NCBI GenBank assembly: GCA_964563355.1
Contig: CAZLVU010000006.1
Location: 18,346 to 82,345, forward strand
DNA: 64,000 nt
From: an uncultured Candidatus Poseidoniales archaeon
GTDB lineage: Archaea > Thermoplasmatota > Poseidoniia > Poseidoniales > Thalassarchaeaceae
Reading direction: 5' to 3'
Shown here: one piece after another, positions 1 to 64,000 of the stretch
Position numbering within the stretch: the first letter of the stretch is position 1
Layout: every line of letters begins with the position of its first letter
Made by a program: the position numbers and the translations under genes
Notes under the pieces: model-generated
Seen by the model: only the letters and a program-made list of their open reading frames with translations
Told to the model about the DNA's origin: nothing
Databases searched by the model: none

Positions 1-197
1 AGTCGAGCATCGTTCCATAGTTCAAATAATTCCCTCTCGTAGAACCTCACAGGCTCCTTTTCGATAAGCGATCTCAGACGGTTCTGCTCTTCCAGTACAG
101 CGATGGGTGTCGCTCCGAAGGACCCGTGATTCAAGAAGGAAACATTGGGGTCCAAAGGCCAGTGCTTGGACAACTCATTCTTCTGCGGCATCATCAT
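1..197 (-). CDS. PLP-dependent class V aminotransferase-fold enzyme (isopenicillin-N-epimerase / cysteine-desulfurase-like), N-terminal ~65 codons only, runs off the window start
   Basis: Hand translation of the minus strand from ATG 195-197 gives MMMPQKNELSKHWPLDPNVSFLNHGSFGATPIAVLEEQNRLRSLIEKEPVRFYERELFELWNDAR. The FLNHGSFGxTP and EKxPVRF motifs are typical of the N-terminus of this family. The ATG overlaps the lipB TGA stop (ATGA). It is absent from the ORF track because it is open-ended. Confidence 0.55.
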   Translation of the reverse strand, partial: MMMPQKNELSKHWPLDPNVSFLNHGSFGATPIAVLEEQNRLRSLIEKEPVRFYERELFELWNDAR

Positions 198-868
198 GCG
201 ACAATCCCCGGAACCCATTCTATCGGTTCGGCCGGCTTCCTCCCGAGGTGATCCTCACAAACACCAAGCAAACCCATTGCCACCCTTGGCAGGTCTATTG
301 TGAGTCCTTCCGAGTCATGGGTATACCCCAATTGGGTCAGACTGGTATGAATGCCCTGTTGCATCCCACACCCTTCTAGATCCTCGACGCGTGTTCCGGG
401 TGTGTTGACATTGATCGACATGCCGTGACGGCTGACCCAGTGAAGGAATGATAGCCCAATCGAGCAAACCTTGTGACCGTCAACCCAGGCTCCTTGCATT
501 GCGGGGTCCTTGTAAGCCAACACCCCGCATCCAGACAGAGCGCTGATTGCCCAGTCCTCGAGCTTCCCAATTATTCCCCTGACGCTCTGCTCCTCCAGGG
601 ACCACTTGATGATTGGGTATGCAACCAGCTGTCCAGGGCCATGCCAGGTTATCCCCCCTCCCCTGTCTGTTAGTGAAGTGGGATACCCCTCAACAACCAC
701 CCCCTCTCTGACGGCCTTGGGCCCCACTGTGACAATCTCGGGATGCTCTGCGAAGATTAGCGTGTCCGGTATCTCGTCGGCAATTCTGAGTCTCTGCAGT
801 ACTTTCATTTCCTCCGCAACTATATGATGCTCTACTAGCCCGCAATTCAGAATTCTAATTTCGTCCAT
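194..868 (-). CDS. lipB: Octanoyltransferase (lipoyl(octanoyl) transferase) LipB
   Basis: 224 aa. It has the diagnostic DRGGGITWHGPGQLVAYPI motif and the HKVCSIG active-site Cys region. It lies immediately downstream of E3. Confidence 0.9.
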   Translation of the reverse strand: MDEIRILNCGLVEHHIVAEEMKVLQRLRIADEIPDTLIFAEHPEIVTVGPKAVREGVVVEGYPTSLTDRGGGITWHGPGQLVAYPIIKWSLEEQSVRGIIGKLEDWAISALSGCGVLAYKDPAMQGAWVDGHKVCSIGLSFLHWVSRHGMSINVNTPGTRVEDLEGCGMQQGIHTSLTQLGYTHDSEGLTIDLPRVAMGLLGVCEDHLGRKPAEPIEWVPGIVA

Positions 869-876
869 GAGAAACC

Positions 877-2313
877 TCAGTTTGTGTGAATTGCGTGTCC
901 AAGGGCCTTAAGCACAGACTCGTGGAAGGCCTCCGTCATTGTCGGATGTGCGTGAACTGTTCCGGCAATATCCTCCAGAAGGGCCCCCATCTCCAGTGCC
1001 AGCACAAACTCTCCGTGTAGTTCAGCCACGTGAGTCCCCACGGCCTGGACACCGAGAATGACGTGGTCAGATTCTCTAGCAGTCACTCGAATGAAACCCC
1101 CGGTCTTATCTGCCTCAGTACTCAGGGCACGTCCGCTAGCCGCGAGGGGGAACTTCCCCATGATGACCTGTTCACCGCGATTTCGAGCCTCGTCTGGAGT
1201 TAGGCCAACAGAAACAATCTCCGGCTCCGTGAAGACTATGGCGGGAATAGCAACCTTGTCGAACTCCCGCTCGTGCCCTGCGATAATTTCGGCGACCATC
1301 TCCCCCTCCGCGCTAGCCTTGTGCGCTAGCATCGGCTCACCTGCGACATCTCCAATTGCGAAGACCCCGGGAACAGATGTCCTGCACTGCCTGTCAATCC
1401 TGATGAAGCGCCCTGAAGTGTCCATGCGGACGCCGGTGTTCTCCAGCCCCCATCCTTTGGTGTTCGGCTTGCGGCCAACAGTTACGAGGACCTTGTCAAC
1501 CTTCACCGATTGCTCCTCACCATTCTTTTCGAATTTGAGCTCAACTTTCCTTGAAGCGCCCTTTCCCTTCACTTCTGCTCCAAGTGCCAGTGCGTTCGTG
1601 TGGACCTCCACTCCGTGTTTCTTGAGCCAAATCTCAAGGGGCCTCCGAATCTCCTTATCCATGATCGCAAGGATGCTGTCCAAACCCTCGACGACCGTGA
1701 CCTCAGTTCCAAGCTTGGCTAGGGCGCAGCCCAGCTCTAGCCCTATGTACCCTCCTCCAACTATGGCCGCACTCTTAGGTAGTTTGCTCAAATCTAACGC
1801 ACCGGTGGAAGATAGGATGAACTCTTCGTCACACGGCATGAACGGGAGGTCAATGTGGCTCGAGCCAGTTGCTAAAATTACGTTCTCGGCCTCGATGCTC
1901 AGTGTTCCTTCATCAGACTCCACAACGCAGCTCTTAGGCCCATCGAAGGTCGCCCACCCCTTGATTAGCTCCGCACCAGACCCACTGAGAAGCGCCTCAA
2001 CTCCCTTGTTAAGACGGTCCACAATTGTGTCCTTCCAGGAAACCAAGGCAGCCATGTCAACTTCAGGACTGCCATTGATCGAGAGGCCCATGTGCCCCCC
2101 TTCCGATGCGTGCTGCTTGAGCCCCTCGAATCGCTCGGCAGCATGTATGATTGCTTTGCTTGGAATGCACCCTCGAATCAGGCAGGTACCCCCGGCCTTG
2201 TCCCCCTCGACGACGATGGTGTCTAATCCCAGTTGAGCGGCTCTGATGCCAGCTACGTAGCCGCCTGGACCAGCACCGATGACCAGAACCTGGCACTTGC
2301 GAGACTCTGTCAT
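877..2313 (-). CDS. lpd: Dihydrolipoamide dehydrogenase (E3)
   Basis: FAD motif VIGAGPGGY, redox disulfide GGTCLIRGCIPSK, and C-terminal HAHPTMTE. The ORF track starts at GTG 2325. ATG 2311-2313 (MTESRK...) is the more likely start. Confidence 0.92.
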   Translation of the reverse strand: MTESRKCQVLVIGAGPGGYVAGIRAAQLGLDTIVVEGDKAGGTCLIRGCIPSKAIIHAAERFEGLKQHASEGGHMGLSINGSPEVDMAALVSWKDTIVDRLNKGVEALLSGSGAELIKGWATFDGPKSCVVESDEGTLSIEAENVILATGSSHIDLPFMPCDEEFILSSTGALDLSKLPKSAAIVGGGYIGLELGCALAKLGTEVTVVEGLDSILAIMDKEIRRPLEIWLKKHGVEVHTNALALGAEVKGKGASRKVELKFEKNGEEQSVKVDKVLVTVGRKPNTKGWGLENTGVRMDTSGRFIRIDRQCRTSVPGVFAIGDVAGEPMLAHKASAEGEMVAEIIAGHEREFDKVAIPAIVFTEPEIVSVGLTPDEARNRGEQVIMGKFPLAASGRALSTEADKTGGFIRVTARESDHVILGVQAVGTHVAELHGEFVLALEMGALLEDIAGTVHAHPTMTEAFHESVLKALGHAIHTN

Positions 2314-2321
2314 AGAATTCC

Positions 2322-3599
2322 TCACATGAATATGAGCGCAGGGTGTTCTAGCATCCTCCTGAGATGCTGGATTAAGGAGGCACCGTCCGCCCCATCGACA
2401 ACTCGATGGTCGAAGGCGCTAGACAGGTTCATTATCCTGCGGATGACCACCTTTCCATCCCTGACCACTGGCATTTCCCTGGCTTTGTGAATGCCGAGTA
2501 TGGCTACCTCCGGATGGTTGATTATTGGAGTCGCTCCTAGCCCACCCTCGCGACCAAGACTGGTAATCGTGAAAGTCGACCCGGTTAGGTCATCGACGCT
2601 GGCAGTGCCCTCACGTGCGGCCCCCGCCACTCTCTGCATCTCCGTAGCAGCCTGCCAAACATCCATTGCTTCGACGTGCTTGACCACTGGAACGTATAGG
2701 CCTCGATCGGTCTGAGTGGCTATGCCTATGTGTATGCCCGCGAAACGATTCACTACCCCTGATTCGTCATCGAAGTTGGCATTGCACTCGGGGTGATCTG
2801 GCATTATTCTCGAGAGCGCGAGCATGATGAATGGCAGGTAGGTGAGCTTGGGTTGCGTTTCGTCCCTACTCAGGTTCAGTACCTGCCTAAGGGACTCTAA
2901 CTCCGTTACGTCAACCTCCTCGAAGTAGGAGAAATGGGGAATCTTCCTCTTGCTAAGCGTCATCTGCTCAGAGATCTTGCGCCGCAAACCCACAACTTTG
3001 ACCTCCGTCACCTCGGTCCTCTTGGTCGAGTAAGCCGCCGGAGCGGCTCCGGACACAGTCCCGCCAGCCGCAATGAAGGCATCCAGGTCAGCATGCCTAA
3101 TTCTGCCGGCCGGACCAGAACCCCTGACCTGAGCCAGATCTACTCGTGCTTCCCGGGCGCGGCGTCTGATTGCGGGACTAGCTAGCACCTTCCCCGCTGG
3201 GGATGTTGTTTGATTGGCTGGTGCGGAAGCCTCGGGGGGAGGGAAGGGAGGAGATTGTTCAGTTTCTGGCTCTGGTTCCGGGTCAGGTGCGGGAACTGGT
3301 TCCGACGCTGAGGCTTCCTCGACGACCTTTTCCGGTTCGTCGGCATTCGTAGCAGACCCATCCGATTCGAACTCTACGAGCATCGATCCAACTGCTACCA
3401 TGTCCCCAATGTCACCACTCAGTAAGCTGACCACGCCATTCACTGGAGAGGGAATGGTAACAGTTGCCTTGTCAGTCATTACATCAACAATCGGGTCATC
3501 CTCTGAGACAGTGTCACCGAGTGCAACGTGCCATTGAACGACTTCACCCTCGACCACCCCCTCCCCAATGTCAGGGAGTTTGAAGACGTACTCGCTCAT
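2322..3599 (-). CDS. Dihydrolipoamide acyltransferase (E2) of a 2-oxoacid dehydrogenase complex
   Basis: One lipoyl domain (VMTDKATVTIPSP), a Pro/Glu/Ala linker (PVPAPDPEPEPETEQSPPFPPP), a subunit-binding domain (ASPAIRRRAREARVDL..GSGPAGRI), and the catalytic DHRVVDG motif. Confidence 0.93.
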   Translation of the reverse strand: MSEYVFKLPDIGEGVVEGEVVQWHVALGDTVSEDDPIVDVMTDKATVTIPSPVNGVVSLLSGDIGDMVAVGSMLVEFESDGSATNADEPEKVVEEASASEPVPAPDPEPEPETEQSPPFPPPEASAPANQTTSPAGKVLASPAIRRRAREARVDLAQVRGSGPAGRIRHADLDAFIAAGGTVSGAAPAAYSTKRTEVTEVKVVGLRRKISEQMTLSKRKIPHFSYFEEVDVTELESLRQVLNLSRDETQPKLTYLPFIMLALSRIMPDHPECNANFDDESGVVNRFAGIHIGIATQTDRGLYVPVVKHVEAMDVWQAATEMQRVAGAAREGTASVDDLTGSTFTITSLGREGGLGATPIINHPEVAILGIHKAREMPVVRDGKVVIRRIMNLSSAFDHRVVDGADGASLIQHLRRMLEHPALIFM

Positions 3600-3600
3600 C

Positions 3601-4611
3601 TCAGTCCTCCTGCGTCCTGCGTATTGCCGTGGCTATGCGAGCGGGTCCCGGCATGTAATCCCATTCAGTGGTGTGGGGGAATGGGGTGTCCCATCCAGCG
3701 ACTCTTTGAATCGGGCTCTCAAGGCTGTAGAAGCACCTCTCTTGGATGGAAGCTGCCATCTCCGCACCAAAGCCGCTGGTCTTGGGAGCCTCGTGGACGA
3801 TAACACACCTCCCAGTTTTCTCAATGGAGTTCACAACTGCGTCTCTGTCCCATGGAACCAGGGTCTGCAAGTCAATCAGATCGCATGAGACCCCACTGTC
3901 CCTGATTCCCTGTTCGCAGACGTGGACCATTGCGCCCCAGGCGATAACAGTACATGCTCCCCCTTCTTCTGCCAGTCTCGCTTGCCCTAATGGGGTGCTG
4001 TAATGGGAATCTGGGACCTCAGCCTCAGGGTGATTCGCCCATGTGGGGACCTTGTCGGGATCTCCGTAGAATGGCCCCCTGTAGCACCTCTTCGGCTCGA
4101 AGAAAATTACGGGATCGTTGCATTCGATGGAACTGATGAGGAGCCCCTTAGCGTTGTAGGGTGTTGAACAGTAGACGACCTTAAGTCCTGGAGTGTGTGT
4201 AAATTGGGACTCCGGTGATTGTGAATGGTGGTGGCCCCCCCTGATTCCCCCTCCCGCGGGTGTTCTGAGAGTGACAGGGGACCAGTACTCCCCTCCAGAG
4301 CGATGCCTAACCTTGGCTAGCTCATTGACAATCTGGTCGTAAGCAGGGAAAATGTAGTCGGCGAATTGTATCTCGACGACTGGCCTTAGTCCGTTCAGCC
4401 CCATTCCGAAGGCTGTTGCAGCAATCCCTCCTTCTGAAAGAGGCGAATCGAAGACTCTGTGCGAACCATGCTTCTCTTGCAGTCCGTCTGTCGTCCTGAA
4501 TACTCCTCCGAAGTATCCGACATCCTCTCCGAAGATTATCACGTCCGGATCCCTTTCCAACATGTTGTCAAGTGCGCTGTTTAGCGATTGAATCATGTTC
4601 ATGTTTGGCAT
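3601..4611 (-). CDS. 2-oxoacid dehydrogenase E1 component, beta subunit
   Basis: The MPNMNMIQSLNSALDNMLERDPDVIIFGEDVGYFGGVFRTT region is typical of transketolase-like E1 beta. The ORF track extends to 4656, but ATG 4609-4611 sits 2 nt after the E1 alpha stop. Confidence 0.9.
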   Translation of the reverse strand: MPNMNMIQSLNSALDNMLERDPDVIIFGEDVGYFGGVFRTTDGLQEKHGSHRVFDSPLSEGGIAATAFGMGLNGLRPVVEIQFADYIFPAYDQIVNELAKVRHRSGGEYWSPVTLRTPAGGGIRGGHHHSQSPESQFTHTPGLKVVYCSTPYNAKGLLISSIECNDPVIFFEPKRCYRGPFYGDPDKVPTWANHPEAEVPDSHYSTPLGQARLAEEGGACTVIAWGAMVHVCEQGIRDSGVSCDLIDLQTLVPWDRDAVVNSIEKTGRCVIVHEAPKTSGFGAEMAASIQERCFYSLESPIQRVAGWDTPFPHTTEWDYMPGPARIATAIRRTQED

Positions 4612-4613
4612 GA

Positions 4614-5870
4614 TTAAACCCCCATAACCTCGTCGCGCTGCTCCTTGAGGTGCCAAGGCATCTCCTCGTATACCTCTGTGAAAATAGTGTCCGCTGAGGG
4701 ATATGGGCCGTTCGCCAAGTCTCCGAATTTGACTGCTTCCTTGTATGCATCTGTGACCTCGGAGTCCAATCTCTTTTCCAGTTCGGAGTGCTTCTGCTCA
4801 CTCCACTCGCCCTCTTTGATCAGGTGGTCTTTTAGCCTGGAAATAGGGTCTCCCCCGGGCCACTTCGTATGCTCATCCTTTGGTCGGTAACGACTCGGGT
4901 CGTCGCTGCTACTGTGAGCTCCTGCACGATAGGTCAAAACCTCGATGTGAGTAGATCCAATCCCAGATGCAGCACGTTCACGGGCCCATTTGGTGACTGA
5001 ATAGAGTGCTAGGAAGTCGTTGCCATCTACTCTGATAGAAGCCAACCCGTATGGAATCCCCCTGGAGGCGAATTCACCTTTGCCAGTAGCGAAGTTGGCA
5101 TGAGTGGAAATTGCCCACTGGTTGTTCACGACATTCAGAATCACTGGAGCTTTGTACACGCTTGCGAAATTCAAGGCGTAGTGATAGTCTCCCTCAGCAC
5201 TAGCACCATCTCCGATCCAAGTTATGGTGACCTCGTCGAGGCCCTTGTACCGAGACGCAAGGGCCACTCCGACGGCCTGACTGAACTGCGTACCGACAGG
5301 ACTGGAAACCGATATGAAACGACCATCCCTGTAGGAATAGTGCACGGGCATCTGCCGGCCCTTGATATTGTCTTCTTCGTTGCCTATGCAGTGGCAGATC
5401 ATGCTCACCATGTCCCTACCGCGGACAAATTGGGCACCGGGCTGCCGGTAAGTTGGGAAAATCCAATCCTGGGTTTCCAGTGCCATTGTCTGGGCAATGG
5501 CTACTGCCTCCTCCCCTAGGGAACGCATGTAGAATGACAGCAAACCCGTCCTCTGCATCTTCATCATGCGATCATCGAAGATTCTCAGGCGCGCCATGTG
5601 CTCGAGACCTTCCCTGAGTTCGTCAGGACTGAGATTTGGATCCCACTCCCCAGATGCCGTCCCGTCGTCATCGAGCACTCTGACCAATCCACTGGCCAGA
5701 TCTATGGTTTCATTTGGTTCGCAGCTCTTGGGATCGGGCCTAGAAAGATCGCCGGGTTTCCACGGCCAACTCTCAAATTCGGCCTCTTCACCGGGTCTGA
5801 ATGGGGCATCCGGGACGTCTATTGCGCCCCCCTCATCTCCCCTCGACATTTCTACACACCTCTTTTCCAC
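4614..5870 (-). CDS. 2-oxoacid dehydrogenase E1 component, alpha subunit (BCKDH/PDH heterotetramer type)
   Basis: TPP-binding motif GDGASAEGDYHYALNFASVYKAPVILNVVNNQWAIS. The length and N-terminal region resemble BCKDH E1 alpha. Confidence 0.9.
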   Translation of the reverse strand: MEKRCVEMSRGDEGGAIDVPDAPFRPGEEAEFESWPWKPGDLSRPDPKSCEPNETIDLASGLVRVLDDDGTASGEWDPNLSPDELREGLEHMARLRIFDDRMMKMQRTGLLSFYMRSLGEEAVAIAQTMALETQDWIFPTYRQPGAQFVRGRDMVSMICHCIGNEEDNIKGRQMPVHYSYRDGRFISVSSPVGTQFSQAVGVALASRYKGLDEVTITWIGDGASAEGDYHYALNFASVYKAPVILNVVNNQWAISTHANFATGKGEFASRGIPYGLASIRVDGNDFLALYSVTKWARERAASGIGSTHIEVLTYRAGAHSSSDDPSRYRPKDEHTKWPGGDPISRLKDHLIKEGEWSEQKHSELEKRLDSEVTDAYKEAVKFGDLANGPYPSADTIFTEVYEEMPWHLKEQRDEVMGV

Positions 5871-6977
5871 TCAAGACATTTGGCTTCTTACCAGCAAATG
5901 CGAATCCTCCGATGCCATGTAGCTAACTGCCGAGCCCGTGGAGTCTCTTGTAACAACAGGCTCCCCTCCCATCGCTTCCTCCCACAGTAGACCAGCCCGG
6001 TAGCTGGACCTTACTAGGGGGCCGCTTGCGACCGCGCCAAACCCGAGTTCCCTGGCAACCTGATCCCATTCGGCGAACTTCTCAGGCTTCGGGAACCTTT
6101 CAACAGGAAGATGTCTGAAGCTTGGTTGGAGGTACTGCCCCACAGTGATCATGTCGACCCCGGCCTGTCGGATTCTGAAAATTGCGTCCGTGACTTCAAC
6201 GTCAGTCTCTCCGAGGCCAACCATCATGCTGGTCTTGGTAAGTAGATTGGGGCGCAGCCTCTTGGATTCCTCAAGGATCGCAATCGATTGATCGAACGAA
6301 GCCCTAGGGTCGCGAACCAAGCCGTCGAGTCTCGGCACGCATTCCACGTTGTGCGCAAACACCCGAATTGGGAGGTCATCTAGTAGCATCGCCAGCGAAT
6401 CAAGGCTCCCATCCAAGTCGGAGCATAGGAGCTCGATTCCCACACTCGGATTTCTCTCACTGACTTTGAGAATGCAATCTCTGTAATGTCCAGCGCCACC
6501 ATCTTCCAGGTCATCCCGATTAACCACTGTGATAACCGCGTATTTCAGTCCCATTCTCAGGATTGCGTTGGCAAGTTCAAGCGGCTCATCTGGATTTAGC
6601 TCCGGAGGAGTCTTCACCGTCCCGACAGCGCAGAACCTACACCCTCTGGTACAGACTTCCCCAGCAACCATGAATGTGGCAGTGCCCCTCCCCCAGCAGT
6701 CGTGAACATTGGGGCATCGTGCCTCCTCGCAGACGGTATTGAGCCCGTGCTCGTGAACATTCTCTTTTGTCTCCCTATATCGGGCTTGAGACTCCCCGGT
6801 TGGAAGGGAGGTTCTGAACCAATCGGGCAGCCTTCTTCTTAGGGACCTCCGTCTTTCCTCGGCCCCTCCCCTAGAAGTACCTCCGCAGCCTCCTTGGAGC
6901 TTATCACCGGACCCAATAGTCGGCAAGCGCCTGTCCATTGGGTCTTCGGACGGTAGCCCGACATTAACCGTTCTCAT
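5871..6977 (-). CDS. lipA: Lipoyl synthase (radical SAM)
   Basis: Auxiliary cluster motif CEEARCPNVHDCW and radical-SAM motif CTRGCRFC. There is an Arg/Gly-rich N-terminal extension of about 45-60 aa before the usual LPDWF(R/K) start region. The stop abuts the E1 alpha ATG. Confidence 0.92.
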   Translation of the reverse strand: MRTVNVGLPSEDPMDRRLPTIGSGDKLQGGCGGTSRGGAEERRRSLRRRLPDWFRTSLPTGESQARYRETKENVHEHGLNTVCEEARCPNVHDCWGRGTATFMVAGEVCTRGCRFCAVGTVKTPPELNPDEPLELANAILRMGLKYAVITVVNRDDLEDGGAGHYRDCILKVSERNPSVGIELLCSDLDGSLDSLAMLLDDLPIRVFAHNVECVPRLDGLVRDPRASFDQSIAILEESKRLRPNLLTKTSMMVGLGETDVEVTDAIFRIRQAGVDMITVGQYLQPSFRHLPVERFPKPEKFAEWDQVARELGFGAVASGPLVRSSYRAGLLWEEAMGGEPVVTRDSTGSAVSYMASEDSHLLVRSQMS

Positions 6978-7008
6978 GGTTAAGGTTCCACCCTCGGACT
7001 AAGCAATC

Positions 7009-7016
7009 GGTAAAAT
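7009..7016 (+). promoter_or_regulatory. TATA-like element (GGTAAAAT) placed for a leaderless transcript starting at ATG 7039
   Basis: It is the only A/T-rich octamer in the 61-bp lipA/SDR divergent spacer. It lies about 23-30 nt upstream of ATG 7039, which matches archaeal TATA spacing. Confidence 0.3.
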
Positions 7017-7038
7017 GCTAGTCTTTCACCCGGGAGTC

Positions 7039-7791
7039 ATGGCCAACACCGTGCTGGTTACGGGTGGGGCGAAGCGCATCGGTAGAGAAATCTGCCTCAG
7101 ACTGGCTAGAGAGGGATTTGACGTAGCAATCCACTACCGAGATTCAGAGTCGGAGGCTTCGGATCTCGTTGCACAAATTGAGAAATCAGGAGTAAGAGCC
7201 AGTGCGTTTCAATGCGACCTATCTGACTCCGGGGAGACGAAATCACTAATTGGGAGGGTCAGAGAAACATTGGGGCCGGTTTCTGGCCTAGTGAACAATG
7301 CCTCCGTTTTCCAATTGGATCGCCTCGAGACTCTTGAAGAAGAAACATGGGATGAACACATGAAAGTAAACACCCTAGCGCCACTGATATTGATTCGCGA
7401 ACTAGCAGATGAGGCGGATGAAGAAGCTTGGGTGGTCAACATCCTTGATTTCAAAGTGTCATCCCCGAATGGGGACTATCTGTCCTATACCAGCTCAAGG
7501 TATGCATTGCACGGCCTCACATCCGCTCTTGCAGTCTACCTAGCCCCAAACATGCGAGTTAATGCCATCGCCCCCGGACATGTCTTGCCAAGTCGGGAAC
7601 TAACTGAAGAAGCACTAAACTCGATCCATGCACACTCATTGCTGGGTCGGGGGCCCAGTTCTGAAGAAGTGGCTGAAACCGTAGCTTTCCTATCGGGGTC
7701 TAGATCAATCACCGGCCAGACAATTTTTGTTGATGCAGGTGAACGATTCAATCAGAGGAGACAGGATCCCGCGTTTGGTTTGGAGGAATAA
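7039..7791 (+). CDS. Short-chain dehydrogenase/reductase, pteridine-reductase / FolM-like
   Basis: The VLVTGGAKRIGREI (TGxxxRIG) signature is typical of the PTR1/FolM subgroup. NNAS and VNAIAPG motifs are present. The catalytic YxxxK reads YTSSR (Lys to Arg). An alternative upstream ATG is at 7015. Confidence 0.7.
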   Translation: MANTVLVTGGAKRIGREICLRLAREGFDVAIHYRDSESEASDLVAQIEKSGVRASAFQCDLSDSGETKSLIGRVRETLGPVSGLVNNASVFQLDRLETLEEETWDEHMKVNTLAPLILIRELADEADEEAWVVNILDFKVSSPNGDYLSYTSSRYALHGLTSALAVYLAPNMRVNAIAPGHVLPSRELTEEALNSIHAHSLLGRGPSSEEVAETVAFLSGSRSITGQTIFVDAGERFNQRRQDPAFGLEE

Positions 7792-7792
7792 C

Positions 7793-8212
7793 ATGCCCGA
7801 AACTTCTGTACATTTGCTGGACGCTGTCAAACAGTTGGGTGCTAGGGAGTGGACTACTCTTCGTTTGGAGAAAGTTATCCGGCCATTAGACATCGGGACC
7901 AAAGACTACGAGATTGGTACCGAGCAGCCAGTCCGGTTCGATATTGAAGTCCTGTTGCTGGGCTCTGCCAAACCAAGACAAGACACAATAGAAGAGGTCC
8001 TCGACTACGAATACCTCTACCACGCTATTGATTCTGCTTTGGAAGTACGCTATTCCCTGCAGGAGACTATAGCCTCGAACATCCTTGACACCGTGATGGA
8101 TCCTGAACCCGTGGTCGCTGGTGTGGTTTGCATGACAAAGCTGTCCCCCCTCGGCTTTGATGGGAGATTTGGATGCACATTGGTGAGAATCAAACCGGGT
8201 CTTTCTGAATGA
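7793..8212 (+). CDS. Dihydroneopterin aldolase (FolB/FolX)-like tunnel-fold protein
   Basis: VRFDIEVLL...DTIEEVLDYEYLYHAIDSALE..YSLQETIASNILDTVM...V.MTKL matches the FolB pattern (D-x-x-DY, LxE-T-xA). The ATG lies 1 nt after the SDR stop. The ORF track start at 7727 overlaps the SDR and is unlikely. Confidence 0.55.
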   Translation: MPETSVHLLDAVKQLGAREWTTLRLEKVIRPLDIGTKDYEIGTEQPVRFDIEVLLLGSAKPRQDTIEEVLDYEYLYHAIDSALEVRYSLQETIASNILDTVMDPEPVVAGVVCMTKLSPLGFDGRFGCTLVRIKPGLSE

Positions 8213-8298
8213 TGGTGCAGGGGGTGGGATTCGAACCCACGAAGCACTAAGCACCGGAGCTTAAGTCCGGCCCCTTTGACCAACTCGGGTACCCCTGC
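8213..8298 (-). tRNA. tRNA-Leu(UAA): tRNA-Leu, anticodon UAA, class II (long variable arm), genomically encoded CCA
   Basis: The reverse complement reads GCAGGGG TA CCCGAGTTGGTCAAAGGGG CCGGA CTTAAGC TCCGG TGCTTAGTGCTTC GTGGG TTCGAAT CCCAC CCCCTGC A CCA. The acceptor stem is 7 bp, the anticodon stem 5 bp with loop CT-TAA-GC, and the T arm is GTGGG/CCCAC with a TTCGAAT loop. The variable-arm pairing is weak. Confidence 0.85.
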
Positions 8299-8398
8299 AG
8301 GCCTGAAGTAGGGACATTCGCTTTCAACCGAGCGGAGAATAACCTGCAAGAACCGATGCATTGTACAGTCTAACTTCCCGAACTCTTTAACATCCCGA

Positions 8399-11335
8399 AT
8401 GCAGCGGACAATCGTGCGAAATCGCTGTATTATGGCATGCAGGCCCCGAACCAAACTGCTTGCTTCCGCTCTGGCAGTGCTCATGCTAATGACTAGCGGC
8501 ATTGCGATCGACAACCACGAAAGCCTACAACCAGCCCCCTCAGGAGTCTCGGAGAGCGATCCCGATGCCAACTTCTACACCTTGTATTTCACCAGCGTGG
8601 GGGACAACGTCTCTGGCGGGATGGACGGGCTGATTACGACCCGTGTACCCGATATTGATGAGGAGGAGGAGAGTACCTCAGCCCTCGATACCGATGTCAA
8701 TTTCAAATCGGCAGAGCTAATGACTTCCATGGACTTCTTCGGCCGAAAATTCCACGCAAACGACTCGTATTTCCTTCAAGTCAACCTTTTCCTCAAGGCA
8801 ACCGGCTCATCAACTTCTAATGTCGATTGGACCATCACAATCAGCACTTCTCGAGGAACTGTAGGCAGCACCACTTGGGGGGGTGGGACGGTCTGCACCT
8901 CTACCTTTGGCAGTACCTGCGACTTTGACTACGAATCCCTTGAGATTAGCATAGGCTCTTCCAAGTCGTTCGAAGTGCGCGAGGATGATCGATTGATTGT
9001 GAAGGTTCGAGCCAGCATGTCTGGTTGCGATGGCGGACTCTTTTCCGATTGCACCGCTGAAGTTGCGTGGAACAAAATATCGGGGGAGAATCGATTCTCC
9101 ACTATCCAAGCCGATGCAAACGCCCTGATGGACAGTATCGTCCTACTTCAAAGGGAAGGCTCAACCCTTGCGGAGGGGCCCGAGGTTGACTGGTACCCCA
9201 ATGACATCATCGAGGACCGAGAGATGCAATTCTATGTGGATGCCAAGAGCTCTTTTGGAAGGGGGGATATCTCCCGAGTTGAATTGTTGATGCGGGATCC
9301 AGATGGCAACTACCGAGTGGATCACCAGATTACCAAAGATGACGACGACATCGAAGACTCCAATACGGGAATATTCGGGAAGTATCTCTGGACCTATCCA
9401 AGTGGACTACCTTCTGGCGAGTATGCTGTAGTTCTGAGGATTTCGGATATCCAAGGCAACCAAGTAGACATAGAGCACGAGCCAATAACGATGCATCAAT
9501 GGGGAGTCTCGATAAATCACAGGTATGACAGGAATGTCGAGTACTTCGCACCCGGTCAGATAACACCAATACCCCTCCAATTGGTTCACAGAGGCGACTC
9601 AACAAAGTCCATGCAAGTTGAATTGGAGGTCCTGACCAACCTAGACAGCTCTTGGCTGATTGAGTTCGACTCCCCCGCTGGATACGAACTTCAGTCAGGG
9701 GGAACGATCCTCAATCCCACTGTTACCCTGACGGCTCCAGATGACCTTACCGGAACTCCCAAGAAAATAGAAATCAGGGCGGTTGCGGAGGCAGATGTAG
9801 ACGGGGTGATGTCCGTTGTTCATCAGGATATTCTTGTGCTCAACGTCGAGAAGATCGAGGTCTACCAGCCACCAGTAATTTCTATTTGGTCAGACGATCA
9901 CAAGATTCCGATCGCCAACTCAACCAGGGAGATGGACCAATCAATACCCCGGTTTGTGGAGTATGACGAGTTCAACCCCTTCATCTTGGAGATTTTTAAC
10001 ACGGGATTTGACGCCGACTCCTTCAGGATCGACATTCTGAAGCGCTCCAAGTCAATCTTCCAACTGCATGATAACCTCACAGGGCAGAGGATATTGGAGG
10101 ATGAGGGCGATGGGACGTTCCACACATCGCTTCTAGAGAGGCACGCGACTCAAGTCTTCATCTTTGGAATCAAGCCAAGCTTAGACAGAGACGACTTAGA
10201 TATCGGGGAGATCGAGATAGAGGTCGCAAGTGGTGGCAACGCATCACTGAAGACATCCGTCACCTTCACCATTCAGAGAACCTTTGGGATTCAGGCCGAA
10301 GTATCTCAAGACTGTGATGGGACTCCTCTGGGTCACATGAAAATTTCCCTATGCTATCCCAACCAGGAAAACCCAACCATCGAGTTCAGAGCACGGATTA
10401 CCAACAGCATTGCTGAAGATGAAGCCGCATCTTGGTGGTTATTGCAGAACCCGTCCTCACTCAAGGAGAACACAGATCGCAATCCGGTTTACGGACAGTG
10501 GGACTTTAGGATTACCAATACTGACGACGAAGCCCTCCCTAGAGTCTCACTTGGCCCAGGAGACTTCACTGAGGTTTTCGTTAGTGTGATAATGACGGAC
10601 CAGGTCGAGATGGGTAACCACACTGTATACCTCCGCATAATCGAAGACACCGACGATCTCGAGCCTAGGTATTTCGACCTCCCCATTACATTCGAGGTTG
10701 ACGCAGATGAACCGATGCTAGAGATAGTTCAGATTTCCCAGAACACGAATCTCTTGCCAGGGGACAGTTACTCGATTCAGATGAAGGTAAAGAATGAAGG
10801 GAATAGCCCACTCACTGTTCTGCTTGAGGCGGATGTCGATGAAAGCGGTTGGGTAGTTAGTATTGGGGGACTCTCAGGCTCCCCCTTAATCGAGATCGAT
10901 GCCTTTGAGGAGACGGGTTTCACAATCGAAATTGAGGTACCAGACTCAGCTAACAATGGAGACAACATCCCCCTCTCAGTCTCGGCCACCCCTCTTGATA
11001 CTGAGCAGGGATTCCCAGATTCCTTCACTGCTAGGGCAACAGTTGATGCCCAAGTGGAGATCGGCTCCATTTCTGACATCCTTCTGAATGAGATAACCCA
11101 CCCCAGACCGGTTTCCCTTGTCTTGGTACTGGTAATCACATTGCTTCTCTTCGCTGGGATTCAGAGCAGGATTATGCGCCGGAGATGGTCCGATCAAATG
11201 GCCCTAATCGACGCACTCTCCGCGGAAGAGGTCGACTCGCCCCCGCAGGAAGATGATATTCCCGCACCCGTCATGACGCCAGATGAAGATTCACAAGTCA
11301 GTAAGTACGCCGACGAAGACGTAGAATTAGCCTGA
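8399..11335 (+). CDS. Cell-surface protein, 978 aa, beta-sandwich (CARDB/NEW3-like) repeats, C-terminal TM anchor and acidic cytoplasmic tail
   Basis: N-terminal signal-like segment RPRTKLLASALAVLMLMTSGIA. Segments such as MKVKNEGNSPLTVLLEADVDESGW..FTIEIEVPDSANNGDNIPLSVSATP resemble CARDB/NEW3. C-terminal TM segment VSLVLVLVITLLLFAGI is followed by RRRW and a D/E-rich tail. Confidence 0.75.
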   Translation: MQRTIVRNRCIMACRPRTKLLASALAVLMLMTSGIAIDNHESLQPAPSGVSESDPDANFYTLYFTSVGDNVSGGMDGLITTRVPDIDEEEESTSALDTDVNFKSAELMTSMDFFGRKFHANDSYFLQVNLFLKATGSSTSNVDWTITISTSRGTVGSTTWGGGTVCTSTFGSTCDFDYESLEISIGSSKSFEVREDDRLIVKVRASMSGCDGGLFSDCTAEVAWNKISGENRFSTIQADANALMDSIVLLQREGSTLAEGPEVDWYPNDIIEDREMQFYVDAKSSFGRGDISRVELLMRDPDGNYRVDHQITKDDDDIEDSNTGIFGKYLWTYPSGLPSGEYAVVLRISDIQGNQVDIEHEPITMHQWGVSINHRYDRNVEYFAPGQITPIPLQLVHRGDSTKSMQVELEVLTNLDSSWLIEFDSPAGYELQSGGTILNPTVTLTAPDDLTGTPKKIEIRAVAEADVDGVMSVVHQDILVLNVEKIEVYQPPVISIWSDDHKIPIANSTREMDQSIPRFVEYDEFNPFILEIFNTGFDADSFRIDILKRSKSIFQLHDNLTGQRILEDEGDGTFHTSLLERHATQVFIFGIKPSLDRDDLDIGEIEIEVASGGNASLKTSVTFTIQRTFGIQAEVSQDCDGTPLGHMKISLCYPNQENPTIEFRARITNSIAEDEAASWWLLQNPSSLKENTDRNPVYGQWDFRITNTDDEALPRVSLGPGDFTEVFVSVIMTDQVEMGNHTVYLRIIEDTDDLEPRYFDLPITFEVDADEPMLEIVQISQNTNLLPGDSYSIQMKVKNEGNSPLTVLLEADVDESGWVVSIGGLSGSPLIEIDAFEETGFTIEIEVPDSANNGDNIPLSVSATPLDTEQGFPDSFTARATVDAQVEIGSISDILLNEITHPRPVSLVLVLVITLLLFAGIQSRIMRRRWSDQMALIDALSAEEVDSPPQEDDIPAPVMTPDEDSQVSKYADEDVELA

Positions 11336-11404
11336 ATCGTACTGCTATGTACGAACGACGCTCCATTCTTCTTAAGACCCGAACTTAGCGCCAACAAAAC
11401 AGGA

Positions 11405-14400
11405 ATGGTAGCCTTGCTGTTCGTAATTGGAGATTACGAAGACTTCGGGAATTGGAGAAGGAAGCGCTCGGCGTTAGCATTCACATTCTTCCTTGTGATG
11501 GCGGGTCAGGCCGCAATGCAGTTTGGTATTTGGGAGGCTATGGCAAGCACCGATGAGGATGCTGATGGGTTGACCTATGGGATTGAGTTCATGATCAATA
11601 CACAACCTCAGGACTGGGATTCTGACAACGATGGTCTGCCCGATGGGTGGGAGTGGCAATATGGTCTTGACCCACTCTCATCCTTGGGGGATAACGGTTC
11701 GACGGGAGATGCTGACTCTGATGCTCTAACGAATCTCAACGAATATCTATTTGGCATTCCGAGTGGTTGGGATGAACCTTCTACCTCAAACGTGTTGGAC
11801 AATGGGGTTTGGTGGAACGGCACTGTCCCAACAAGGGATTGGGACGAGGAGTCTGCAATGCAAATCATCCAAGGGTCCGGATCAGATGGTTTTGATGAGG
11901 ACCCGGTCGGAAATATTTGCTCCGACACCTTCGATAACGATCATGATGGAATGGTCGACTTAGACGATCCTGACAACGATGGTGACGCCGACTGTGACTC
12001 AGATGACGACGATGGTGATGGCCTAGTTGATGAGGACCCAAATGGTTGGGACACCGATGGCGACGGAATGCCCGACGGCTGGGAGGCCGCAAATGGGCTC
12101 GATCCAACTTCCAACTCGAATCAGGATGGAACATACGGGGATCCCGATGGAGACGGCCTTCCCAATATTTACGAGTACGTCAATCCCGCTTGGGGGACTA
12201 GGAATGGATCAACATTCCCCCCAACTCAGTACTTTAGGCCGGGCCCAATAAACATGACAGCTACCGAGTCTCCTTGCAATCCAATGTTATCCCTCGGACC
12301 AGGAGGGTGTCAGATTTTTACTGCCGAGGTTGATGGCATCACACAAACAGACCCTCAGAACAACGACACAGACGGTGACGGGTTGAATGACTCATTTGAG
12401 GCACTCGTCCTCCTCACTGATCCGACTGCGCCAGACACAGACTCAGACGGCATCTCTGATGGAGTTGAGTTCAATGGATCTTATGGTTTTCCGGAACAAG
12501 GATCGAACCCCCGGGACAATAACACGGATGGCGATTGGCTGGATGACGGTGAAGAGGATCTGAATGGTAATGGCGTGGTAGATGAGGGCGAAACCGACCC
12601 GACAAGGATCGACGATGATGGCGATTTCGATGGGGACGGCTTGCAGAACTGGGAGGAGAACATGTCGTGCACGTTCTGGAACGTCTCGGATTCGGATGGC
12701 GGCGGAGTTAATGATGGCGATGAAGCATCATTCCAAGCCCTCCATTTGACGGATCCTTGCACATCCATGGTCGAGATGGAATTAATCATCGTGGAATGGG
12801 ACCTCGAGGAAAGCGTATTGACTCTGAACTCGACTCTCGAACTAAACCCCAACCCAGTGGATTGGCGTCAATCCGGCGCTCCGATGGCCTATTACCAGTC
12901 CTCTGATGGTTTCAGAACTCCATTTCGGTTTGACTCAATTTTCTTCGACTCACTGCGGGGAGTCGATACCCCTTTGCCATCAAATGCCAGCATGGTCGTC
13001 TTTACCAATGGATCATGGTGCTACAATGGCAGTGCGGGTGCAATCAACGATCCATTCTGTGATGATGATTACTTCGATACTGATGGCGATGGCCTAGCAG
13101 ACTGGGAGGAGAGACTGGGGACTTGGGGCTTCATCTCATACATTGATCTGATTGACTCAGATGGGGACGGGGTCGACGACCTTTCTGAGATTCAGAACCA
13201 AACCGACCCCCTAGAGCCATGCGACAATTTTCTTGACACCGACGAAGACGGCCTCAACGACTTCTTCGAGTATTCTGCTGGTTGCCCGATGCAATTTGGC
13301 ATTCTTGGAAGCAACTTAACCTTCGACACTTGGATTACTTTGCCTGATTCAGCTGATTCCGACAACGGGGGGGTTGACGATGGACAGGAGTACATAGACG
13401 GCACAAACCCCCAGAACAACCCAGACGACGACCTCAACCCGACGGACAGTGATGGGGATGGCATCCCGGATAGCATCGAGAACGAGACGGGGACGGACTG
13501 GCGAGATCCAGATTCAGATGGTGGGGGGATACCTGATGGAGAGGAATGCGCCCACGAATTCTGGCCCGGCGCATGTGTCGGATCGTTGCTCGACCCATTC
13601 GACCCCCTCGATGATCTGATGGAAAACTCCCTCATGTTCTCCGCAACAAATACGACGGGAGGGATGGACCCTTCAATCATACATTATTGGAGGTGGCACA
13701 CTTACGACTCTTACACTGGGGTTTCATGGGGAGTAAATACCAGCTTGGTTGGTTTCACACAGATCGACCCTGATGGTTGGTCGACCACACAGGGGCTGAC
13801 AGACCAGACATACTGGAATGGAACTTCCCCGGTTTCATGGGAGATAACTTTCGACATCGCCGGATACATTGGTCCTGGACAGGAGCTGATTCAACCCTTT
13901 AATTCTCAGAACTTTACCTCCTGGGCTGACTTCTCTGCAGGTCTCAATTTTTCAAACTACACAAGAGACGTTATCGTAGATGGTTCGACCATAGAGGCTC
14001 TCTACGTCACTGCTCCTGAGGTAATTTTCACCTCCGAGGTCAAGGATAACTCCACCGCTTTCACAGGTAGCACATATGCCACGGACCTGCCTCGATGGTA
14101 TCTCGGCCAACACAGTTCATTGGCTGAAAATGTAACTCAATCAGTCTTGAATCAGTCCGGTGCTCTGTCAGCTTGGGATAAAGTGCTGGCGATTCAGGAT
14201 TTCCTGACCAATGGAAATGAGACCATTTCATTCCTTAGGAACCACAATGGATCAAAGATGGCAGACGGTCTCGGTTCCGACAGTGATATTACTCACTGGA
14301 TACTAAATTCGACACACGAGGGCAGTTGCGACGAGTTTACCACGGTCTTCGCCGTGATGCTTAGGTTGGCGGGAATCCCAACTAGGAAGGTGACGGGTTT

Positions 14401-17400
14401 CTCTGGAGGAAGTTGGGATGGCAAGTCCTTCAATGTGTTCGGCAAGGACTTCTCTAGGTGGGTTGAGGTTCACCTGCAGACCAATGAGAACCAAGGTGAG
14501 TTGGATCTAGGTTGGATTCCGTTCGAAGCATGCCCACCAATGTCATTGGTACAGGTGATAGATGAGACCTGGGGGCCAAGCTCGATACTGAGAAATACCT
14601 CGGTATCTGGTGAAATTTGGTTAGAGGGGAGGCTGAATTTCGTGGATAACGGGACGGCGGTCGATAACCTCAGCATTTCCCTTTTCCTAGTTAGCCCGGA
14701 GGACGCTTGGGATATTCCAGGTAGATCGGCTTCAAGCAGCAATCTTGTTGCCTCAGGAATAACCACCGAAAATGGTACATTCAATCTGACCGGACTGCCT
14801 CCTCAAGTCATCCGTCCTGGATACGGTTCTCTAGTGATTCAGACGACAGAGGAAGAGTATGTGGGGGTTCAGGGAATTTCATTCCCGTGGCAGATCAACG
14901 TCACTGACGACGTTGCCTTTTCGATTCTCGAACCACCTCCGATAGAGCAGCCGATGTTGGGGATTGGGGTCAATTCAACCATCTCGGGCCAACTATCCTG
15001 GGCTAGCGAACCATTCCTCGACCCGACTCTTGTGGATTCATTGGAAGTAGTTCTGAATTACTCATCGCAGGTGGATGGCGAGGTGAACATCACCTCGCAG
15101 GTTAGCAGTGGCGGTTACTACGAGTTCATCGTGCCTATCGATGAATTGGAGCCCTTGGGCCTTATCAACGCATCAATCAGTTTCCTCGGCTGGCACTCGG
15201 ACGACCTTAACAACGCCACGCCCCCATCCTATCACGCTCGTCCCAACTCATTGCCCCTGATGCTAAACATCACACTTTCCCCCAATCTTTCCGTGAACCT
15301 CGAGTCCCAGGGACTCAATAATTCGATACTTGAGGTTGACAACCAGATTTTCATAAACGGCACCGTTTTGAGCAGAGGGGATAGCCCCACCACCCTAAAC
15401 GGGACACTGATATTGGAGATGAGGCGTTCCGATATCGCTGGCCCCTACGCCCAATTGAATTCATGGTACCTGAACAACTCCTCATGGTTATCCCCCAGTG
15501 GCGATTTTGCCATTTCCTGGGGATTCGATGCCGATGAAGTCCCTCTCCCTGCCGGGCCAGTGGATGTTCGCTTCCAGTTTGATGCAGATGATCTATTTGC
15601 GAACGACCAAGAGCAATTCTCAGATGAGTTTGGGATTCGGAGCTATGTTGAATTCAACTACACGCTACATCCTGAGCCTAGAGGGGTCGAGGCCAGGGTT
15701 GACGTTTTCCTAACCGATCACACCGGCTCTTCTTTTGCATCATTCGACGGGCTATTCAATCTGGATTTCGATGAAGAGAGTGTTTGGAGCGAAACAGATC
15801 CAAGTACCGGTAGGTTAGCAGTTTCCTGGACCCCAGAACTTGACATGGTGGCAGGCGACTACTCATGGATCCTAAACTACAGTGGCTCAACATGGCTACA
15901 GTCCGAATCCGTAGAGGATTCAGTCAGGATACAGGGATTGGCAAATGTTACCGCCACTCTGAATAGTGAATGGACTCCCAGAGGGACAACAAACTGGGTT
16001 TCCGGACTTGCCAGGGACATGTCTCTCAACACCGCAGTCATCGGCAACAATTCTTCAGTCACCATCAATCTTGAGGTGGATACCAACTTACCGCCTCTGC
16101 CTAACGGATTCCCAGCTCCTCCAGACATCCGTACTCTAGCAACCGGATGGATTGATCCGATTACCGGGGGGTATAACCTCTCATTCCAGATGCCAAGCGG
16201 AGTTACATCTGGCGTGTACGAGATGAGACTCGAACTGGATTTCACAGAAAATCCACAGCCTGGGGGGAATTACTACACAACTGTTTCCGATGGCACAGTA
16301 ATCTCCGGGGGAATCCAGACAGAGTTTGTCGTCTCATCAGAACCATCAGCTGTTATTTTGGTCGCAGGCGAAGAACTTATCGTGAACTCAACCGTAACTG
16401 ACGTGGAGGATTCCTCAACCACTATTCAGGACGTAGACCTGGATCTCTACTTCGATTGGGGGGGCCCTCAGCAGCAACTCCTCGATTCAACGACCACTAA
16501 CTCGGCAGGCTTGGGATTGTTTAGCCCCACTATTCCATCATCTGTGTCACCGGGGTTCTATGAAATCAGGATTCATGCCCCCGATGATCTAAATGACAGT
16601 CTTAGCGCCCCAAATGCAGGTAGGTGGCTTGGCAATGAGAGCCTCATCAACCTGACCGTACAAGTCCCAAGCCAAATCTCGATTACCAGCATCCCTCCTC
16701 AAGTTACTGCACTGCAGTACTTCACTATCGAGGGAACCGTCCTCGACTTGGCAGACTCAAACAGAACGATCCAGGGGCCCGTGGGGATCGATGTATTCTT
16801 CCTAGACGAACCCGATGAGATTCTGTTGCACAACCATACCACAAACAGCAACGGGAGTTTCAATGTCTCAGTGCCAACGGACACCTTGGGTAACGGGGTG
16901 CAGAAAGGCGTTCGCACTGTTGTCGTTAGCATTGTTGACGGATCAACCCCCTTCTACCTGACCGGAACTGGGGATGCGCCAATTCTAGTCGTCGGAGTCC
17001 CAATTTTCGTTGACTCGACCCCCTTCCTAAATACCGTAATCAACAGAGGGGAGTCTCTGACAATTACAACTCGACTTGTCGAGTTCAGCGACAACGAGGA
17101 CGGCCTCTCAGGATACACGGTAATGGCAAAGTTCCACGACACTTGGTTGGATTCAGAGACAACTTCGGGTGATGGCAGCGTAGCATTTGATTTCGTAATT
17201 CCCGATGACCACCCACTCGGACTTGTAAACACCACTTTCTTCTTCAACGGCTCACCGGACCTCCATCCCACAATTCAAGTTCTGAGTGTCATCACCGTGC
17301 GTTCTCCCGCCATCATGGCAATAGATCCGATCACCGACAACCCAATCGCTGGTGATTTCTTCAACGTGACTGGCTCATTGGTTTCGGGCAACGGGAGCGC

Positions 17401-20362
17401 ACTAACCGACAGACTGGGTAATCCGATCAACCCCACTTTCACATTCTCGATAGACGGGGAAACTGATACCTTCACTGTCTCTCAGATCATTTTGGAATCT
17501 GATGGGGATTGGACGGCGCAATTGAGGCTGGACCTCTCATTCCCTCGGGGCTCACATGGGATCAGCGTTGTCTTCACTCCCGAGGTCATCTACTACACCT
17601 CTGCGACCGACTTGGCTTCCTTCGATAGCAGGGGATACTCTCTACTCGCCATCGTCACACCCGCCGATTTGGATCCAGATAATAGAACTCAGAGGGGGGA
17701 GATGTTCGACGTTGGATTATCCCTGGTAGATAATTCTGGAAATCCTGTTTCGTCAGCTGCCCTCACCATAAATATTGACGGTTCTGTTGTTTGGGGGGGT
17801 TTGACCAACCCCAATGGCGAAGTAACTGCATCCATTTTGGCAGAGCCAGATAGGAGTCCGGGCCCTATGCTTGTCACCGCAAATTTTTCGGGGATTAATG
17901 GGAGTACTGGTTTACTGGGCGACGAGGCATGGACCCGCGTCGTCATTCTTGCACCAACTGAAATCGGAATCACCGAGGTGACATCCCCCTCCGTTGCCGG
18001 CCAAACAGTGACTTTCAGCGGGACCCTTCTGGACGAGAGGGGGAAAGTGCTCCATGAGGAGGGAGTGCCTCAGGGCGGCGTAATACACCTATTCATTGAT
18101 GGCATGGATGTCGGACCCCTCTACACCGCTATCTCAAATGCGACCAATGGTAATTGGTCGATAACCTATGACTTGCCTTCTGATATGGATTTCGGCTCAC
18201 ATCAGTTCACCGCATCCTTCCTGGGCGGATTCACGTGGGTCGATCCGATGGGCCAAGGAGATTCTCTGAATCCTGAGTACTTCCTGGGATCATCTAATTC
18301 AACTGGGTTCAATGTAACCCAGACATCACAGGTAATTATCTCCACTCCGCCCGGTGAAGTCGATCGTACTGAGACTCTGCACGTACAGGGTTTGCTTACT
18401 GACGGGGTCGGACGACCCCTGGGTGATAGGGGGATTGACGTACTAATCAACGGAGATCATCTTACTTGGCTGAGCGTCCTTTCGGATGGTACATTCAGTG
18501 CTTTCATTCCAATCTCACCCGATATGAGTCTTGGTCCCATGTTGATTGAATTCAACTACCCGGGAGAGCTATTCGTCCTGCCCTCTAATTCCACTGTTGT
18601 TTTCACCGTCTATGGTCCAGTTTACACGTTCATCGAAGATCTTCCCTCAGCGGCAGTAGGTGATACTCTGGTGATCAGGGGGCTCGCGAAGGATAATCTG
18701 GATCAAGGTTGGCTAGGCAATCACACGATCGAGGTTTTCTCGGATGGTATTTTGGTTGGGATCACTAGCACCGGAGATGATGGGCAATGGTCCCTCAATT
18801 GGGTCATCCCGGAAACGGTAGAAATCGGGAACCACACTTTGACCGCAATCGCACCTGCTCAAGGATTCCACAGGGAGGGTAGCTATGAGGTAACTTTCAC
18901 TGTGGCATATCATACTAGCATTAGTGTCGAAGTTGAGGACGCATCCGCTACTAGGGGGGGGCAATGGAATTTCTCCGGTAGGTTGTTCGAGGCAGATACC
19001 GGATATGACTTGGGATTGGATGAAAGGGAGCTTACAGTTCTCCTCGATGGTTCTCCAATCGGTCACATCACAACAGAGACTGGTGGATTATTTTCCTTTA
19101 GCCATGGCATTGGGTATTCGATTTCCAGAGGCATGCATAACGTCAGCTTCTCCTTTGCCGGGGAGCACTTGTTCCTGTCTACGGAGTCAAATGTGGACAC
19201 ATTGGCATTCTCAGAAATAGTGATTGAGGTCCAACCAGTGAATTCGAAAATTATCAGAGGGAATGTATCCCATGCAATCATGCTTCAAGGAGTGGTTAGG
19301 GAGCTAGGCGGCGACTCCAGCATATTTGAAAATCTCACAATCAGCCTATATTGGGGCGACACTAACCTTCCTATGAGCATAGGTCCTTGGAACAACCCCA
19401 ACACCCTGAACTTCCAAATTAAGGCGAAGGCCCAGGAGTTTCTTCCCCCTGGGAAGAATACCGTCACAATATTAGTCGAGCCCGACCAATCAAGGTTCCT
19501 AAACGGGGGTTCCAAGGACGTGGAAATCACAGTCCTGATAGAGGTCGACTTCACATTTTCGAGCATCGAACTTTCCGAAGGACAACGAGTCATCCGAGGG
19601 ACTGTGAATGCTACTGCCGTAGATACCGGCGAGCCCGTCGAGGGCCTTTCATTGACTGCAATTCTTCTTAATGGGACAACTTCCCACTTCTCTGTATCAA
19701 AGTTAACCAATGAGGACGGTGTTTTCGAGTACGAGTTCAAATCTCTATCACCCCTCCCTCCTCTCTCTGATACCTCTTCCTGGGGCAAACTCAGTATCAT
19801 GGTTGGATCTTCATCCGACTTGATCGATGCGAGAAGCCTAGCCAAGCTGCCCACCGGGGGAATTCTCGTTGCCTACGAAGATGAATCCTCATCATCGATC
19901 ATCAGTACTGCAGCCTATGGCTTGGCAGCCTCTCTCGTCGCTGCTATCGCTATAGCTCTGGGAATTGTAATTGCAAACCGCCGGAAGAAGGCAGCCATCA
20001 AGGAGCTCGCCGGGATCTTCAACCAAACAGCTGAGATGCTAGCTTCCGGGGATGAATTCAGGAAGGCAATTTTCGAGTGCTACGAGAGACTTTGCTCGGT
20101 TCTAATGCGTCGGGGTTTCCTACGGAGGAACTTCGAAACAGTCAGGGAATTTGAGGTCGCTATCAGGGATGCCATCCCAATCAGGGAGGAATCTCTGATG
20201 GCCCTTGATAGGATCTTCGAGGAAGCTAGGTATTCCAGCCACGTCTTAGGCGGATCGCACAGGGAGAATGCACAGCTCGCACTTTCGTCAGTACTGCAGG
20301 AGATTGAGGAGCTCGAGGATATTCCGAAGAGGAACATCCCCCTGCAAAACTCCGAAGATTAG
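11405..20362 (+). CDS. Giant surface protein, 2985 aa: N-terminal anchor, about 15 thrombospondin-type-3 Ca-binding repeats, transglutaminase-like core, long Ig-like/beta-sandwich arrays, C-terminal TM, cytoplasmic DUF4129-like tail
   Basis: DxDxDGxxDxxE repeats (DSDNDGLPDGWE, DTDGDGMPDGWE, DSDGDGIPDSIE and others). Transglutaminase core HEGSCDEFTTVFAVMLRLAGIPTRKVTGF...SRWVEVHL...GWIPFEA. TM segment AAYGLAASLVAAIAIALGIVIA followed by NRRKK. Tail FETVREFEVAIRDA...LDRIFEEARYSSH is DUF4129-like. Confidence 0.85.
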   Translation: MVALLFVIGDYEDFGNWRRKRSALAFTFFLVMAGQAAMQFGIWEAMASTDEDADGLTYGIEFMINTQPQDWDSDNDGLPDGWEWQYGLDPLSSLGDNGSTGDADSDALTNLNEYLFGIPSGWDEPSTSNVLDNGVWWNGTVPTRDWDEESAMQIIQGSGSDGFDEDPVGNICSDTFDNDHDGMVDLDDPDNDGDADCDSDDDDGDGLVDEDPNGWDTDGDGMPDGWEAANGLDPTSNSNQDGTYGDPDGDGLPNIYEYVNPAWGTRNGSTFPPTQYFRPGPINMTATESPCNPMLSLGPGGCQIFTAEVDGITQTDPQNNDTDGDGLNDSFEALVLLTDPTAPDTDSDGISDGVEFNGSYGFPEQGSNPRDNNTDGDWLDDGEEDLNGNGVVDEGETDPTRIDDDGDFDGDGLQNWEENMSCTFWNVSDSDGGGVNDGDEASFQALHLTDPCTSMVEMELIIVEWDLEESVLTLNSTLELNPNPVDWRQSGAPMAYYQSSDGFRTPFRFDSIFFDSLRGVDTPLPSNASMVVFTNGSWCYNGSAGAINDPFCDDDYFDTDGDGLADWEERLGTWGFISYIDLIDSDGDGVDDLSEIQNQTDPLEPCDNFLDTDEDGLNDFFEYSAGCPMQFGILGSNLTFDTWITLPDSADSDNGGVDDGQEYIDGTNPQNNPDDDLNPTDSDGDGIPDSIENETGTDWRDPDSDGGGIPDGEECAHEFWPGACVGSLLDPFDPLDDLMENSLMFSATNTTGGMDPSIIHYWRWHTYDSYTGVSWGVNTSLVGFTQIDPDGWSTTQGLTDQTYWNGTSPVSWEITFDIAGYIGPGQELIQPFNSQNFTSWADFSAGLNFSNYTRDVIVDGSTIEALYVTAPEVIFTSEVKDNSTAFTGSTYATDLPRWYLGQHSSLAENVTQSVLNQSGALSAWDKVLAIQDFLTNGNETISFLRNHNGSKMADGLGSDSDITHWILNSTHEGSCDEFTTVFAVMLRLAGIPTRKVTGFSGGSWDGKSFNVFGKDFSRWVEVHLQTNENQGELDLGWIPFEACPPMSLVQVIDETWGPSSILRNTSVSGEIWLEGRLNFVDNGTAVDNLSISLFLVSPEDAWDIPGRSASSSNLVASGITTENGTFNLTGLPPQVIRPGYGSLVIQTTEEEYVGVQGISFPWQINVTDDVAFSILEPPPIEQPMLGIGVNSTISGQLSWASEPFLDPTLVDSLEVVLNYSSQVDGEVNITSQVSSGGYYEFIVPIDELEPLGLINASISFLGWHSDDLNNATPPSYHARPNSLPLMLNITLSPNLSVNLESQGLNNSILEVDNQIFINGTVLSRGDSPTTLNGTLILEMRRSDIAGPYAQLNSWYLNNSSWLSPSGDFAISWGFDADEVPLPAGPVDVRFQFDADDLFANDQEQFSDEFGIRSYVEFNYTLHPEPRGVEARVDVFLTDHTGSSFASFDGLFNLDFDEESVWSETDPSTGRLAVSWTPELDMVAGDYSWILNYSGSTWLQSESVEDSVRIQGLANVTATLNSEWTPRGTTNWVSGLARDMSLNTAVIGNNSSVTINLEVDTNLPPLPNGFPAPPDIRTLATGWIDPITGGYNLSFQMPSGVTSGVYEMRLELDFTENPQPGGNYYTTVSDGTVISGGIQTEFVVSSEPSAVILVAGEELIVNSTVTDVEDSSTTIQDVDLDLYFDWGGPQQQLLDSTTTNSAGLGLFSPTIPSSVSPGFYEIRIHAPDDLNDSLSAPNAGRWLGNESLINLTVQVPSQISITSIPPQVTALQYFTIEGTVLDLADSNRTIQGPVGIDVFFLDEPDEILLHNHTTNSNGSFNVSVPTDTLGNGVQKGVRTVVVSIVDGSTPFYLTGTGDAPILVVGVPIFVDSTPFLNTVINRGESLTITTRLVEFSDNEDGLSGYTVMAKFHDTWLDSETTSGDGSVAFDFVIPDDHPLGLVNTTFFFNGSPDLHPTIQVLSVITVRSPAIMAIDPITDNPIAGDFFNVTGSLVSGNGSALTDRLGNPINPTFTFSIDGETDTFTVSQIILESDGDWTAQLRLDLSFPRGSHGISVVFTPEVIYYTSATDLASFDSRGYSLLAIVTPADLDPDNRTQRGEMFDVGLSLVDNSGNPVSSAALTINIDGSVVWGGLTNPNGEVTASILAEPDRSPGPMLVTANFSGINGSTGLLGDEAWTRVVILAPTEIGITEVTSPSVAGQTVTFSGTLLDERGKVLHEEGVPQGGVIHLFIDGMDVGPLYTAISNATNGNWSITYDLPSDMDFGSHQFTASFLGGFTWVDPMGQGDSLNPEYFLGSSNSTGFNVTQTSQVIISTPPGEVDRTETLHVQGLLTDGVGRPLGDRGIDVLINGDHLTWLSVLSDGTFSAFIPISPDMSLGPMLIEFNYPGELFVLPSNSTVVFTVYGPVYTFIEDLPSAAVGDTLVIRGLAKDNLDQGWLGNHTIEVFSDGILVGITSTGDDGQWSLNWVIPETVEIGNHTLTAIAPAQGFHREGSYEVTFTVAYHTSISVEVEDASATRGGQWNFSGRLFEADTGYDLGLDERELTVLLDGSPIGHITTETGGLFSFSHGIGYSISRGMHNVSFSFAGEHLFLSTESNVDTLAFSEIVIEVQPVNSKIIRGNVSHAIMLQGVVRELGGDSSIFENLTISLYWGDTNLPMSIGPWNNPNTLNFQIKAKAQEFLPPGKNTVTILVEPDQSRFLNGGSKDVEITVLIEVDFTFSSIELSEGQRVIRGTVNATAVDTGEPVEGLSLTAILLNGTTSHFSVSKLTNEDGVFEYEFKSLSPLPPLSDTSSWGKLSIMVGSSSDLIDARSLAKLPTGGILVAYEDESSSSIISTAAYGLAASLVAAIAIALGIVIANRRKKAAIKELAGIFNQTAEMLASGDEFRKAIFECYERLCSVLMRRGFLRRNFETVREFEVAIRDAIPIREESLMALDRIFEEARYSSHVLGGSHRENAQLALSSVLQEIEELEDIPKRNIPLQNSED
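11549..13550 (+). repeat. Array of thrombospondin-type-3-like Ca-binding repeats (protein level) within the 2985-aa gene
   Basis: The array runs from DEDADGLTYG to DPDSDGGGIPDGEE. It shows paired units of the form DxDxDG-x-PDGWE-x3-GLDP ... DxDxDxLxNxxEY. Confidence 0.75.
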
Positions 20363-20364
20363 AG

Positions 20365-20868
20365 TCACTCTGACGCAGTACTCATAGTGAGCATCTCGCC
20401 TTCCCAGAAAGCACTGACAACACTCCTCCCTTCTGGCAAACTGAACGTCCTGATGAGCCCTCCGAACCTCTCAGGGGCAATTATTCGAACAAGTTGCGCC
20501 CCCTCCTCAGAAGTTGCCTCTATAGTCACTTCTTCCCGAGAACTCACCCTAATGGGGACTCTTATATCTCCACCAGACCAGGCTCCACCAATCTCATCAA
20601 GGAATTCTCCAACTGTTACAGCCGACCTAGTTAGGTTCTTCGAGGTCTCGGCAGAACTCGAAACACCACCAACCAACTCCCCATGCTTAGTTTGGACCTC
20701 GGAGAGATGGGGAATCTCACTAAGGAATTGCTCATGCATCTTCTCTGCATCAATGTCCAAACCCATCCTTTCCGATCCAATCCCCAGCTCTTCTGAACCG
20801 AAAATAGGTGTGGAATCAATGTCTATCCTGGACCATCTCATGGGGTTCTGCATGCGAAGGACCTGCAT
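20365..20868 (-). CDS. Hypothetical protein, 167 aa, with a weak Hsp20/alpha-crystallin-like C-terminal region
   Basis: It lies 11 nt downstream of the XPD stop on the same strand. The segment VTIEATSEEGAQLVRIIAPERFGGLIRTFSLPEGRSVVSAFWEGEMLTM loosely follows the ACD pattern (R.f.LPe...A.y.nG.L.i). The opposite-strand ORF is S/P-rich antisense. Confidence 0.45.
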   Translation of the reverse strand: MQVLRMQNPMRWSRIDIDSTPIFGSEELGIGSERMGLDIDAEKMHEQFLSEIPHLSEVQTKHGELVGGVSSSAETSKNLTRSAVTVGEFLDEIGGAWSGGDIRVPIRVSSREEVTIEATSEEGAQLVRIIAPERFGGLIRTFSLPEGRSVVSAFWEGEMLTMSTASE

Positions 20869-20879
20869 GAACCCATTGC

Positions 20880-22892
20880 CTACGACATCTCGAAGAACCG
20901 CTCAACATGCTTGGCAGTCCTAGAAGGACTGGTGGTTTGCATAGTGTGCATTGTTTTAGGGATGCAATCCGCGATTTTTCGTTCCAGCAATCTCTTTTCT
21001 AGCAGCACTACTATAGCCTTGTCTTCCGCCTTTCTAATAGGTCTCCCGAGGGCTTGTAATACGCTGTTTACAGCCGGTTGAAGGCTAGAATACTTCCACG
21101 CCTTTGCCCTCCCGAATCTGGTTTTGTAGTACTCTAAAAGGGCATCTTGTCTAGCGCTCGGAGGAGCAAGAGGCAGTCCTACGCAGACTACTGTACTGAG
21201 GATGTTTTCTGAGTAATCTATGCCTTCTGACATCTTGCCGCTCAACACTCCGAAAAGCACAGTATCCCTACCCATGCCTCTCCTCTCATAAAGCCCTGAA
21301 ATTATCCTTTCAACAGATCTTTTTGACATTCCCCTTTCTTCTTTCTCAACATGTTTTCCAAAAACCCAACCAGTCGATTCATTGTAAATTCTCTCCAGCA
21401 TCGAGTAGCTGGGTGCGAAAATTGCCACATTTCCTTCCGCCTTTTCGATTACGTTTCGAATGTGCTCACAAATTGAGGCATAACTTTCTTCCCTCTCTGT
21501 GAATTTGCTCGTCACATCATTCGCAATTAGTACAGGCCTATTTTGCCTTGGGAATCCAGATTCATATTCTTTGCATCGAGCCATCTCTCCTGGGATTCCT
21601 AGGATTTCAGAGTACATTGTCGGGGGAAAAAGAGTCCCTGACATGAGGATGGAGCCTGCGCATCGCTCAAAAATCGGACCTCCTACTACTCCGGGGTCCA
21701 GAAGATGACTGGTGACTCTTTGAACTTCGTCGTTAATGCTGTCCAGAACCAGAGCCAGTACCGGACTTTTCCTGAATCTAATGCACACCTCAAGGATCTC
21801 AGCTAGTCTGATACAGTCATTTTGCTCTTCCTCATCGATAGAATCATCCTCTTCAATCACCACCGACATTAGCCTATTGTTCATTCTACTAATCCGGCTA
21901 ATGCTGTCACTTGATCCCCCATCTTCTATCGCTTCAATTGCTCCAGAAATCATATCAAGGAACTCCGTGGTATCCACTATGATATCTTCCTTTCTGGATT
22001 CGGAGATTTGAGTAGCCTTCTCTGAAAACCAATTCTTTATCCTAGTGTCATCCCTAAGCGCCTTAACCTGTGACTCCAATAGACTCGCACCCTCAATCAT
22101 CTCTGAGTCAAGCGAATCAGAATTTTCTGCCCCACTCTCCAAATTGCCTCTGTACTCGTGAATGTCATTTAACGCCCTTGAAAATACATCAGTAGTAATT
22201 CTTCTTTCCAAACCGTTCCTGATTCGATCTGGGAGATTATGAGCCTCATCAACAATAAGAATCGAGTTTTCCAGTTCAATTCCCATTGTAGGAAGTGAAC
22301 TGTCCCTGACTCGTTCAACGAACACGTGGTTGTAGTCACAAACAAGAATATCCGCGGTTCTAACAGCACTTCTCGCGGTATTCCATGCACATACCTTTCT
22401 CGCTTTGCTAGCGCTGATGATCTGTTCGACGTGCCTCGGCGAATCAAGTATGAATCTCTCCAAGTCTTTCCTTCTAGATTTCCTCGTTACCTCTGCCAAG
22501 TCTTTCTCACACGTGCACTCCCCGGTGGACCTGTCTACAACCTCGCACATGGCCTCCCTGCCAATTATGTCAACCAGCTTAATTTTGGGAATTCCCTTGG
22601 GTAGTTTTGCGTTGATCTGTCTGACGGTTTCGATAACTATCCTGTGCTGCGACTGCCTCCCAGTCATGAACAATATCTTCGGCATTTCTGGGCTGGTGAT
22701 GTTCGAGTTTGCCACCTCTAGTGCAGATGCTAGAGCAGCAGCGGTCTTGCCGATACCCGTAGGTGCTGCTGCAAGCAGGAATCCTCCTATCCGTAGTGCT
22801 GCAGTTCCGTCAGCAATCATTTCTATCTGCGATTCTCTGACTTTCTCGTGGGCGAAGAATTGACGAGTCCCAGCCGCGTTTCCTCCGCACAC
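20880..22892 (-). CDS. xpd: XPD/Rad3-type (DinG family) superfamily-2 DNA helicase
   Basis: Walker A APTGIGKTAAAL and DEAH box VDEAHNLPD. Cys residues (CEVVDRSTGECTCEKD...VCAW) sit where the XPD 4Fe-4S domain lies. C-terminal helicase motifs (SGTL, GIDY, QALGRPIR) are present. Confidence 0.88.
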   Translation of the reverse strand: MCGGNAAGTRQFFAHEKVRESQIEMIADGTAALRIGGFLLAAAPTGIGKTAAALASALEVANSNITSPEMPKILFMTGRQSQHRIVIETVRQINAKLPKGIPKIKLVDIIGREAMCEVVDRSTGECTCEKDLAEVTRKSRRKDLERFILDSPRHVEQIISASKARKVCAWNTARSAVRTADILVCDYNHVFVERVRDSSLPTMGIELENSILIVDEAHNLPDRIRNGLERRITTDVFSRALNDIHEYRGNLESGAENSDSLDSEMIEGASLLESQVKALRDDTRIKNWFSEKATQISESRKEDIIVDTTEFLDMISGAIEAIEDGGSSDSISRISRMNNRLMSVVIEEDDSIDEEEQNDCIRLAEILEVCIRFRKSPVLALVLDSINDEVQRVTSHLLDPGVVGGPIFERCAGSILMSGTLFPPTMYSEILGIPGEMARCKEYESGFPRQNRPVLIANDVTSKFTEREESYASICEHIRNVIEKAEGNVAIFAPSYSMLERIYNESTGWVFGKHVEKEERGMSKRSVERIISGLYERRGMGRDTVLFGVLSGKMSEGIDYSENILSTVVCVGLPLAPPSARQDALLEYYKTRFGRAKAWKYSSLQPAVNSVLQALGRPIRKAEDKAIVVLLEKRLLERKIADCIPKTMHTMQTTSPSRTAKHVERFFEMS

Positions 22893-22932
22893 AGGGTAAA
22901 GCCTGAAAATCGAACGACCAAGAAGATTGGCG

Positions 22933-25845
22933 TCATCTCACTACTATTGCCTCTGAGTCCCTGCTATCCAGAACCACCTTCAGGGGCTCAACAAGTCTGA
23001 CATGCCTCAATCCCATCTGATCGGTTGCCGCTACTTGAGAATCAAGCCATTCCCAATCTACTACGTCGCCTTCAAGGATTGTTAGGTATCCAATGTTGAA
23101 GGTTACAATATTTTGGAAGAAATGTGTTCCATGGGAGGGGTCGACGTGAATATCTGCCATTGGAACTTCGATGATTGTCTTGGCACCCCTGATCTGATTC
23201 CACTGGACTGGAACGCCGAGCGATGGGTCGGATGAGCCCCATCTCCCGGGACCGATTAAGATATAGGGCCTATCTTCGGACCTTAGCTCCGCATCGATTT
23301 CCTCAATTATCGGCAATAAATCGAAGGTCCGCATCCTGTTCATCCTACTTGGGTGGACATAAACAACATCCGCGATACCCTCGATAATTCCATTTCCCAG
23401 GGATTTGCTGCTGATGCAGACCGCCCTTTCTCTGTCCACATCGTTTAGATCAATGTCGATGTCCACAGAATCGTCCTTGAGAGGCCTAACCTGCAGAATC
23501 GCAAATTTTTGCGAGTCGGTCTCTTTATCTATTGATATTGCGAACTCTAGCTCGACAGGGGATGATAGGAATCTCTCACAGGTACTCAGAACATGATGAA
23601 GAATCTGGGGCAAGGGGAATTTATTGTGCTTCAGGATCGGTGCGAAAGTCACAAGCCGAGATCCTCCTTCAACCCTAATTGAATCGACAATCCTATCATC
23701 TGAAATTACGTACGTCGATCCAACCAAAGATAGTCTGCCATCTTCCTCTGCCGAAGACAGTCCGAGATGAAGAAGGTTCTTTTCTTCAGAGGGGTTGACT
23801 TCTCCCGATTCGCCCTTTATTGGAATTGCGAAGAATTGGCTCTGTGAAGTCTCAATTATCGATTCAGTGCTATGGAATTGATGGATTCTCTTGGGTTGCC
23901 CGGGACTGAATCTTAGGCATTTACCTCCAGATGAAACCTGCCTCCCCAGACCTATGCAAACAGCCGCCAGACCATCTTCCATCCTCAGAGGATCTATTGG
24001 GTAGTAGTTACGACTCCTTGCCGCGCCTGAAATATCCGGGTAGAAACGGCCTGAAACTTCTTTCCCTACCACTTCTTGAATCACAACTGCCATGCGCTCG
24101 TCTTCGATATTGTTCGCCGTTGCTGAAACATACGCTTTCGCACCTTTGTGGAATATCGATGCATAAACTAGTTTGATTGCCTGTAGCAGTCTTCGGAGCC
24201 TTACCTCGATGTCCGGATGGTCATTAGCCAGCATGTATGTGGCATAAACTCCGGCAAAGGGTTGGTGGCTAGAATCTTCAAGCAAGCTGGAAGATCTAAC
24301 GGCAACCGGCCATTCTGTGTTCAAAAGCATACTTCTAATTTCTTCAATCTCCTCATCACCAAACCTTCCATCAAGGAAAGCCCTGTTGACCTCCTCGTCA
24401 CTATAGTCCGTATATGCGAACTTAGAAAGATCATTCCTAGAGATATAGTCGCCGAAAACCCCCGTCGCGATAACAACTGAATTTGGAACTGCAAACTCTA
24501 CTTTCGGGAACGCATCACCCAGGCCAAGCTCTTCCATCCTTGTGTACAGGAATGCCAGACCTCGGCCCTTGCCACCTAGGCTTCCTCGCCCAATCCTCAG
24601 GAATCCAGAGTTTTCGGAACCAGACCCGTGATCCCTGATGGAACGTTTCCTAGCGTTTTCTATATGCCCCCTGATAGATTCTGAAACATATTTCCTGACT
24701 CCCTCGGAATCGTCGAAATCCTCCAAAGACATTGGCCTGATTGCCGCCGCAAGCGAGAATTCTGTCCGAGCTCTGAGCCAATGGGAGAACTCGTTTCTCG
24801 TCGCGTGGAACTCGATCGACTCGATGGACGCCTCGTCAACCTTCTTTGCGAACTCTTCTAGATTGGAAGCTCTACCAATTTCTTCACCCTTCTCTGTTCT
24901 GAAAATGAAGTCCCCGAAGTTCATCTCTTCTAACATGAAATCCTCAATTCTCTGGTATAGTAGGGGATCCTCCTTGTGCAAGAAAGGGATTCCCATTGCC
25001 TCTGCCTCATCTTTCAATTCTAGATTCCTCGACTGCAGAAGAATTGGGAGGTACCTGTGCCCACTCTGGGCATATTGAATCAGTTCCAATCCTGCGGTGT
25101 CCCTGTCACCGGATTGATTTGGAAACCTCCCATCTGTGAAAATTCCAATAATGTTCCTTGAGTACCTATCAATAATTTCCTTCGCCGAATCCATGTCCGA
25201 GGCAAGAAGGATTTTTGCTCTGGCTCTTAGTCTCAATAGCTTCTCGTGGAGGTTTCCTTCGTCACCGATCAACCTACTGGTTTGCCGGACTAGCTGAGTG
25301 TATAGCAGAGGGAGGTAAACCGAGTAGAACCTCCTGCTATCCTCGACTAGTAGGATAACTTGCACGTCTCCGTCCCTGACATCGTTTTCCACGTTCTTCT
25401 CGTCTTCGATAAGCTTGCAGATTGAAAGCAAAATCCTGCTATCCCCTCCCCAAACGAAAATCCTGTCAATCCCTCCACCTGTCTTCAGAGTTGCCAATTC
25501 CCTAGTGTTCTGACTGAGCATGACAACAGGAAGCGATTCGTTACTTTCTTTCACAAGCCCTGCAAATTCGTATGCATCCATCTTTCCGACATTGGACATA
25601 GTGATGACTAGTTCGAAACTTCTGTTCGATAACAGCTCCAATGCGTCATCAGCGTCAGGGCTGTGGATAATTCGTGGAGCTTGTGATAGGTTCAGAACTG
25701 AGTACTCCTCCTGCAGAATCTCAGCAAGATAGCCGGACTCCTCAAGTAGGTAACGATCGAACTGGCTAGCTACCAAAAGGACCTCTCTCACCCTGTAGGG
25801 CGTTAAACGCTCAAATCTGTTCCAGTCGGTGATACTCCCGTCCAT
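22933..25845 (-). CDS. Signalling enzyme, 970 aa: pseudo-receiver + receiver domains fused to a PEP/pyruvate-binding (PPDK_N-type ATP-grasp) domain and a GPGRWGS-type C-terminal domain
   Basis: REC-like 1 is VLLVASQFD...ELVITMSNVGKMDAYEF, with the phospho-acceptor position occupied by Met. REC 2 is VILLVEDSRR...IIGIFTDGRFP, with the Asp present. The ATP-grasp region has GRGSLGGKGRGLAFL. The C-terminus has ILIGPGRWGSSDPSLGVPVQW. No TSHAAI-type swivel-His motif was seen. Confidence 0.8.
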   Translation of the reverse strand: MDGSITDWNRFERLTPYRVREVLLVASQFDRYLLEESGYLAEILQEEYSVLNLSQAPRIIHSPDADDALELLSNRSFELVITMSNVGKMDAYEFAGLVKESNESLPVVMLSQNTRELATLKTGGGIDRIFVWGGDSRILLSICKLIEDEKNVENDVRDGDVQVILLVEDSRRFYSVYLPLLYTQLVRQTSRLIGDEGNLHEKLLRLRARAKILLASDMDSAKEIIDRYSRNIIGIFTDGRFPNQSGDRDTAGLELIQYAQSGHRYLPILLQSRNLELKDEAEAMGIPFLHKEDPLLYQRIEDFMLEEMNFGDFIFRTEKGEEIGRASNLEEFAKKVDEASIESIEFHATRNEFSHWLRARTEFSLAAAIRPMSLEDFDDSEGVRKYVSESIRGHIENARKRSIRDHGSGSENSGFLRIGRGSLGGKGRGLAFLYTRMEELGLGDAFPKVEFAVPNSVVIATGVFGDYISRNDLSKFAYTDYSDEEVNRAFLDGRFGDEEIEEIRSMLLNTEWPVAVRSSSLLEDSSHQPFAGVYATYMLANDHPDIEVRLRRLLQAIKLVYASIFHKGAKAYVSATANNIEDERMAVVIQEVVGKEVSGRFYPDISGAARSRNYYPIDPLRMEDGLAAVCIGLGRQVSSGGKCLRFSPGQPKRIHQFHSTESIIETSQSQFFAIPIKGESGEVNPSEEKNLLHLGLSSAEEDGRLSLVGSTYVISDDRIVDSIRVEGGSRLVTFAPILKHNKFPLPQILHHVLSTCERFLSSPVELEFAISIDKETDSQKFAILQVRPLKDDSVDIDIDLNDVDRERAVCISSKSLGNGIIEGIADVVYVHPSRMNRMRTFDLLPIIEEIDAELRSEDRPYILIGPGRWGSSDPSLGVPVQWNQIRGAKTIIEVPMADIHVDPSHGTHFFQNIVTFNIGYLTILEGDVVDWEWLDSQVAATDQMGLRHVRLVEPLKVVLDSRDSEAIVVR

Positions 25846-26065
25846 GCAATTGTGAGTCCGGTTAACGGCATCGCATTTCAGGGGAGCGGAGGGTTGCCCC
25901 GCACGATTGTGCGGGACGGTGTGTGTTGAAACTACGCCTAATCGGCTCTCCTAGGAAATCTAGGGGCTTGTGATGTTTCATAACCTACCGCATTGGAGAG
26001 GCGAGCTCTCGCCCTAATCCTCCTCAATCCGCTTCGGAACTCCTTAGCCCCAGATGATTTGTTTT

Positions 26066-26098
26066 GGGGGGGGCGTACAAGCCGCCCCCCCGTTTTTT
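26066..26098 (+). terminator. Strong G/C hairpin followed by T6 (intrinsic-terminator-like, plus-strand orientation)
   Basis: GGGGGGGCG (26067-26075), a 7-nt loop, CGCCCCCCC (26083-26091), then G and TTTTTT (26093-26098). It is preceded by TTTT. On the minus strand the stem is followed by an A-tract instead. Confidence 0.45.
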
Positions 26099-26127
26099 GT
26101 GTGTGCATCCCATCCTCGCTCAATCTC

Positions 26128-26532
26128 TCACCTCAGAGCGTTCGAATCGTCGTCGAAACGAGAGCGCAACTCATCCATGCGTCTCTTGAGGAGCTCTCCA
26201 ACCGTGGCTCCCTCGATAGTCTCCTTTCGGATTAGTTCCCTGGCACCTTGTCTAAGTATGACATCCGCAGACTCTCCAGTAATCTTGCAGTGATCCCTGA
26301 GTCGAACGGTCAATTCTGGCCCTAAGTTGACCTCAATTTTGTCCCCATGACCGGGCAGGGGTGAGGCTAGCAGCCTCCTAACTGATTCCCTGATCACATC
26401 CGACCTGTTTCTCATCCCATCGAATCCTATCAGTCTGTCAATTTCTAACAGATGATCTTCTGGAATTCTAAGTGAGACCATCGGACTAGTGCCTGCCATC
26501 TCCAGCTCCTCCTGAGACTCTGAGACAGGCAA
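26128..26532 (-). CDS. Ribbon-helix-helix (CopG/NikR-type) DNA-binding protein with two tandem RHH modules
   Basis: RHH-1 is MVSLRIPEDHLLEIDRLIGFDGMRNRSDVIRESVRRLL. RHH-2 is LTVRLRDHCKITGESADVILRQGARELI. The true start may be Met12 (26499) or Met18 (26481). Confidence 0.7.
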   Translation of the reverse strand: MPVSESQEELEMAGTSPMVSLRIPEDHLLEIDRLIGFDGMRNRSDVIRESVRRLLASPLPGHGDKIEVNLGPELTVRLRDHCKITGESADVILRQGARELIRKETIEGATVGELLKRRMDELRSRFDDDSNALR

Positions 26533-26542
26533 CAGCTCTTAA

Positions 26543-26564
26543 TTGTATTGCATTTGAAATACGA
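26543..26564. promoter_or_regulatory. Imperfect inverted repeat TTGTATT-N8-AATACGA in the A/T-rich divergent promoter region between the RHH gene and the HD gene
   Basis: Six of 7 positions are complementary. It lies in the only A/T-rich stretch of the 122-bp spacer and is a candidate RHH operator and/or TATA region. Confidence 0.2.
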
Positions 26565-26654
26565 TTGAATTACATTGACAGGAGTTACGTTTTCACTCTT
26601 CATCCTCAAACGAGCGATTCAAGGCTGATGAGCTCCTGCTAGCGTCAGGGTGCT

Positions 26655-27974
26655 GTGATGAAGGTCATCAACGATGCAATACACGGACAGTTCAAACTCG
26701 AAGGAGTAACTGAAGATCTTCTAAAAACTCCCGAAATCAACAAATTGAGCCATATCAAACAACTCGGGCTGGCCCATCTCGTGTTTCCAGGTGCTCATCA
26801 TACCAGATTTGAGCATTCGCTAGGAGCTTCTCACTTAGCAGGGAAAATGGCCGATTCATTGGATCTTGATCCCACTGACAAGATAAAACTGGAGGTTGCT
26901 GCCATTCTACATGACGTAGGGCATGGTCCTTATTCGCATACGCTGGAACATATCCTGAGCGAGAGGGGTGGGCTTGATCACATGGCCGTCACTGAGGGCA
27001 TAATTCTCGGAGAATACGATGTTTTGGTAGAAGGCGAAGAAACGTCGATAGAAGATAGGGAGCTAATTCCGGAGATATTGGAGCGTCACGAAATCAATCC
27101 CAAGGAGGTTGCGTCTTTGATTAGAGGCCCTGATGCTTCTGGAACGGAACGATCTCTGATGAGCTGGGTTGATGGAATGAGCGATTTCTCTGATGGAGAC
27201 AAGACAATGCCTCATCTCATTCATGGCCCGGTCGATTGCGATCAATTGGATTACCTACTGCGTGACTCCCACTTCACCGGGGTTAAGCACGGCATGGTTG
27301 ATCACCACAGGCTGATTGAGTGCCTAGGAAGTCAGGGTGGTGACGTTGTAGTGGGGGAGGGAGGCCTCCCTGCCCTAGAGGGAATGCTCGTAGCTAGGGG
27401 TTTGATGTATAGTGCTGTGTACTTTCACAGAGTAACTAGGGTAACGGAGGTAATGTTATCCAGGGCCGTTGAGAGGGCTGGAGACGCTCTTCCGGACTCA
27501 TTGGATTTGCAACGACGTGTGGACTCAGAGATTTGGGGTGCTTTGAGTGATGTCGGCGGTTTCTCTAGGGATATGGTTAGGAGGCTAAAGTACCGTAGGC
27601 TTCTGAAGGTGTGCTTAAGTCGCAGAAAGGAAGACCTGTCCGAAGACCAAGTCGAAAGAATAGTCTCTCTGCAGAAAGATTCGGAATCCAGAAGGGCATT
27701 GGAGGACGAAATCGCCCATCGCTCTGGTTTGGAGCCGGGGTATGTCGCAATCGACGTCCCCAGTGTCAAGCTCCTATTGTCCGAGCCTAGGATGGATCAA
27801 GTAGATATCAGGATTGAAGGAGATGACGGGAAGACCCGATGGCTTCGTGAAATGACTCCCATGTCGGAGGCGTTGAAGAAGCGACAGGTAAGTCAGGATG
27901 CCTTCTATGTCATGACTATAGCCGGAATGGAGCGGAAGGTAGCGGAAACCGCGGAAAGACAATTGTTCTCCTGA
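26655..27974 (+). CDS. HD-domain phosphohydrolase (COG1078 / SAMHD1-dNTPase-like)
   Basis: RFEHSLGASHLAGKM...AAILHDVGHGPYSHTLEH...DCDQLDYLLRDSHFTG is the canonical pattern for this HD family. Confidence 0.85.
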   Translation: MMKVINDAIHGQFKLEGVTEDLLKTPEINKLSHIKQLGLAHLVFPGAHHTRFEHSLGASHLAGKMADSLDLDPTDKIKLEVAAILHDVGHGPYSHTLEHILSERGGLDHMAVTEGIILGEYDVLVEGEETSIEDRELIPEILERHEINPKEVASLIRGPDASGTERSLMSWVDGMSDFSDGDKTMPHLIHGPVDCDQLDYLLRDSHFTGVKHGMVDHHRLIECLGSQGGDVVVGEGGLPALEGMLVARGLMYSAVYFHRVTRVTEVMLSRAVERAGDALPDSLDLQRRVDSEIWGALSDVGGFSRDMVRRLKYRRLLKVCLSRRKEDLSEDQVERIVSLQKDSESRRALEDEIAHRSGLEPGYVAIDVPSVKLLLSEPRMDQVDIRIEGDDGKTRWLREMTPMSEALKKRQVSQDAFYVMTIAGMERKVAETAERQLFS

Positions 27975-28047
27975 CTTTGCACCTCACAAATCCACTCTTG
28001 GAACCATTGAAAAGGAGGACTTCGCTCGCTGGGCCGTCCGAGCCTGA

Positions 28048-31199
<3,152 letters not shown>

Positions 31200-31283
31200 C
31201 CCTGCGAGATTGCCGTCCCGTTCAATTTCCCATACTCGATAATTGTGCGAAGGTTCAATCGCGGAATTAGTGTGCCATGGTCG

Positions 31284-31973
31284 ATGGCATCCGAATCACT
31301 TCCTTGGGATGACCCCTTTGTGGCTCCCTTGCTTGTTCTTTGGTTATACCTCCCTGGATACCTGTCAAATACTGCAGCAATGTTGGGGGGGAAGTGGATA
31401 CCGGATTTGACTGGGATGCGCGTTTTCCCCATAGATGGGGGCAGAGTTCTCAGGGACGGTAATCGAATTCTGGGTGATGGCAAAACATGGAATGGCCTGA
31501 TTGGAGGAACTCTAGGAGGCGGCCTCCTAGCGACACTCACCCATGCGCTCGGGAGTGGAAATAGCATAGATTCTGCACCATTCCTAGATCCTCTTGCAAC
31601 ATATGAATTATCGACGGCCACTTCTACTGTATCAGATTCTTGGTACTACATCGGGGGTGACATCGGGGCTGCATTCATACTAGGGTGCGTACTAGGCTTT
31701 GGTTGCATGGTCGGCGACTCGGTCGGCTCCCTTGTAAAGCGCCGGCTTGGCCACAAGAGGGAGGGGGACGAAAGCTCCGAGGCCCCTTTGCTCGACACCA
31801 TGCCATTCGCCGTATCCACTTTTCTTTTTGGTCAGGTGCTCCTGGCTCCCTCTATTGTAGGGAGCCGTGACCTGTTGATGGGCATGGGCATTCTTCTGGT
31901 CATCACACCGATACTCCACAGGGCCTTCAACATACTTGGATTCCGCTTGGGACTCAAATCCGTACCCTACTAG
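31284..31973 (+). CDS. carS: CDP-archaeol synthase (CDP-2,3-bis-O-geranylgeranyl-sn-glycerol synthase, DUF46 family)
   Basis: LPGYLSNTAAMLGGKW...PIDGGRVLRDGNRILGDGKTWNGLIGGTLGG...VGDSVGSLVKRRLG matches the CarS signature. The start is chosen at Met37 of the track ORF. Confidence 0.8.
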   Translation: MASESLPWDDPFVAPLLVLWLYLPGYLSNTAAMLGGKWIPDLTGMRVFPIDGGRVLRDGNRILGDGKTWNGLIGGTLGGGLLATLTHALGSGNSIDSAPFLDPLATYELSTATSTVSDSWYYIGGDIGAAFILGCVLGFGCMVGDSVGSLVKRRLGHKREGDESSEAPLLDTMPFAVSTFLFGQVLLAPSIVGSRDLLMGMGILLVITPILHRAFNILGFRLGLKSVPY

Positions 31974-33297
31974 GGAGTTTCCAGCGTGCAATCCATTATC
32001 ACTAGAATCTCAACCGCAAGTCGTGGACGGATTCGAGGTCCTGGTAGTAGGAGCAGGAGGGAGGGAGCACGCTATAGCAATCGGCCTTTCCGAAAGCGAA
32101 TCCGTGTCCAAGGTCCATTGTTGCCCCGGTAATGCAGGGACCTCGATCGTGGGAACTAACCATCCGGTATCTACCTCGGACATCGGGGGAATAGTCGAAC
32201 TAGCGAAGAGACTGGATGTAGGACTCGTCGTCGTAGGTCCTGAGGCACCACTAGTCAACGGATTGGCCGACAGACTTAGGGCATCTACAATCCCTTGCTT
32301 TGGTCCACATTCTGAGGGAGCGATGCTGGAGGGATCCAAGCTCCACGCAAAGAAGATCATGAAAACCATCGGTGTACCCACTGGAGATTTCGAGATCGTG
32401 GAAGATATAGATAGCTTGCAAACCTCGTTGGATGCTTTCAATCCCCCTTGGGTTGTAAAACGTGACATTCTTGCTGGCGGAAAGGGGGTTATCGTCACCG
32501 AATCGAGAGAGGAGGCTACGGAAGCACTTAGGGAAGCAATCCATTCCGATGGTTTCGCATTAATCGAGGAGCACCTCCCGGGCGAGGAGGCTTCAGTTCT
32601 CGTAGTGATGGACGAAAGTGGATTCGTCCTATTGCCAGCAAGTCAGGACCACAAGAGGGTTGCCGATGGTGACGAAGGCCCAAATACCGGAGGCATGGGT
32701 GCCTATGCCCCCGCTCCAATTGCAACCCCAACCGTTCTGACTAGGGTTACTGAGGAGATTATAGAGCCAATGCACCACTATCTGAGGAATCAGGAACCCC
32801 CCTTTCGTGGATGCCTGTATGTTGGCCTGATGATCGATGAGGGAGGTGCCCCCCGCGTCGTTGAATTCAATGTTAGGCTAGGAGATCCAGAGGCACAGGT
32901 TACGATACCTCTGATTTCATCCGATCTGGGAAGGATTTTGTTAGCAGCGGCATCGGGGAGGGTTGGGGGGACTGAGGTTACTTTCCATGACCGGTGTGCA
33001 GCCACAGTTGTTCTGGCATCGGAGGGATATCCGGCTGCCCCCATCACAGGACGAATAGTCTCGGGATGGGACTCGCGAATCGATGAGGGAAGGGTTGCGG
33101 GATTCGTCCATCTCGCTGGAGCCCGCCTTGGGGGCAACGGCGAACTTCTTTCCGATGGGGGCAGGGTCCTATCTGCGACGGGCGTCGCCCCTGATCTCGG
33201 CAATGCACTAGAAGCAGCATACCAGATAATCGGAGGGGTCAAATTAGAGGGGGGGCACTTCAGGAATGACATCGGATTCAGGGCTTTCTCGAGATGA
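31936..33297 (+). CDS. purD: Phosphoribosylamine-glycine ligase
   Basis: VLVVGAGGREHAIA...CCPGNAGT...VVKRDILAGGKGV...GPNTGGMGAY...VEFNVRLGDPE. ATG 31936 overlaps carS by 38 nt. An in-frame GTG at 32023 would give the usual short N-terminus. Confidence 0.92.
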   Translation: MDSAWDSNPYPTREFPACNPLSLESQPQVVDGFEVLVVGAGGREHAIAIGLSESESVSKVHCCPGNAGTSIVGTNHPVSTSDIGGIVELAKRLDVGLVVVGPEAPLVNGLADRLRASTIPCFGPHSEGAMLEGSKLHAKKIMKTIGVPTGDFEIVEDIDSLQTSLDAFNPPWVVKRDILAGGKGVIVTESREEATEALREAIHSDGFALIEEHLPGEEASVLVVMDESGFVLLPASQDHKRVADGDEGPNTGGMGAYAPAPIATPTVLTRVTEEIIEPMHHYLRNQEPPFRGCLYVGLMIDEGGAPRVVEFNVRLGDPEAQVTIPLISSDLGRILLAAASGRVGGTEVTFHDRCAATVVLASEGYPAAPITGRIVSGWDSRIDEGRVAGFVHLAGARLGGNGELLSDGGRVLSATGVAPDLGNALEAAYQIIGGVKLEGGHFRNDIGFRAFSR

Positions 33298-33329
33298 TGG
33301 AGGGGGCCAATCTGGCACTCTGAAGTCTC

Positions 33330-33348
33330 AACCGTTCTACGAACGGTT
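33330..33348. other. Perfect 7-bp inverted repeat AACCGTT-CTACG-AACGGTT between purD and the giant aglB gene
   Basis: Read directly from the sequence. It lies 33 nt after the purD stop and 52 nt before the aglB start. No T-tract follows, so it is not a canonical terminator. Confidence 0.3.
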
Positions 33349-33399
33349 AAAACAAGCGTTCAGGTCGGCGCGCTGCTGAGCCCTTGGCTAGTCGGTCTG

Positions 33400-36300
33400 G
33401 TGGATGAGATGGAATCGGAAAAGCAGGACGTTCAACCAATCCCTTTGCCCTCTTCTTTGGGATCCCCATTGGCAATTACAACCGCTCTAACTGCCCTATT
33501 CTTGCTAATGTGCCAGATCGATGGAAGGCAACTAGGTGACGGCTACCTATCCGACTCTTTGTTACTTCCTGCAGCTGCCTTATTCTCTGCCTGCATGGGC
33601 CGAGTATCAAAATTTGTGATTCCGCTAGAATCTTCCGGACTCAGGGTGGCCGTACTTTCGGCCATTCTTCTGCTCGTTTCACTTGCTGTGAACACTTTGG
33701 CACCATCGATTAATGACGGTATGCTCGTTTCCACACTCTTACTGGTTGGCATAGTTGTAGCAATCCTAATTGAATCTAATAGAAACGAGGAGTCCAACCT
33801 ATTCTTCTCATTGATTGTCGGCCTTCACCTCTCTGCCTCCTATGCAGCCGGATTGGAGATGATCGATGGCGCTGTTACCCCTCAGATGATTGATGCAGAG
33901 AGGCTTGCGATAGGAACCTCATTCTTCTCGTTCTGGCTGGCATCCATTTCCCTCGGTGCTCTAGTCACGATTTCTATCAGGGGGGCTCTGAAAGATTTGG
34001 GTTCTGGAAAATCGATGTCGTCAGTTCCTACGGTTTCCAAGAATCATGAGGTACTGATTTACTCATCACTAATTTTCGGCGTCTTCCTCATCCCTCTCGT
34101 TTGGATAGGGCAAATGGCTGACATCGAGCAATTCTCCGAGGGTAGCCATCTTGGGGTTGTCTGGGCAATTTTCACTGCGGCTGCAATTCTCATTCATGCT
34201 TTCTTCCGGGCGGAAGGTTGGCATGTCCTCGGGGCTTTGCTTGCTGTCAACTGGATAATCTTCTCGATCGGCAGGCTACATGAGATAGGGAATGAGTTCC
34301 CAGGAATTCTTGGGGAAGCAACCTTCATCGGTTCAGTCTCATGGTTCTTCATTTGGTTTTGGTTGAACTTCTTCGCGGTAATGGCCGCATCCCGAGGGAT
34401 CTTTGGTGATGTTGCTCCAAAGAGGGAGACCAGCCAGCTTAGAGTTTGGTGGGGGGATAACTCCTATCCATTGCTCGTCGGACTCGCCTTCGTAACTGCA
34501 CTAGTCGTCAGGACGGCATGGAACGTCATTCCAGCCATGAATGCCTCAGGTACCGGTCTGTGGGACATGACGGGAGGTTCCGATCCTTGGTACATGAAGA
34601 GGGTGGTGGACTACGTTTTGGCGGAACGGAGCCATCTCATTTTCGATCACGATCGAGCCTACCCAATCGGCGGCGTAAACCCAAGACCACCACTCTTCTC
34701 CTGGTCACTCGCTCTCGGAGGCTTGGTACTATCGTGGCTTCTTGAGGTTGCACCAGAGGAAGCAGTTTGGTGGTCAATGGCTGGATTACCTGCGATATAT
34801 GGGGCACTGATTGTACTCCCTATCGCGGGAATCGCAACGAGGATACACAGTAAGAACGCGGGAATTATTTCTGCATGGCTAATCGCGTTAATGCCCGGAC
34901 ACATCAGCCGGTCAACGTTCGCTATGTCGGACCACGACTCTTTCGCAATGCTATTTTTGGGGATTTCCTTCTACTACTGGATTAGGGCGTTAGAGGAGTT
35001 AGAAAATAAGAAGATGTTTGAGTCCACGAGCTCCAATCCACTCTATTTAATCGCTGGGATTAGGGAGACTTGGAGGAGAAATCCCACTGCAATGGCGAAT
35101 GCTACGATGTCCGGAATCGCATTCACCATAATGGCTCTGGGTTGGAAGGGATTCGTTTACGGCCCGGGCATCCTATTCCTAGCCTACTCAGTTCAGGTTG
35201 CTATCAACATCTTCAGGGGGAGGGACAGCATGGAGTTCACCTCCGCCGCACTGCAGATGATGTTGACCTGCATCTTATTGCCTGCTCCATTCTATGCGTG
35301 GCCGGGGCTAAACCTCCTTTTCGCTCCTAGTGGGATGCAGCCAATGTTCTACATCATCGGTTTCACGTTCGCAGTTGGTTGGGTTGCTAGCTCCTTCAGA
35401 GACAAACCTTGGCTTCTGGTAATTATTAGTGGATCAGCCCTATTTGGATCAATTCTCGCGATACTTTACATTCTCCAAGCAGCCGAGATTTACAACGGAT
35501 GGGACATACTTTTCACCGGTGGTTTCTACTTCTCGAAGAACAAGATCTTTGGAACGATTGGAGAGGCACAAGCCCCTAGCAGAGGCGTTCTTTTCGCTTC
35601 ATACGGACCCGTGGTAACTCTCATTGCGATTGGCTGCGGTTTCGTCCTACTATGGAGGGGTAGCCGGAGAAACCGATCGGGCTTGACACTGTTGGGTTTG
35701 TGGGCAATCATTGCAACCTACATGGCATGGACGGCTGGCAGATTCATCATCAACGCTACTCCCGCCATGGCGGTCGTTGGAGGAATTGGCATCTCTATGC
35801 TCTGGAGCAATGCGAATTTCCCCGGATTCCTGAAGGTTTGGCGAAACTCCGGAATTGGGACTCCCAGGACACGCCTCCGGTCAGTTTGGCCCGCTTCAAA
35901 ATCGCGACCGGGCATTCCAGCCCTCCTCTTGGTGCTGCTTTTAGTAACATCTCAACACGCTACATATGGAATCGACTCTGGAATACCCCGGGGCGAAGAA
36001 TCGTCATATGATGTAGATTTGGAAATTTACAACATCGCTCCAGACATACTCCGAGAGAGGTATTTGCCGATTTTCAACACCAAGTCGTACAATCCAGATT
36101 CTTCAGGCCTATGGTACATGGGTACTTTCGGTCCCAGCTTCAACGGCCAAGGATGGAATGATGCATACGATTGGTTATCTAATCAAGACTCAGACTTGCC
36201 TTTCAGCCAACGACCCGCCTTCGTTTCTTGGTGGGATTATGGATTCCAAGCCCTAGCTTCAGGCCAACACCCAACAGTTGCTGATAACTTCCAGTCTGGA

Positions 36301-39300
36301 ATACCTAACAGCGGTGGGATGCTTGTTTCAGCTGGCCAAGAAGACACCCTTTCAATGTTCATCGCCACTCTGGCCCAGGGTGACAGGAGCCTCAACAACT
36401 TGGAATTGAGTGAAGAATTCCGCTCGGTTCTGTCGGCCCACATGTCCACAGAACAGGTCGCAGAGTTTGAAAACATCATCAAGAACAACGACAGAGACTT
36501 CGTCCTGAATAGGTCAATGGCTGTTGTCGCCGTCTACAATGAAGTTGAGCTTCTACATGGGGAGGTACTGGACGACGACGGAATCCCCGTGGTCGGAAAG
36601 GTGTGGATGGTTCTGGATGATGGAGGACAAGTAGGCGAATCGACACAAAACCAGTCTGAGGCAATGGCTCTATTCAACCAGACCCGATCCTCGACTTCAG
36701 AGTTTGAAATCAACTCCCCAGCTCACTATGACCTTGGTGGATATAGGTATACGAACGACCTAATCGATGATTACTACGACATTTCCACCGCCCTGCACAG
36801 GAGTAACGCACGGTTCGGCCTTATGCGCGCCTTCCTGAACACTGCCTTCGACATGGAAACTCTAGTCAACATCTACGACGGTATCACATCAATAGAGTAC
36901 GAAGGGATTTCGGACTATGAGTCTCCATCGGGTGGCACCACCACAAGGAACCATGAGATTAGGTATTTCGCTGTCGACAACCGACTATTTCCCCTAGGTG
37001 GCTCTTACTATGACGATTACAGCTATCACAGGGGTCAGACAACCGGAATTTTCCATGCACCCACACATCTTTCTGGGCTTGACATTGACACGTACATCTC
37101 CACAATGTACCAGACTCAGAGGGGCGACGGACCAATAATCCCTAGGACCCAGGAGCAGTACGAACAGGAATACCTCAATGACGTAGTTAGGCAGCAATCC
37201 GGGGCTTCAGACGCATCTGAGGTCATCAGGATGATAGATATCGACTACCAACACCAGCCGGAGTTCTTCGAAACTATGGTCGCTAGGATCTACGTAGGCT
37301 ACGGGTCATCCACTCTTGGCTTACCGGGAGAGGCCGAGACCCCATCTGTATGGTTCCTCCCCCAACAAACAAAGCTCACTGGAGCTCCCGGCTCTTATCT
37401 AGAGAACGCCTTCGCACTCCCGGGAGCCATGATGAACCATTTCGTTATTTCTAATTGGTATGATGGCAGCGAATGCGAATTCATCGAGATGGAAGGCACT
37501 GGGACCGGAACCAGCTCAAACTCCACGCTTTCAAACGTCAGCCTCTCTTCATGGGATGGTGTCGCAATAGGCCAAATGATCACAGGCAGTGACGGAATTA
37601 TCCATTCGGATGCAATAATCTCCGGATTCAACGAATCTGCTCAGACAATAAATATGAGTGAAAACTCACTCTCCAGCGGAATCGTCTCCAATCTGACTGT
37701 AATTGGTGAGAAGATTAATTCACTGTGCGGATCTCTCTATGATTCCAATCGTGTTGTCAAGGTCCTGAAGTACTACAGTGGGGCAACTATTGAGGGAACG
37801 GTATCTCTCGAGGGAGTCGGTCCAGTACCAAACGCCCGTATCCTAATTGAGAGGGACGCATTTAGTGGCGATGAAGAACCAGACGCCAATGGAAGTGTCG
37901 TTGATCATGACCCTAGGACATATTGGATTCCCATCGGAAGCACTCAAGCCGACGAAAACGGGCATTACTCATTCACCGTCCCGTCTGGGAAGATTAGGGT
38001 TTCCGCCTTTACCGGGGATCCTGACTTGGAAGCTGCCCGTTCATCGATTATGTCAACTGATGTTGGTAATTCAATGTACGAGCTCTTCAGTGAACACCAA
38101 GAGGACCGAGTCATTAATCCAATTACCGGAATCCTAGGAAACGTCTACGGCTCAACTTGGCTGTCAGAAACGACAGTCAACATTTCAGCCCAAGACGGCC
38201 ATAGTAATGGTGGCGTTATTATCGAAGCCCCGATCAAGGTTCAGCCCTCCTCTGCCTCTGGGATCATAACCTGGTCAGGAGGCCTCGATTTCAATGGGGA
38301 TCCATTGTTAGATGCTAGTGTGATTCTTACCCCTGTATCGGAGGACGTTTCCATTGAGCCCTATCGTGCCGAAACATCCAATGGCACAGTATCTGGAACT
38401 GGGTTGGAGTTTACTGGAATCGGCGAAGTGACCTTTACCGGAAACGGCTCGCTGTTGTCCGATGGTATCGTCACAGTCACAGATTTCACCGGAACTCACA
38501 CCCAATCCATCTCCAACAACCACAGCATTACGGGCGAGGGTCAATTCTCTGGACGAGGCATTCTGGAAGGTTCACTGGAGGAACTCGAGCCTGCACCTTC
38601 TTGCGCCTCGGGAGAGATCCCGGAGGGTCACGAAGTCTGCGTCTTGGACGGTGGGAATTTCCTGGTTGATGGATCGGTCAACGCTTCAGGCAGATTCACA
38701 TCCGAGGGAAACAGCGTCTTCATCAGGACTCTCAGCCAGTCAACCTTCCTTGGGTCCGGCATCTTCGAGACGGACACATCGGCAAATATTGCAACTTATG
38801 GGACTCTGAACGGGACCGGTGCCTTCTCCGGCTCCGGGATATTTAGTGGCCCTATGGTTGAACCCGGCACATTCCATATCTCTGATGCACTTCCCGGCAA
38901 GTATGACATATCGTTGGACTTCGACAATGGGACATCTATTGAAATTGAAACCAAATTCTATGTTGGACTAGTGCCCTCGGCTACGCCCATTCAGATTTCT
39001 GTTTCCGGTGGCGGGATAAAGGGATCACTCTCGGACCATTCTGGCAACCCTCTGACATCCCCCATACATGTTTTCCCCGAGAACGCCTCTTATCTGGACG
39101 CACAAACTGAGTGCGAAAAGACGCTGTCATCACCTTGCTTTGTCACTCCCGATTCCGACGGCTCCTTCCAAATCGGCCCCATCGTTCCTGGAACTTACTT
39201 TGCAGAGTTAGATGCCGACGAAGACGGCTTCCCCGAGATTTCCAAGACCTATGTCTTCACTTCCGAAGAGGACATCGTCGCAACTTTCCCCTCGGAAATT

Positions 39301-42300
39301 CCACAGATGACCGATATCACATTCACTCTTCTGGACGGGACATCAACAGTACCCGACCTCGAAGTTTTCTTCACTCCCGAGAATGAGTCCATACCCGCAG
39401 TCAGAGCATTGTTCGACTCAGAGTCCGGAATTTACAGGGCCGAACTTTCACAAGGAGTGTGGACGCTCAACCACACCCTAGCTGATGACAAGCAGCTGTG
39501 GAAGCGCATTGACGTAGGGACGGAAGACATCACCGATTCATTTGAATTCCAAGTCAGCCAGATTGTTAACGGCACCCTGTACTATTCCCTCGATTCAAAG
39601 GAATTGGCACCGATGCCCCAACAGGCAGTCAGCAATCATCATGTAGTCTTCCAATGGCAGGGTTTCAAACTCTCAACCCCAACAGATTCTCATGGGAATT
39701 TCAGCGTAGTCCTCCCCGTTGACTCAATAATCCATGCTACCGCAGTGGTGTTGTCAGGGGTCGATGGATTCTATTCCAACGGCACTCGTTTCCAAGTTTC
39801 CCCGGGGATGGACGATGTTTCCATATTCTTGGTGGAATCTGCCAGGGTTAATGGCGTTGTGAGCCTCATCAGAGAAGGAAACACATACTCGGACGCATTT
39901 TCTGGATGGGAGCCAGTATTCGTATCTGCACTGAATACCGATGGCACCACCGATGCTTCGTGGAGGCAAGGCGCAAATTCTGAAGGGCTATTCGAGATGG
40001 TTTTGCCCCCAGGGAACTGGACTTTCACTCTCGATGCTGGAGACTTGTCCTCAAATTCAGTTTCAAGGGAAATCAACACCAGCGGCGGATTCGAGTTAGT
40101 CGAGCTTCTTCTATACCCTCAGGACAACAGTACCGTTCTCATCGACTTCTTCATAGATCATGAGGGCGATAACAATGTATCCAATGGGACTCTCGTAACT
40201 AGGCAATTCGAGATAAAGCCAGTATTCTCCAACGGTGCAGGAATTACCGTCGCGGCAGACGGCCCCGAGTGGAATTCAACCGGCAGGGCTGAGATTTCAC
40301 TCGAGCCTGGAATTTACAGGATAGTGGTTGAAAGAGCGAATGCTTCAGCAAACGATCCGTTTGATACCCTTTACGATGTAAACGAACTTTTCCACGTCGG
40401 AATGGATCCAACTACTGTGGAGAGATCACTGGGCTTCGAGCCAGAGTGGCTGCTTAACTTGACCTTTAGGAACGAGAGTGGCAGCCTTCTTACTGACCAC
40501 GAGATCGTGTTAAAAAATTCTGATAATGGGTGGATTCGAACCCTTTTCACCGATGAAAATGGAAGAATTGTGGAGTATTTGGGTGAATCTGATTGGTTGG
40601 TTATTGTTGACGAGTTTGAGACTAGTTCAGGAGTCTACGAGGGGCTGAGGAGACTCATCACGGTTTCACAAGAGACTGCAAACTTGAGAATGAACTTGCA
40701 GACTTCTGAGCTTGCCGAAGTTTCAGTCTTCCTGACGGAAGCGGTCCCCAGCGAAAACGTGGAATTAATGCAGCTCAGGTTCACTTCTCAGGAGGGTTTG
40801 GGAACAATTACCGCACAGGCCTCTGGGTTCCAAGAACCTGTGGAAGTTAGACTTTCACCGGGCAATTGGAATCTGGAGTTGAATCAGACTGATGAAAAGG
40901 GCGTCAGGCTACTAATCGAAAACACGTCTTTGATCGAGACCGGAGTGACTGTTGGGGTCGAGCATAGCGTGTACTTCGCTGTCCAAAGGCTGATCGATCT
41001 GGGGGGGACGGTTTTCTGGGACCTCAACGGCGATGGAGACCCGGGTTTCTCCGAGGGACTCGCTAACGCAACAGTTAGTTTGTCCTCGAAAAATCCCGAT
41101 ACACCACCTTCAGAGGCCCATTACAACCTAACAACTGACTCATCCGGGGAATGGAGCATTTTCCTTCCAGCACTCAGCAACTGGAACGTTTCAGTCCAAA
41201 GGGATGGCTTCGGAACCGTTAACTCATCCATTTCTCTTGGTCTATCTGCCCAAGCTGAGAATACCGAGATAACCGCAGGAGTGGTCGAGGTCTCCGGAAC
41301 CGTTTCCTACATATCCGAAGAATGGATTTTCGATGACGACTGGAGTATAGTATTGATCCCCTCTCACGGGATCGCTAGGGACAGGGTAACCCCTGACATT
41401 GTAGGCAATGAATCCAGTGGGTGGACTGGCGAGTGGACTGCTTCTGTTGAACCCGGTCAGTGGATTGTATACGTTACCGTTTACTCGCCAAATGAGGGAT
41501 ACTACCTTGTGGCCGTAGATATTCTTGATGCTGACGTCGAGGGAGGTTTCGTCGACTCGGTCCTCTCAACTGGCGGAGTGTTGTCCCTAGACACCGAGTG
41601 GCTGGATTATGAGGGTGGCAAACATTCCCTTTCCGAGATAGATGACTACGACCTCAAGATATCCATCGAGGGAGGGACTTCATGGTCAGAGGAACTGGAT
41701 AGCGGTGGGGAATTGCAGTTGCTGTTGCCCGCTGGAAGAGTTGATGCCTCAAGCGAATTCCTGGTAGAACAGCGCGGAAGGAACATGTCCTACAACGGAG
41801 GACAGGGTGTAAACATCAAGACCGGTCAGGATAGTCCCCTGAGTACGTTAAGCCTCGTTCGCGTCTCAAACCAAGACCTAGTAATCGAATCCATCGGCGG
41901 AAGCTCAGTTGAAGTTGAAATTGAACAGGGGTGTTCGGGGAACGACTGCAATTACACTGCTGTCGAGTTTTCCCTGAGGGTGGAGTATAACGGCCACAAT
42001 CCGTTCGATAGCTACGTTGCAACTGGCACGGTACCTGGCATGGACGGTCATCTATGGACAGTCGAGTTCGAAAACAAAAATGGATCGTGGGACGGAACCC
42101 TGGAGACTTCCTTCGAAATGGGTCTCGACAACAATTTGTCGATTGAAGAATTTAGAGTTCGAGTGACCCCGGCAAACAGGAGCCAAGCCCACCATTTTGG
42201 CCTGGGGCACATGATCCTGCTAAAATTCGCGACCGCAGAGGGATACTCGCTCCAGCACGAGATGACCGTCATTATCCCCAAGTTCTCCGGGTTTGAGATT

Positions 42301-43104
42301 TCAGACGAATTCCAGGATTCCCAATACTTCACCCCTGAACAGCGCACTGTCGAGATCGGGATCCCATACTCCAATCTCGGTAACGGGGACGATATTCTCA
42401 CATTCAGTTTCCAAGCCCCAGAGGGCTGGGAATTGAACGGCCCAGAAATGCAACCAGTATCGCCATTCTCAACTGGGATGACCACGATCGTACTATACTA
42501 TGGCGGCGATCAATCCCTCCAACTATCAAACTACACCGTTTTCATGACCGTTTCAGATTCTGAAAACAATTCTTATCCGTACGAATTCTCGCTGTTACGG
42601 GATTCTCCCGATCTTACAATAGTCGGTGACACGATCCAATTACAGGGTGGCGGGAACCCCGTAGTCAGCCAAAAGTCAACCTACGTGGTTGAGGTTGAGA
42701 ATCTGGCACACGTTGATGCTGAAGGAGTAACTCTCGTCGCAACACTTTGCTCCGACATAAAATGCGAAAACCCCGCGGGCGTTACGTCTTCAGTGGTTAG
42801 CGACGTTCCCGCTCAAGGGTCCTCGCAGTACTATGTCTTGATGGATTTCAGCAATTTTTCTACACCGGATAAGTACTTCATTCTGTTTGAGATCCAATTG
42901 CCGGAACCTTCCGAAGACGAACTAGAGGCGTGTGGAACTGAGCAAGCTAGGGGATCTTCCTTCTGTGTAATGGAGGCACAGCTCTGGTCAGAGGCCCAAG
43001 AGGAAGTGATTGGGTGGATGAACTATCTGTTCATATTGATGTTGGGGATTGCCATTTACTTCTTGACCAGCAGACGTACAGGTAGGAAGCCCGCCCCATT
43101 CTGA
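33400..43104 (+). CDS. aglB: Giant oligosaccharyltransferase AglB (STT3 family) fusion, 3234 aa
   Basis: WWDYG motif at 36229-36243 (about residue 944). First-loop GGSDPWYMKR and MSDHDSF acidic motifs are present. The RYFAVDNRLFP region is typical of AglB C-terminal domains. About 345 aa of extra TM helices precede the STT3 core. About 1900 aa of CarboxypepD_reg/Ig-like repeats follow it. The protein ends in a TM helix, WMNYLFILMLGIAIYFL, followed by TSRRTGRK. Confidence 0.85.
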   Translation: MDEMESEKQDVQPIPLPSSLGSPLAITTALTALFLLMCQIDGRQLGDGYLSDSLLLPAAALFSACMGRVSKFVIPLESSGLRVAVLSAILLLVSLAVNTLAPSINDGMLVSTLLLVGIVVAILIESNRNEESNLFFSLIVGLHLSASYAAGLEMIDGAVTPQMIDAERLAIGTSFFSFWLASISLGALVTISIRGALKDLGSGKSMSSVPTVSKNHEVLIYSSLIFGVFLIPLVWIGQMADIEQFSEGSHLGVVWAIFTAAAILIHAFFRAEGWHVLGALLAVNWIIFSIGRLHEIGNEFPGILGEATFIGSVSWFFIWFWLNFFAVMAASRGIFGDVAPKRETSQLRVWWGDNSYPLLVGLAFVTALVVRTAWNVIPAMNASGTGLWDMTGGSDPWYMKRVVDYVLAERSHLIFDHDRAYPIGGVNPRPPLFSWSLALGGLVLSWLLEVAPEEAVWWSMAGLPAIYGALIVLPIAGIATRIHSKNAGIISAWLIALMPGHISRSTFAMSDHDSFAMLFLGISFYYWIRALEELENKKMFESTSSNPLYLIAGIRETWRRNPTAMANATMSGIAFTIMALGWKGFVYGPGILFLAYSVQVAINIFRGRDSMEFTSAALQMMLTCILLPAPFYAWPGLNLLFAPSGMQPMFYIIGFTFAVGWVASSFRDKPWLLVIISGSALFGSILAILYILQAAEIYNGWDILFTGGFYFSKNKIFGTIGEAQAPSRGVLFASYGPVVTLIAIGCGFVLLWRGSRRNRSGLTLLGLWAIIATYMAWTAGRFIINATPAMAVVGGIGISMLWSNANFPGFLKVWRNSGIGTPRTRLRSVWPASKSRPGIPALLLVLLLVTSQHATYGIDSGIPRGEESSYDVDLEIYNIAPDILRERYLPIFNTKSYNPDSSGLWYMGTFGPSFNGQGWNDAYDWLSNQDSDLPFSQRPAFVSWWDYGFQALASGQHPTVADNFQSGIPNSGGMLVSAGQEDTLSMFIATLAQGDRSLNNLELSEEFRSVLSAHMSTEQVAEFENIIKNNDRDFVLNRSMAVVAVYNEVELLHGEVLDDDGIPVVGKVWMVLDDGGQVGESTQNQSEAMALFNQTRSSTSEFEINSPAHYDLGGYRYTNDLIDDYYDISTALHRSNARFGLMRAFLNTAFDMETLVNIYDGITSIEYEGISDYESPSGGTTTRNHEIRYFAVDNRLFPLGGSYYDDYSYHRGQTTGIFHAPTHLSGLDIDTYISTMYQTQRGDGPIIPRTQEQYEQEYLNDVVRQQSGASDASEVIRMIDIDYQHQPEFFETMVARIYVGYGSSTLGLPGEAETPSVWFLPQQTKLTGAPGSYLENAFALPGAMMNHFVISNWYDGSECEFIEMEGTGTGTSSNSTLSNVSLSSWDGVAIGQMITGSDGIIHSDAIISGFNESAQTINMSENSLSSGIVSNLTVIGEKINSLCGSLYDSNRVVKVLKYYSGATIEGTVSLEGVGPVPNARILIERDAFSGDEEPDANGSVVDHDPRTYWIPIGSTQADENGHYSFTVPSGKIRVSAFTGDPDLEAARSSIMSTDVGNSMYELFSEHQEDRVINPITGILGNVYGSTWLSETTVNISAQDGHSNGGVIIEAPIKVQPSSASGIITWSGGLDFNGDPLLDASVILTPVSEDVSIEPYRAETSNGTVSGTGLEFTGIGEVTFTGNGSLLSDGIVTVTDFTGTHTQSISNNHSITGEGQFSGRGILEGSLEELEPAPSCASGEIPEGHEVCVLDGGNFLVDGSVNASGRFTSEGNSVFIRTLSQSTFLGSGIFETDTSANIATYGTLNGTGAFSGSGIFSGPMVEPGTFHISDALPGKYDISLDFDNGTSIEIETKFYVGLVPSATPIQISVSGGGIKGSLSDHSGNPLTSPIHVFPENASYLDAQTECEKTLSSPCFVTPDSDGSFQIGPIVPGTYFAELDADEDGFPEISKTYVFTSEEDIVATFPSEIPQMTDITFTLLDGTSTVPDLEVFFTPENESIPAVRALFDSESGIYRAELSQGVWTLNHTLADDKQLWKRIDVGTEDITDSFEFQVSQIVNGTLYYSLDSKELAPMPQQAVSNHHVVFQWQGFKLSTPTDSHGNFSVVLPVDSIIHATAVVLSGVDGFYSNGTRFQVSPGMDDVSIFLVESARVNGVVSLIREGNTYSDAFSGWEPVFVSALNTDGTTDASWRQGANSEGLFEMVLPPGNWTFTLDAGDLSSNSVSREINTSGGFELVELLLYPQDNSTVLIDFFIDHEGDNNVSNGTLVTRQFEIKPVFSNGAGITVAADGPEWNSTGRAEISLEPGIYRIVVERANASANDPFDTLYDVNELFHVGMDPTTVERSLGFEPEWLLNLTFRNESGSLLTDHEIVLKNSDNGWIRTLFTDENGRIVEYLGESDWLVIVDEFETSSGVYEGLRRLITVSQETANLRMNLQTSELAEVSVFLTEAVPSENVELMQLRFTSQEGLGTITAQASGFQEPVEVRLSPGNWNLELNQTDEKGVRLLIENTSLIETGVTVGVEHSVYFAVQRLIDLGGTVFWDLNGDGDPGFSEGLANATVSLSSKNPDTPPSEAHYNLTTDSSGEWSIFLPALSNWNVSVQRDGFGTVNSSISLGLSAQAENTEITAGVVEVSGTVSYISEEWIFDDDWSIVLIPSHGIARDRVTPDIVGNESSGWTGEWTASVEPGQWIVYVTVYSPNEGYYLVAVDILDADVEGGFVDSVLSTGGVLSLDTEWLDYEGGKHSLSEIDDYDLKISIEGGTSWSEELDSGGELQLLLPAGRVDASSEFLVEQRGRNMSYNGGQGVNIKTGQDSPLSTLSLVRVSNQDLVIESIGGSSVEVEIEQGCSGNDCNYTAVEFSLRVEYNGHNPFDSYVATGTVPGMDGHLWTVEFENKNGSWDGTLETSFEMGLDNNLSIEEFRVRVTPANRSQAHHFGLGHMILLKFATAEGYSLQHEMTVIIPKFSGFEISDEFQDSQYFTPEQRTVEIGIPYSNLGNGDDILTFSFQAPEGWELNGPEMQPVSPFSTGMTTIVLYYGGDQSLQLSNYTVFMTVSDSENNSYPYEFSLLRDSPDLTIVGDTIQLQGGGNPVVSQKSTYVVEVENLAHVDAEGVTLVATLCSDIKCENPAGVTSSVVSDVPAQGSSQYYVLMDFSNFSTPDKYFILFEIQLPEPSEDELEACGTEQARGSSFCVMEAQLWSEAQEEVIGWMNYLFILMLGIAIYFLTSRRTGRKPAPF

Positions 43105-43132
43105 TTGGGGCCTGGCGTCTTGGGGTGTATCG

Positions 43133-44371
43133 ATGAGGGGAATTCAACACCTCGAATTAATGCCCGAACCGGAAGATCCCAGCCTACTCACAGCAGTTGA
43201 CTCAGATGCCCCAGGCTATCCGGGAGAGGTATACGGGGTCTCTGATCGGGAAGCAAGGGAGATGAGGTGGCCAGCAGGCCCGATTATGAAGTTACTTTGG
43301 CCTTGGGGCGCCATCGTGTTCTCTGTTTCAACGGTTGTTATTATTTTGGCATGGAGCACCATAGCCCCCATGTTGGGATATGTTCTCCCTGACTCTGAAT
43401 GGGCATACGAGGACTCTGGAATCAGGGGCCTCCAGGACCTCGGCCTGACTGGGGAAGGTGTCAGGGTTTGCATGGTTGATACCGGTATCGATATCTCACA
43501 CCCAGACCTTTCGACAGTCATGCTATCCGGTTTCAGGGATCTATATTATTCTCAGAATGAAGATGTCAGGGACATTGGTCTTGACAGCCACGGAACCATG
43601 ATGGCGGGTTTGCTAGCAGCCAACGGAACCTATCTGGGAGCAGCACCTGGAATTTCTCTGTCAGTTGCAATAGCACTGGGGCCAGCTGGAAAATCAACTG
43701 ATGAGAGAATGATTTCCCAAGCCATCCGGTGGTGCCGAATCTCTCAGGAAGCAGACATCATTTCGCTTAGCTTGGGAAGTGAGCCAGGCATGGGAATGGG
43801 TATTGAGTCTGAGACTATTGCGGCTGTGATCGAGGCCTTGGATGCGGGAATTTTTGTCATCGCTGCAGCTGGTAACAGTGACATTTCTTTCAACGATTCC
43901 GACGTTTCAACTCCTGCAAGCATAGATCGGGTGATTGCTGTCGGGGCCCATAGCTGGGACAGTAGCGCATGGGAGGACAGCGCAATCGGCTCAAACATAG
44001 ATCCCATTAACGGGGAAAAAAGGCAGTTTCCCAATCAGAAACCCGAGATTTCAGCACCCGGAGTACTCCTTTGGTCATGCACCAATAGCGACAAAAATCC
44101 TCCATATGCATACTCTACGGGGACAAGTGACTCTACAGTACTCGTCACTGGAGCTTTAGCACTAATCCTGGAGGCTCATGGCACCTCAATTTCAGGAACA
44201 GACGAAAAGATTGACTCCGACGAGATGAATCTTGTCAAGGTCGCCTTGGCCAAATCGGCAACCAACTCACCAGACCAGGTGGGGGCTCACGATTCGAAAC
44301 TGGGATACGGGCTTCTGAATGCGGAGGCTTGGTCATCGCAGGTTGCCTTGGAATTTGCTTCCGATGATTAG
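43133..44371 (+). CDS. Membrane-anchored subtilisin-like serine protease (peptidase S8)
   Basis: Asp box VCMVDTGIDISHPDL, His box DSHGTMMAGLLAA, Asn region AAAGNSD, Ser box STGTSDSTVLVTGALAL. N-terminal TM segment AIVFSVSTVVIILAWSTIAPML. Confidence 0.85.
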   Translation: MRGIQHLELMPEPEDPSLLTAVDSDAPGYPGEVYGVSDREAREMRWPAGPIMKLLWPWGAIVFSVSTVVIILAWSTIAPMLGYVLPDSEWAYEDSGIRGLQDLGLTGEGVRVCMVDTGIDISHPDLSTVMLSGFRDLYYSQNEDVRDIGLDSHGTMMAGLLAANGTYLGAAPGISLSVAIALGPAGKSTDERMISQAIRWCRISQEADIISLSLGSEPGMGMGIESETIAAVIEALDAGIFVIAAAGNSDISFNDSDVSTPASIDRVIAVGAHSWDSSAWEDSAIGSNIDPINGEKRQFPNQKPEISAPGVLLWSCTNSDKNPPYAYSTGTSDSTVLVTGALALILEAHGTSISGTDEKIDSDEMNLVKVALAKSATNSPDQVGAHDSKLGYGLLNAEAWSSQVALEFASDD

Positions 44372-44439
44372 ATAATTTCCGGGCCGTGGAATGCCCGATA
44401 GAACCCTACCGTTATATTTGCTGCGATTGACCAAGGGCT

Positions 44440-47400
44440 ATGAGGAGCGCAAGCGAGCTCAGGTCAATCGCTCTCGTGGCCCTGTTCTTGAGTAGCATCA
44501 TCCTGTCATTGACACTCCCAGCAAGGACTGTGGAAGCCTCCAATGAGACGACAGAGGGTACCATTACGGGGACAGAGGTGTGGATGGGAGTCCATACTCT
44601 GACTGGAGACGTCAGTATAGCCCCCGGCGCCAAGCTAATCATCCAACCGGGAGCTACGGTTAACTTCCCCAATGGCACCCATCTCGACGTCCGTGGGAGC
44701 CTTTGCGCTGGCGTCGCCTCCTGTGGGAGTAGCGGCGATGCTGATGCCTCGATGCGAATTTCACTCAGGTGGGAGGAACCTGAAAACTCTAGTGCAACTG
44801 GGGAATGCTACGGACTGTCACATTCAAATCAGGAAATTTGGATAGATGACCCCTCCTGCAGTGAGGGGATCCTAATGAGGAGCACTATCGACCTCTCCCA
44901 AACTGAGATGAGTCATGTGACATTTGACGGGGCATGGGGAGTCCCTCATTACATTTCTATAGTCAGCGAGTTCCGTTATGCAGCCCTAGTACTGGATGGT
45001 GCCAGCCCAACACTGACTGAGCTTGAGTTCACAGACATCAATACAAGCAGCGTCCTGACAACAAACCTAGCTCAACCCACCTTTAACGGGGGAAGCTTCG
45101 TTGTCGGGAATGACGCGAGCCGAAGCATCGTAGGCAGCGCCCTCCAGATTTACGCGTCCGGCTCATCTGTCAGCCCGTTCACCCTGACCGACTTTACTTT
45201 GGATGCCGGGACTAACAATGGGTGTGGAAATCGAGATGGCGGGAGGGCTGCGATTTGGTCGGAGCAATCTTTCATTGTGATAGACAATGCCGAAATCGCC
45301 GCTGGCGATTTCGGGATCGGCCTGAAGACTTCTGCGGGGAGTGTGACCAACTCAGTTGTGAACGTCAATTGCAATGGGATTGACATTAACGGTAAGAAGA
45401 CGGTAGGCTCGACCTACTTTGAGTTCGATATTGAAAATAACCAAATCACAACCGATCAGGGAAGTGGGGTTACCGTATACTACGGCGCTTACGCAACTTT
45501 ATCCAATAACAACATCCAGGGGGCTGCGGGTGGTTCTGGAGTCGGTGTTTATTCTAGCTTCGCAGCCATTCATAACAACCACATCGGCCCAATAGATGGG
45601 TACAACGGCCTTTGGCTTACCGGCTCTTTCGACGTCATCGCTGAGAACAATACTATCATCGGCACCGCTAGGGAGCCGGTGGTGGCTGGCTGGTATTCCC
45701 GTTCAGTCTCATCTGCGTCAAGAGTGCTCCTAGCAAACAATTCAATCACATACGGCGGCGCTGCCACTTGCAGCAGTACCCTATACTGGGGTGGCGATTT
45801 CACCTGTCCTGTGGTTCACGCCTTCCTTACCGGGGTAACGATGTATGACAATGTGGTGACCGCAGGGGGCACCGCTGACGGAATTAGGTCAGTGGGCTCA
45901 CTACTTGACATACAGAGAAACTATTTCGAAGTCCAAGAAACCGGCGCGGTTCTCAGGAACTACGACAGCGGATACTCTTCCTCCCAGCAACATGGGACCC
46001 TAGCCTTCTTCTCCGAGAACGAATGGGTGGGTAACAGAGTTACCTACAACGTCACCAAGAGTTCGGTAACTGCACAGTCTGAGTACATCCCCTCCCCACC
46101 ACCCGGAGAATTCCCTGTGAAGCTCACATGGCCAGATCAGGAGGCTTGGCCAGAGAACAATTTCCAAGGAGCAATCGTACCCACCCCAGTCAGTGACTGC
46201 GCCAGTTGCGATAATATGACACCGCGAAATTTCCCCCTTTCTGTTAGCATGGACAACAACTCAACTGTTTTCACATTCGCCAACCTGTCTAATCTAGATC
46301 TCTCAAAGGTGAAGATCGCCACTCAACCCACCCACTATGCAGTTCAAGTTAGCAGGGCCGAACTGGTACGCTTCCAGACTCTGATTAAGGGGGAGAGGGT
46401 AAGCGATGCACAGGTCTTCATTGAGGATGCTCTTGGGAACGACCTTTACAATATCAAGACAAAATCTGACGGTTTCACACCTTGGATTGCGTTACCGTCA
46501 AACTTCCATCTGGATTTCAGAGGGCTTGGTGGGGGCGACAACCCTGATGGTTTCGCTGATGATGAGTATGAGGATTCATGTTCTGACGGAATTGACAATG
46601 ACGGAGACTTGGCCACGGACACCTCCGATAACGATTGCAACTACACCGCAGGAACTAGGGAGATGTCCCTTTACAGGTACACGGCATACAAGTTCGGCTT
46701 CGGATACTATAGAGGCGAATTCACCCTCGCCGAATCTTCCCTACAAGAAGCCGCCAGTCTGGAAAACCTAGCTCCCTCGGTCAGCATAACTGAGGAAAAT
46801 GGCCACTCATTCCGCAGGATCCTCAATATCACCGGCAGTGCCCACGATGGTCAGCTTGCCAATAGCTATGCAACGGATGAGACGGCACAATGGGACCAAC
46901 GTGGCTACGTCCATTCTATACAAATCAAAGATCCATTCACAAGCACTTGGGAAGATGCAGGCTTAGCAGTTGATGATAGTGGGGCTTCGGCAGGGCACGT
47001 GACTAGGTTCAACCACCCATTCAGCTCTTGGTATTATGAGTTTGACATGAGCAGTCTTGCTGGAGAGGGTGATTACACCTTTGAATTCCGGGCGTTCGAT
47101 GGTATCGACTACAGCCCAATTGTAGCGCGGACATTCAAGCTCAACACCCAGGCTCCGACGGTTTTCGTTTCCTCACCCAGTTCTTTCAGTTCACATGATG
47201 ATGGCTCAGTCGAATTTGTCGGGGCCGCCCAAGATCCTTACGGGTGCCCCTCGGACTGCAACAAGGACATTGGACTGATCTATTTGCAGATCGAGGGGCC
47301 GAACTTCCAAGTCACAACCCCCGTTCAGTCTGGCGCTGGTGGCAACTGGGAATGGACATGGGACTTCAGCGGCCAACCTAGGGAGCTTGCCACCTATACC

Positions 47401-48705
47401 TTCACGATTTGGGCCTCGGACTCCGACTTTTGTATCGGCTTCGTTGACGAATGTATTCCAGTAGTGCTAACCCTGAGTATTGACAACACGAACAGCAAAC
47501 CAACCATCAGTGTCAATGAACCGTATCAGGGGTCGCGGATTTCCGTCTCTGACAACACCATAGTCAGTGGCGTAGCTAGGGATTTCGATGGTGAGCTTAC
47601 CAGGGTCGATCTCGAGGTTAAGGACATCGAGAATGACTATGTAACAATTCATACTGCAAAAACTAGCGAATTCTCTGAAAACGGGGAGTGGCAGATTGAA
47701 TGGGACACCACCCAGCTCCGCCATGACTCAGAATACTTGCTCCGACTGAGATCGTATGACGGTCTCGACTTCAGTAGTTGGATAGAGGTCTCAATAACCG
47801 CTGACAACCCACCCGACGCTGGAAACAACCAACCTGAGTTCGACTCGATGGGCTGGCAAAACGAGATTACCCTGTACTGCGACACGGATTCTAGCTCCGC
47901 AAATAGGTGCACTCTGGCAGAAATAGATCTGATGGACTTCTTTAGTGACGATGATGGCGACATAGTGTACATCTCAGTATACAACGACTCATCCCTAGAC
48001 CAGGATGACAATTATCCAATAGTGGTGAACGTCGGTGGCGATGGGATCGCTCATTACAACCCAGCTGACATGTTCTTCTATGAGGAAGACACCGAGGCTT
48101 GGACCCTGAGCAATGTAATTTTCATAGCAACCGACTCTTTCGGCTCTAAGGCCAATTCCCAACCAGTTACATTTGTTGTCGTCCCTCTACAGTTTTCTAT
48201 CGTCCCACCAGAGTTGGATTGGATTGAGGTGGGGGGGATAGCGATTTATTCTGGAATCGGACTTCCGGGCAAACAGGTCACCGTAATGATTGGGGGCATT
48301 CCTGTCAACAACACAATAGTGAGCGCCAACGGCTCTTGGGAGCTTGGAATACCCGCTTCCAGGATTAAAGACACTTCAACACCGAATTTCAGTTACAGCG
48401 GTCAGACCATTCAGGGCGAGGAAATTAGCCTTGGGGCACCAGTCGCAGAAGGACGAGACTGGGGCAGTATCGCCATTTTGGCAGTTTTCTGCATCGCATT
48501 ACTAGCTGCGGCAGCGTACTTCCTGCTTGAGATTGAAGATGATTACGAGGAAGAATATCAAAAGTCTCCTGAGGATTATAGGGACTCATTGGATGACATC
48601 GAGCAGGATGCCGAGGCGGATTTGGTTAGCTACGATGACCACCCCGGATGGCTCTGGGATTCATCCACCGAGGAATGGGTACCCGATCCCGATTTTGAGG
48701 GTTAA
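44440..48705 (+). CDS. Surface protein, 1421 aa: signal peptide, right-handed parallel beta-helix (PbH1) repeats, Cys-bracketed DND metal-binding-like motif, Ig-like domains, C-terminal TM and acidic tail
   Basis: Signal segment SIALVALFLSSIILSLTLPARTVEA. PbH1-like repeats NNQITTDQGSGVTVYYGAYATLSNNNIQGAAGGSGVGVYSSFAAIHNNHI. Motif CSDGIDNDGDLATDTSDNDC. TM segment WGSIAILAVFCIALLAAAAYFLL is followed by EIEDDYEEEYQ. Confidence 0.8.
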   Translation: MRSASELRSIALVALFLSSIILSLTLPARTVEASNETTEGTITGTEVWMGVHTLTGDVSIAPGAKLIIQPGATVNFPNGTHLDVRGSLCAGVASCGSSGDADASMRISLRWEEPENSSATGECYGLSHSNQEIWIDDPSCSEGILMRSTIDLSQTEMSHVTFDGAWGVPHYISIVSEFRYAALVLDGASPTLTELEFTDINTSSVLTTNLAQPTFNGGSFVVGNDASRSIVGSALQIYASGSSVSPFTLTDFTLDAGTNNGCGNRDGGRAAIWSEQSFIVIDNAEIAAGDFGIGLKTSAGSVTNSVVNVNCNGIDINGKKTVGSTYFEFDIENNQITTDQGSGVTVYYGAYATLSNNNIQGAAGGSGVGVYSSFAAIHNNHIGPIDGYNGLWLTGSFDVIAENNTIIGTAREPVVAGWYSRSVSSASRVLLANNSITYGGAATCSSTLYWGGDFTCPVVHAFLTGVTMYDNVVTAGGTADGIRSVGSLLDIQRNYFEVQETGAVLRNYDSGYSSSQQHGTLAFFSENEWVGNRVTYNVTKSSVTAQSEYIPSPPPGEFPVKLTWPDQEAWPENNFQGAIVPTPVSDCASCDNMTPRNFPLSVSMDNNSTVFTFANLSNLDLSKVKIATQPTHYAVQVSRAELVRFQTLIKGERVSDAQVFIEDALGNDLYNIKTKSDGFTPWIALPSNFHLDFRGLGGGDNPDGFADDEYEDSCSDGIDNDGDLATDTSDNDCNYTAGTREMSLYRYTAYKFGFGYYRGEFTLAESSLQEAASLENLAPSVSITEENGHSFRRILNITGSAHDGQLANSYATDETAQWDQRGYVHSIQIKDPFTSTWEDAGLAVDDSGASAGHVTRFNHPFSSWYYEFDMSSLAGEGDYTFEFRAFDGIDYSPIVARTFKLNTQAPTVFVSSPSSFSSHDDGSVEFVGAAQDPYGCPSDCNKDIGLIYLQIEGPNFQVTTPVQSGAGGNWEWTWDFSGQPRELATYTFTIWASDSDFCIGFVDECIPVVLTLSIDNTNSKPTISVNEPYQGSRISVSDNTIVSGVARDFDGELTRVDLEVKDIENDYVTIHTAKTSEFSENGEWQIEWDTTQLRHDSEYLLRLRSYDGLDFSSWIEVSITADNPPDAGNNQPEFDSMGWQNEITLYCDTDSSSANRCTLAEIDLMDFFSDDDGDIVYISVYNDSSLDQDDNYPIVVNVGGDGIAHYNPADMFFYEEDTEAWTLSNVIFIATDSFGSKANSQPVTFVVVPLQFSIVPPELDWIEVGGIAIYSGIGLPGKQVTVMIGGIPVNNTIVSANGSWELGIPASRIKDTSTPNFSYSGQTIQGEEISLGAPVAEGRDWGSIAILAVFCIALLAAAAYFLLEIEDDYEEEYQKSPEDYRDSLDDIEQDAEADLVSYDDHPGWLWDSSTEEWVPDPDFEG

Positions 48706-48746
48706 CCGGACAATCTGCGGCTACTAACATTATTGAGTGGGCCTGA

Positions 48747-51284
48747 GTGCTCGGTAGCGTGGCCAACATCGCAACGACCCGCCCGGGGGTCCAAGAGAGG
48801 ATTTTCCTTCACCTCAGGGACTATATGGACCATAGCGATAAGGTAGAAGTCCCCTTTGCGCTCTCTCAAATGGGAATTGCAAACGCAGTCTCCATTGCAA
48901 GATCAAATGTACCTAGGGCAATTTCGGGAATGAAAGATTCCGGACATCTAATTGAGAGACAAGCTCACGTCACCGGGGTGTCTAGAAAGCGCAAGGCATA
49001 CTTCCTTACCGATGAAGGAGCTACAGTCGCAGATGAAATTTGGGAAAAGGTCTCCGAGAATCCAGTCAGGATCATCCACCCAGACGGCCGTTCGGAGTCA
49101 ACTAACATTTCCGATGCACTCGAAACTACTGAACTCCCCCTCCGTCATGTAGACATGCTCCGCTATATGGACGACTCAGGAACTATCGATTTAACCGGGC
49201 TTACACCGGAGATGATTGAGCGAGATCTTTCTAAGCACATCGAAAAGCAACTGGTCTCATACCTCAACGATCTACCGAGGACAAGAAGATTCTACGGCCG
49301 GACAAAGGAAATTGACGACATTGCAGATTTTCTCGGGGCCAGATCGATTTCAATCTTGGTCCCTGGAATCGCCGGAATCGGGAAAACCGCACTTTCTACA
49401 AAGATTCTTGATAGATTCACGCACAGAAGGAACCTCCTTTACCACAGATGTCAGGATTGGGAGGGGTCGCGTGCTTTCCTTGAGACCTGTTCGGAGTGGC
49501 TTTCCGCTTTGGGAAACAACGATCTTTCGGACTACCTGGCTTCTTCCCCAGTTCCTAAGACCAACATCGCTGTCAATCTAATCGAGAACGGGCTTTCCGG
49601 TTCTCCTTCTTTACTTGTAATAGACGACCTGCACAAGGTGGGAGACGAGACCCTTTATGCCATTCTGAGGGAGCTAACTATCAGGGTTCCTAGATTGAAG
49701 GAAGTAGGCTTAGTAATGTTTTCCCGCTCATTCAGGATGGTGGTCCCGGAGAGGGACCAGGCTGGCAATATCGTCACTTTGGTGATGCCACTCCAAGGAC
49801 TCGATCAAGAGTCTAGCAAGCAGATACTAACTGCAATCCCCCAATTGAATACCGAACAATTCTCTCACATTTACACTCTTTCCAGAGGCCATCCCCTGAT
49901 ATTGGAACTAATCAACAGGGGTAATGTCGGAGAGACTTTCCACTCAACTCTGGAGGCGTTCGTCGAACAGGAAATTTTCAGTCGGCTTTCTGGAGCTGAA
50001 AAGCGACTCCTCGGTGCGATTGCGGTATTTAGGGAACCAATCCCGATTCAGGCAATCAAGCAAGTAGAGGGAGGGGTGGACCTTCTGGATGAGTTGGTCG
50101 AAAAAGGCCTAGCAAGGCAGTCAGACGCAGAAAACTATGACGTTCACGACCTGGTAAGGGAGTTTCTGATGCGTTCTATGGGTGAGGAACTCAGAACAGA
50201 ACTGCATCTCGCGGCGGTAAATTGGTACCGAGAAAAGAAGAATAACGCTGCCGACAGGATAGAATTCCTCCATCATTTACGCCATACCGGTGACGACGAG
50301 GGTCTTGCTGAGGTTTTGCTTTCCGAGGGACACAGACTAGTTAGCGCTGGACATACTGAGTTACTGTCGATTTTGAACTCCCTAGACATGAATGACTTCA
50401 ACTCCACTAGCTGGGGGCTAATTCGGGAACTGAGGGGGGATATCCTCTCAATACAAGGAATGTGGGACGAAGCTGAGGTAGAGTATGATGCAGCCACCAA
50501 GCATGTTGGTACGGCGAAAGCAAGCAAAGAGCTTGCAAGACTTCTTTCCGCACGCGCCGACATTGCAGTGAAGAGGGGCGCAATGGACGACGCCTTAGAG
50601 CTTCATAGAAAAGCTCTGAAAATACAAGTTGAGATTCGTGACGCTGTCGGTGCTGCAAGGTCATACATCAACATGGGCCATATTTTTCGACGTAGGAGGG
50701 ACACTAGGCACGCCCTAGAGGTCTACGGCAATGTGGAGGAGTTATTGAAATCGGAGGATGATCCAGAACTAGACGATGCCAGGATCAGACTGGCTTCCGC
50801 GTTCATCGAGATGGAGGAGCTGGAAAGGGCCCGGGAACATGCTCTCACGGCATACGAGAACACGAAGGATGGGCAGGATTTCATTCACGCAAGGTCACGA
50901 GCGGTCCTAGGAAGGTTCTATGCTAGATTATCCGACAACGAACTCGCTCTTCACCACTACTCGGGAGCCTTGGATACGCTCTCCGACCTCAATGACCCTA
51001 GGAGTGCGGTGGAGGTCGAGATGCTTTTGGGCCAGGTTCTCGTGGACGCTGGAAGAAGGGACGAAGCAGGCGAGCACTACTTGAACGGACTTGCTGTCGC
51101 CGAGGCAAACGACTTCAGGATGCTCCAAGGGGAAATATTGGCCCGGCTTGGGGAGGTTGAAGCTGATAGGTCTCAGCGTATGAACTACTTGCAGCGTTCC
51201 CTATCGACTTTCAGAGAGATAGGAGCAGTGGGCAGGATGAGAGAGGTCCAAAATGCAGTTCACAGGGCAGTGATGGGAAAATAA
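48747..51284 (+). CDS. wHTH - AAA+/STAND-type NTPase - TPR regulator, 845 aa
   Basis: N-terminal winged-helix segment LSQMGIANAVSIARSNVPRAISGMKDSGHLIERQ. Walker A VPGIAGIGKTAL and Walker B LLVIDDLHK. The C-terminal TPR-like repeats include ARSYINMGHIFRRRRDTRHALEVY. The start is GTG. Confidence 0.8.
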   Translation: MLGSVANIATTRPGVQERIFLHLRDYMDHSDKVEVPFALSQMGIANAVSIARSNVPRAISGMKDSGHLIERQAHVTGVSRKRKAYFLTDEGATVADEIWEKVSENPVRIIHPDGRSESTNISDALETTELPLRHVDMLRYMDDSGTIDLTGLTPEMIERDLSKHIEKQLVSYLNDLPRTRRFYGRTKEIDDIADFLGARSISILVPGIAGIGKTALSTKILDRFTHRRNLLYHRCQDWEGSRAFLETCSEWLSALGNNDLSDYLASSPVPKTNIAVNLIENGLSGSPSLLVIDDLHKVGDETLYAILRELTIRVPRLKEVGLVMFSRSFRMVVPERDQAGNIVTLVMPLQGLDQESSKQILTAIPQLNTEQFSHIYTLSRGHPLILELINRGNVGETFHSTLEAFVEQEIFSRLSGAEKRLLGAIAVFREPIPIQAIKQVEGGVDLLDELVEKGLARQSDAENYDVHDLVREFLMRSMGEELRTELHLAAVNWYREKKNNAADRIEFLHHLRHTGDDEGLAEVLLSEGHRLVSAGHTELLSILNSLDMNDFNSTSWGLIRELRGDILSIQGMWDEAEVEYDAATKHVGTAKASKELARLLSARADIAVKRGAMDDALELHRKALKIQVEIRDAVGAARSYINMGHIFRRRRDTRHALEVYGNVEELLKSEDDPELDDARIRLASAFIEMEELERAREHALTAYENTKDGQDFIHARSRAVLGRFYARLSDNELALHHYSGALDTLSDLNDPRSAVEVEMLLGQVLVDAGRRDEAGEHYLNGLAVAEANDFRMLQGEILARLGEVEADRSQRMNYLQRSLSTFREIGAVGRMREVQNAVHRAVMGK

Positions 51285-51285
51285 G

Positions 51286-52086
51286 TCAGGCTATGGCTAG
51301 TCTAGTTGGCTCTGATTGCCCTGTCCAATGGGTAAATTCCGGTCCGTCCTGCTTTGAAATCGAAAGGTCTCCAGTGAATGCTTCCTCTATTGCCATCAGA
51401 ACCTCGCTTTCTGCTATGTGAGGCGCGTTGTTCCTCTCGGAGAGGTGGCACAAAACTATGCTATCCAGTTTTTCATGGATCACCCGACGCATTATCTCCG
51501 CTGTCTGGGAGTTTGACAGATGCCCCCCCCTACCGGAAATCCTCCTTTTGAGCGAGTCCGGATATGGGCCTTGCATGAGTCTGGTGTGATCATAGTTTGA
51601 CTCTATTGAGATGTGGTTGCATTTTTTCAGATGGCCAAGTAGATCAGCTGGAGCTTCCCCAAGATCCGTAACTATTGCAGCCCTGCCCCCCTTCCCATTA
51701 GAAGCAATAATCGCTACGTTCTCAGAATCCTCATGGGGGACTGGGATAGGCACAAAGCTCAAACTCCCCCCCAAATCTACTCTCTGCAGGTTGCCGAATA
51801 CTGAACATCCTGTTTCCGGTTCCCAACCCAGCCTTCTCGCCGTGCCAAGATTGCAATGTAGTTCTGCATCCCATGCCCTAGACGCTCTCAAAGCAGAGTT
51901 TGAATGATCCTTGTGGTGATGAGTCACAACGATCGCGTCGATTGAATTGGGTTTAATTCCAATCCCCCCTAGCCTCTTTTCGGTTTGTTTGAGGCTGAAT
52001 CCAGAGTCTACCAATGCAATGTTTTCACCGGAACTAATTAGGGTTGCATTTCCCTTACTCCCCGAACCAAGATGTGTTATCTGCAT
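51286..52086 (-). CDS. MBL-fold metallo-hydrolase
   Basis: MQITHLGSGSKGNATL...ALVDSGFS...VVTHHHKDHS (HxHxDH motif). The start is chosen at Met16 of the track ORF. It is convergent with the STAND gene with a 1-nt gap. Confidence 0.8.
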   Translation of the reverse strand: MQITHLGSGSKGNATLISSGENIALVDSGFSLKQTEKRLGGIGIKPNSIDAIVVTHHHKDHSNSALRASRAWDAELHCNLGTARRLGWEPETGCSVFGNLQRVDLGGSLSFVPIPVPHEDSENVAIIASNGKGGRAAIVTDLGEAPADLLGHLKKCNHISIESNYDHTRLMQGPYPDSLKRRISGRGGHLSNSQTAEIMRRVIHEKLDSIVLCHLSERNNAPHIAESEVLMAIEEAFTGDLSISKQDGPEFTHWTGQSEPTRLAIA

Positions 52087-52187
52087 GCTATGGTAGCGAG
52101 TCTGACCAAGGCCCCCTTTGAACAAATCCATCCATCTGATATCATAATGCTGAATTTTCCATACCGGCCACTGCCCGCGTTGTCTTT

Positions 52188-55100
52188 ATGCTCACTTCGT
52201 CCGAACGACGCTCCATCACCATGATAAATCCCCCAAGAGCGAAAATTGCACGGGGTGAGCTAGTGCGACGCAAGCATTCCGCATTACTGATTTCCTTCTT
52301 CGTTCTATCCAGCTTAGCTTTCGTCTCACAAACTAGGCCCCAATCCCCAGTGTCTTCAACGGATCCAAATCAGGCGGACGGAGTCCAACCCCCAGTTACC
52401 GATCAAGATGGCGATTTGATTCCTGATTTGTATGAGGTAATCTTTGGCGATGATTTCTTACTGGAAAACCAATTGGTTTCTTTGCCAATTTCGGGGTTGG
52501 ATCCATCAGACTCAACTGACAATACATCCGATTATGATAGGGACGGACTCACTGCTCTTCAGGAGTATTGTTGGCCTTATACTCTCGATAGGTGTTTCGA
52601 GGAGAGGAACAGCCTGACTGGAAAGCCTCCTGAAGAGACCCAGTCAGGATTGCGAGAGTATCTTGACCCTAGGGTCTCTGATACGGATGGAGATGGGCTT
52701 CCTGATGGTTATGAGGTTTACATGTGCACCATAGGCGGTCTATACAGTAACAACCCCAACGACCCACTGAATTCAAAGAAGACATGGGGGTGTAAGTACT
52801 TCGATCCATTAGACCCAATCGATATGTACTCAGATTTTGATAGATGTGAGGCAGACTTTAGCTGGGGCTGTGGGGATGGATTCGATTTCAATAGTGATGG
52901 CATTATTGATGTGGGAGAGAGATTCACAAATTCGGAAGAATACCTACTCGGCTCTCCTAGTGACTGGATTACTGAGCGAGATGGCCTTTGGTGCAGTGGG
53001 AACATCTCAGGCTTAACCGAACAGGCGTGTCAGACACAGTTTGAGAGGCCAACCTCTACTTCTGGATGGCTTGGCAGCGATCCAAGATTCAGTGACTCCG
53101 ACTATTTCTCCTGGGACGACTTCTCACCAATCGAGCTGGAAGTCATGGGAGATGGGATTCCTGATGGATGGGAGGCACACCATGGCATGGATCCGTTGAA
53201 CTCGAGTGACGCTGTGATAGACTCAGATTCGGATGGATGGGATTATGATAGAGATGGATTCATTACTCCTGATGCCACCTCTTCAACTGCTCACTGGGGT
53301 GAAGCTTTCAGCAACTTCGAGGAGTTCTCCATCGACTTTGATTCATCGAACGGCGTTTCCCCGGGCCTCAGAGGAACAAAGGTTTCTGCTGTCGCCGGGC
53401 AAGTCATTTCATTCGACCATACAACCGCAACCCGACTCGTCGATACAGCCATCCATTCCTTAGTAGTCGATCAGCCTAGAGAGCGTTTGTTAGTGGGATC
53501 TAAACATGGGATTACTGTTATTGACCCATTCAGGGGAACCGAATCTGGATTCGAATTTCCGTCCGGAATGGTGGGCCTAACTCTCGATCGATTCTCTGTT
53601 GGGGATTCAGAATTCCTATTGGTCGGAACTAACATAGGACTTCATAGCATAGACTTGGAGAATGGCCTGCCAATCATGGCATCAATGGTTTCTTGGGAGA
53701 CTGGAAGAATCTCAGAGATTGTACAACTCAAAACGTTCTCTGATGATCTGGATCTGATGGCTCTTGGTGATAATACTGCTTGGAAGGTTCAATTGGTTGA
53801 GGGTTTCAATACAAACCCTTCCTCCGTCACCCCAATAAAAATTTCAGGACTCTCTACAATCCTATCCGATTCAAATGCTTCCGTTTCATCAGCAGCGCAC
53901 GCTGAGATTCCCGGACGCAGCCCCCTCCTGTTCATTGGCACTGATGTTGGACTGATTGGTTGGAATACAACAGATGGCACGGAAGAAACTGGACAGCCGT
54001 GGTGGATTTTCAATACCTTGAACGCTCATCATCACGTTAACACAAATCTATTTGAAACTACGAATACCGCTACGGTCAATACCATAGAAATCAAATTGAA
54101 CCCGGATGGTTTCAGTGATGTATGGATTGGAACGAGTGGCGGTTTACACCTTGTAAACATGGATCTCATCATTTCTCAACCTCACGACGCATTTGACAAC
54201 GATAGGATGCTGAATGTAGAAGGGCTAATTTCAGGTGCAAATGACGTACATTCTATCCTGCCAATGGAAGGTATGGTCATTATTGGCTCAAAGGACGGAA
54301 CTTGGTGCCTCGAAGGCGACTCGGAGGGCATTTTAGGCACCTTCCAGAATCAGACTGCTATCCCCGGCTTAGTCACATCCATGGCCACATTGGTTAAGGA
54401 GGGGGAGGATTGGCTGTTCGTCGGAGTTTCACCTGGTAGGTACATGAATATAGCACCGATGAACCCCCTTTCTCACGATTCTGATTTGGATGGAATGCCT
54501 GATGGTTGGGAAGCCACTCATGGGTTGGATCCGACCGATCCATATGATGGTGTCAGGGACATAGACTCCGACGGCGCGTCGATAATATGGGGCGATGCAA
54601 ACGAATACAGTAAACCTTGGACGAACCTTGACGAGTTTCGATTCACTTCATCAACAGAAGAAGGATTTAACGGAACGGACCCAAGAAACTCCGACTCCGA
54701 CGGTGACGGCTTAACCGATGGCGAGGAGTACTGGGGCTGGTTCTTGGAATCAACGATGTTTGACTGTCACTACCTGAATGGCGAGTATGTATGCGACCAG
54801 TCAACGGGCGAGTCAGCAAAGGAGGTGCACCTTGGCGGGTGGCTAGGTTCTGGGGCAGGAGGGGGGACTGACTCTCCGACCGATCCGACAAACCCCGATT
54901 CTGATGGCGATGGGATGCCAGACGGCTGGGAAATAGCGAACAGAAGGTGGAAGGGGGATGTCTACACTGGCGGCAATGAGTGGACCCTGGATCCACGAGA
55001 TCCATCAGACGCCACAAAAGATGCCGATGGGGACGGATTGACAAATATTTGCGAGTATGAATGGGAAAAACTCAGATCAAACGTAATTTCAAACGGCTTA

Positions 55101-57977
55101 TCTTCCCACGGTGAGTCTGCTGCATACGCTCAGAACTGGGTTCCAACTGACCCAAATTCAATAGATTCTGATCAAGACTCACTTCCTGATGGTTGGGAGG
55201 CCAGATACTCTTGCTATTGGCCATCTGGGAATTCGGGAATCAACCCAATGAATGGGTCTGATTACCTAAAGAATCCAGATGGCGATGGATTCGACACCAA
55301 TAATAACGGGATTCTGGAATTGAACGAGTCACTAGTAAATTGGTTGGAGTATCATTTAAAATCCGAGATATTGATGCCCAATGGGACATTCTCGGGTATC
55401 CAATACCCTGGAAATCTTACAACTAACCTGGCCCACGGCTCTTGGCAAGGATTGGCCACTGGGTCTTTTGGAGATAAACTGGGCAGCTATTACGAAACCA
55501 TCTCCACTGGCTTACCTCTGTATGACATCGGCTCATCAGACCCCTTACATTCGGACTCCGATAGGGATGGAATGCCAGATGGGTGGGAGGTTTTCCACGC
55601 CAGATGGAGCTTATTCGATCAGGACTGGACTCTTAATCCAGTGAATAGTCTGGATAATCTTGGTGACCCAGATCTTGACGGAATGACTAATTGGGAAGAG
55701 TACAATTCAATCGATGGCAATCATAGTGAAACCGACGGCACAATTTCTGTCCCACAGTTCTACTTAACCGATGCTGCGGGCGCGCTTTTGGAAACTCCAT
55801 GGATAGGGGCTGAGTCAGCTCTCTCATTCGGGTCATTCGTCTCAGATCAATCAGGACAAGGCATTGGGATGACCGCTGACCCGAACAACCCAGATTCCGA
55901 TGGAGACGGATTGTTAGACGGGGTTGAGCTGATTTTTACTGCATGGAACTCAACAGACCAGGTTTGGACATTGAACCCACTCGTTCCCGGGGACGGTATT
56001 TACGATTCAGACGGAGATGGAATCAGGGATCTGACTGAGCTAAATTTGACATCCAACGGACCGATCAATGGCGGTTTAACCCCATCGGAGGCACCACTAT
56101 TCTGGTCCGAAGCGGATCTTATTGACCACACGGACTTCGTGAACAGAGTTTATAGGATTTTATTCAGCAAGGAGGGCCGGGCTGAATTAGCCATGGATCA
56201 ATATTTGGAATGGCAGGAAGGAGGCCCCACAAAGCCAATGCTTGCATCCATTTTGGGTGTTACAGATCCCAATGACCCTGATACTGACCGAGACGGCATG
56301 AGCGATGGCTACGAATATTGGTTTACGGAGTGGTTCTTGGAGGGAAACCATTGGACTATGAATCCACTCTCGGACACCGATGTCAACTTTGACTCCGATG
56401 ATGACTCATTCGACTGCGATGGCGATGGCGAAATCTCAGATTCAGAGATATTCGATAATCTAGCTGAATATGACTCAATGTGGTATGGAAAGAGATTAGA
56501 CGTTGGAAATGCTCCTAATGGCTCTGCCCCCGTTTCCTATGGTTTGGATACTACTACGGCACTGGTCGAAGAAACTGGAATTTCCGAACAGGCTGCGCAA
56601 TACCAACTTTACCAAATGTTCTCATCCAAGAGCCCTTCTTCATCCGAGAAGGTCGGCCTGATTAATGGATTCGATCCTGATAATTTCAACAAGACACTGT
56701 CAGGGATAAGCGACCCCACTGACAGTGATTCAGATCGGGACGGAATGCCGGATGGGTGGGAGTACTGCTACTCTACATTCATGGAGGTCCAACCTGTGAA
56801 TTCATTCAGATGGTCTTTGAACCCGGTAAACCCACTGGATGTCCACTATGATCCCGATTCCGACGGGTGGTATGACCGGACAATAGTCGATCAGGCCGCA
56901 AATCAGGGTAAATGGGTTGACAGGGAGTTCTTGCCATATGCCAATGATCAGCAGATTGAGAACGGAAACTCCGCGCTTTACTTCACCAATATGATGGAGT
57001 TCTTGAATGGGACTCATCCCATGGATCAAGACTCTGATGGCGACTCTATTGTGATGAGGCCCACGTTCCAAGGTGACGCTATTAGTGGATACGTCTCAGA
57101 CCTAAGCTTGTCCGATGGCCGAGAGATTTTCAAGTATGGAACGAACCCACTTGACAACGATACCGATGGAGACATGATGCCAGACTTCTACGAGCACTAT
57201 AGGGGCTGGAACGAAACTAATGATAACTGGTCCTCATTCATGAAAATCCAAGTTCAGTGGATTGAGGTTACTCCGAACAATTGGAAGCCAGTGAACATCT
57301 CTAAGGGAGAAATTGTCAGGCCAGCATTGGGATGGACCTGGTTCACACATGACCCTACTGACCCCTCTGACGCTGCAATGGACCCGGATAATGACGGAGA
57401 ATGGGATTGCTCGGGCGCATCATGTGAATATGTTCCGTACAATAACTTCCAAGAATACTATGCAGTGGTTAACACGACACTATCTTCTCCTTCGATTGTT
57501 CGTGCATCTTCACTTTATGATTGCTCAGGCCAAGATGTCGAGGAGTGGTGGCAGCTTAGGGAGACATTGCTGGGAACTTGCTCTGGCTCCTCCTCCCTAT
57601 CGTCAAATTACTTGAGGATGAATAGGATAAATGAGGAAGACCAGCTATATGCATTGATAATTGATGACAACGATGATTATTACGCTGAAGTCAACTCATC
57701 TGATGACGTTGTGTTCGTCAACGGCGCTTGGACAGATGAATTCAACAGATTAGCAGGAGATAGGTACCACCTCCCGAATATTGGATTGGGGGAATACCCC
57801 TATGGTTGGTGGATGTTGGACATCGACGGAGATTTGATCGCTGATGGGACCGACCCAACTAATTGGGACTCGGACGGGGATTGGTTGAACGACTTCTTCG
57901 AGATCGACGACGACTTGCTCGACGGAATAAGAGGGAATAGCGGATCCCCAATCAGGTATGACGATCGGACCACGTGA
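52188..57977 (+). CDS. Giant secreted/anchored protein, 1929 aa: N-terminal anchor, TSP3 Ca-binding repeats, central beta-propeller-like repeats, long C-terminal TSP3 composite-repeat array
   Basis: N-terminus RRKHSALLISFFVLSSLAFV. TSP3 units include DTDGDGLPDGYE, DSDGDGMPDGWE and DSDRDGMPDGWE. Propeller-like blades include VGSKHGITVID, VGTNIGLHSID, IGTDVGLIGWN, IGTSGGLHLVN and IGSKDGTWCLE. There is no C-terminal TM segment. Confidence 0.85.
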   Translation: MLTSSERRSITMINPPRAKIARGELVRRKHSALLISFFVLSSLAFVSQTRPQSPVSSTDPNQADGVQPPVTDQDGDLIPDLYEVIFGDDFLLENQLVSLPISGLDPSDSTDNTSDYDRDGLTALQEYCWPYTLDRCFEERNSLTGKPPEETQSGLREYLDPRVSDTDGDGLPDGYEVYMCTIGGLYSNNPNDPLNSKKTWGCKYFDPLDPIDMYSDFDRCEADFSWGCGDGFDFNSDGIIDVGERFTNSEEYLLGSPSDWITERDGLWCSGNISGLTEQACQTQFERPTSTSGWLGSDPRFSDSDYFSWDDFSPIELEVMGDGIPDGWEAHHGMDPLNSSDAVIDSDSDGWDYDRDGFITPDATSSTAHWGEAFSNFEEFSIDFDSSNGVSPGLRGTKVSAVAGQVISFDHTTATRLVDTAIHSLVVDQPRERLLVGSKHGITVIDPFRGTESGFEFPSGMVGLTLDRFSVGDSEFLLVGTNIGLHSIDLENGLPIMASMVSWETGRISEIVQLKTFSDDLDLMALGDNTAWKVQLVEGFNTNPSSVTPIKISGLSTILSDSNASVSSAAHAEIPGRSPLLFIGTDVGLIGWNTTDGTEETGQPWWIFNTLNAHHHVNTNLFETTNTATVNTIEIKLNPDGFSDVWIGTSGGLHLVNMDLIISQPHDAFDNDRMLNVEGLISGANDVHSILPMEGMVIIGSKDGTWCLEGDSEGILGTFQNQTAIPGLVTSMATLVKEGEDWLFVGVSPGRYMNIAPMNPLSHDSDLDGMPDGWEATHGLDPTDPYDGVRDIDSDGASIIWGDANEYSKPWTNLDEFRFTSSTEEGFNGTDPRNSDSDGDGLTDGEEYWGWFLESTMFDCHYLNGEYVCDQSTGESAKEVHLGGWLGSGAGGGTDSPTDPTNPDSDGDGMPDGWEIANRRWKGDVYTGGNEWTLDPRDPSDATKDADGDGLTNICEYEWEKLRSNVISNGLSSHGESAAYAQNWVPTDPNSIDSDQDSLPDGWEARYSCYWPSGNSGINPMNGSDYLKNPDGDGFDTNNNGILELNESLVNWLEYHLKSEILMPNGTFSGIQYPGNLTTNLAHGSWQGLATGSFGDKLGSYYETISTGLPLYDIGSSDPLHSDSDRDGMPDGWEVFHARWSLFDQDWTLNPVNSLDNLGDPDLDGMTNWEEYNSIDGNHSETDGTISVPQFYLTDAAGALLETPWIGAESALSFGSFVSDQSGQGIGMTADPNNPDSDGDGLLDGVELIFTAWNSTDQVWTLNPLVPGDGIYDSDGDGIRDLTELNLTSNGPINGGLTPSEAPLFWSEADLIDHTDFVNRVYRILFSKEGRAELAMDQYLEWQEGGPTKPMLASILGVTDPNDPDTDRDGMSDGYEYWFTEWFLEGNHWTMNPLSDTDVNFDSDDDSFDCDGDGEISDSEIFDNLAEYDSMWYGKRLDVGNAPNGSAPVSYGLDTTTALVEETGISEQAAQYQLYQMFSSKSPSSSEKVGLINGFDPDNFNKTLSGISDPTDSDSDRDGMPDGWEYCYSTFMEVQPVNSFRWSLNPVNPLDVHYDPDSDGWYDRTIVDQAANQGKWVDREFLPYANDQQIENGNSALYFTNMMEFLNGTHPMDQDSDGDSIVMRPTFQGDAISGYVSDLSLSDGREIFKYGTNPLDNDTDGDMMPDFYEHYRGWNETNDNWSSFMKIQVQWIEVTPNNWKPVNISKGEIVRPALGWTWFTHDPTDPSDAAMDPDNDGEWDCSGASCEYVPYNNFQEYYAVVNTTLSSPSIVRASSLYDCSGQDVEEWWQLRETLLGTCSGSSSLSSNYLRMNRINEEDQLYALIIDDNDDYYAEVNSSDDVVFVNGAWTDEFNRLAGDRYHLPNIGLGEYPYGWWMLDIDGDLIADGTDPTNWDSDGDWLNDFFEIDDDLLDGIRGNSGSPIRYDDRTT
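52401..53275 (+). repeat. N-terminal TSP3-like repeat array of the 1929-aa gene (protein-level repeats)
   Basis: DQDGDLIPDLYE, DYDRDGLTALQEY, DTDGDGLPDGYE, DFNSDGIID, GDGIPDGWEAHHGMDP, DSDSDGWDYDRDG. Confidence 0.7.
54477..57905 (+). repeat. C-terminal TSP3 composite-repeat array of the 1929-aa gene (protein-level repeats)
   Basis: At least 12 DxDxDG units are present. Five of them form extended modules of the form DP-x3-DSDxDGMPDGWE-x(8-17)-W(T/S)(L/M)(N/D)P-x(4-10)-DxDxDG between about 54870 and 56880. Confidence 0.75.
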
Positions 57978-58016
57978 GCACAATTACTTCATGACCTATG
58001 CTCTCTTCACACTTTC

Positions 58017-58490
58017 ATGGAGCCCCCCCATTCTACAATTCCCATTCCCGAATCGCCAATCGAAGACAAGAAAATCTTCTTACAGGGAAACATAGTGAAT
58101 TTTGTTAGGCAATACCAACTCCCAATCATTGAGGTTTCACTTGTAATTTCCAAGTACCTGAGAATCTTAACCGAGTCTCTGATTGAGCAGGCAACTGTGC
58201 ACGGGGAAGTATTGCCTGATAGTCTGCTTATGCAGAGGCCATTTGATCCTCCAGATATCGAGCCCGTTATCTCTGAGTTCCCTCTTGATTCACTGATTGG
58301 AAATGTAGACCAAGATAGGATGGACATTCTGGATACAATAATCAGGACTTCAATTACCAATACCGAATTGCCCTTCAGCCAGGCAATCCCAATTCTCAGA
58401 GATTGGGAAGAATTGACTCGCAAGCAACTTTCCGAGGCCACTAGCCCGGGGCACCTATTTACTCCTCTAGGTATTCCCGATGGATTCTAG
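58017..58490 (+). CDS. Hypothetical protein, 157 aa
   Basis: The composition is balanced and protein-like. The overlapping minus-strand ORF (58007-58441) is Ser/Cys/Ile-rich and looks like antisense. I recognised no family. Confidence 0.45.
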   Translation: MEPPHSTIPIPESPIEDKKIFLQGNIVNFVRQYQLPIIEVSLVISKYLRILTESLIEQATVHGEVLPDSLLMQRPFDPPDIEPVISEFPLDSLIGNVDQDRMDILDTIIRTSITNTELPFSQAIPILRDWEELTRKQLSEATSPGHLFTPLGIPDGF

Positions 58491-58820
58491 ATTTGCCCTA
58501 TTCTCAGCGCTGGAAACGATTTCGCTTGAGACCCACCATGCATCTGCTATTGACCACACGTATAGTAGCGGCCAAAGAACTAACGAGACAACAAGTGGGA
58601 ATTGGATTAGGAACCACTCTAGCCCCTTCCGATGCTGCCGGTTGAAGTGCTGCCCCAGAAATAACAGCGGGACAAGGGAAAGTGCAACGGCAAAGAGGGG
58701 CCTCATTGCACCCCAAGGCCCGATTCCACCACTCAGCTCATCCCAAATTGCTGACGTCACGCCGATGATGCCCGCATCACCCTCCTCGGGCTCCAACTCA
58801 ACGACGTACTCATCCCCCAC
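58467..58820 (-). CDS. Small membrane protein, 117 aa, two predicted TM helices
   Basis: The acidic N-terminus is followed by RPLFAVALSLVPLLFLG and FLIQFPLVVSLVLWPLLYVW. It is divergent from pcp with a 15-bp spacer. Confidence 0.45.
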   Translation of the reverse strand: MGDEYVVELEPEEGDAGIIGVTSAIWDELSGGIGPWGAMRPLFAVALSLVPLLFLGQHFNRQHRKGLEWFLIQFPLVVSLVLWPLLYVWSIADAWWVSSEIVSSAENRANLESIGNT

Positions 58821-58835
58821 GGCTACCGCCTACAA

Positions 58836-59531
58836 TTGGGACGGATGAACATGACGACTAATTTACACAGAAAAGGCGAACTATCTACTGGCCCTGCGAC
58901 AGCCGTGACCATTCCGCGTGTGCTTTTGACGGGGTTCCCCCCCTTCTCCAATCACACCAACAACGTCTCCGAAGAAATCCTTAGGGAAATTTCGATTTCG
59001 GGCATTGATGATTTGCAGATTGTCCCCACTCTTCTAAGTGTGGACGAACCCGGCTCTAGGAAGGTCTCATCGGAAATTTCCAGAGGTGCTGGGTACTCAG
59101 CAATATTGCATTTGGGTTATTCTCCGGACTCCACAATGATTCAACTGGAGAGATTTGCGAGGAACAGGTACTCAATGACGGTGCCCGATAATTCGGGCAG
59201 GCAAATCAAGAGTGGACTGATTGTCGAAGATGCCCCATTGATCCTTGAAACAATTGCACCTACTAGTTTGATTAATGCTTCTTTAGGAGAGAAAGAAGTT
59301 GTGAGTTGGAGTGAAGATGCTGGGGGGTTTGTGTGCAATGAAACATATTTCCGAACTCTATTCTCCGCAAGCAAGTCGAATGCATCATCTCCCCGTGTCC
59401 TCTTTATGCACCTACCTGGGAGTCAATTTGTTCCGATTGAGGAGCAAATCGCCGTGGTTTCGATCGTTTCAAGGTGTCTTTGCTTCTCTACGCAACCAGA
59501 ACTTCTCACTACTGGACAGAATCACGCATAG
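58836..59531 (+). CDS. pcp: Pyroglutamyl-peptidase I (peptidase C15)
   Basis: VLLTGFPPFSNHTNNVSEEI, the LER (Glu) region, nucleophile motif DAGGFVCNETYF, and His motif LFMHLPG. The N-terminal extension of about 25 aa suggests the real start may be downstream. Confidence 0.8.
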   Translation: MGRMNMTTNLHRKGELSTGPATAVTIPRVLLTGFPPFSNHTNNVSEEILREISISGIDDLQIVPTLLSVDEPGSRKVSSEISRGAGYSAILHLGYSPDSTMIQLERFARNRYSMTVPDNSGRQIKSGLIVEDAPLILETIAPTSLINASLGEKEVVSWSEDAGGFVCNETYFRTLFSASKSNASSPRVLFMHLPGSQFVPIEEQIAVVSIVSRCLCFSTQPELLTTGQNHA

Positions 59532-60027
59532 TGGGTTGTCCCCTAGAGTCGAACCACTCGTTCGGCTCACCATCGCGGTCCATTGTCAAATCGTCCCCCG
59601 CGGTTCTAGGAACGGAATCTCTACCACTGTGCCAGGTTTGTTGCTCCAACCACAGGGCCAAATCGCCGCCCTCTAGGCGAATTTCTAAGGTTCCTCCTAG
59701 AGTTTTGCCCTCGACGACAAATGAGATCTTGCCAACCGAGGCAGATTGTCTGGAAATAGAGAAGAACGTTTCGCTCCCACATAAGTTCATCACCATTGCA
59801 TCAAACGCTGTGTCAAGTACTCTGCTCTCCCTAAGCTTTGACATGAAGGTCTCCATGGAATCTACTGCACCAGATATCTTGAAATCACTCCTCGTGCTTG
59901 GAAAGGGGTTCTCCTCAGGCGACATTTCAGCGTTCCATTCTGGAAACAACTTCTGAATAGATTCCGTTACCTTTGCCGGGCTCTCGTGGGATCGAATAAT
60001 CGATGACACTGTGATTACCGGTTCCAC
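59509..60027 (-). CDS. UPF0201 (COG1931)-like archaeal protein, putative RNA-binding
   Basis: ITVSSIIRSHESPAKVTESIQKLFP, LRESRVLDTAFDAM, FFSISRQSASVGKISF and LGGTLEIRLE follow the UPF0201 pattern as I recall it (V.PTED.eKV..Ai.nlFP ... ILDaAR ... lnKQAA.vG...f ... LG.I.v). There is an extra C-terminal tail of about 40 aa. Confidence 0.5.
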   Translation of the reverse strand: MEPVITVSSIIRSHESPAKVTESIQKLFPEWNAEMSPEENPFPSTRSDFKISGAVDSMETFMSKLRESRVLDTAFDAMVMNLCGSETFFSISRQSASVGKISFVVEGKTLGGTLEIRLEGGDLALWLEQQTWHSGRDSVPRTAGDDLTMDRDGEPNEWFDSRGQPTMRDSVQ

Positions 60028-60118
60028 ATCGCAACCAGTCCTTCGTTGGTAAAGAGTCTAATGTAAGAATGTCCCAATTCCGCGAACTATTCAAACGGAA
60101 CATGAATGACCAAGATGT

Positions 60119-60886
60119 ATGACAACTCGTTCGAGTGCTATGTCCCTGGCCCTATTTGTTTTCCCCAGTGTGTGTGTAATCTCGATTAGGTTCACTATCC
60201 CCGCATTCAATTCGGCACTTTCTAACGACATTGTTTCAGAATTTGCCATACATGCAGTCGCATTGGTAGTTGGGCTATTTGCAATGTACAAGTACCGTTT
60301 CGTTGAGGATCACGAATATCATCGAACTAGGGCAATAGGGAGGCTGTCTAAGACTTACAAGGAGGAAGATAGGGGCCTGTGGGAAAGAGGTGAAAATGCC
60401 CTTGAGAAACTAGAGGCCAAGGCATTTACGAACTTCAGAGGTAGGAGAGCAACAGATGCCCGGCAGAAGATGCAGAGCACTATCGGTTCGCTGAATCTGG
60501 AAGCACCGGAGGTCGAAAACTCGGCCGATGGATATTCTGGATTTTCACTTCGAATCGATGGCGTTGAACAATCAACTCAGGGAGATATAAATGCTCAAAC
60601 TAAAGGGCCAAAAACAGGCCGATTTCGCACCTTTCTCGATGCCTTTGTGGAAAGGACCGCTAAAAAAAGAATCACCATTTCCAGTTCAGCACCGCATGAA
60701 AACGAGAATTTTTCAAACAAGTCAACTAAGACTGCCCATTCTCCAAATTCTCATTGGGTAGTTCCCGAGGATATCGGAGAAAGAAGCCATCCAGAGGTTT
60801 GCCATGGCTGTGGGACGCTCAACAACCCCGATGCAAACTATTGCTCATCTTGTGGCTCGTTCCTATCTCGAGCAGGGAACGGTTGA
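60119..60886 (+). CDS. Membrane protein with C-terminal zinc-ribbon
   Basis: Two N-terminal hydrophobic helices, a charged middle section, and a C-terminal [21 protein letters not shown] double CxxC zinc-ribbon. Confidence 0.55.
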
Positions 60887-60921
60887 TAGGATACGGTCAG
60901 AAGCACGAGGACGGTGAGAGT

Positions 60922-62064
60922 GTGGCTGAAAAGCGAGACTACTACGAAGTATTGGGAGTGAGCAAGTCATCCTCCGAATCAGATATCAAGACTGCATTCC
61001 GTAAACTAGCTAGGAAATTTCACCCTGATAAGAACCCAGGGGATCCTAACTCAGAGGCGCAGTTCAAGGAAATTCAAGAGGCGTACGCGATTCTTTCAAA
61101 TCCAGATCAGAGAAGGAAGTATGACATGTTCGGGCATGATCGTCCCGGAGGATCTCCTTTCGGCTCCGATGGATTCCAAGGAGTCAATATCAGCTTCGAT
61201 GACCTTTTTGGAGGGGGCTTCGATTCAATCTTCAGTCAGTTCTTCGGCGAATCACAAAGCCGCACCTCACAGGGATCTGACTTGCTAGTGAGGCACACTG
61301 TTCCATTTCAGGCAGCGATGGACGGGATGGATGATGAGTTGGAAATCGAAGTCCTGAAGGACTGCTCCGAATGCGGTGGTTCTGGGTCCAAGAGCAACAA
61401 GGGCTCTCGTGCCTGCCCATCCTGTGACGGTAGAGGGAGAATTGACCAGATTTCTATGATTGGCCCATTTAGGCAAAGAGTCAGGAAGGACTGTGCCCCC
61501 TGTAGAGGATCGGGAAGATTAGTTTCAGACCCCTGTAAAACTTGCAAGGGGGTCGGACGATCATTTCAGTCAATTAAGGTGAAGTTCGGGGTTAGCCCGG
61601 GTGTGGGAAGCGGTACTAGGCTAAGGATGAGGGGGCAGGGGGAGGCAGCTCCTTCACTAAACGGGAAGCCAGGTGACCTGTACATAGAGCTGGAGGTGGA
61701 ACCCCATCCTTGGTTCGAGCGCGACGGAAGCGACCTCTTGATGGCCCTGCCTCTGAGTTTCGCGGACCTGTCTCTTGGAACAACCATTGAGATTCCCCAC
61801 ATCGATGCAAAAAGCCTGAGGATCAAGGTTCCTCAGGGATCGACCCCTGGTGAGACAATCCCCATCCGGGACAGAGGTCTCCCAAGGTCCAGAGGTAGAT
61901 CGGGGAGAGGTACTGTGACTGCAGTTCTAAAACTAGAAGTCCCAAGAAAGCCATCTCGCTCCATGCTCAAGAAGATCAAGGAAATCAGAGATGAGATGGA
62001 AGGCGAGCTCAAACCTTTGGAAGATCGGATTAGAGATGAAGCTAAAACGCGTAGAAAGAGGTAA
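60922..62064 (+). CDS. dnaJ: Chaperone DnaJ (type I, with Zn-finger domain)
   Basis: A GTG start gives (M)[13 protein letters not shown]-domain HPD motif (KFHPDKN), a G/F region, four CxxCxGxG motifs ([32 protein letters not shown]), and the C-terminal substrate-binding domains. The track ORF start at 60754 overlaps the previous gene. An in-frame TTG at 60883 is another option. Confidence 0.9.
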
Positions 62065-63168
62065 TCATTTCCCCTCACTCCAGCTAATAGTGCTACTCGG
62101 GACAGCTGCTACGGGGTTTCCCGAGACAATACCGGAAAGTTGCATGTTTAGTGATGAGGGATTTCCGCGAACATCCACGTTGAGAAAAATTGTTTTCTGG
62201 GGTTCGATATCCCCAATGAACACCTCATCGTCTTGGAACAGATACTCCGGCTCCACCCCTCCGACCTTGGTTTCTTCCCCCAACGGCGAATAAATTCTGA
62301 TTGCTGCTAGCTCCCATGCCCTGTCTCTGACTTCCATACCAATTATGCATGCATCACCAAACTTCCATGCGTAAACCTCAACTTGGCTGGTAATGTGCCT
62401 AATTTCGGGATTACCAAGCTCTGCCATAGCAGCATCCCACGTACCTTGACCCAAGTGCCTCAGGGAATCTTCAATCGATTCACTACGGAGTGAAAGCAAC
62501 CCATCTTCCCCAAATCTCTCCCTGAGGGTGAGTAGTACTTTCTTCTCGTGATCCGAAACTCCATTTCGATTCCGGTTGAATGCCCTGAATTGCCCTCTGT
62601 TCCACCACATCACGACGAGAAATGGAAGAATTAGCGTGAATCCAATAATTAGGTAGAAATCAGTAAACATCCAAGAAAGATCCTCAAACACTACGTCATT
62701 GCTTTCTACCGGTCCTAGGTTGTTCAGTGTGAATCTGTATCCGAGCGGTTCAATGGAATCCCCCAATCTTTCTACCCTAACTACATGAATCCCTTCACTG
62801 AGGTTTATTTGGCCATTATTGGTAGAATATACAATCGTCCAAGAGGACTGATTCAGTGATTGTATCTGAATAATTATCGAGGAGTAATTCTCCCTAACAA
62901 GCTCAACGATCGTTCCGTTTGTTGAGGAAATTTCAAGGGCGAATACATCTACAGAATCGTTTGATCCAAACGTTCCATTGTATGTAATATTCCTCGCAGT
63001 AATGACCTGCCATCGACTGTCTAATCCAACTTCACCCCAGAAATAGTCGGGAGCATCGTCGATTTCCTCAATTTGCGATTCATTATTCCCAGACTGCTCA
63101 GCATATGCAATTTGTGAAATTGAAAGTAACACGAAGACGACGCAACCCGTACATGACGCCCTCATCAC
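62065..63168 (-). CDS. Bitopic membrane protein, 367 aa: signal peptide, PPC (pre-peptidase C-terminal)-like ectodomain, TM helix, cytoplasmic domain of unknown function
   Basis: Signal segment CVVFVLLSISQIAYAEQ. DSVDVFALEISSTNGTIVEL...GIHVVRVERLG...GYRFTLNN resembles a PPC domain. TM segment FTDFYLIIGFTLILPFLVVMWW. Confidence 0.6.
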   Translation of the reverse strand: MMRASCTGCVVFVLLSISQIAYAEQSGNNESQIEEIDDAPDYFWGEVGLDSRWQVITARNITYNGTFGSNDSVDVFALEISSTNGTIVELVRENYSSIIIQIQSLNQSSWTIVYSTNNGQINLSEGIHVVRVERLGDSIEPLGYRFTLNNLGPVESNDVVFEDLSWMFTDFYLIIGFTLILPFLVVMWWNRGQFRAFNRNRNGVSDHEKKVLLTLRERFGEDGLLSLRSESIEDSLRHLGQGTWDAAMAELGNPEIRHITSQVEVYAWKFGDACIIGMEVRDRAWELAAIRIYSPLGEETKVGGVEPEYLFQDDEVFIGDIEPQKTIFLNVDVRGNPSSLNMQLSGIVSGNPVAAVPSSTISWSEGK

Positions 63169-63227
63169 GTTTCGGAGGACGTTTAGGTCTTAGAATCCTT
63201 CAAGCGAAAAACTTCCCTCGGAGGTCG

Positions 63228-64000
63228 ATGACTGAGCGGCCGATAGGGAGGGACGTCATCGCAAGACAGCGATTCGCCCGCCTCCAATCACTGGGAGACA
63301 GGGCAGAACCCAAATCCTGGTCCCCCGGGCTGGTTCTTGGGCCCGACGATCCCGATTTACCCATTTCCTTGGCTCCTCTCCTGTCGTCACGAACACCGGA
63401 CAAAATCCCTGCTGAAATTACCATTTCTACCAGAACGAACCTGTGCTACCCCTTCGATTCAGTAGATGATTGGGAGTTCTGTGAGGGACTCGTCCTACCT
63501 CCCAGCCTAGTTGAGGCCAACTCGGGTCATTTCGGCTCAGGCATCGAGGCAATTCCAGTCTCATGGAACTCCCTTCACCACGACGACTCATTGTCATCTT
63601 TGCATTCCCAACCATCTTTGGTCGTACTAACCGACGCACCCCAGTTAACTCACAGACCCGGGATGCTAGGCAGAGCGCTCTTGTCAATCAGGGTACGCTT
63701 CCCTGCATCATTGATTTGGGCTCCTGGAATTTCTGGACCTGACAATTGCGCGTTGCTTGCGTGGATGGGCATTGACCTGTTTGACTTAGCTAGGTCCAGA
63801 TACGCTTCTTCTCTAGGAGTTCTTCTGGAGCTGTCGGGCCCCCGGCCAGCGGAGGTGACTACTGGGGAATCTGTTTCCATGGAAGCTCAGTGCGATTCTT
63901 GGGCAAGGGCGATTTCTGCAACTAGATCAGCAATTCGAGAAGGCTCTCTGAGGGAAATAGCCGAGCAGCAGAGTTTGACCAGCCCCCGATCTGTTGAACA
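63228..64000 (+). CDS. tRNA-guanine transglycosylase-fold protein, ArcS (archaeosine synthase)/TGT-like, 5' part only, runs off the window end
   Basis: Hand translation from ATG 63228 gives MTERPIGRDVIARQRFARL...RVRFPASLIWAPGISGPDNCALLAWMGIDLFDLARSRY...AIREGSLREIAEQQSLTSPRSVE. The G(I/V)xxPxxxxLLxxxG(I/V)DLFD motif and the following REGxLRE(I/L) motif are TGT-family hallmarks. It is absent from the ORF track because no stop falls in the window. Confidence 0.55.
   Translation, partial: MTERPIGRDVIARQRFARLQSLGDRAEPKSWSPGLVLGPDDPDLPISLAPLLSSRTPDKIPAEITISTRTNLCYPFDSVDDWEFCEGLVLPPSLVEANSGHFGSGIEAIPVSWNSLHHDDSLSSLHSQPSLVVLTDAPQLTHRPGMLGRALLSIRVRFPASLIWAPGISGPDNCALLAWMGIDLFDLARSRYASSLGVLLELSGPRPAEVTTGESVSMEAQCDSWARAISATRSAIREGSLREIAEQQSLTSPRSVE

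Follow-up and report, generated by a model that had tools for sequence, protein, structure and literature searches.

The hallmark enzyme of N-glycosylation is AglB/STT3. Characterised archaeal AglBs are ~600-1,050 amino acids long, and to our knowledge all characterised archaeal and bacterial AglB/STT3 proteins are stand-alone enzymes of ~600-1,050 residues, accessory subunits being found in eukaryotes only. There, the oligosaccharyltransferase (OST) complex (PDB entries 6C26 and 6S7O) combines STT3 with Ost1/ribophorin I, Wbp1/OST48 and Swp1/ribophorin II. NOMO-type proteins consist of a chain of CarboxypepD_reg/transthyretin-like Ig domains and a single C-terminal transmembrane (TM) helix. 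Our literature searches yielded no paper on an STT3 or AglB protein of Marine Group II (MGII) or Poseidoniales, and no remark on the size of Thermoplasmatota AglBs; an 'oligosaccharyltransferase' gene has been described as enriched in situ for an MGIIb metagenome-assembled genome (PMC9723583).

We analysed a stretch of 64,000 nucleotides (denoted the window) from an uncultured Candidatus Poseidoniales archaeon (GenBank assembly GCA_964563355.1, contig CAZLVU010000006.1, positions 18,346 to 82,345). ORF calling and translation revealed an uninterrupted frame of 3,234 codons that is initiated by GTG at position 33400; at a stop-codon frequency of 3/64, the natural logarithm of the probability of meeting no stop over this length is about -155. 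Most orthologues begin at the codon that corresponds to ATG 33409 (M4), which is probably the true start. The original prediction of one giant AglB at this site was borne out by the intact frame and the catalytic motifs of the core. Every motif that it had cited was found in place, and the two CarboxypepD_reg-like stretches to which it had pointed correspond to residues 1466-1536 and 2536-2590. The gene is thus intact and genuine, and encodes AglB/STT3 in an MGII archaeon. Its features and those of the two downstream genes are compiled in the table.

Features of the giant aglB gene and of the adjoining genes. Positions refer to the window, residue numbers to the ORF.
Feature	Position	Strand	Remarks
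Giant aglB/STT3 ORF	33400..43104	+	3,234 aa, stop codon included in span
N-terminal extension, residues 1-345	33400..34434	+	Predicted 10-TM helical bundle, cytoplasmic N-terminus
STT3 transmembrane catalytic core, residues ~346-860, ~13 TM helices	34435..35979	+	Pfam STT3, 3WAJ/5GMY alignment
EL1 motif GGSDPWY, residues 392-398	34573-34593	+	
EL2 motif SDHD, residues 510-513	34927-34938	+	
EL5 TIXE-type motif TIGE, residues 719-722	35554-35565	+	
Extracellular catalytic (CC/IS-like) domain, residues ~861-1300	35980..37299	+	
WWDYG, residues 944-948	36229-36243	+	Within extracellular catalytic domain
RYFAVDN strand, residues 1188-1194	36961-36981	+	Within extracellular catalytic domain
Extracellular tail, residues ~1301-3200	37300..42999	+	Acidic, sequon-enriched, predicted diverged beta-sandwich domains
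Loop bounded by Cys1359 and Cys1443	37474..37728	+	Length-variable among orthologues
Five CarboxypepD_reg-like ~100-aa units	39304..41319	+	Iterated profile search
C-terminal TM helix (3206-3222) and cytoplasmic end (3223-3234)	43015..43101	+	APF-COOH terminus conserved
S8 subtilase, type-II membrane-anchored	43133..44371	+	Pfam S8; TM helix ~52-78
Beta-helix surface protein, 1,421 aa	44440..48705	+	Signal peptide, C-terminal TM helix, acidic tail

The STT3/AglB identity of the protein was confirmed at several levels. Pfam STT3 (PF02516) matched residues 394-646 with 40.4 bits, above the cut-off of 24.5, and the orthologues scored 47-61 bits. The best NCBIfam model was archaeo_STT3 (TIGR04154, the OST associated with the archaeosortase A system; residues 359-978), with 148.1 bits, which lies below its curated cut-off of 450 for membership; a weak AglB_core-like Pfam match was seen at residues 941-977. 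A phmmer search of the PDB aligned three catalytic motifs to AglB-L of A. fulgidus (AfAglB-L; 3WAJ). All four hallmark motifs (EL1, EL2, EL5 and WWDYG) are conserved: all seven residues of EL1 are invariant in 23 sequences, as are the D, H and D of EL2 in orthologues and the T, I and E of EL5, for which the wider clade of giants conserves [YF]xT[IV]AEAQ. WWDYG, likewise invariant in orthologues, matches the same motif of AfAglB-L. It is followed after ~240 residues by the strand IRYFAVDNRL (residues 1186-1195), in which R, Y, F, A, D and L are invariant; of the DK or MI motif that lines the Ser/Thr-binding pocket in this family, no canonical DxxK was seen. The equivalent spacing in AfAglB-L is ~50 residues. 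The top 16 Foldseek matches in the PDB were all AglB, Stt3 or PglB (best E 1.7e-6), in agreement with the STT3 fold of a 13-TM core and a mixed alpha/beta external domain. Their TM-scores of only 0.2-0.38 are explained by the low confidence of the modelled STT3 core, for which the AF2 model of residues 4-1203 gave pLDDT values of 30-70 in many segments. Judged by its sequence, the protein is very probably a functional giant AglB orthologue.

At least 118 full-length orthologues of 3,027-3,340 aa, drawn from ENA, JGI, NCBI and TARA assemblies, are collinear with the window protein from end to end at identities down to 44%. Those that carry names belong to Ca. Poseidoniales or marine group II/III. 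Identity to the window protein is highest in the core (0.62-0.83), lower in the tail (0.33-0.66) and lowest in the N-terminal extension (0.27-0.48). The length, far above that of characterised AglBs, had been regarded as exceptional; it is not peculiar to the window, but lineage-wide in Poseidoniales. Moreover, 94 of the 150 nearest representatives at 50% identity are at least 2,000 aa long, and 92 of these 94 end in a TM helix and a basic tail. Genome loci from Thermoplasmatales, DHVE2 and Methanomassiliicoccales contain aglB ORFs of 2,026-2,323 aa that encode the same type of C-terminal end. Such shorter giants, which include those of Oxyplasma meridianum and Cuniculiplasma among the Thermoplasmatales, have homologous STT3 cores (28-38% identity) and share with the window protein a homologous, roughly collinear tail: the tails of AglBs of 2,000-2,775 aa match the MGII tail profile (for example P0207, E 4e-33). 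They differ in that they lack the N-terminal 10-TM bundle, the ...APF end and the adjacent S8 and beta-helix genes, and their tails are ~700-800 residues shorter. They are annotated as 'STT3 domain-containing' or 'glycosyltransferase family 39' proteins and are uncharacterised. The alignments place the gene as the Poseidoniales orthologue within a Thermoplasmatota-wide family of giant AglBs, an architecture that is conserved across the lineage and has apparently never been studied so far.

The extra polytopic N-terminal domain of the original prediction is present, with 10 predicted TM helices rather than the ~8 that had been proposed. AF2 modelled the extension on its own as 10 helices (pLDDT 80, pTM 0.79), and with pLDDT values of 80-94 as part of residues 4-1203. 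The predicted topology obeys the positive-inside rule, the K+R value being 9.8 for 'in' loops and 0.9 for 'out' loops. The extension belongs to the same gene as the core: the linker to STT3 TM1, with invariant G, D, P, R and W residues in the orthologue alignment, is among the best conserved segments. Conserved polar residues of the bundle include R168, E272, E295 and D337, and a conserved polar/aromatic cluster (D165, R168, E295, N298, W235, W255 and W315) is predicted at its outer face, on the same side of the membrane as the STT3 active site. The extension had no match in Pfam, even at E<=10, and no relative among PDB sequences; the best Foldseek E-values were only 1.2 (PDB) and 0.96 (BFVD). 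Across 80 Thermoplasmatota loci with their flanking DNA, a local HMM of the extension matched only members of the 3,150-3,300-aa class, and a single-sequence search for stand-alone homologues returned two matches, both fragments of orthologues. Two candidate identities were rejected. A duplicated STT3/GT-C membrane half found no support in hhalign (probability 0.4%, E 0.16 against the STT3 TM region), nor did a CPBP/Rce1-type protease or other membrane enzyme in Pfam or Foldseek; the protease idea had been prompted by an EE...H...HEIGN-like pattern in the extension. The 10-TM module is previously undescribed and without known relative, and any specific function ascribed to it would be doubtful.

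The tail that follows the catalytic domain is acidic (D+E 14.3%, K+R 4.0%) and, as had been anticipated, rich in sequons: residues 1301-3200 contain 43 N-x-S/T sites, compared with 18.2 +/- 3.7 in composition-preserving shuffles (2.4x, z ~6.6). About 25 sequon positions are kept in at least 50% of the orthologues, conserved sites including N1594, N1707, N1761, N1804, N2262, N2358 and N2495, and Cys pairs are conserved at 1735/1747, 1905/1913 and 3117/3122. Pfam CarboxypepD_reg (PF13620) was found at residues 2552-2616 with 51.2 bits (cut-off 32.3, E 1.7e-13), and iterated profile searches added four more such units, so that the series comprises residues 1969-2065, 2068-2159, 2152-2255, 2349-2448 and 2535-2640. 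In line with this, hhalign paired residues 1928-2155 with 2394-2636 within the tail. The earlier description of the tail as repeat-rich thus holds at the level of profile and fold, with at least five CarboxypepD_reg-like units, but not at that of recent tandem repeats, which were ruled out: self-BLASTP detected no internal repeat in the protein at E<=0.01. Searches of PDB sequences with the tail returned nothing at E<=1, and the Pfam matches of the window protein and its orthologues included no lectin, CBM or adhesin family. Collectively, these sequence features describe the tail as an extracellular, disulfide-bearing ectodomain of diverged beta-sandwich domains that is probably glycosylated. 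The first beta-sandwich, directly after the catalytic domain, is conserved. Indels are few in the orthologue alignment except in the Cys1359-Cys1443 loop, which carries an S/T/N-rich insert of 76-98 aa in the window protein and 34 other orthologues, and measures just 14-16 aa in 84 of 119 sequences.

The predicted second membrane anchor was found at the C-terminus, where the helix WMNYLFILMLGIAIYFL (residues 3206-3222) is followed by the basic stretch TSRRTGRK. The protein ends with ...EEVIGWMNYLFILMLGIAIYFLTSRRTGRKPAPF and lacks the PGF motif of a PGF-CTERM/archaeosortase A substrate; a PGF-CTERM-like motif is present instead in some distant giants only, all without the N-terminal extension. 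The cytoplasmic end ...RRxxAPF is conserved and family-specific. It was discarded as a general sorting signal, being distinct from PGF-CTERM and shared by no other ORF in the window. The extra N-terminal domain, the tail and this second anchor are thus on one chain with the catalytic enzyme, which, as had been proposed, is linked covalently to a large ectodomain that is probably glycosylated and is fixed in the membrane at both ends.

The best overall explanation of these data, which we consider reasonably likely, is that a single chain unites an oligosaccharyltransferase with accessory modules of its own. The STT3 core would, as in any other AglB, transfer lipid-linked glycans onto N-x-S/T sites of proteins on the outside of the cytoplasmic membrane. 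The tail, fixed to the membrane at both ends, would remain attached to the enzyme and could build an arch or cage of defined shape, dense with N-glycans, above or next to the active site. The tail, the C-terminal helix and the N-terminal bundle of MGII would act as accessory modules that are analogous, not homologous, to the non-catalytic subunits of eukaryotic OST. Possible tasks of such modules are stabilisation of the enzyme, handling of the substrate or lipid carrier, and a contribution to the glycocalyx; the tail may also dock substrates, as originally suggested. For the tail, this accessory role is argued by analogy and is offered tentatively. Its near-fixed length, collinearity, few indels and lack of recent repeats make the tail look integral to the enzyme rather than like a coat or adhesin; at the level of sequence, it has the appearance of an architecturally constrained part of the enzyme.

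A more far-reaching version, which we regard as improbable, is a self-contained one-chain N-glycosylation machine. In it, the handling of the lipid-linked donor or its dolichol-phosphate product would fall to the N-terminal bundle as a new membrane module, flipping, delivery and recycling being examples, and the tail and C-terminal helix would be convergent equivalents of the non-catalytic subunits of eukaryotic OST. If true, OST accessory functions would have arisen independently by fusion in Thermoplasmatota.

The gene neighbourhood bears on a different reading. The S8 subtilase gene begins 28 nucleotides past the aglB stop codon and directly follows aglB in 4/4 N-extension-class loci examined, down to 44% identity; synteny of both downstream genes is kept in the loci L001-L003. 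The window also contains ORFs of 2,985 and 1,929 aa with TSP3, transglutaminase-like and CarboxypepD_reg signals. The extracellular, type-II anchored peptidase next door might cut the tail off after membrane insertion, leaving an AglB of roughly normal size and a separate type-I envelope glycoprotein held by its own C-terminal helix. A tail with its own TM anchor and the sequon enrichment of a surface glycoprotein would suit such a polyprotein, as would the variable exposed loop at residues 1359-1443 on the core/tail boundary. However, the synteny of the S8 and beta-helix genes is absent outside the N-extension class, and the AglBs of 2,026-2,323 aa have the same tail and anchor with no S8 gene within 9 kb. 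No conserved cleavage motif was identified either. Fusion kept throughout the phylum and the conserved first beta-sandwich suggest that the tail functions in cis, and we think that processing of this kind is unlikely.

The original prediction had also put forward a combined OST and S-layer-like protein, with the tail as a lattice- or canopy-forming component of the envelope. Haloarchaeal and thaumarchaeal S-layer proteins possess large, acidic, glycosylatable Ig-like ectodomains, and the tail is likewise large, acidic, glycosylatable and built of Ig-like domains. The MGII envelope is uncharacterised, an S-layer being mentioned in neither PMC6461757 nor PMC6336850. This part of the prediction was nevertheless weakened, because homologous giants occur in the Thermoplasmatales, which mostly have no walls and S-layers. 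In Cuniculiplasma divulgatum, AglB is present and an S-layer is lacking (PMC5155288); the giant encoded by a Cuniculiplasma genome is 2,111 aa long. The presence of giant AglBs in cultured wall-less relatives argues against a role in a coat; an enzyme with 24 TM helices would hardly reach the copy numbers that a coat requires, and no S-layer family appeared among the Pfam or PDB-sequence matches. Such a role is therefore quite unlikely.

We give slightly less credence still to a fusion of AglB with an adhesin or a stalk that binds particles, in which the tail would bind polymers or particles and the OST would be incidental. Adhesion has been emphasised for MGII (PMC6461757), whose genomes abound in giant putative adhesion proteins, the two large ORFs mentioned above included. 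The tail, however, has a membrane anchor at either end and, unlike adhesins, is near-invariant in length, with a collinear domain order and no expansion or contraction of repeats. It matches none of the lectin, CBM or adhesin families, and acidophilic and methanogenic relatives of other lifestyles carry it as well. Finally, an assembly chimera or a frameshift read-through joining a normal aglB to a surface-protein gene, for which the unusual length is the sole point in favour, has next to no probability and is already refuted by the orthologues, because the at least 118 independent assemblies show the same ORF, collinear over all junctions and with no stop or frameshift between aglB and a surface gene, the flanks are syntenic, and a 3,231-aa protein of 99% identity is found on a 105-kb contig.

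Taken together, the proposed single-chain oligosaccharyltransferase with built-in modules would have implications beyond this locus. MGII are among the most abundant archaea of the surface ocean, and in them an OST is fused to a large, putatively glycosylated, doubly anchored ectodomain; with the shorter giant form, the ectodomain fusion spans the whole phylum, and in MGII the enzyme is additionally fused to the 10-helix membrane module without known relative. In uncultured Poseidoniales, the protein is a candidate for a major component of the cell surface, and the modelled N-terminal extension may represent a new membrane-protein fold to characterise. The family offers a natural system for probing what the accessory parts of an OST do, and Oxyplasma and Cuniculiplasma, cultured relatives that have the shorter form, open the question to experiment.

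Among the closest known systems is AfAglB-L (3WAJ/3WAK/5GMY/7E9S), the best match in both PDB sequence and Foldseek searches, with which the window protein shares the GT-C STT3 core. The motifs pair as GGSDPWY with GGNDPWY and SDHD with NDHH, and the TIXE-type EL5 motif and WWDYG also align. The window protein is ~3.7x as long, with ~15% identity in the structural alignment. Its additions are the 10-TM bundle in front, ~1,900 extracellular residues and the C-terminal TM anchor, and a ~240-residue insertion separates WWDYG from the RYFAVDN strand. The string of PF13620-type beta-sandwiches ahead of a C-terminal TM anchor resembles NOMO as generally described, and orthologue P0100 gave a faint, sub-threshold NOMO1-like Pfam match (E 0.09). 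The analogy with the subunits of eukaryotic OST is functional speculation, because no homology to Ost1, Wbp1, Swp1 or the ribophorins was detected by Pfam in the window protein and its orthologues. As an analogy only, the MGII protein would, like eukaryotic OST, display beta-sandwich ectodomains on C-terminal TM helices and extra TM helices around STT3; what eukaryotic OST distributes over separate subunits, it would carry on one chain.

The reading frame of the giant aglB begins with a GTG codon, and a run of 3,234 codons without a stop has a chance probability of ln P ∼ −155. A search of 5.8 billion proteins, with clusters drawn from ENA, JGI, NCBI and TARA assemblies, matched at least 120 clusters. 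Almost all are 3,027–3,340 aa long, two are partial, and their sources are named ‘Candidatus Poseidoniales archaeon’, ‘uncultured marine group II/III euryarchaeote’ or ‘Thermoplasmatota archaeon’. The nearest orthologue (3,231 aa, on a 105-kb contig) is 99% identical; the lowest pairwise full-length identity among orthologues is 44%. All 118 full-length orthologues align collinearly from end to end, which bears out the single long ORF of the original prediction and, together with the kept gene order, rules out a chimera or other artefact. Compared with the query in bins of 100 residues, they show an identity of 0.62–0.83 in the STT3 core, 0.33–0.66 in the extracellular tail and 0.27–0.48 in the N-extension that precedes the core. 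Most orthologues begin at the alignment column of M4, which makes the ATG at 33409 the probable true start.

Features of the giant AglB and of its neighbouring genes
Feature	Residues	Window (nt)	Strand	Remarks
Giant aglB	1–3234	33400–43104	+	one ORF
STT3 core and catalytic ectodomain	∼346–1300			
TIGE	719–722			TIXE-type EL5 motif
Boundary loop	Cys1359–Cys1443	37474–37728		disulfide-bounded, at core/tail junction
CarboxypepD_reg-like units (five)	1969–2065, 2068–2159, 2152–2255, 2349–2448, 2535–2640			iterated domain profile, converged
Hydrophobic C-terminal helix	3206–3222			
Cytoplasmic C-terminal peptide	3223–3234	43066–43101		
Giant ORF, 2,985 aa		11405–20362	+	transglutaminase-like core, CarboxypepD_reg, TSP3, DUF4129 signals
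593-aa ORF		29418–31199	−	signal peptide, weak CARDB match, C-terminal TM helix, acidic tail
S8 subtilase		43133–44371	+	type-II membrane-anchored, 28 nt downstream of giant aglB
Right-handed β-helix protein, 1,421 aa		44440–48705	+	signal peptide, C-terminal TM helix ∼1340–1362, very acidic cytoplasmic tail
STAND/AAA_16-TPR protein (N-terminal HTH) and MBL-fold protein		48747–52131		downstream
Giant ORF, 1,929 aa		52188–57977	+	TSP3 signal; ∼1,900-aa counterpart syntenic in orthologous loci

Pfam STT3 matched residues 394–646 with 40.4 bits (cut-off 24.5), and the NCBIfam archaeo_STT3 model matched residues 359–978 with 148 bits, under its 450-bit cut-off; a weak AglB_core-like Pfam signal was also seen. 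The top phmmer match among PDB sequences was A. fulgidus AglB-L (3WAJ/5GMY), in which GGNDPWY, NDHH and SWWDYG align with GGSDPWY, SDHD and SWWDYG of the giant AglB. Every string quoted in the original prediction was found in place, including WWDYG at residues 944–948 (nt 36229–36243). Foldseek against the PDB, queried with a poor model of the core, returned AglB, yeast or human STT3, or PglB as all of its top 16 matches. With the STT3 match and the GGSDPWY, SDHD, TIGE and WWDYG motifs found, the giant aglB is predicted to encode a complete, conserved STT3 catalytic apparatus. An N-A-T sequon at residues 785–787 (35752–35760), located in the predicted penultimate STT3 transmembrane (TM) helix (RFIINATPAM) and present in 100% of orthologues, is probably structural or catalytic and not a glycosylation site.

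The N-extension, residues 1–345, was modelled by AlphaFold2 with orthologue alignments as a bundle of ten TM helices, with a pLDDT of 80–94 inside a 1,200-residue model and, when modelled alone, a pLDDT of 80.3 and a pTM of 0.79. Averaged over orthologues, predicted cytoplasmic loops carry 9.8 Lys and Arg residues versus 0.9 in external loops, which places the N-terminus inside and indicates that STT3 TM1 would leave from the cytoplasmic side, as in canonical STT3. No Pfam match was obtained even at E ≤ 10, and Foldseek found nothing better than E 1.2 (PDB) or 0.96 (BFVD), with TM-scores ≤0.26 among the best-ranked. A duplication of the STT3 membrane domain was rejected (hhalign probability 0.4%). 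Conserved residues are R168, P232, W255, E272, W274, W285, E295-I296-G297, W315 and F320-W321 (ORF numbering, which is model numbering + 3); G333, G336, D337, P340, R348 and W350-W351 are invariant in the linker to STT3. Judged from the helix boundaries of the model, we infer that several of the conserved polar and aromatic residues would lie at the outer ends of helices 6–10, facing the STT3 active-site side.

The tail, at residues ∼1301–3200, is acidic (D+E 14.3%, K+R 4.0%), has four conserved Cys pairs and contains 43 N-x-S/T sequons where its composition predicts 18.2 ± 3.7; orthologue tails have 38.9 ± 5.8, with ∼25 positions common to at least half of the orthologues and several present in ≥90%. 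These features are what would be expected of a heavily N-glycosylated ectodomain. The tail had been described as rich in both repeats and sequons: the sequon excess held, whereas self-BLASTP of the giant AglB found no internal repeats, and repetition emerged only by profile, as five diverged units. Profile windows linked residues 1928–2155 to 2394–2636, and the iterated profile produced no spurious match ahead of residue 1250. Pfam identified CarboxypepD_reg at residues 2552–2616 (51.2 bits, cut-off 32.3) and a weak DUF4198 signal in the protein of the window; across orthologues the tail gave only scattered β-sandwich signals (CarboxypepD_reg, Big_1, CARDB, DUF4198, SdrD_B), along with a faint NOMO1-like match. 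No relatives of the tail were found among PDB sequences. In 84 of 119 sequences the boundary loop spans 14–16 residues; the protein of the window and those of 34 relatives (∼30% of orthologues) have an S/T/N-rich, sequon-bearing insert of 76–98 residues in it. This difference accounts for the one stretch of the alignment that is rich in indels. The loop may be an exposed variable site.

The predicted helices (10 + ∼13 + 1) amount to ∼24 TM helices, and the tail would be outside and tied to the membrane at both ends. The cytoplasmic end is almost invariant across orthologues (...LT(R/K)-R(P/G)G-RRx(S/G)APF-COOH), which suggests a specific cytoplasmic interaction. More distant N-extension-bearing relatives end in (P/R)F-COOH, and giants without the N-extension mostly have plain RRRK-type endings. 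The ...APF ending occurs in no other ORF of the window, and a general sorting signal was therefore rejected.

Giant length is not peculiar to this protein: AglBs of at least 2,000 aa were found across Thermoplasmatota. Residues 4–1203, run exhaustively with HMMER against 1.84 billion cluster representatives, yielded three tiers: about a dozen clusters of 3,146–3,228 aa that cover the N-extension (40–67% identity); dozens of 2,000–2,775 aa (28–38%) that match only residues ∼340–1030 and have the STT3 domain first; and shorter proteins, many without a C-terminal anchor, which may be contig-truncated fragments. Among the best 150 representatives, 94 have at least 2,000 aa, and 92 of these end in a TM helix and basic tail. 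In a few giants (P0141, P0162, P0174, P0185, P0225 and P0240; 2,300–2,700 aa, no N-extension) a PGF-CTERM-like motif precedes the last helix (e.g. IPGFEVILLL, MPGFEALGL); these may be archaeosortase A substrates, in which case the far end of the enzyme would be lipid-anchored. The PGF motif is absent from the C-terminus of the window's protein.

The Marine Group II (MGII) tail profile matches the tails of shorter giants in roughly collinear fashion (P0207, E 4e-33; P0169, E 1.5e-26; P0224), which, with the shared C-terminal anchor, indicates that a large clade inherited tail and anchor from its ancestor. When one genome per GTDB species was scanned, 415 relatives came up; the best 80 loci belong to Thermoplasmatota of many orders, including Thermoplasmatales (cultured Oxyplasma meridianum M1, Cuniculiplasma sp., Ferroplasma), DHVE2, Methanomassiliicoccales, Ca. 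Lutacidiplasma, Natronoplasma and Saliniplasma. Their giant ORFs are 2,026–2,323 aa long with the same kind of C-terminus, and the N-extension profile matched nothing in these loci or their flanks. This distribution makes the gene of the window the Poseidoniales form of a giant AglB that spans the phylum; peculiar to the lineage are its 10-TM bundle, the extra length of its tail and the ...APF ending.

Orthologues at 48%, 45% and 44% identity share the gene order CarS, PurD, giant STT3, S8 peptidase, β-helix protein (∼1,415–1,461 aa) and STAND/TPR protein, and the two longer loci extend to an MBL-fold protein and then a ∼1,900-aa protein. The upstream CDP-archaeol synthase gene (carS) confirms an archaeal host. 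In L001–L003, three loci of the N-extension class, the β-helix gene adjoins the S8 gene; the STAND/TPR and MBL-fold genes are syntenic in L001 and L002, where the MBL-fold counterparts match Anti-Pycsar Apyc1 in Pfam (weakly in L002). The 593-aa ORF, whose position upstream of carS is conserved (549–589 aa in L001 and L002), appears to encode another envelope protein. The 2,985-aa and 1,929-aa ORFs likely encode surface proteins and are plausible OST substrates. Immediately upstream of giant aglB in the window, purD has a homologue ∼2 kb downstream of aglB on the minus strand in several Methanomassiliicoccales and Thermoplasmata (L037, L038, L050, L055, L062, L063, L070, L075), which may be remnant synteny.

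The S8 subtilase has a ∼45-residue cytoplasmic N-peptide, conserved as LELMPEPEDPxxLTAxDxDAPGYPG..YGVSD.EAR, a TM helix and a protease domain predicted outside the membrane. Its gene follows giant aglB in every N-extension-class locus examined, and this conserved proximity would suit post-translational cleavage, possibly by the subtilase, that frees the tail. As a general principle, however, cleavage is at odds with the shorter giants, beside which neither S8 nor β-helix neighbours were found, these genes being confined to the N-extension class; we regard cleavage as a serious though unlikely alternative.

No paper in the searchable literature brings STT3 or AglB together with Marine Group II/Poseidoniales, although others may have noted the lengths; the one related mention is of an ‘oligosaccharyltransferase’ gene that is enriched in metatranscriptomes with an active MGIIb genus (PMC9723583). 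Two large MGII comparative-genomic studies mention neither S-layers nor glycosylation (PMC6461757, PMC6336850), the Thermoplasmatales papers found name AglB without remark on size, and AglB length is not taken up in a recent review of archaeal N-glycosylation. Database labels read ‘hypothetical’, ‘STT3 domain-containing’ or ‘glycosyltransferase family 39’. Within a known enzyme family, the giant form with its two membrane anchors and the N-terminal module of orphan fold thus seem not to have been described before.

Taken together, the sequences point to a tail of ectodomain character in a protein anchored at both ends, with a tightly conserved architecture. An S-layer-like role, as first proposed, is weakened by homologous giants in Thermoplasmatales, among which wall-less species are more numerous than S-layer bearers. 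C. divulgatum has AglB and no S-layer (PMC5155288); the 2,111-aa giant ORF comes from another Cuniculiplasma genome, so that the argument holds at genus level. We favour a core that would function like an ordinary AglB on the external side of the membrane, with the tail as a permanently attached, glycosylated and architecturally defined superstructure, not a floppy stalk or coat. Tail and C-terminal helix, with the N-terminal bundle in MGII, would serve the enzyme in cis, because the length hardly varies, the domains keep a collinear order without repeat turnover, the first β-sandwich behind the catalytic domain is retained across the whole clade, and conservation is strong in both the cytoplasmic C-terminal peptide and the linker between N-extension and STT3. 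The searches detected no homology of tail or extensions to eukaryotic OST subunits; by analogy, their accessory role may resemble that of the eukaryotic non-catalytic subunits, whose β-sandwich ectodomains are held by C-terminal helices around STT3.
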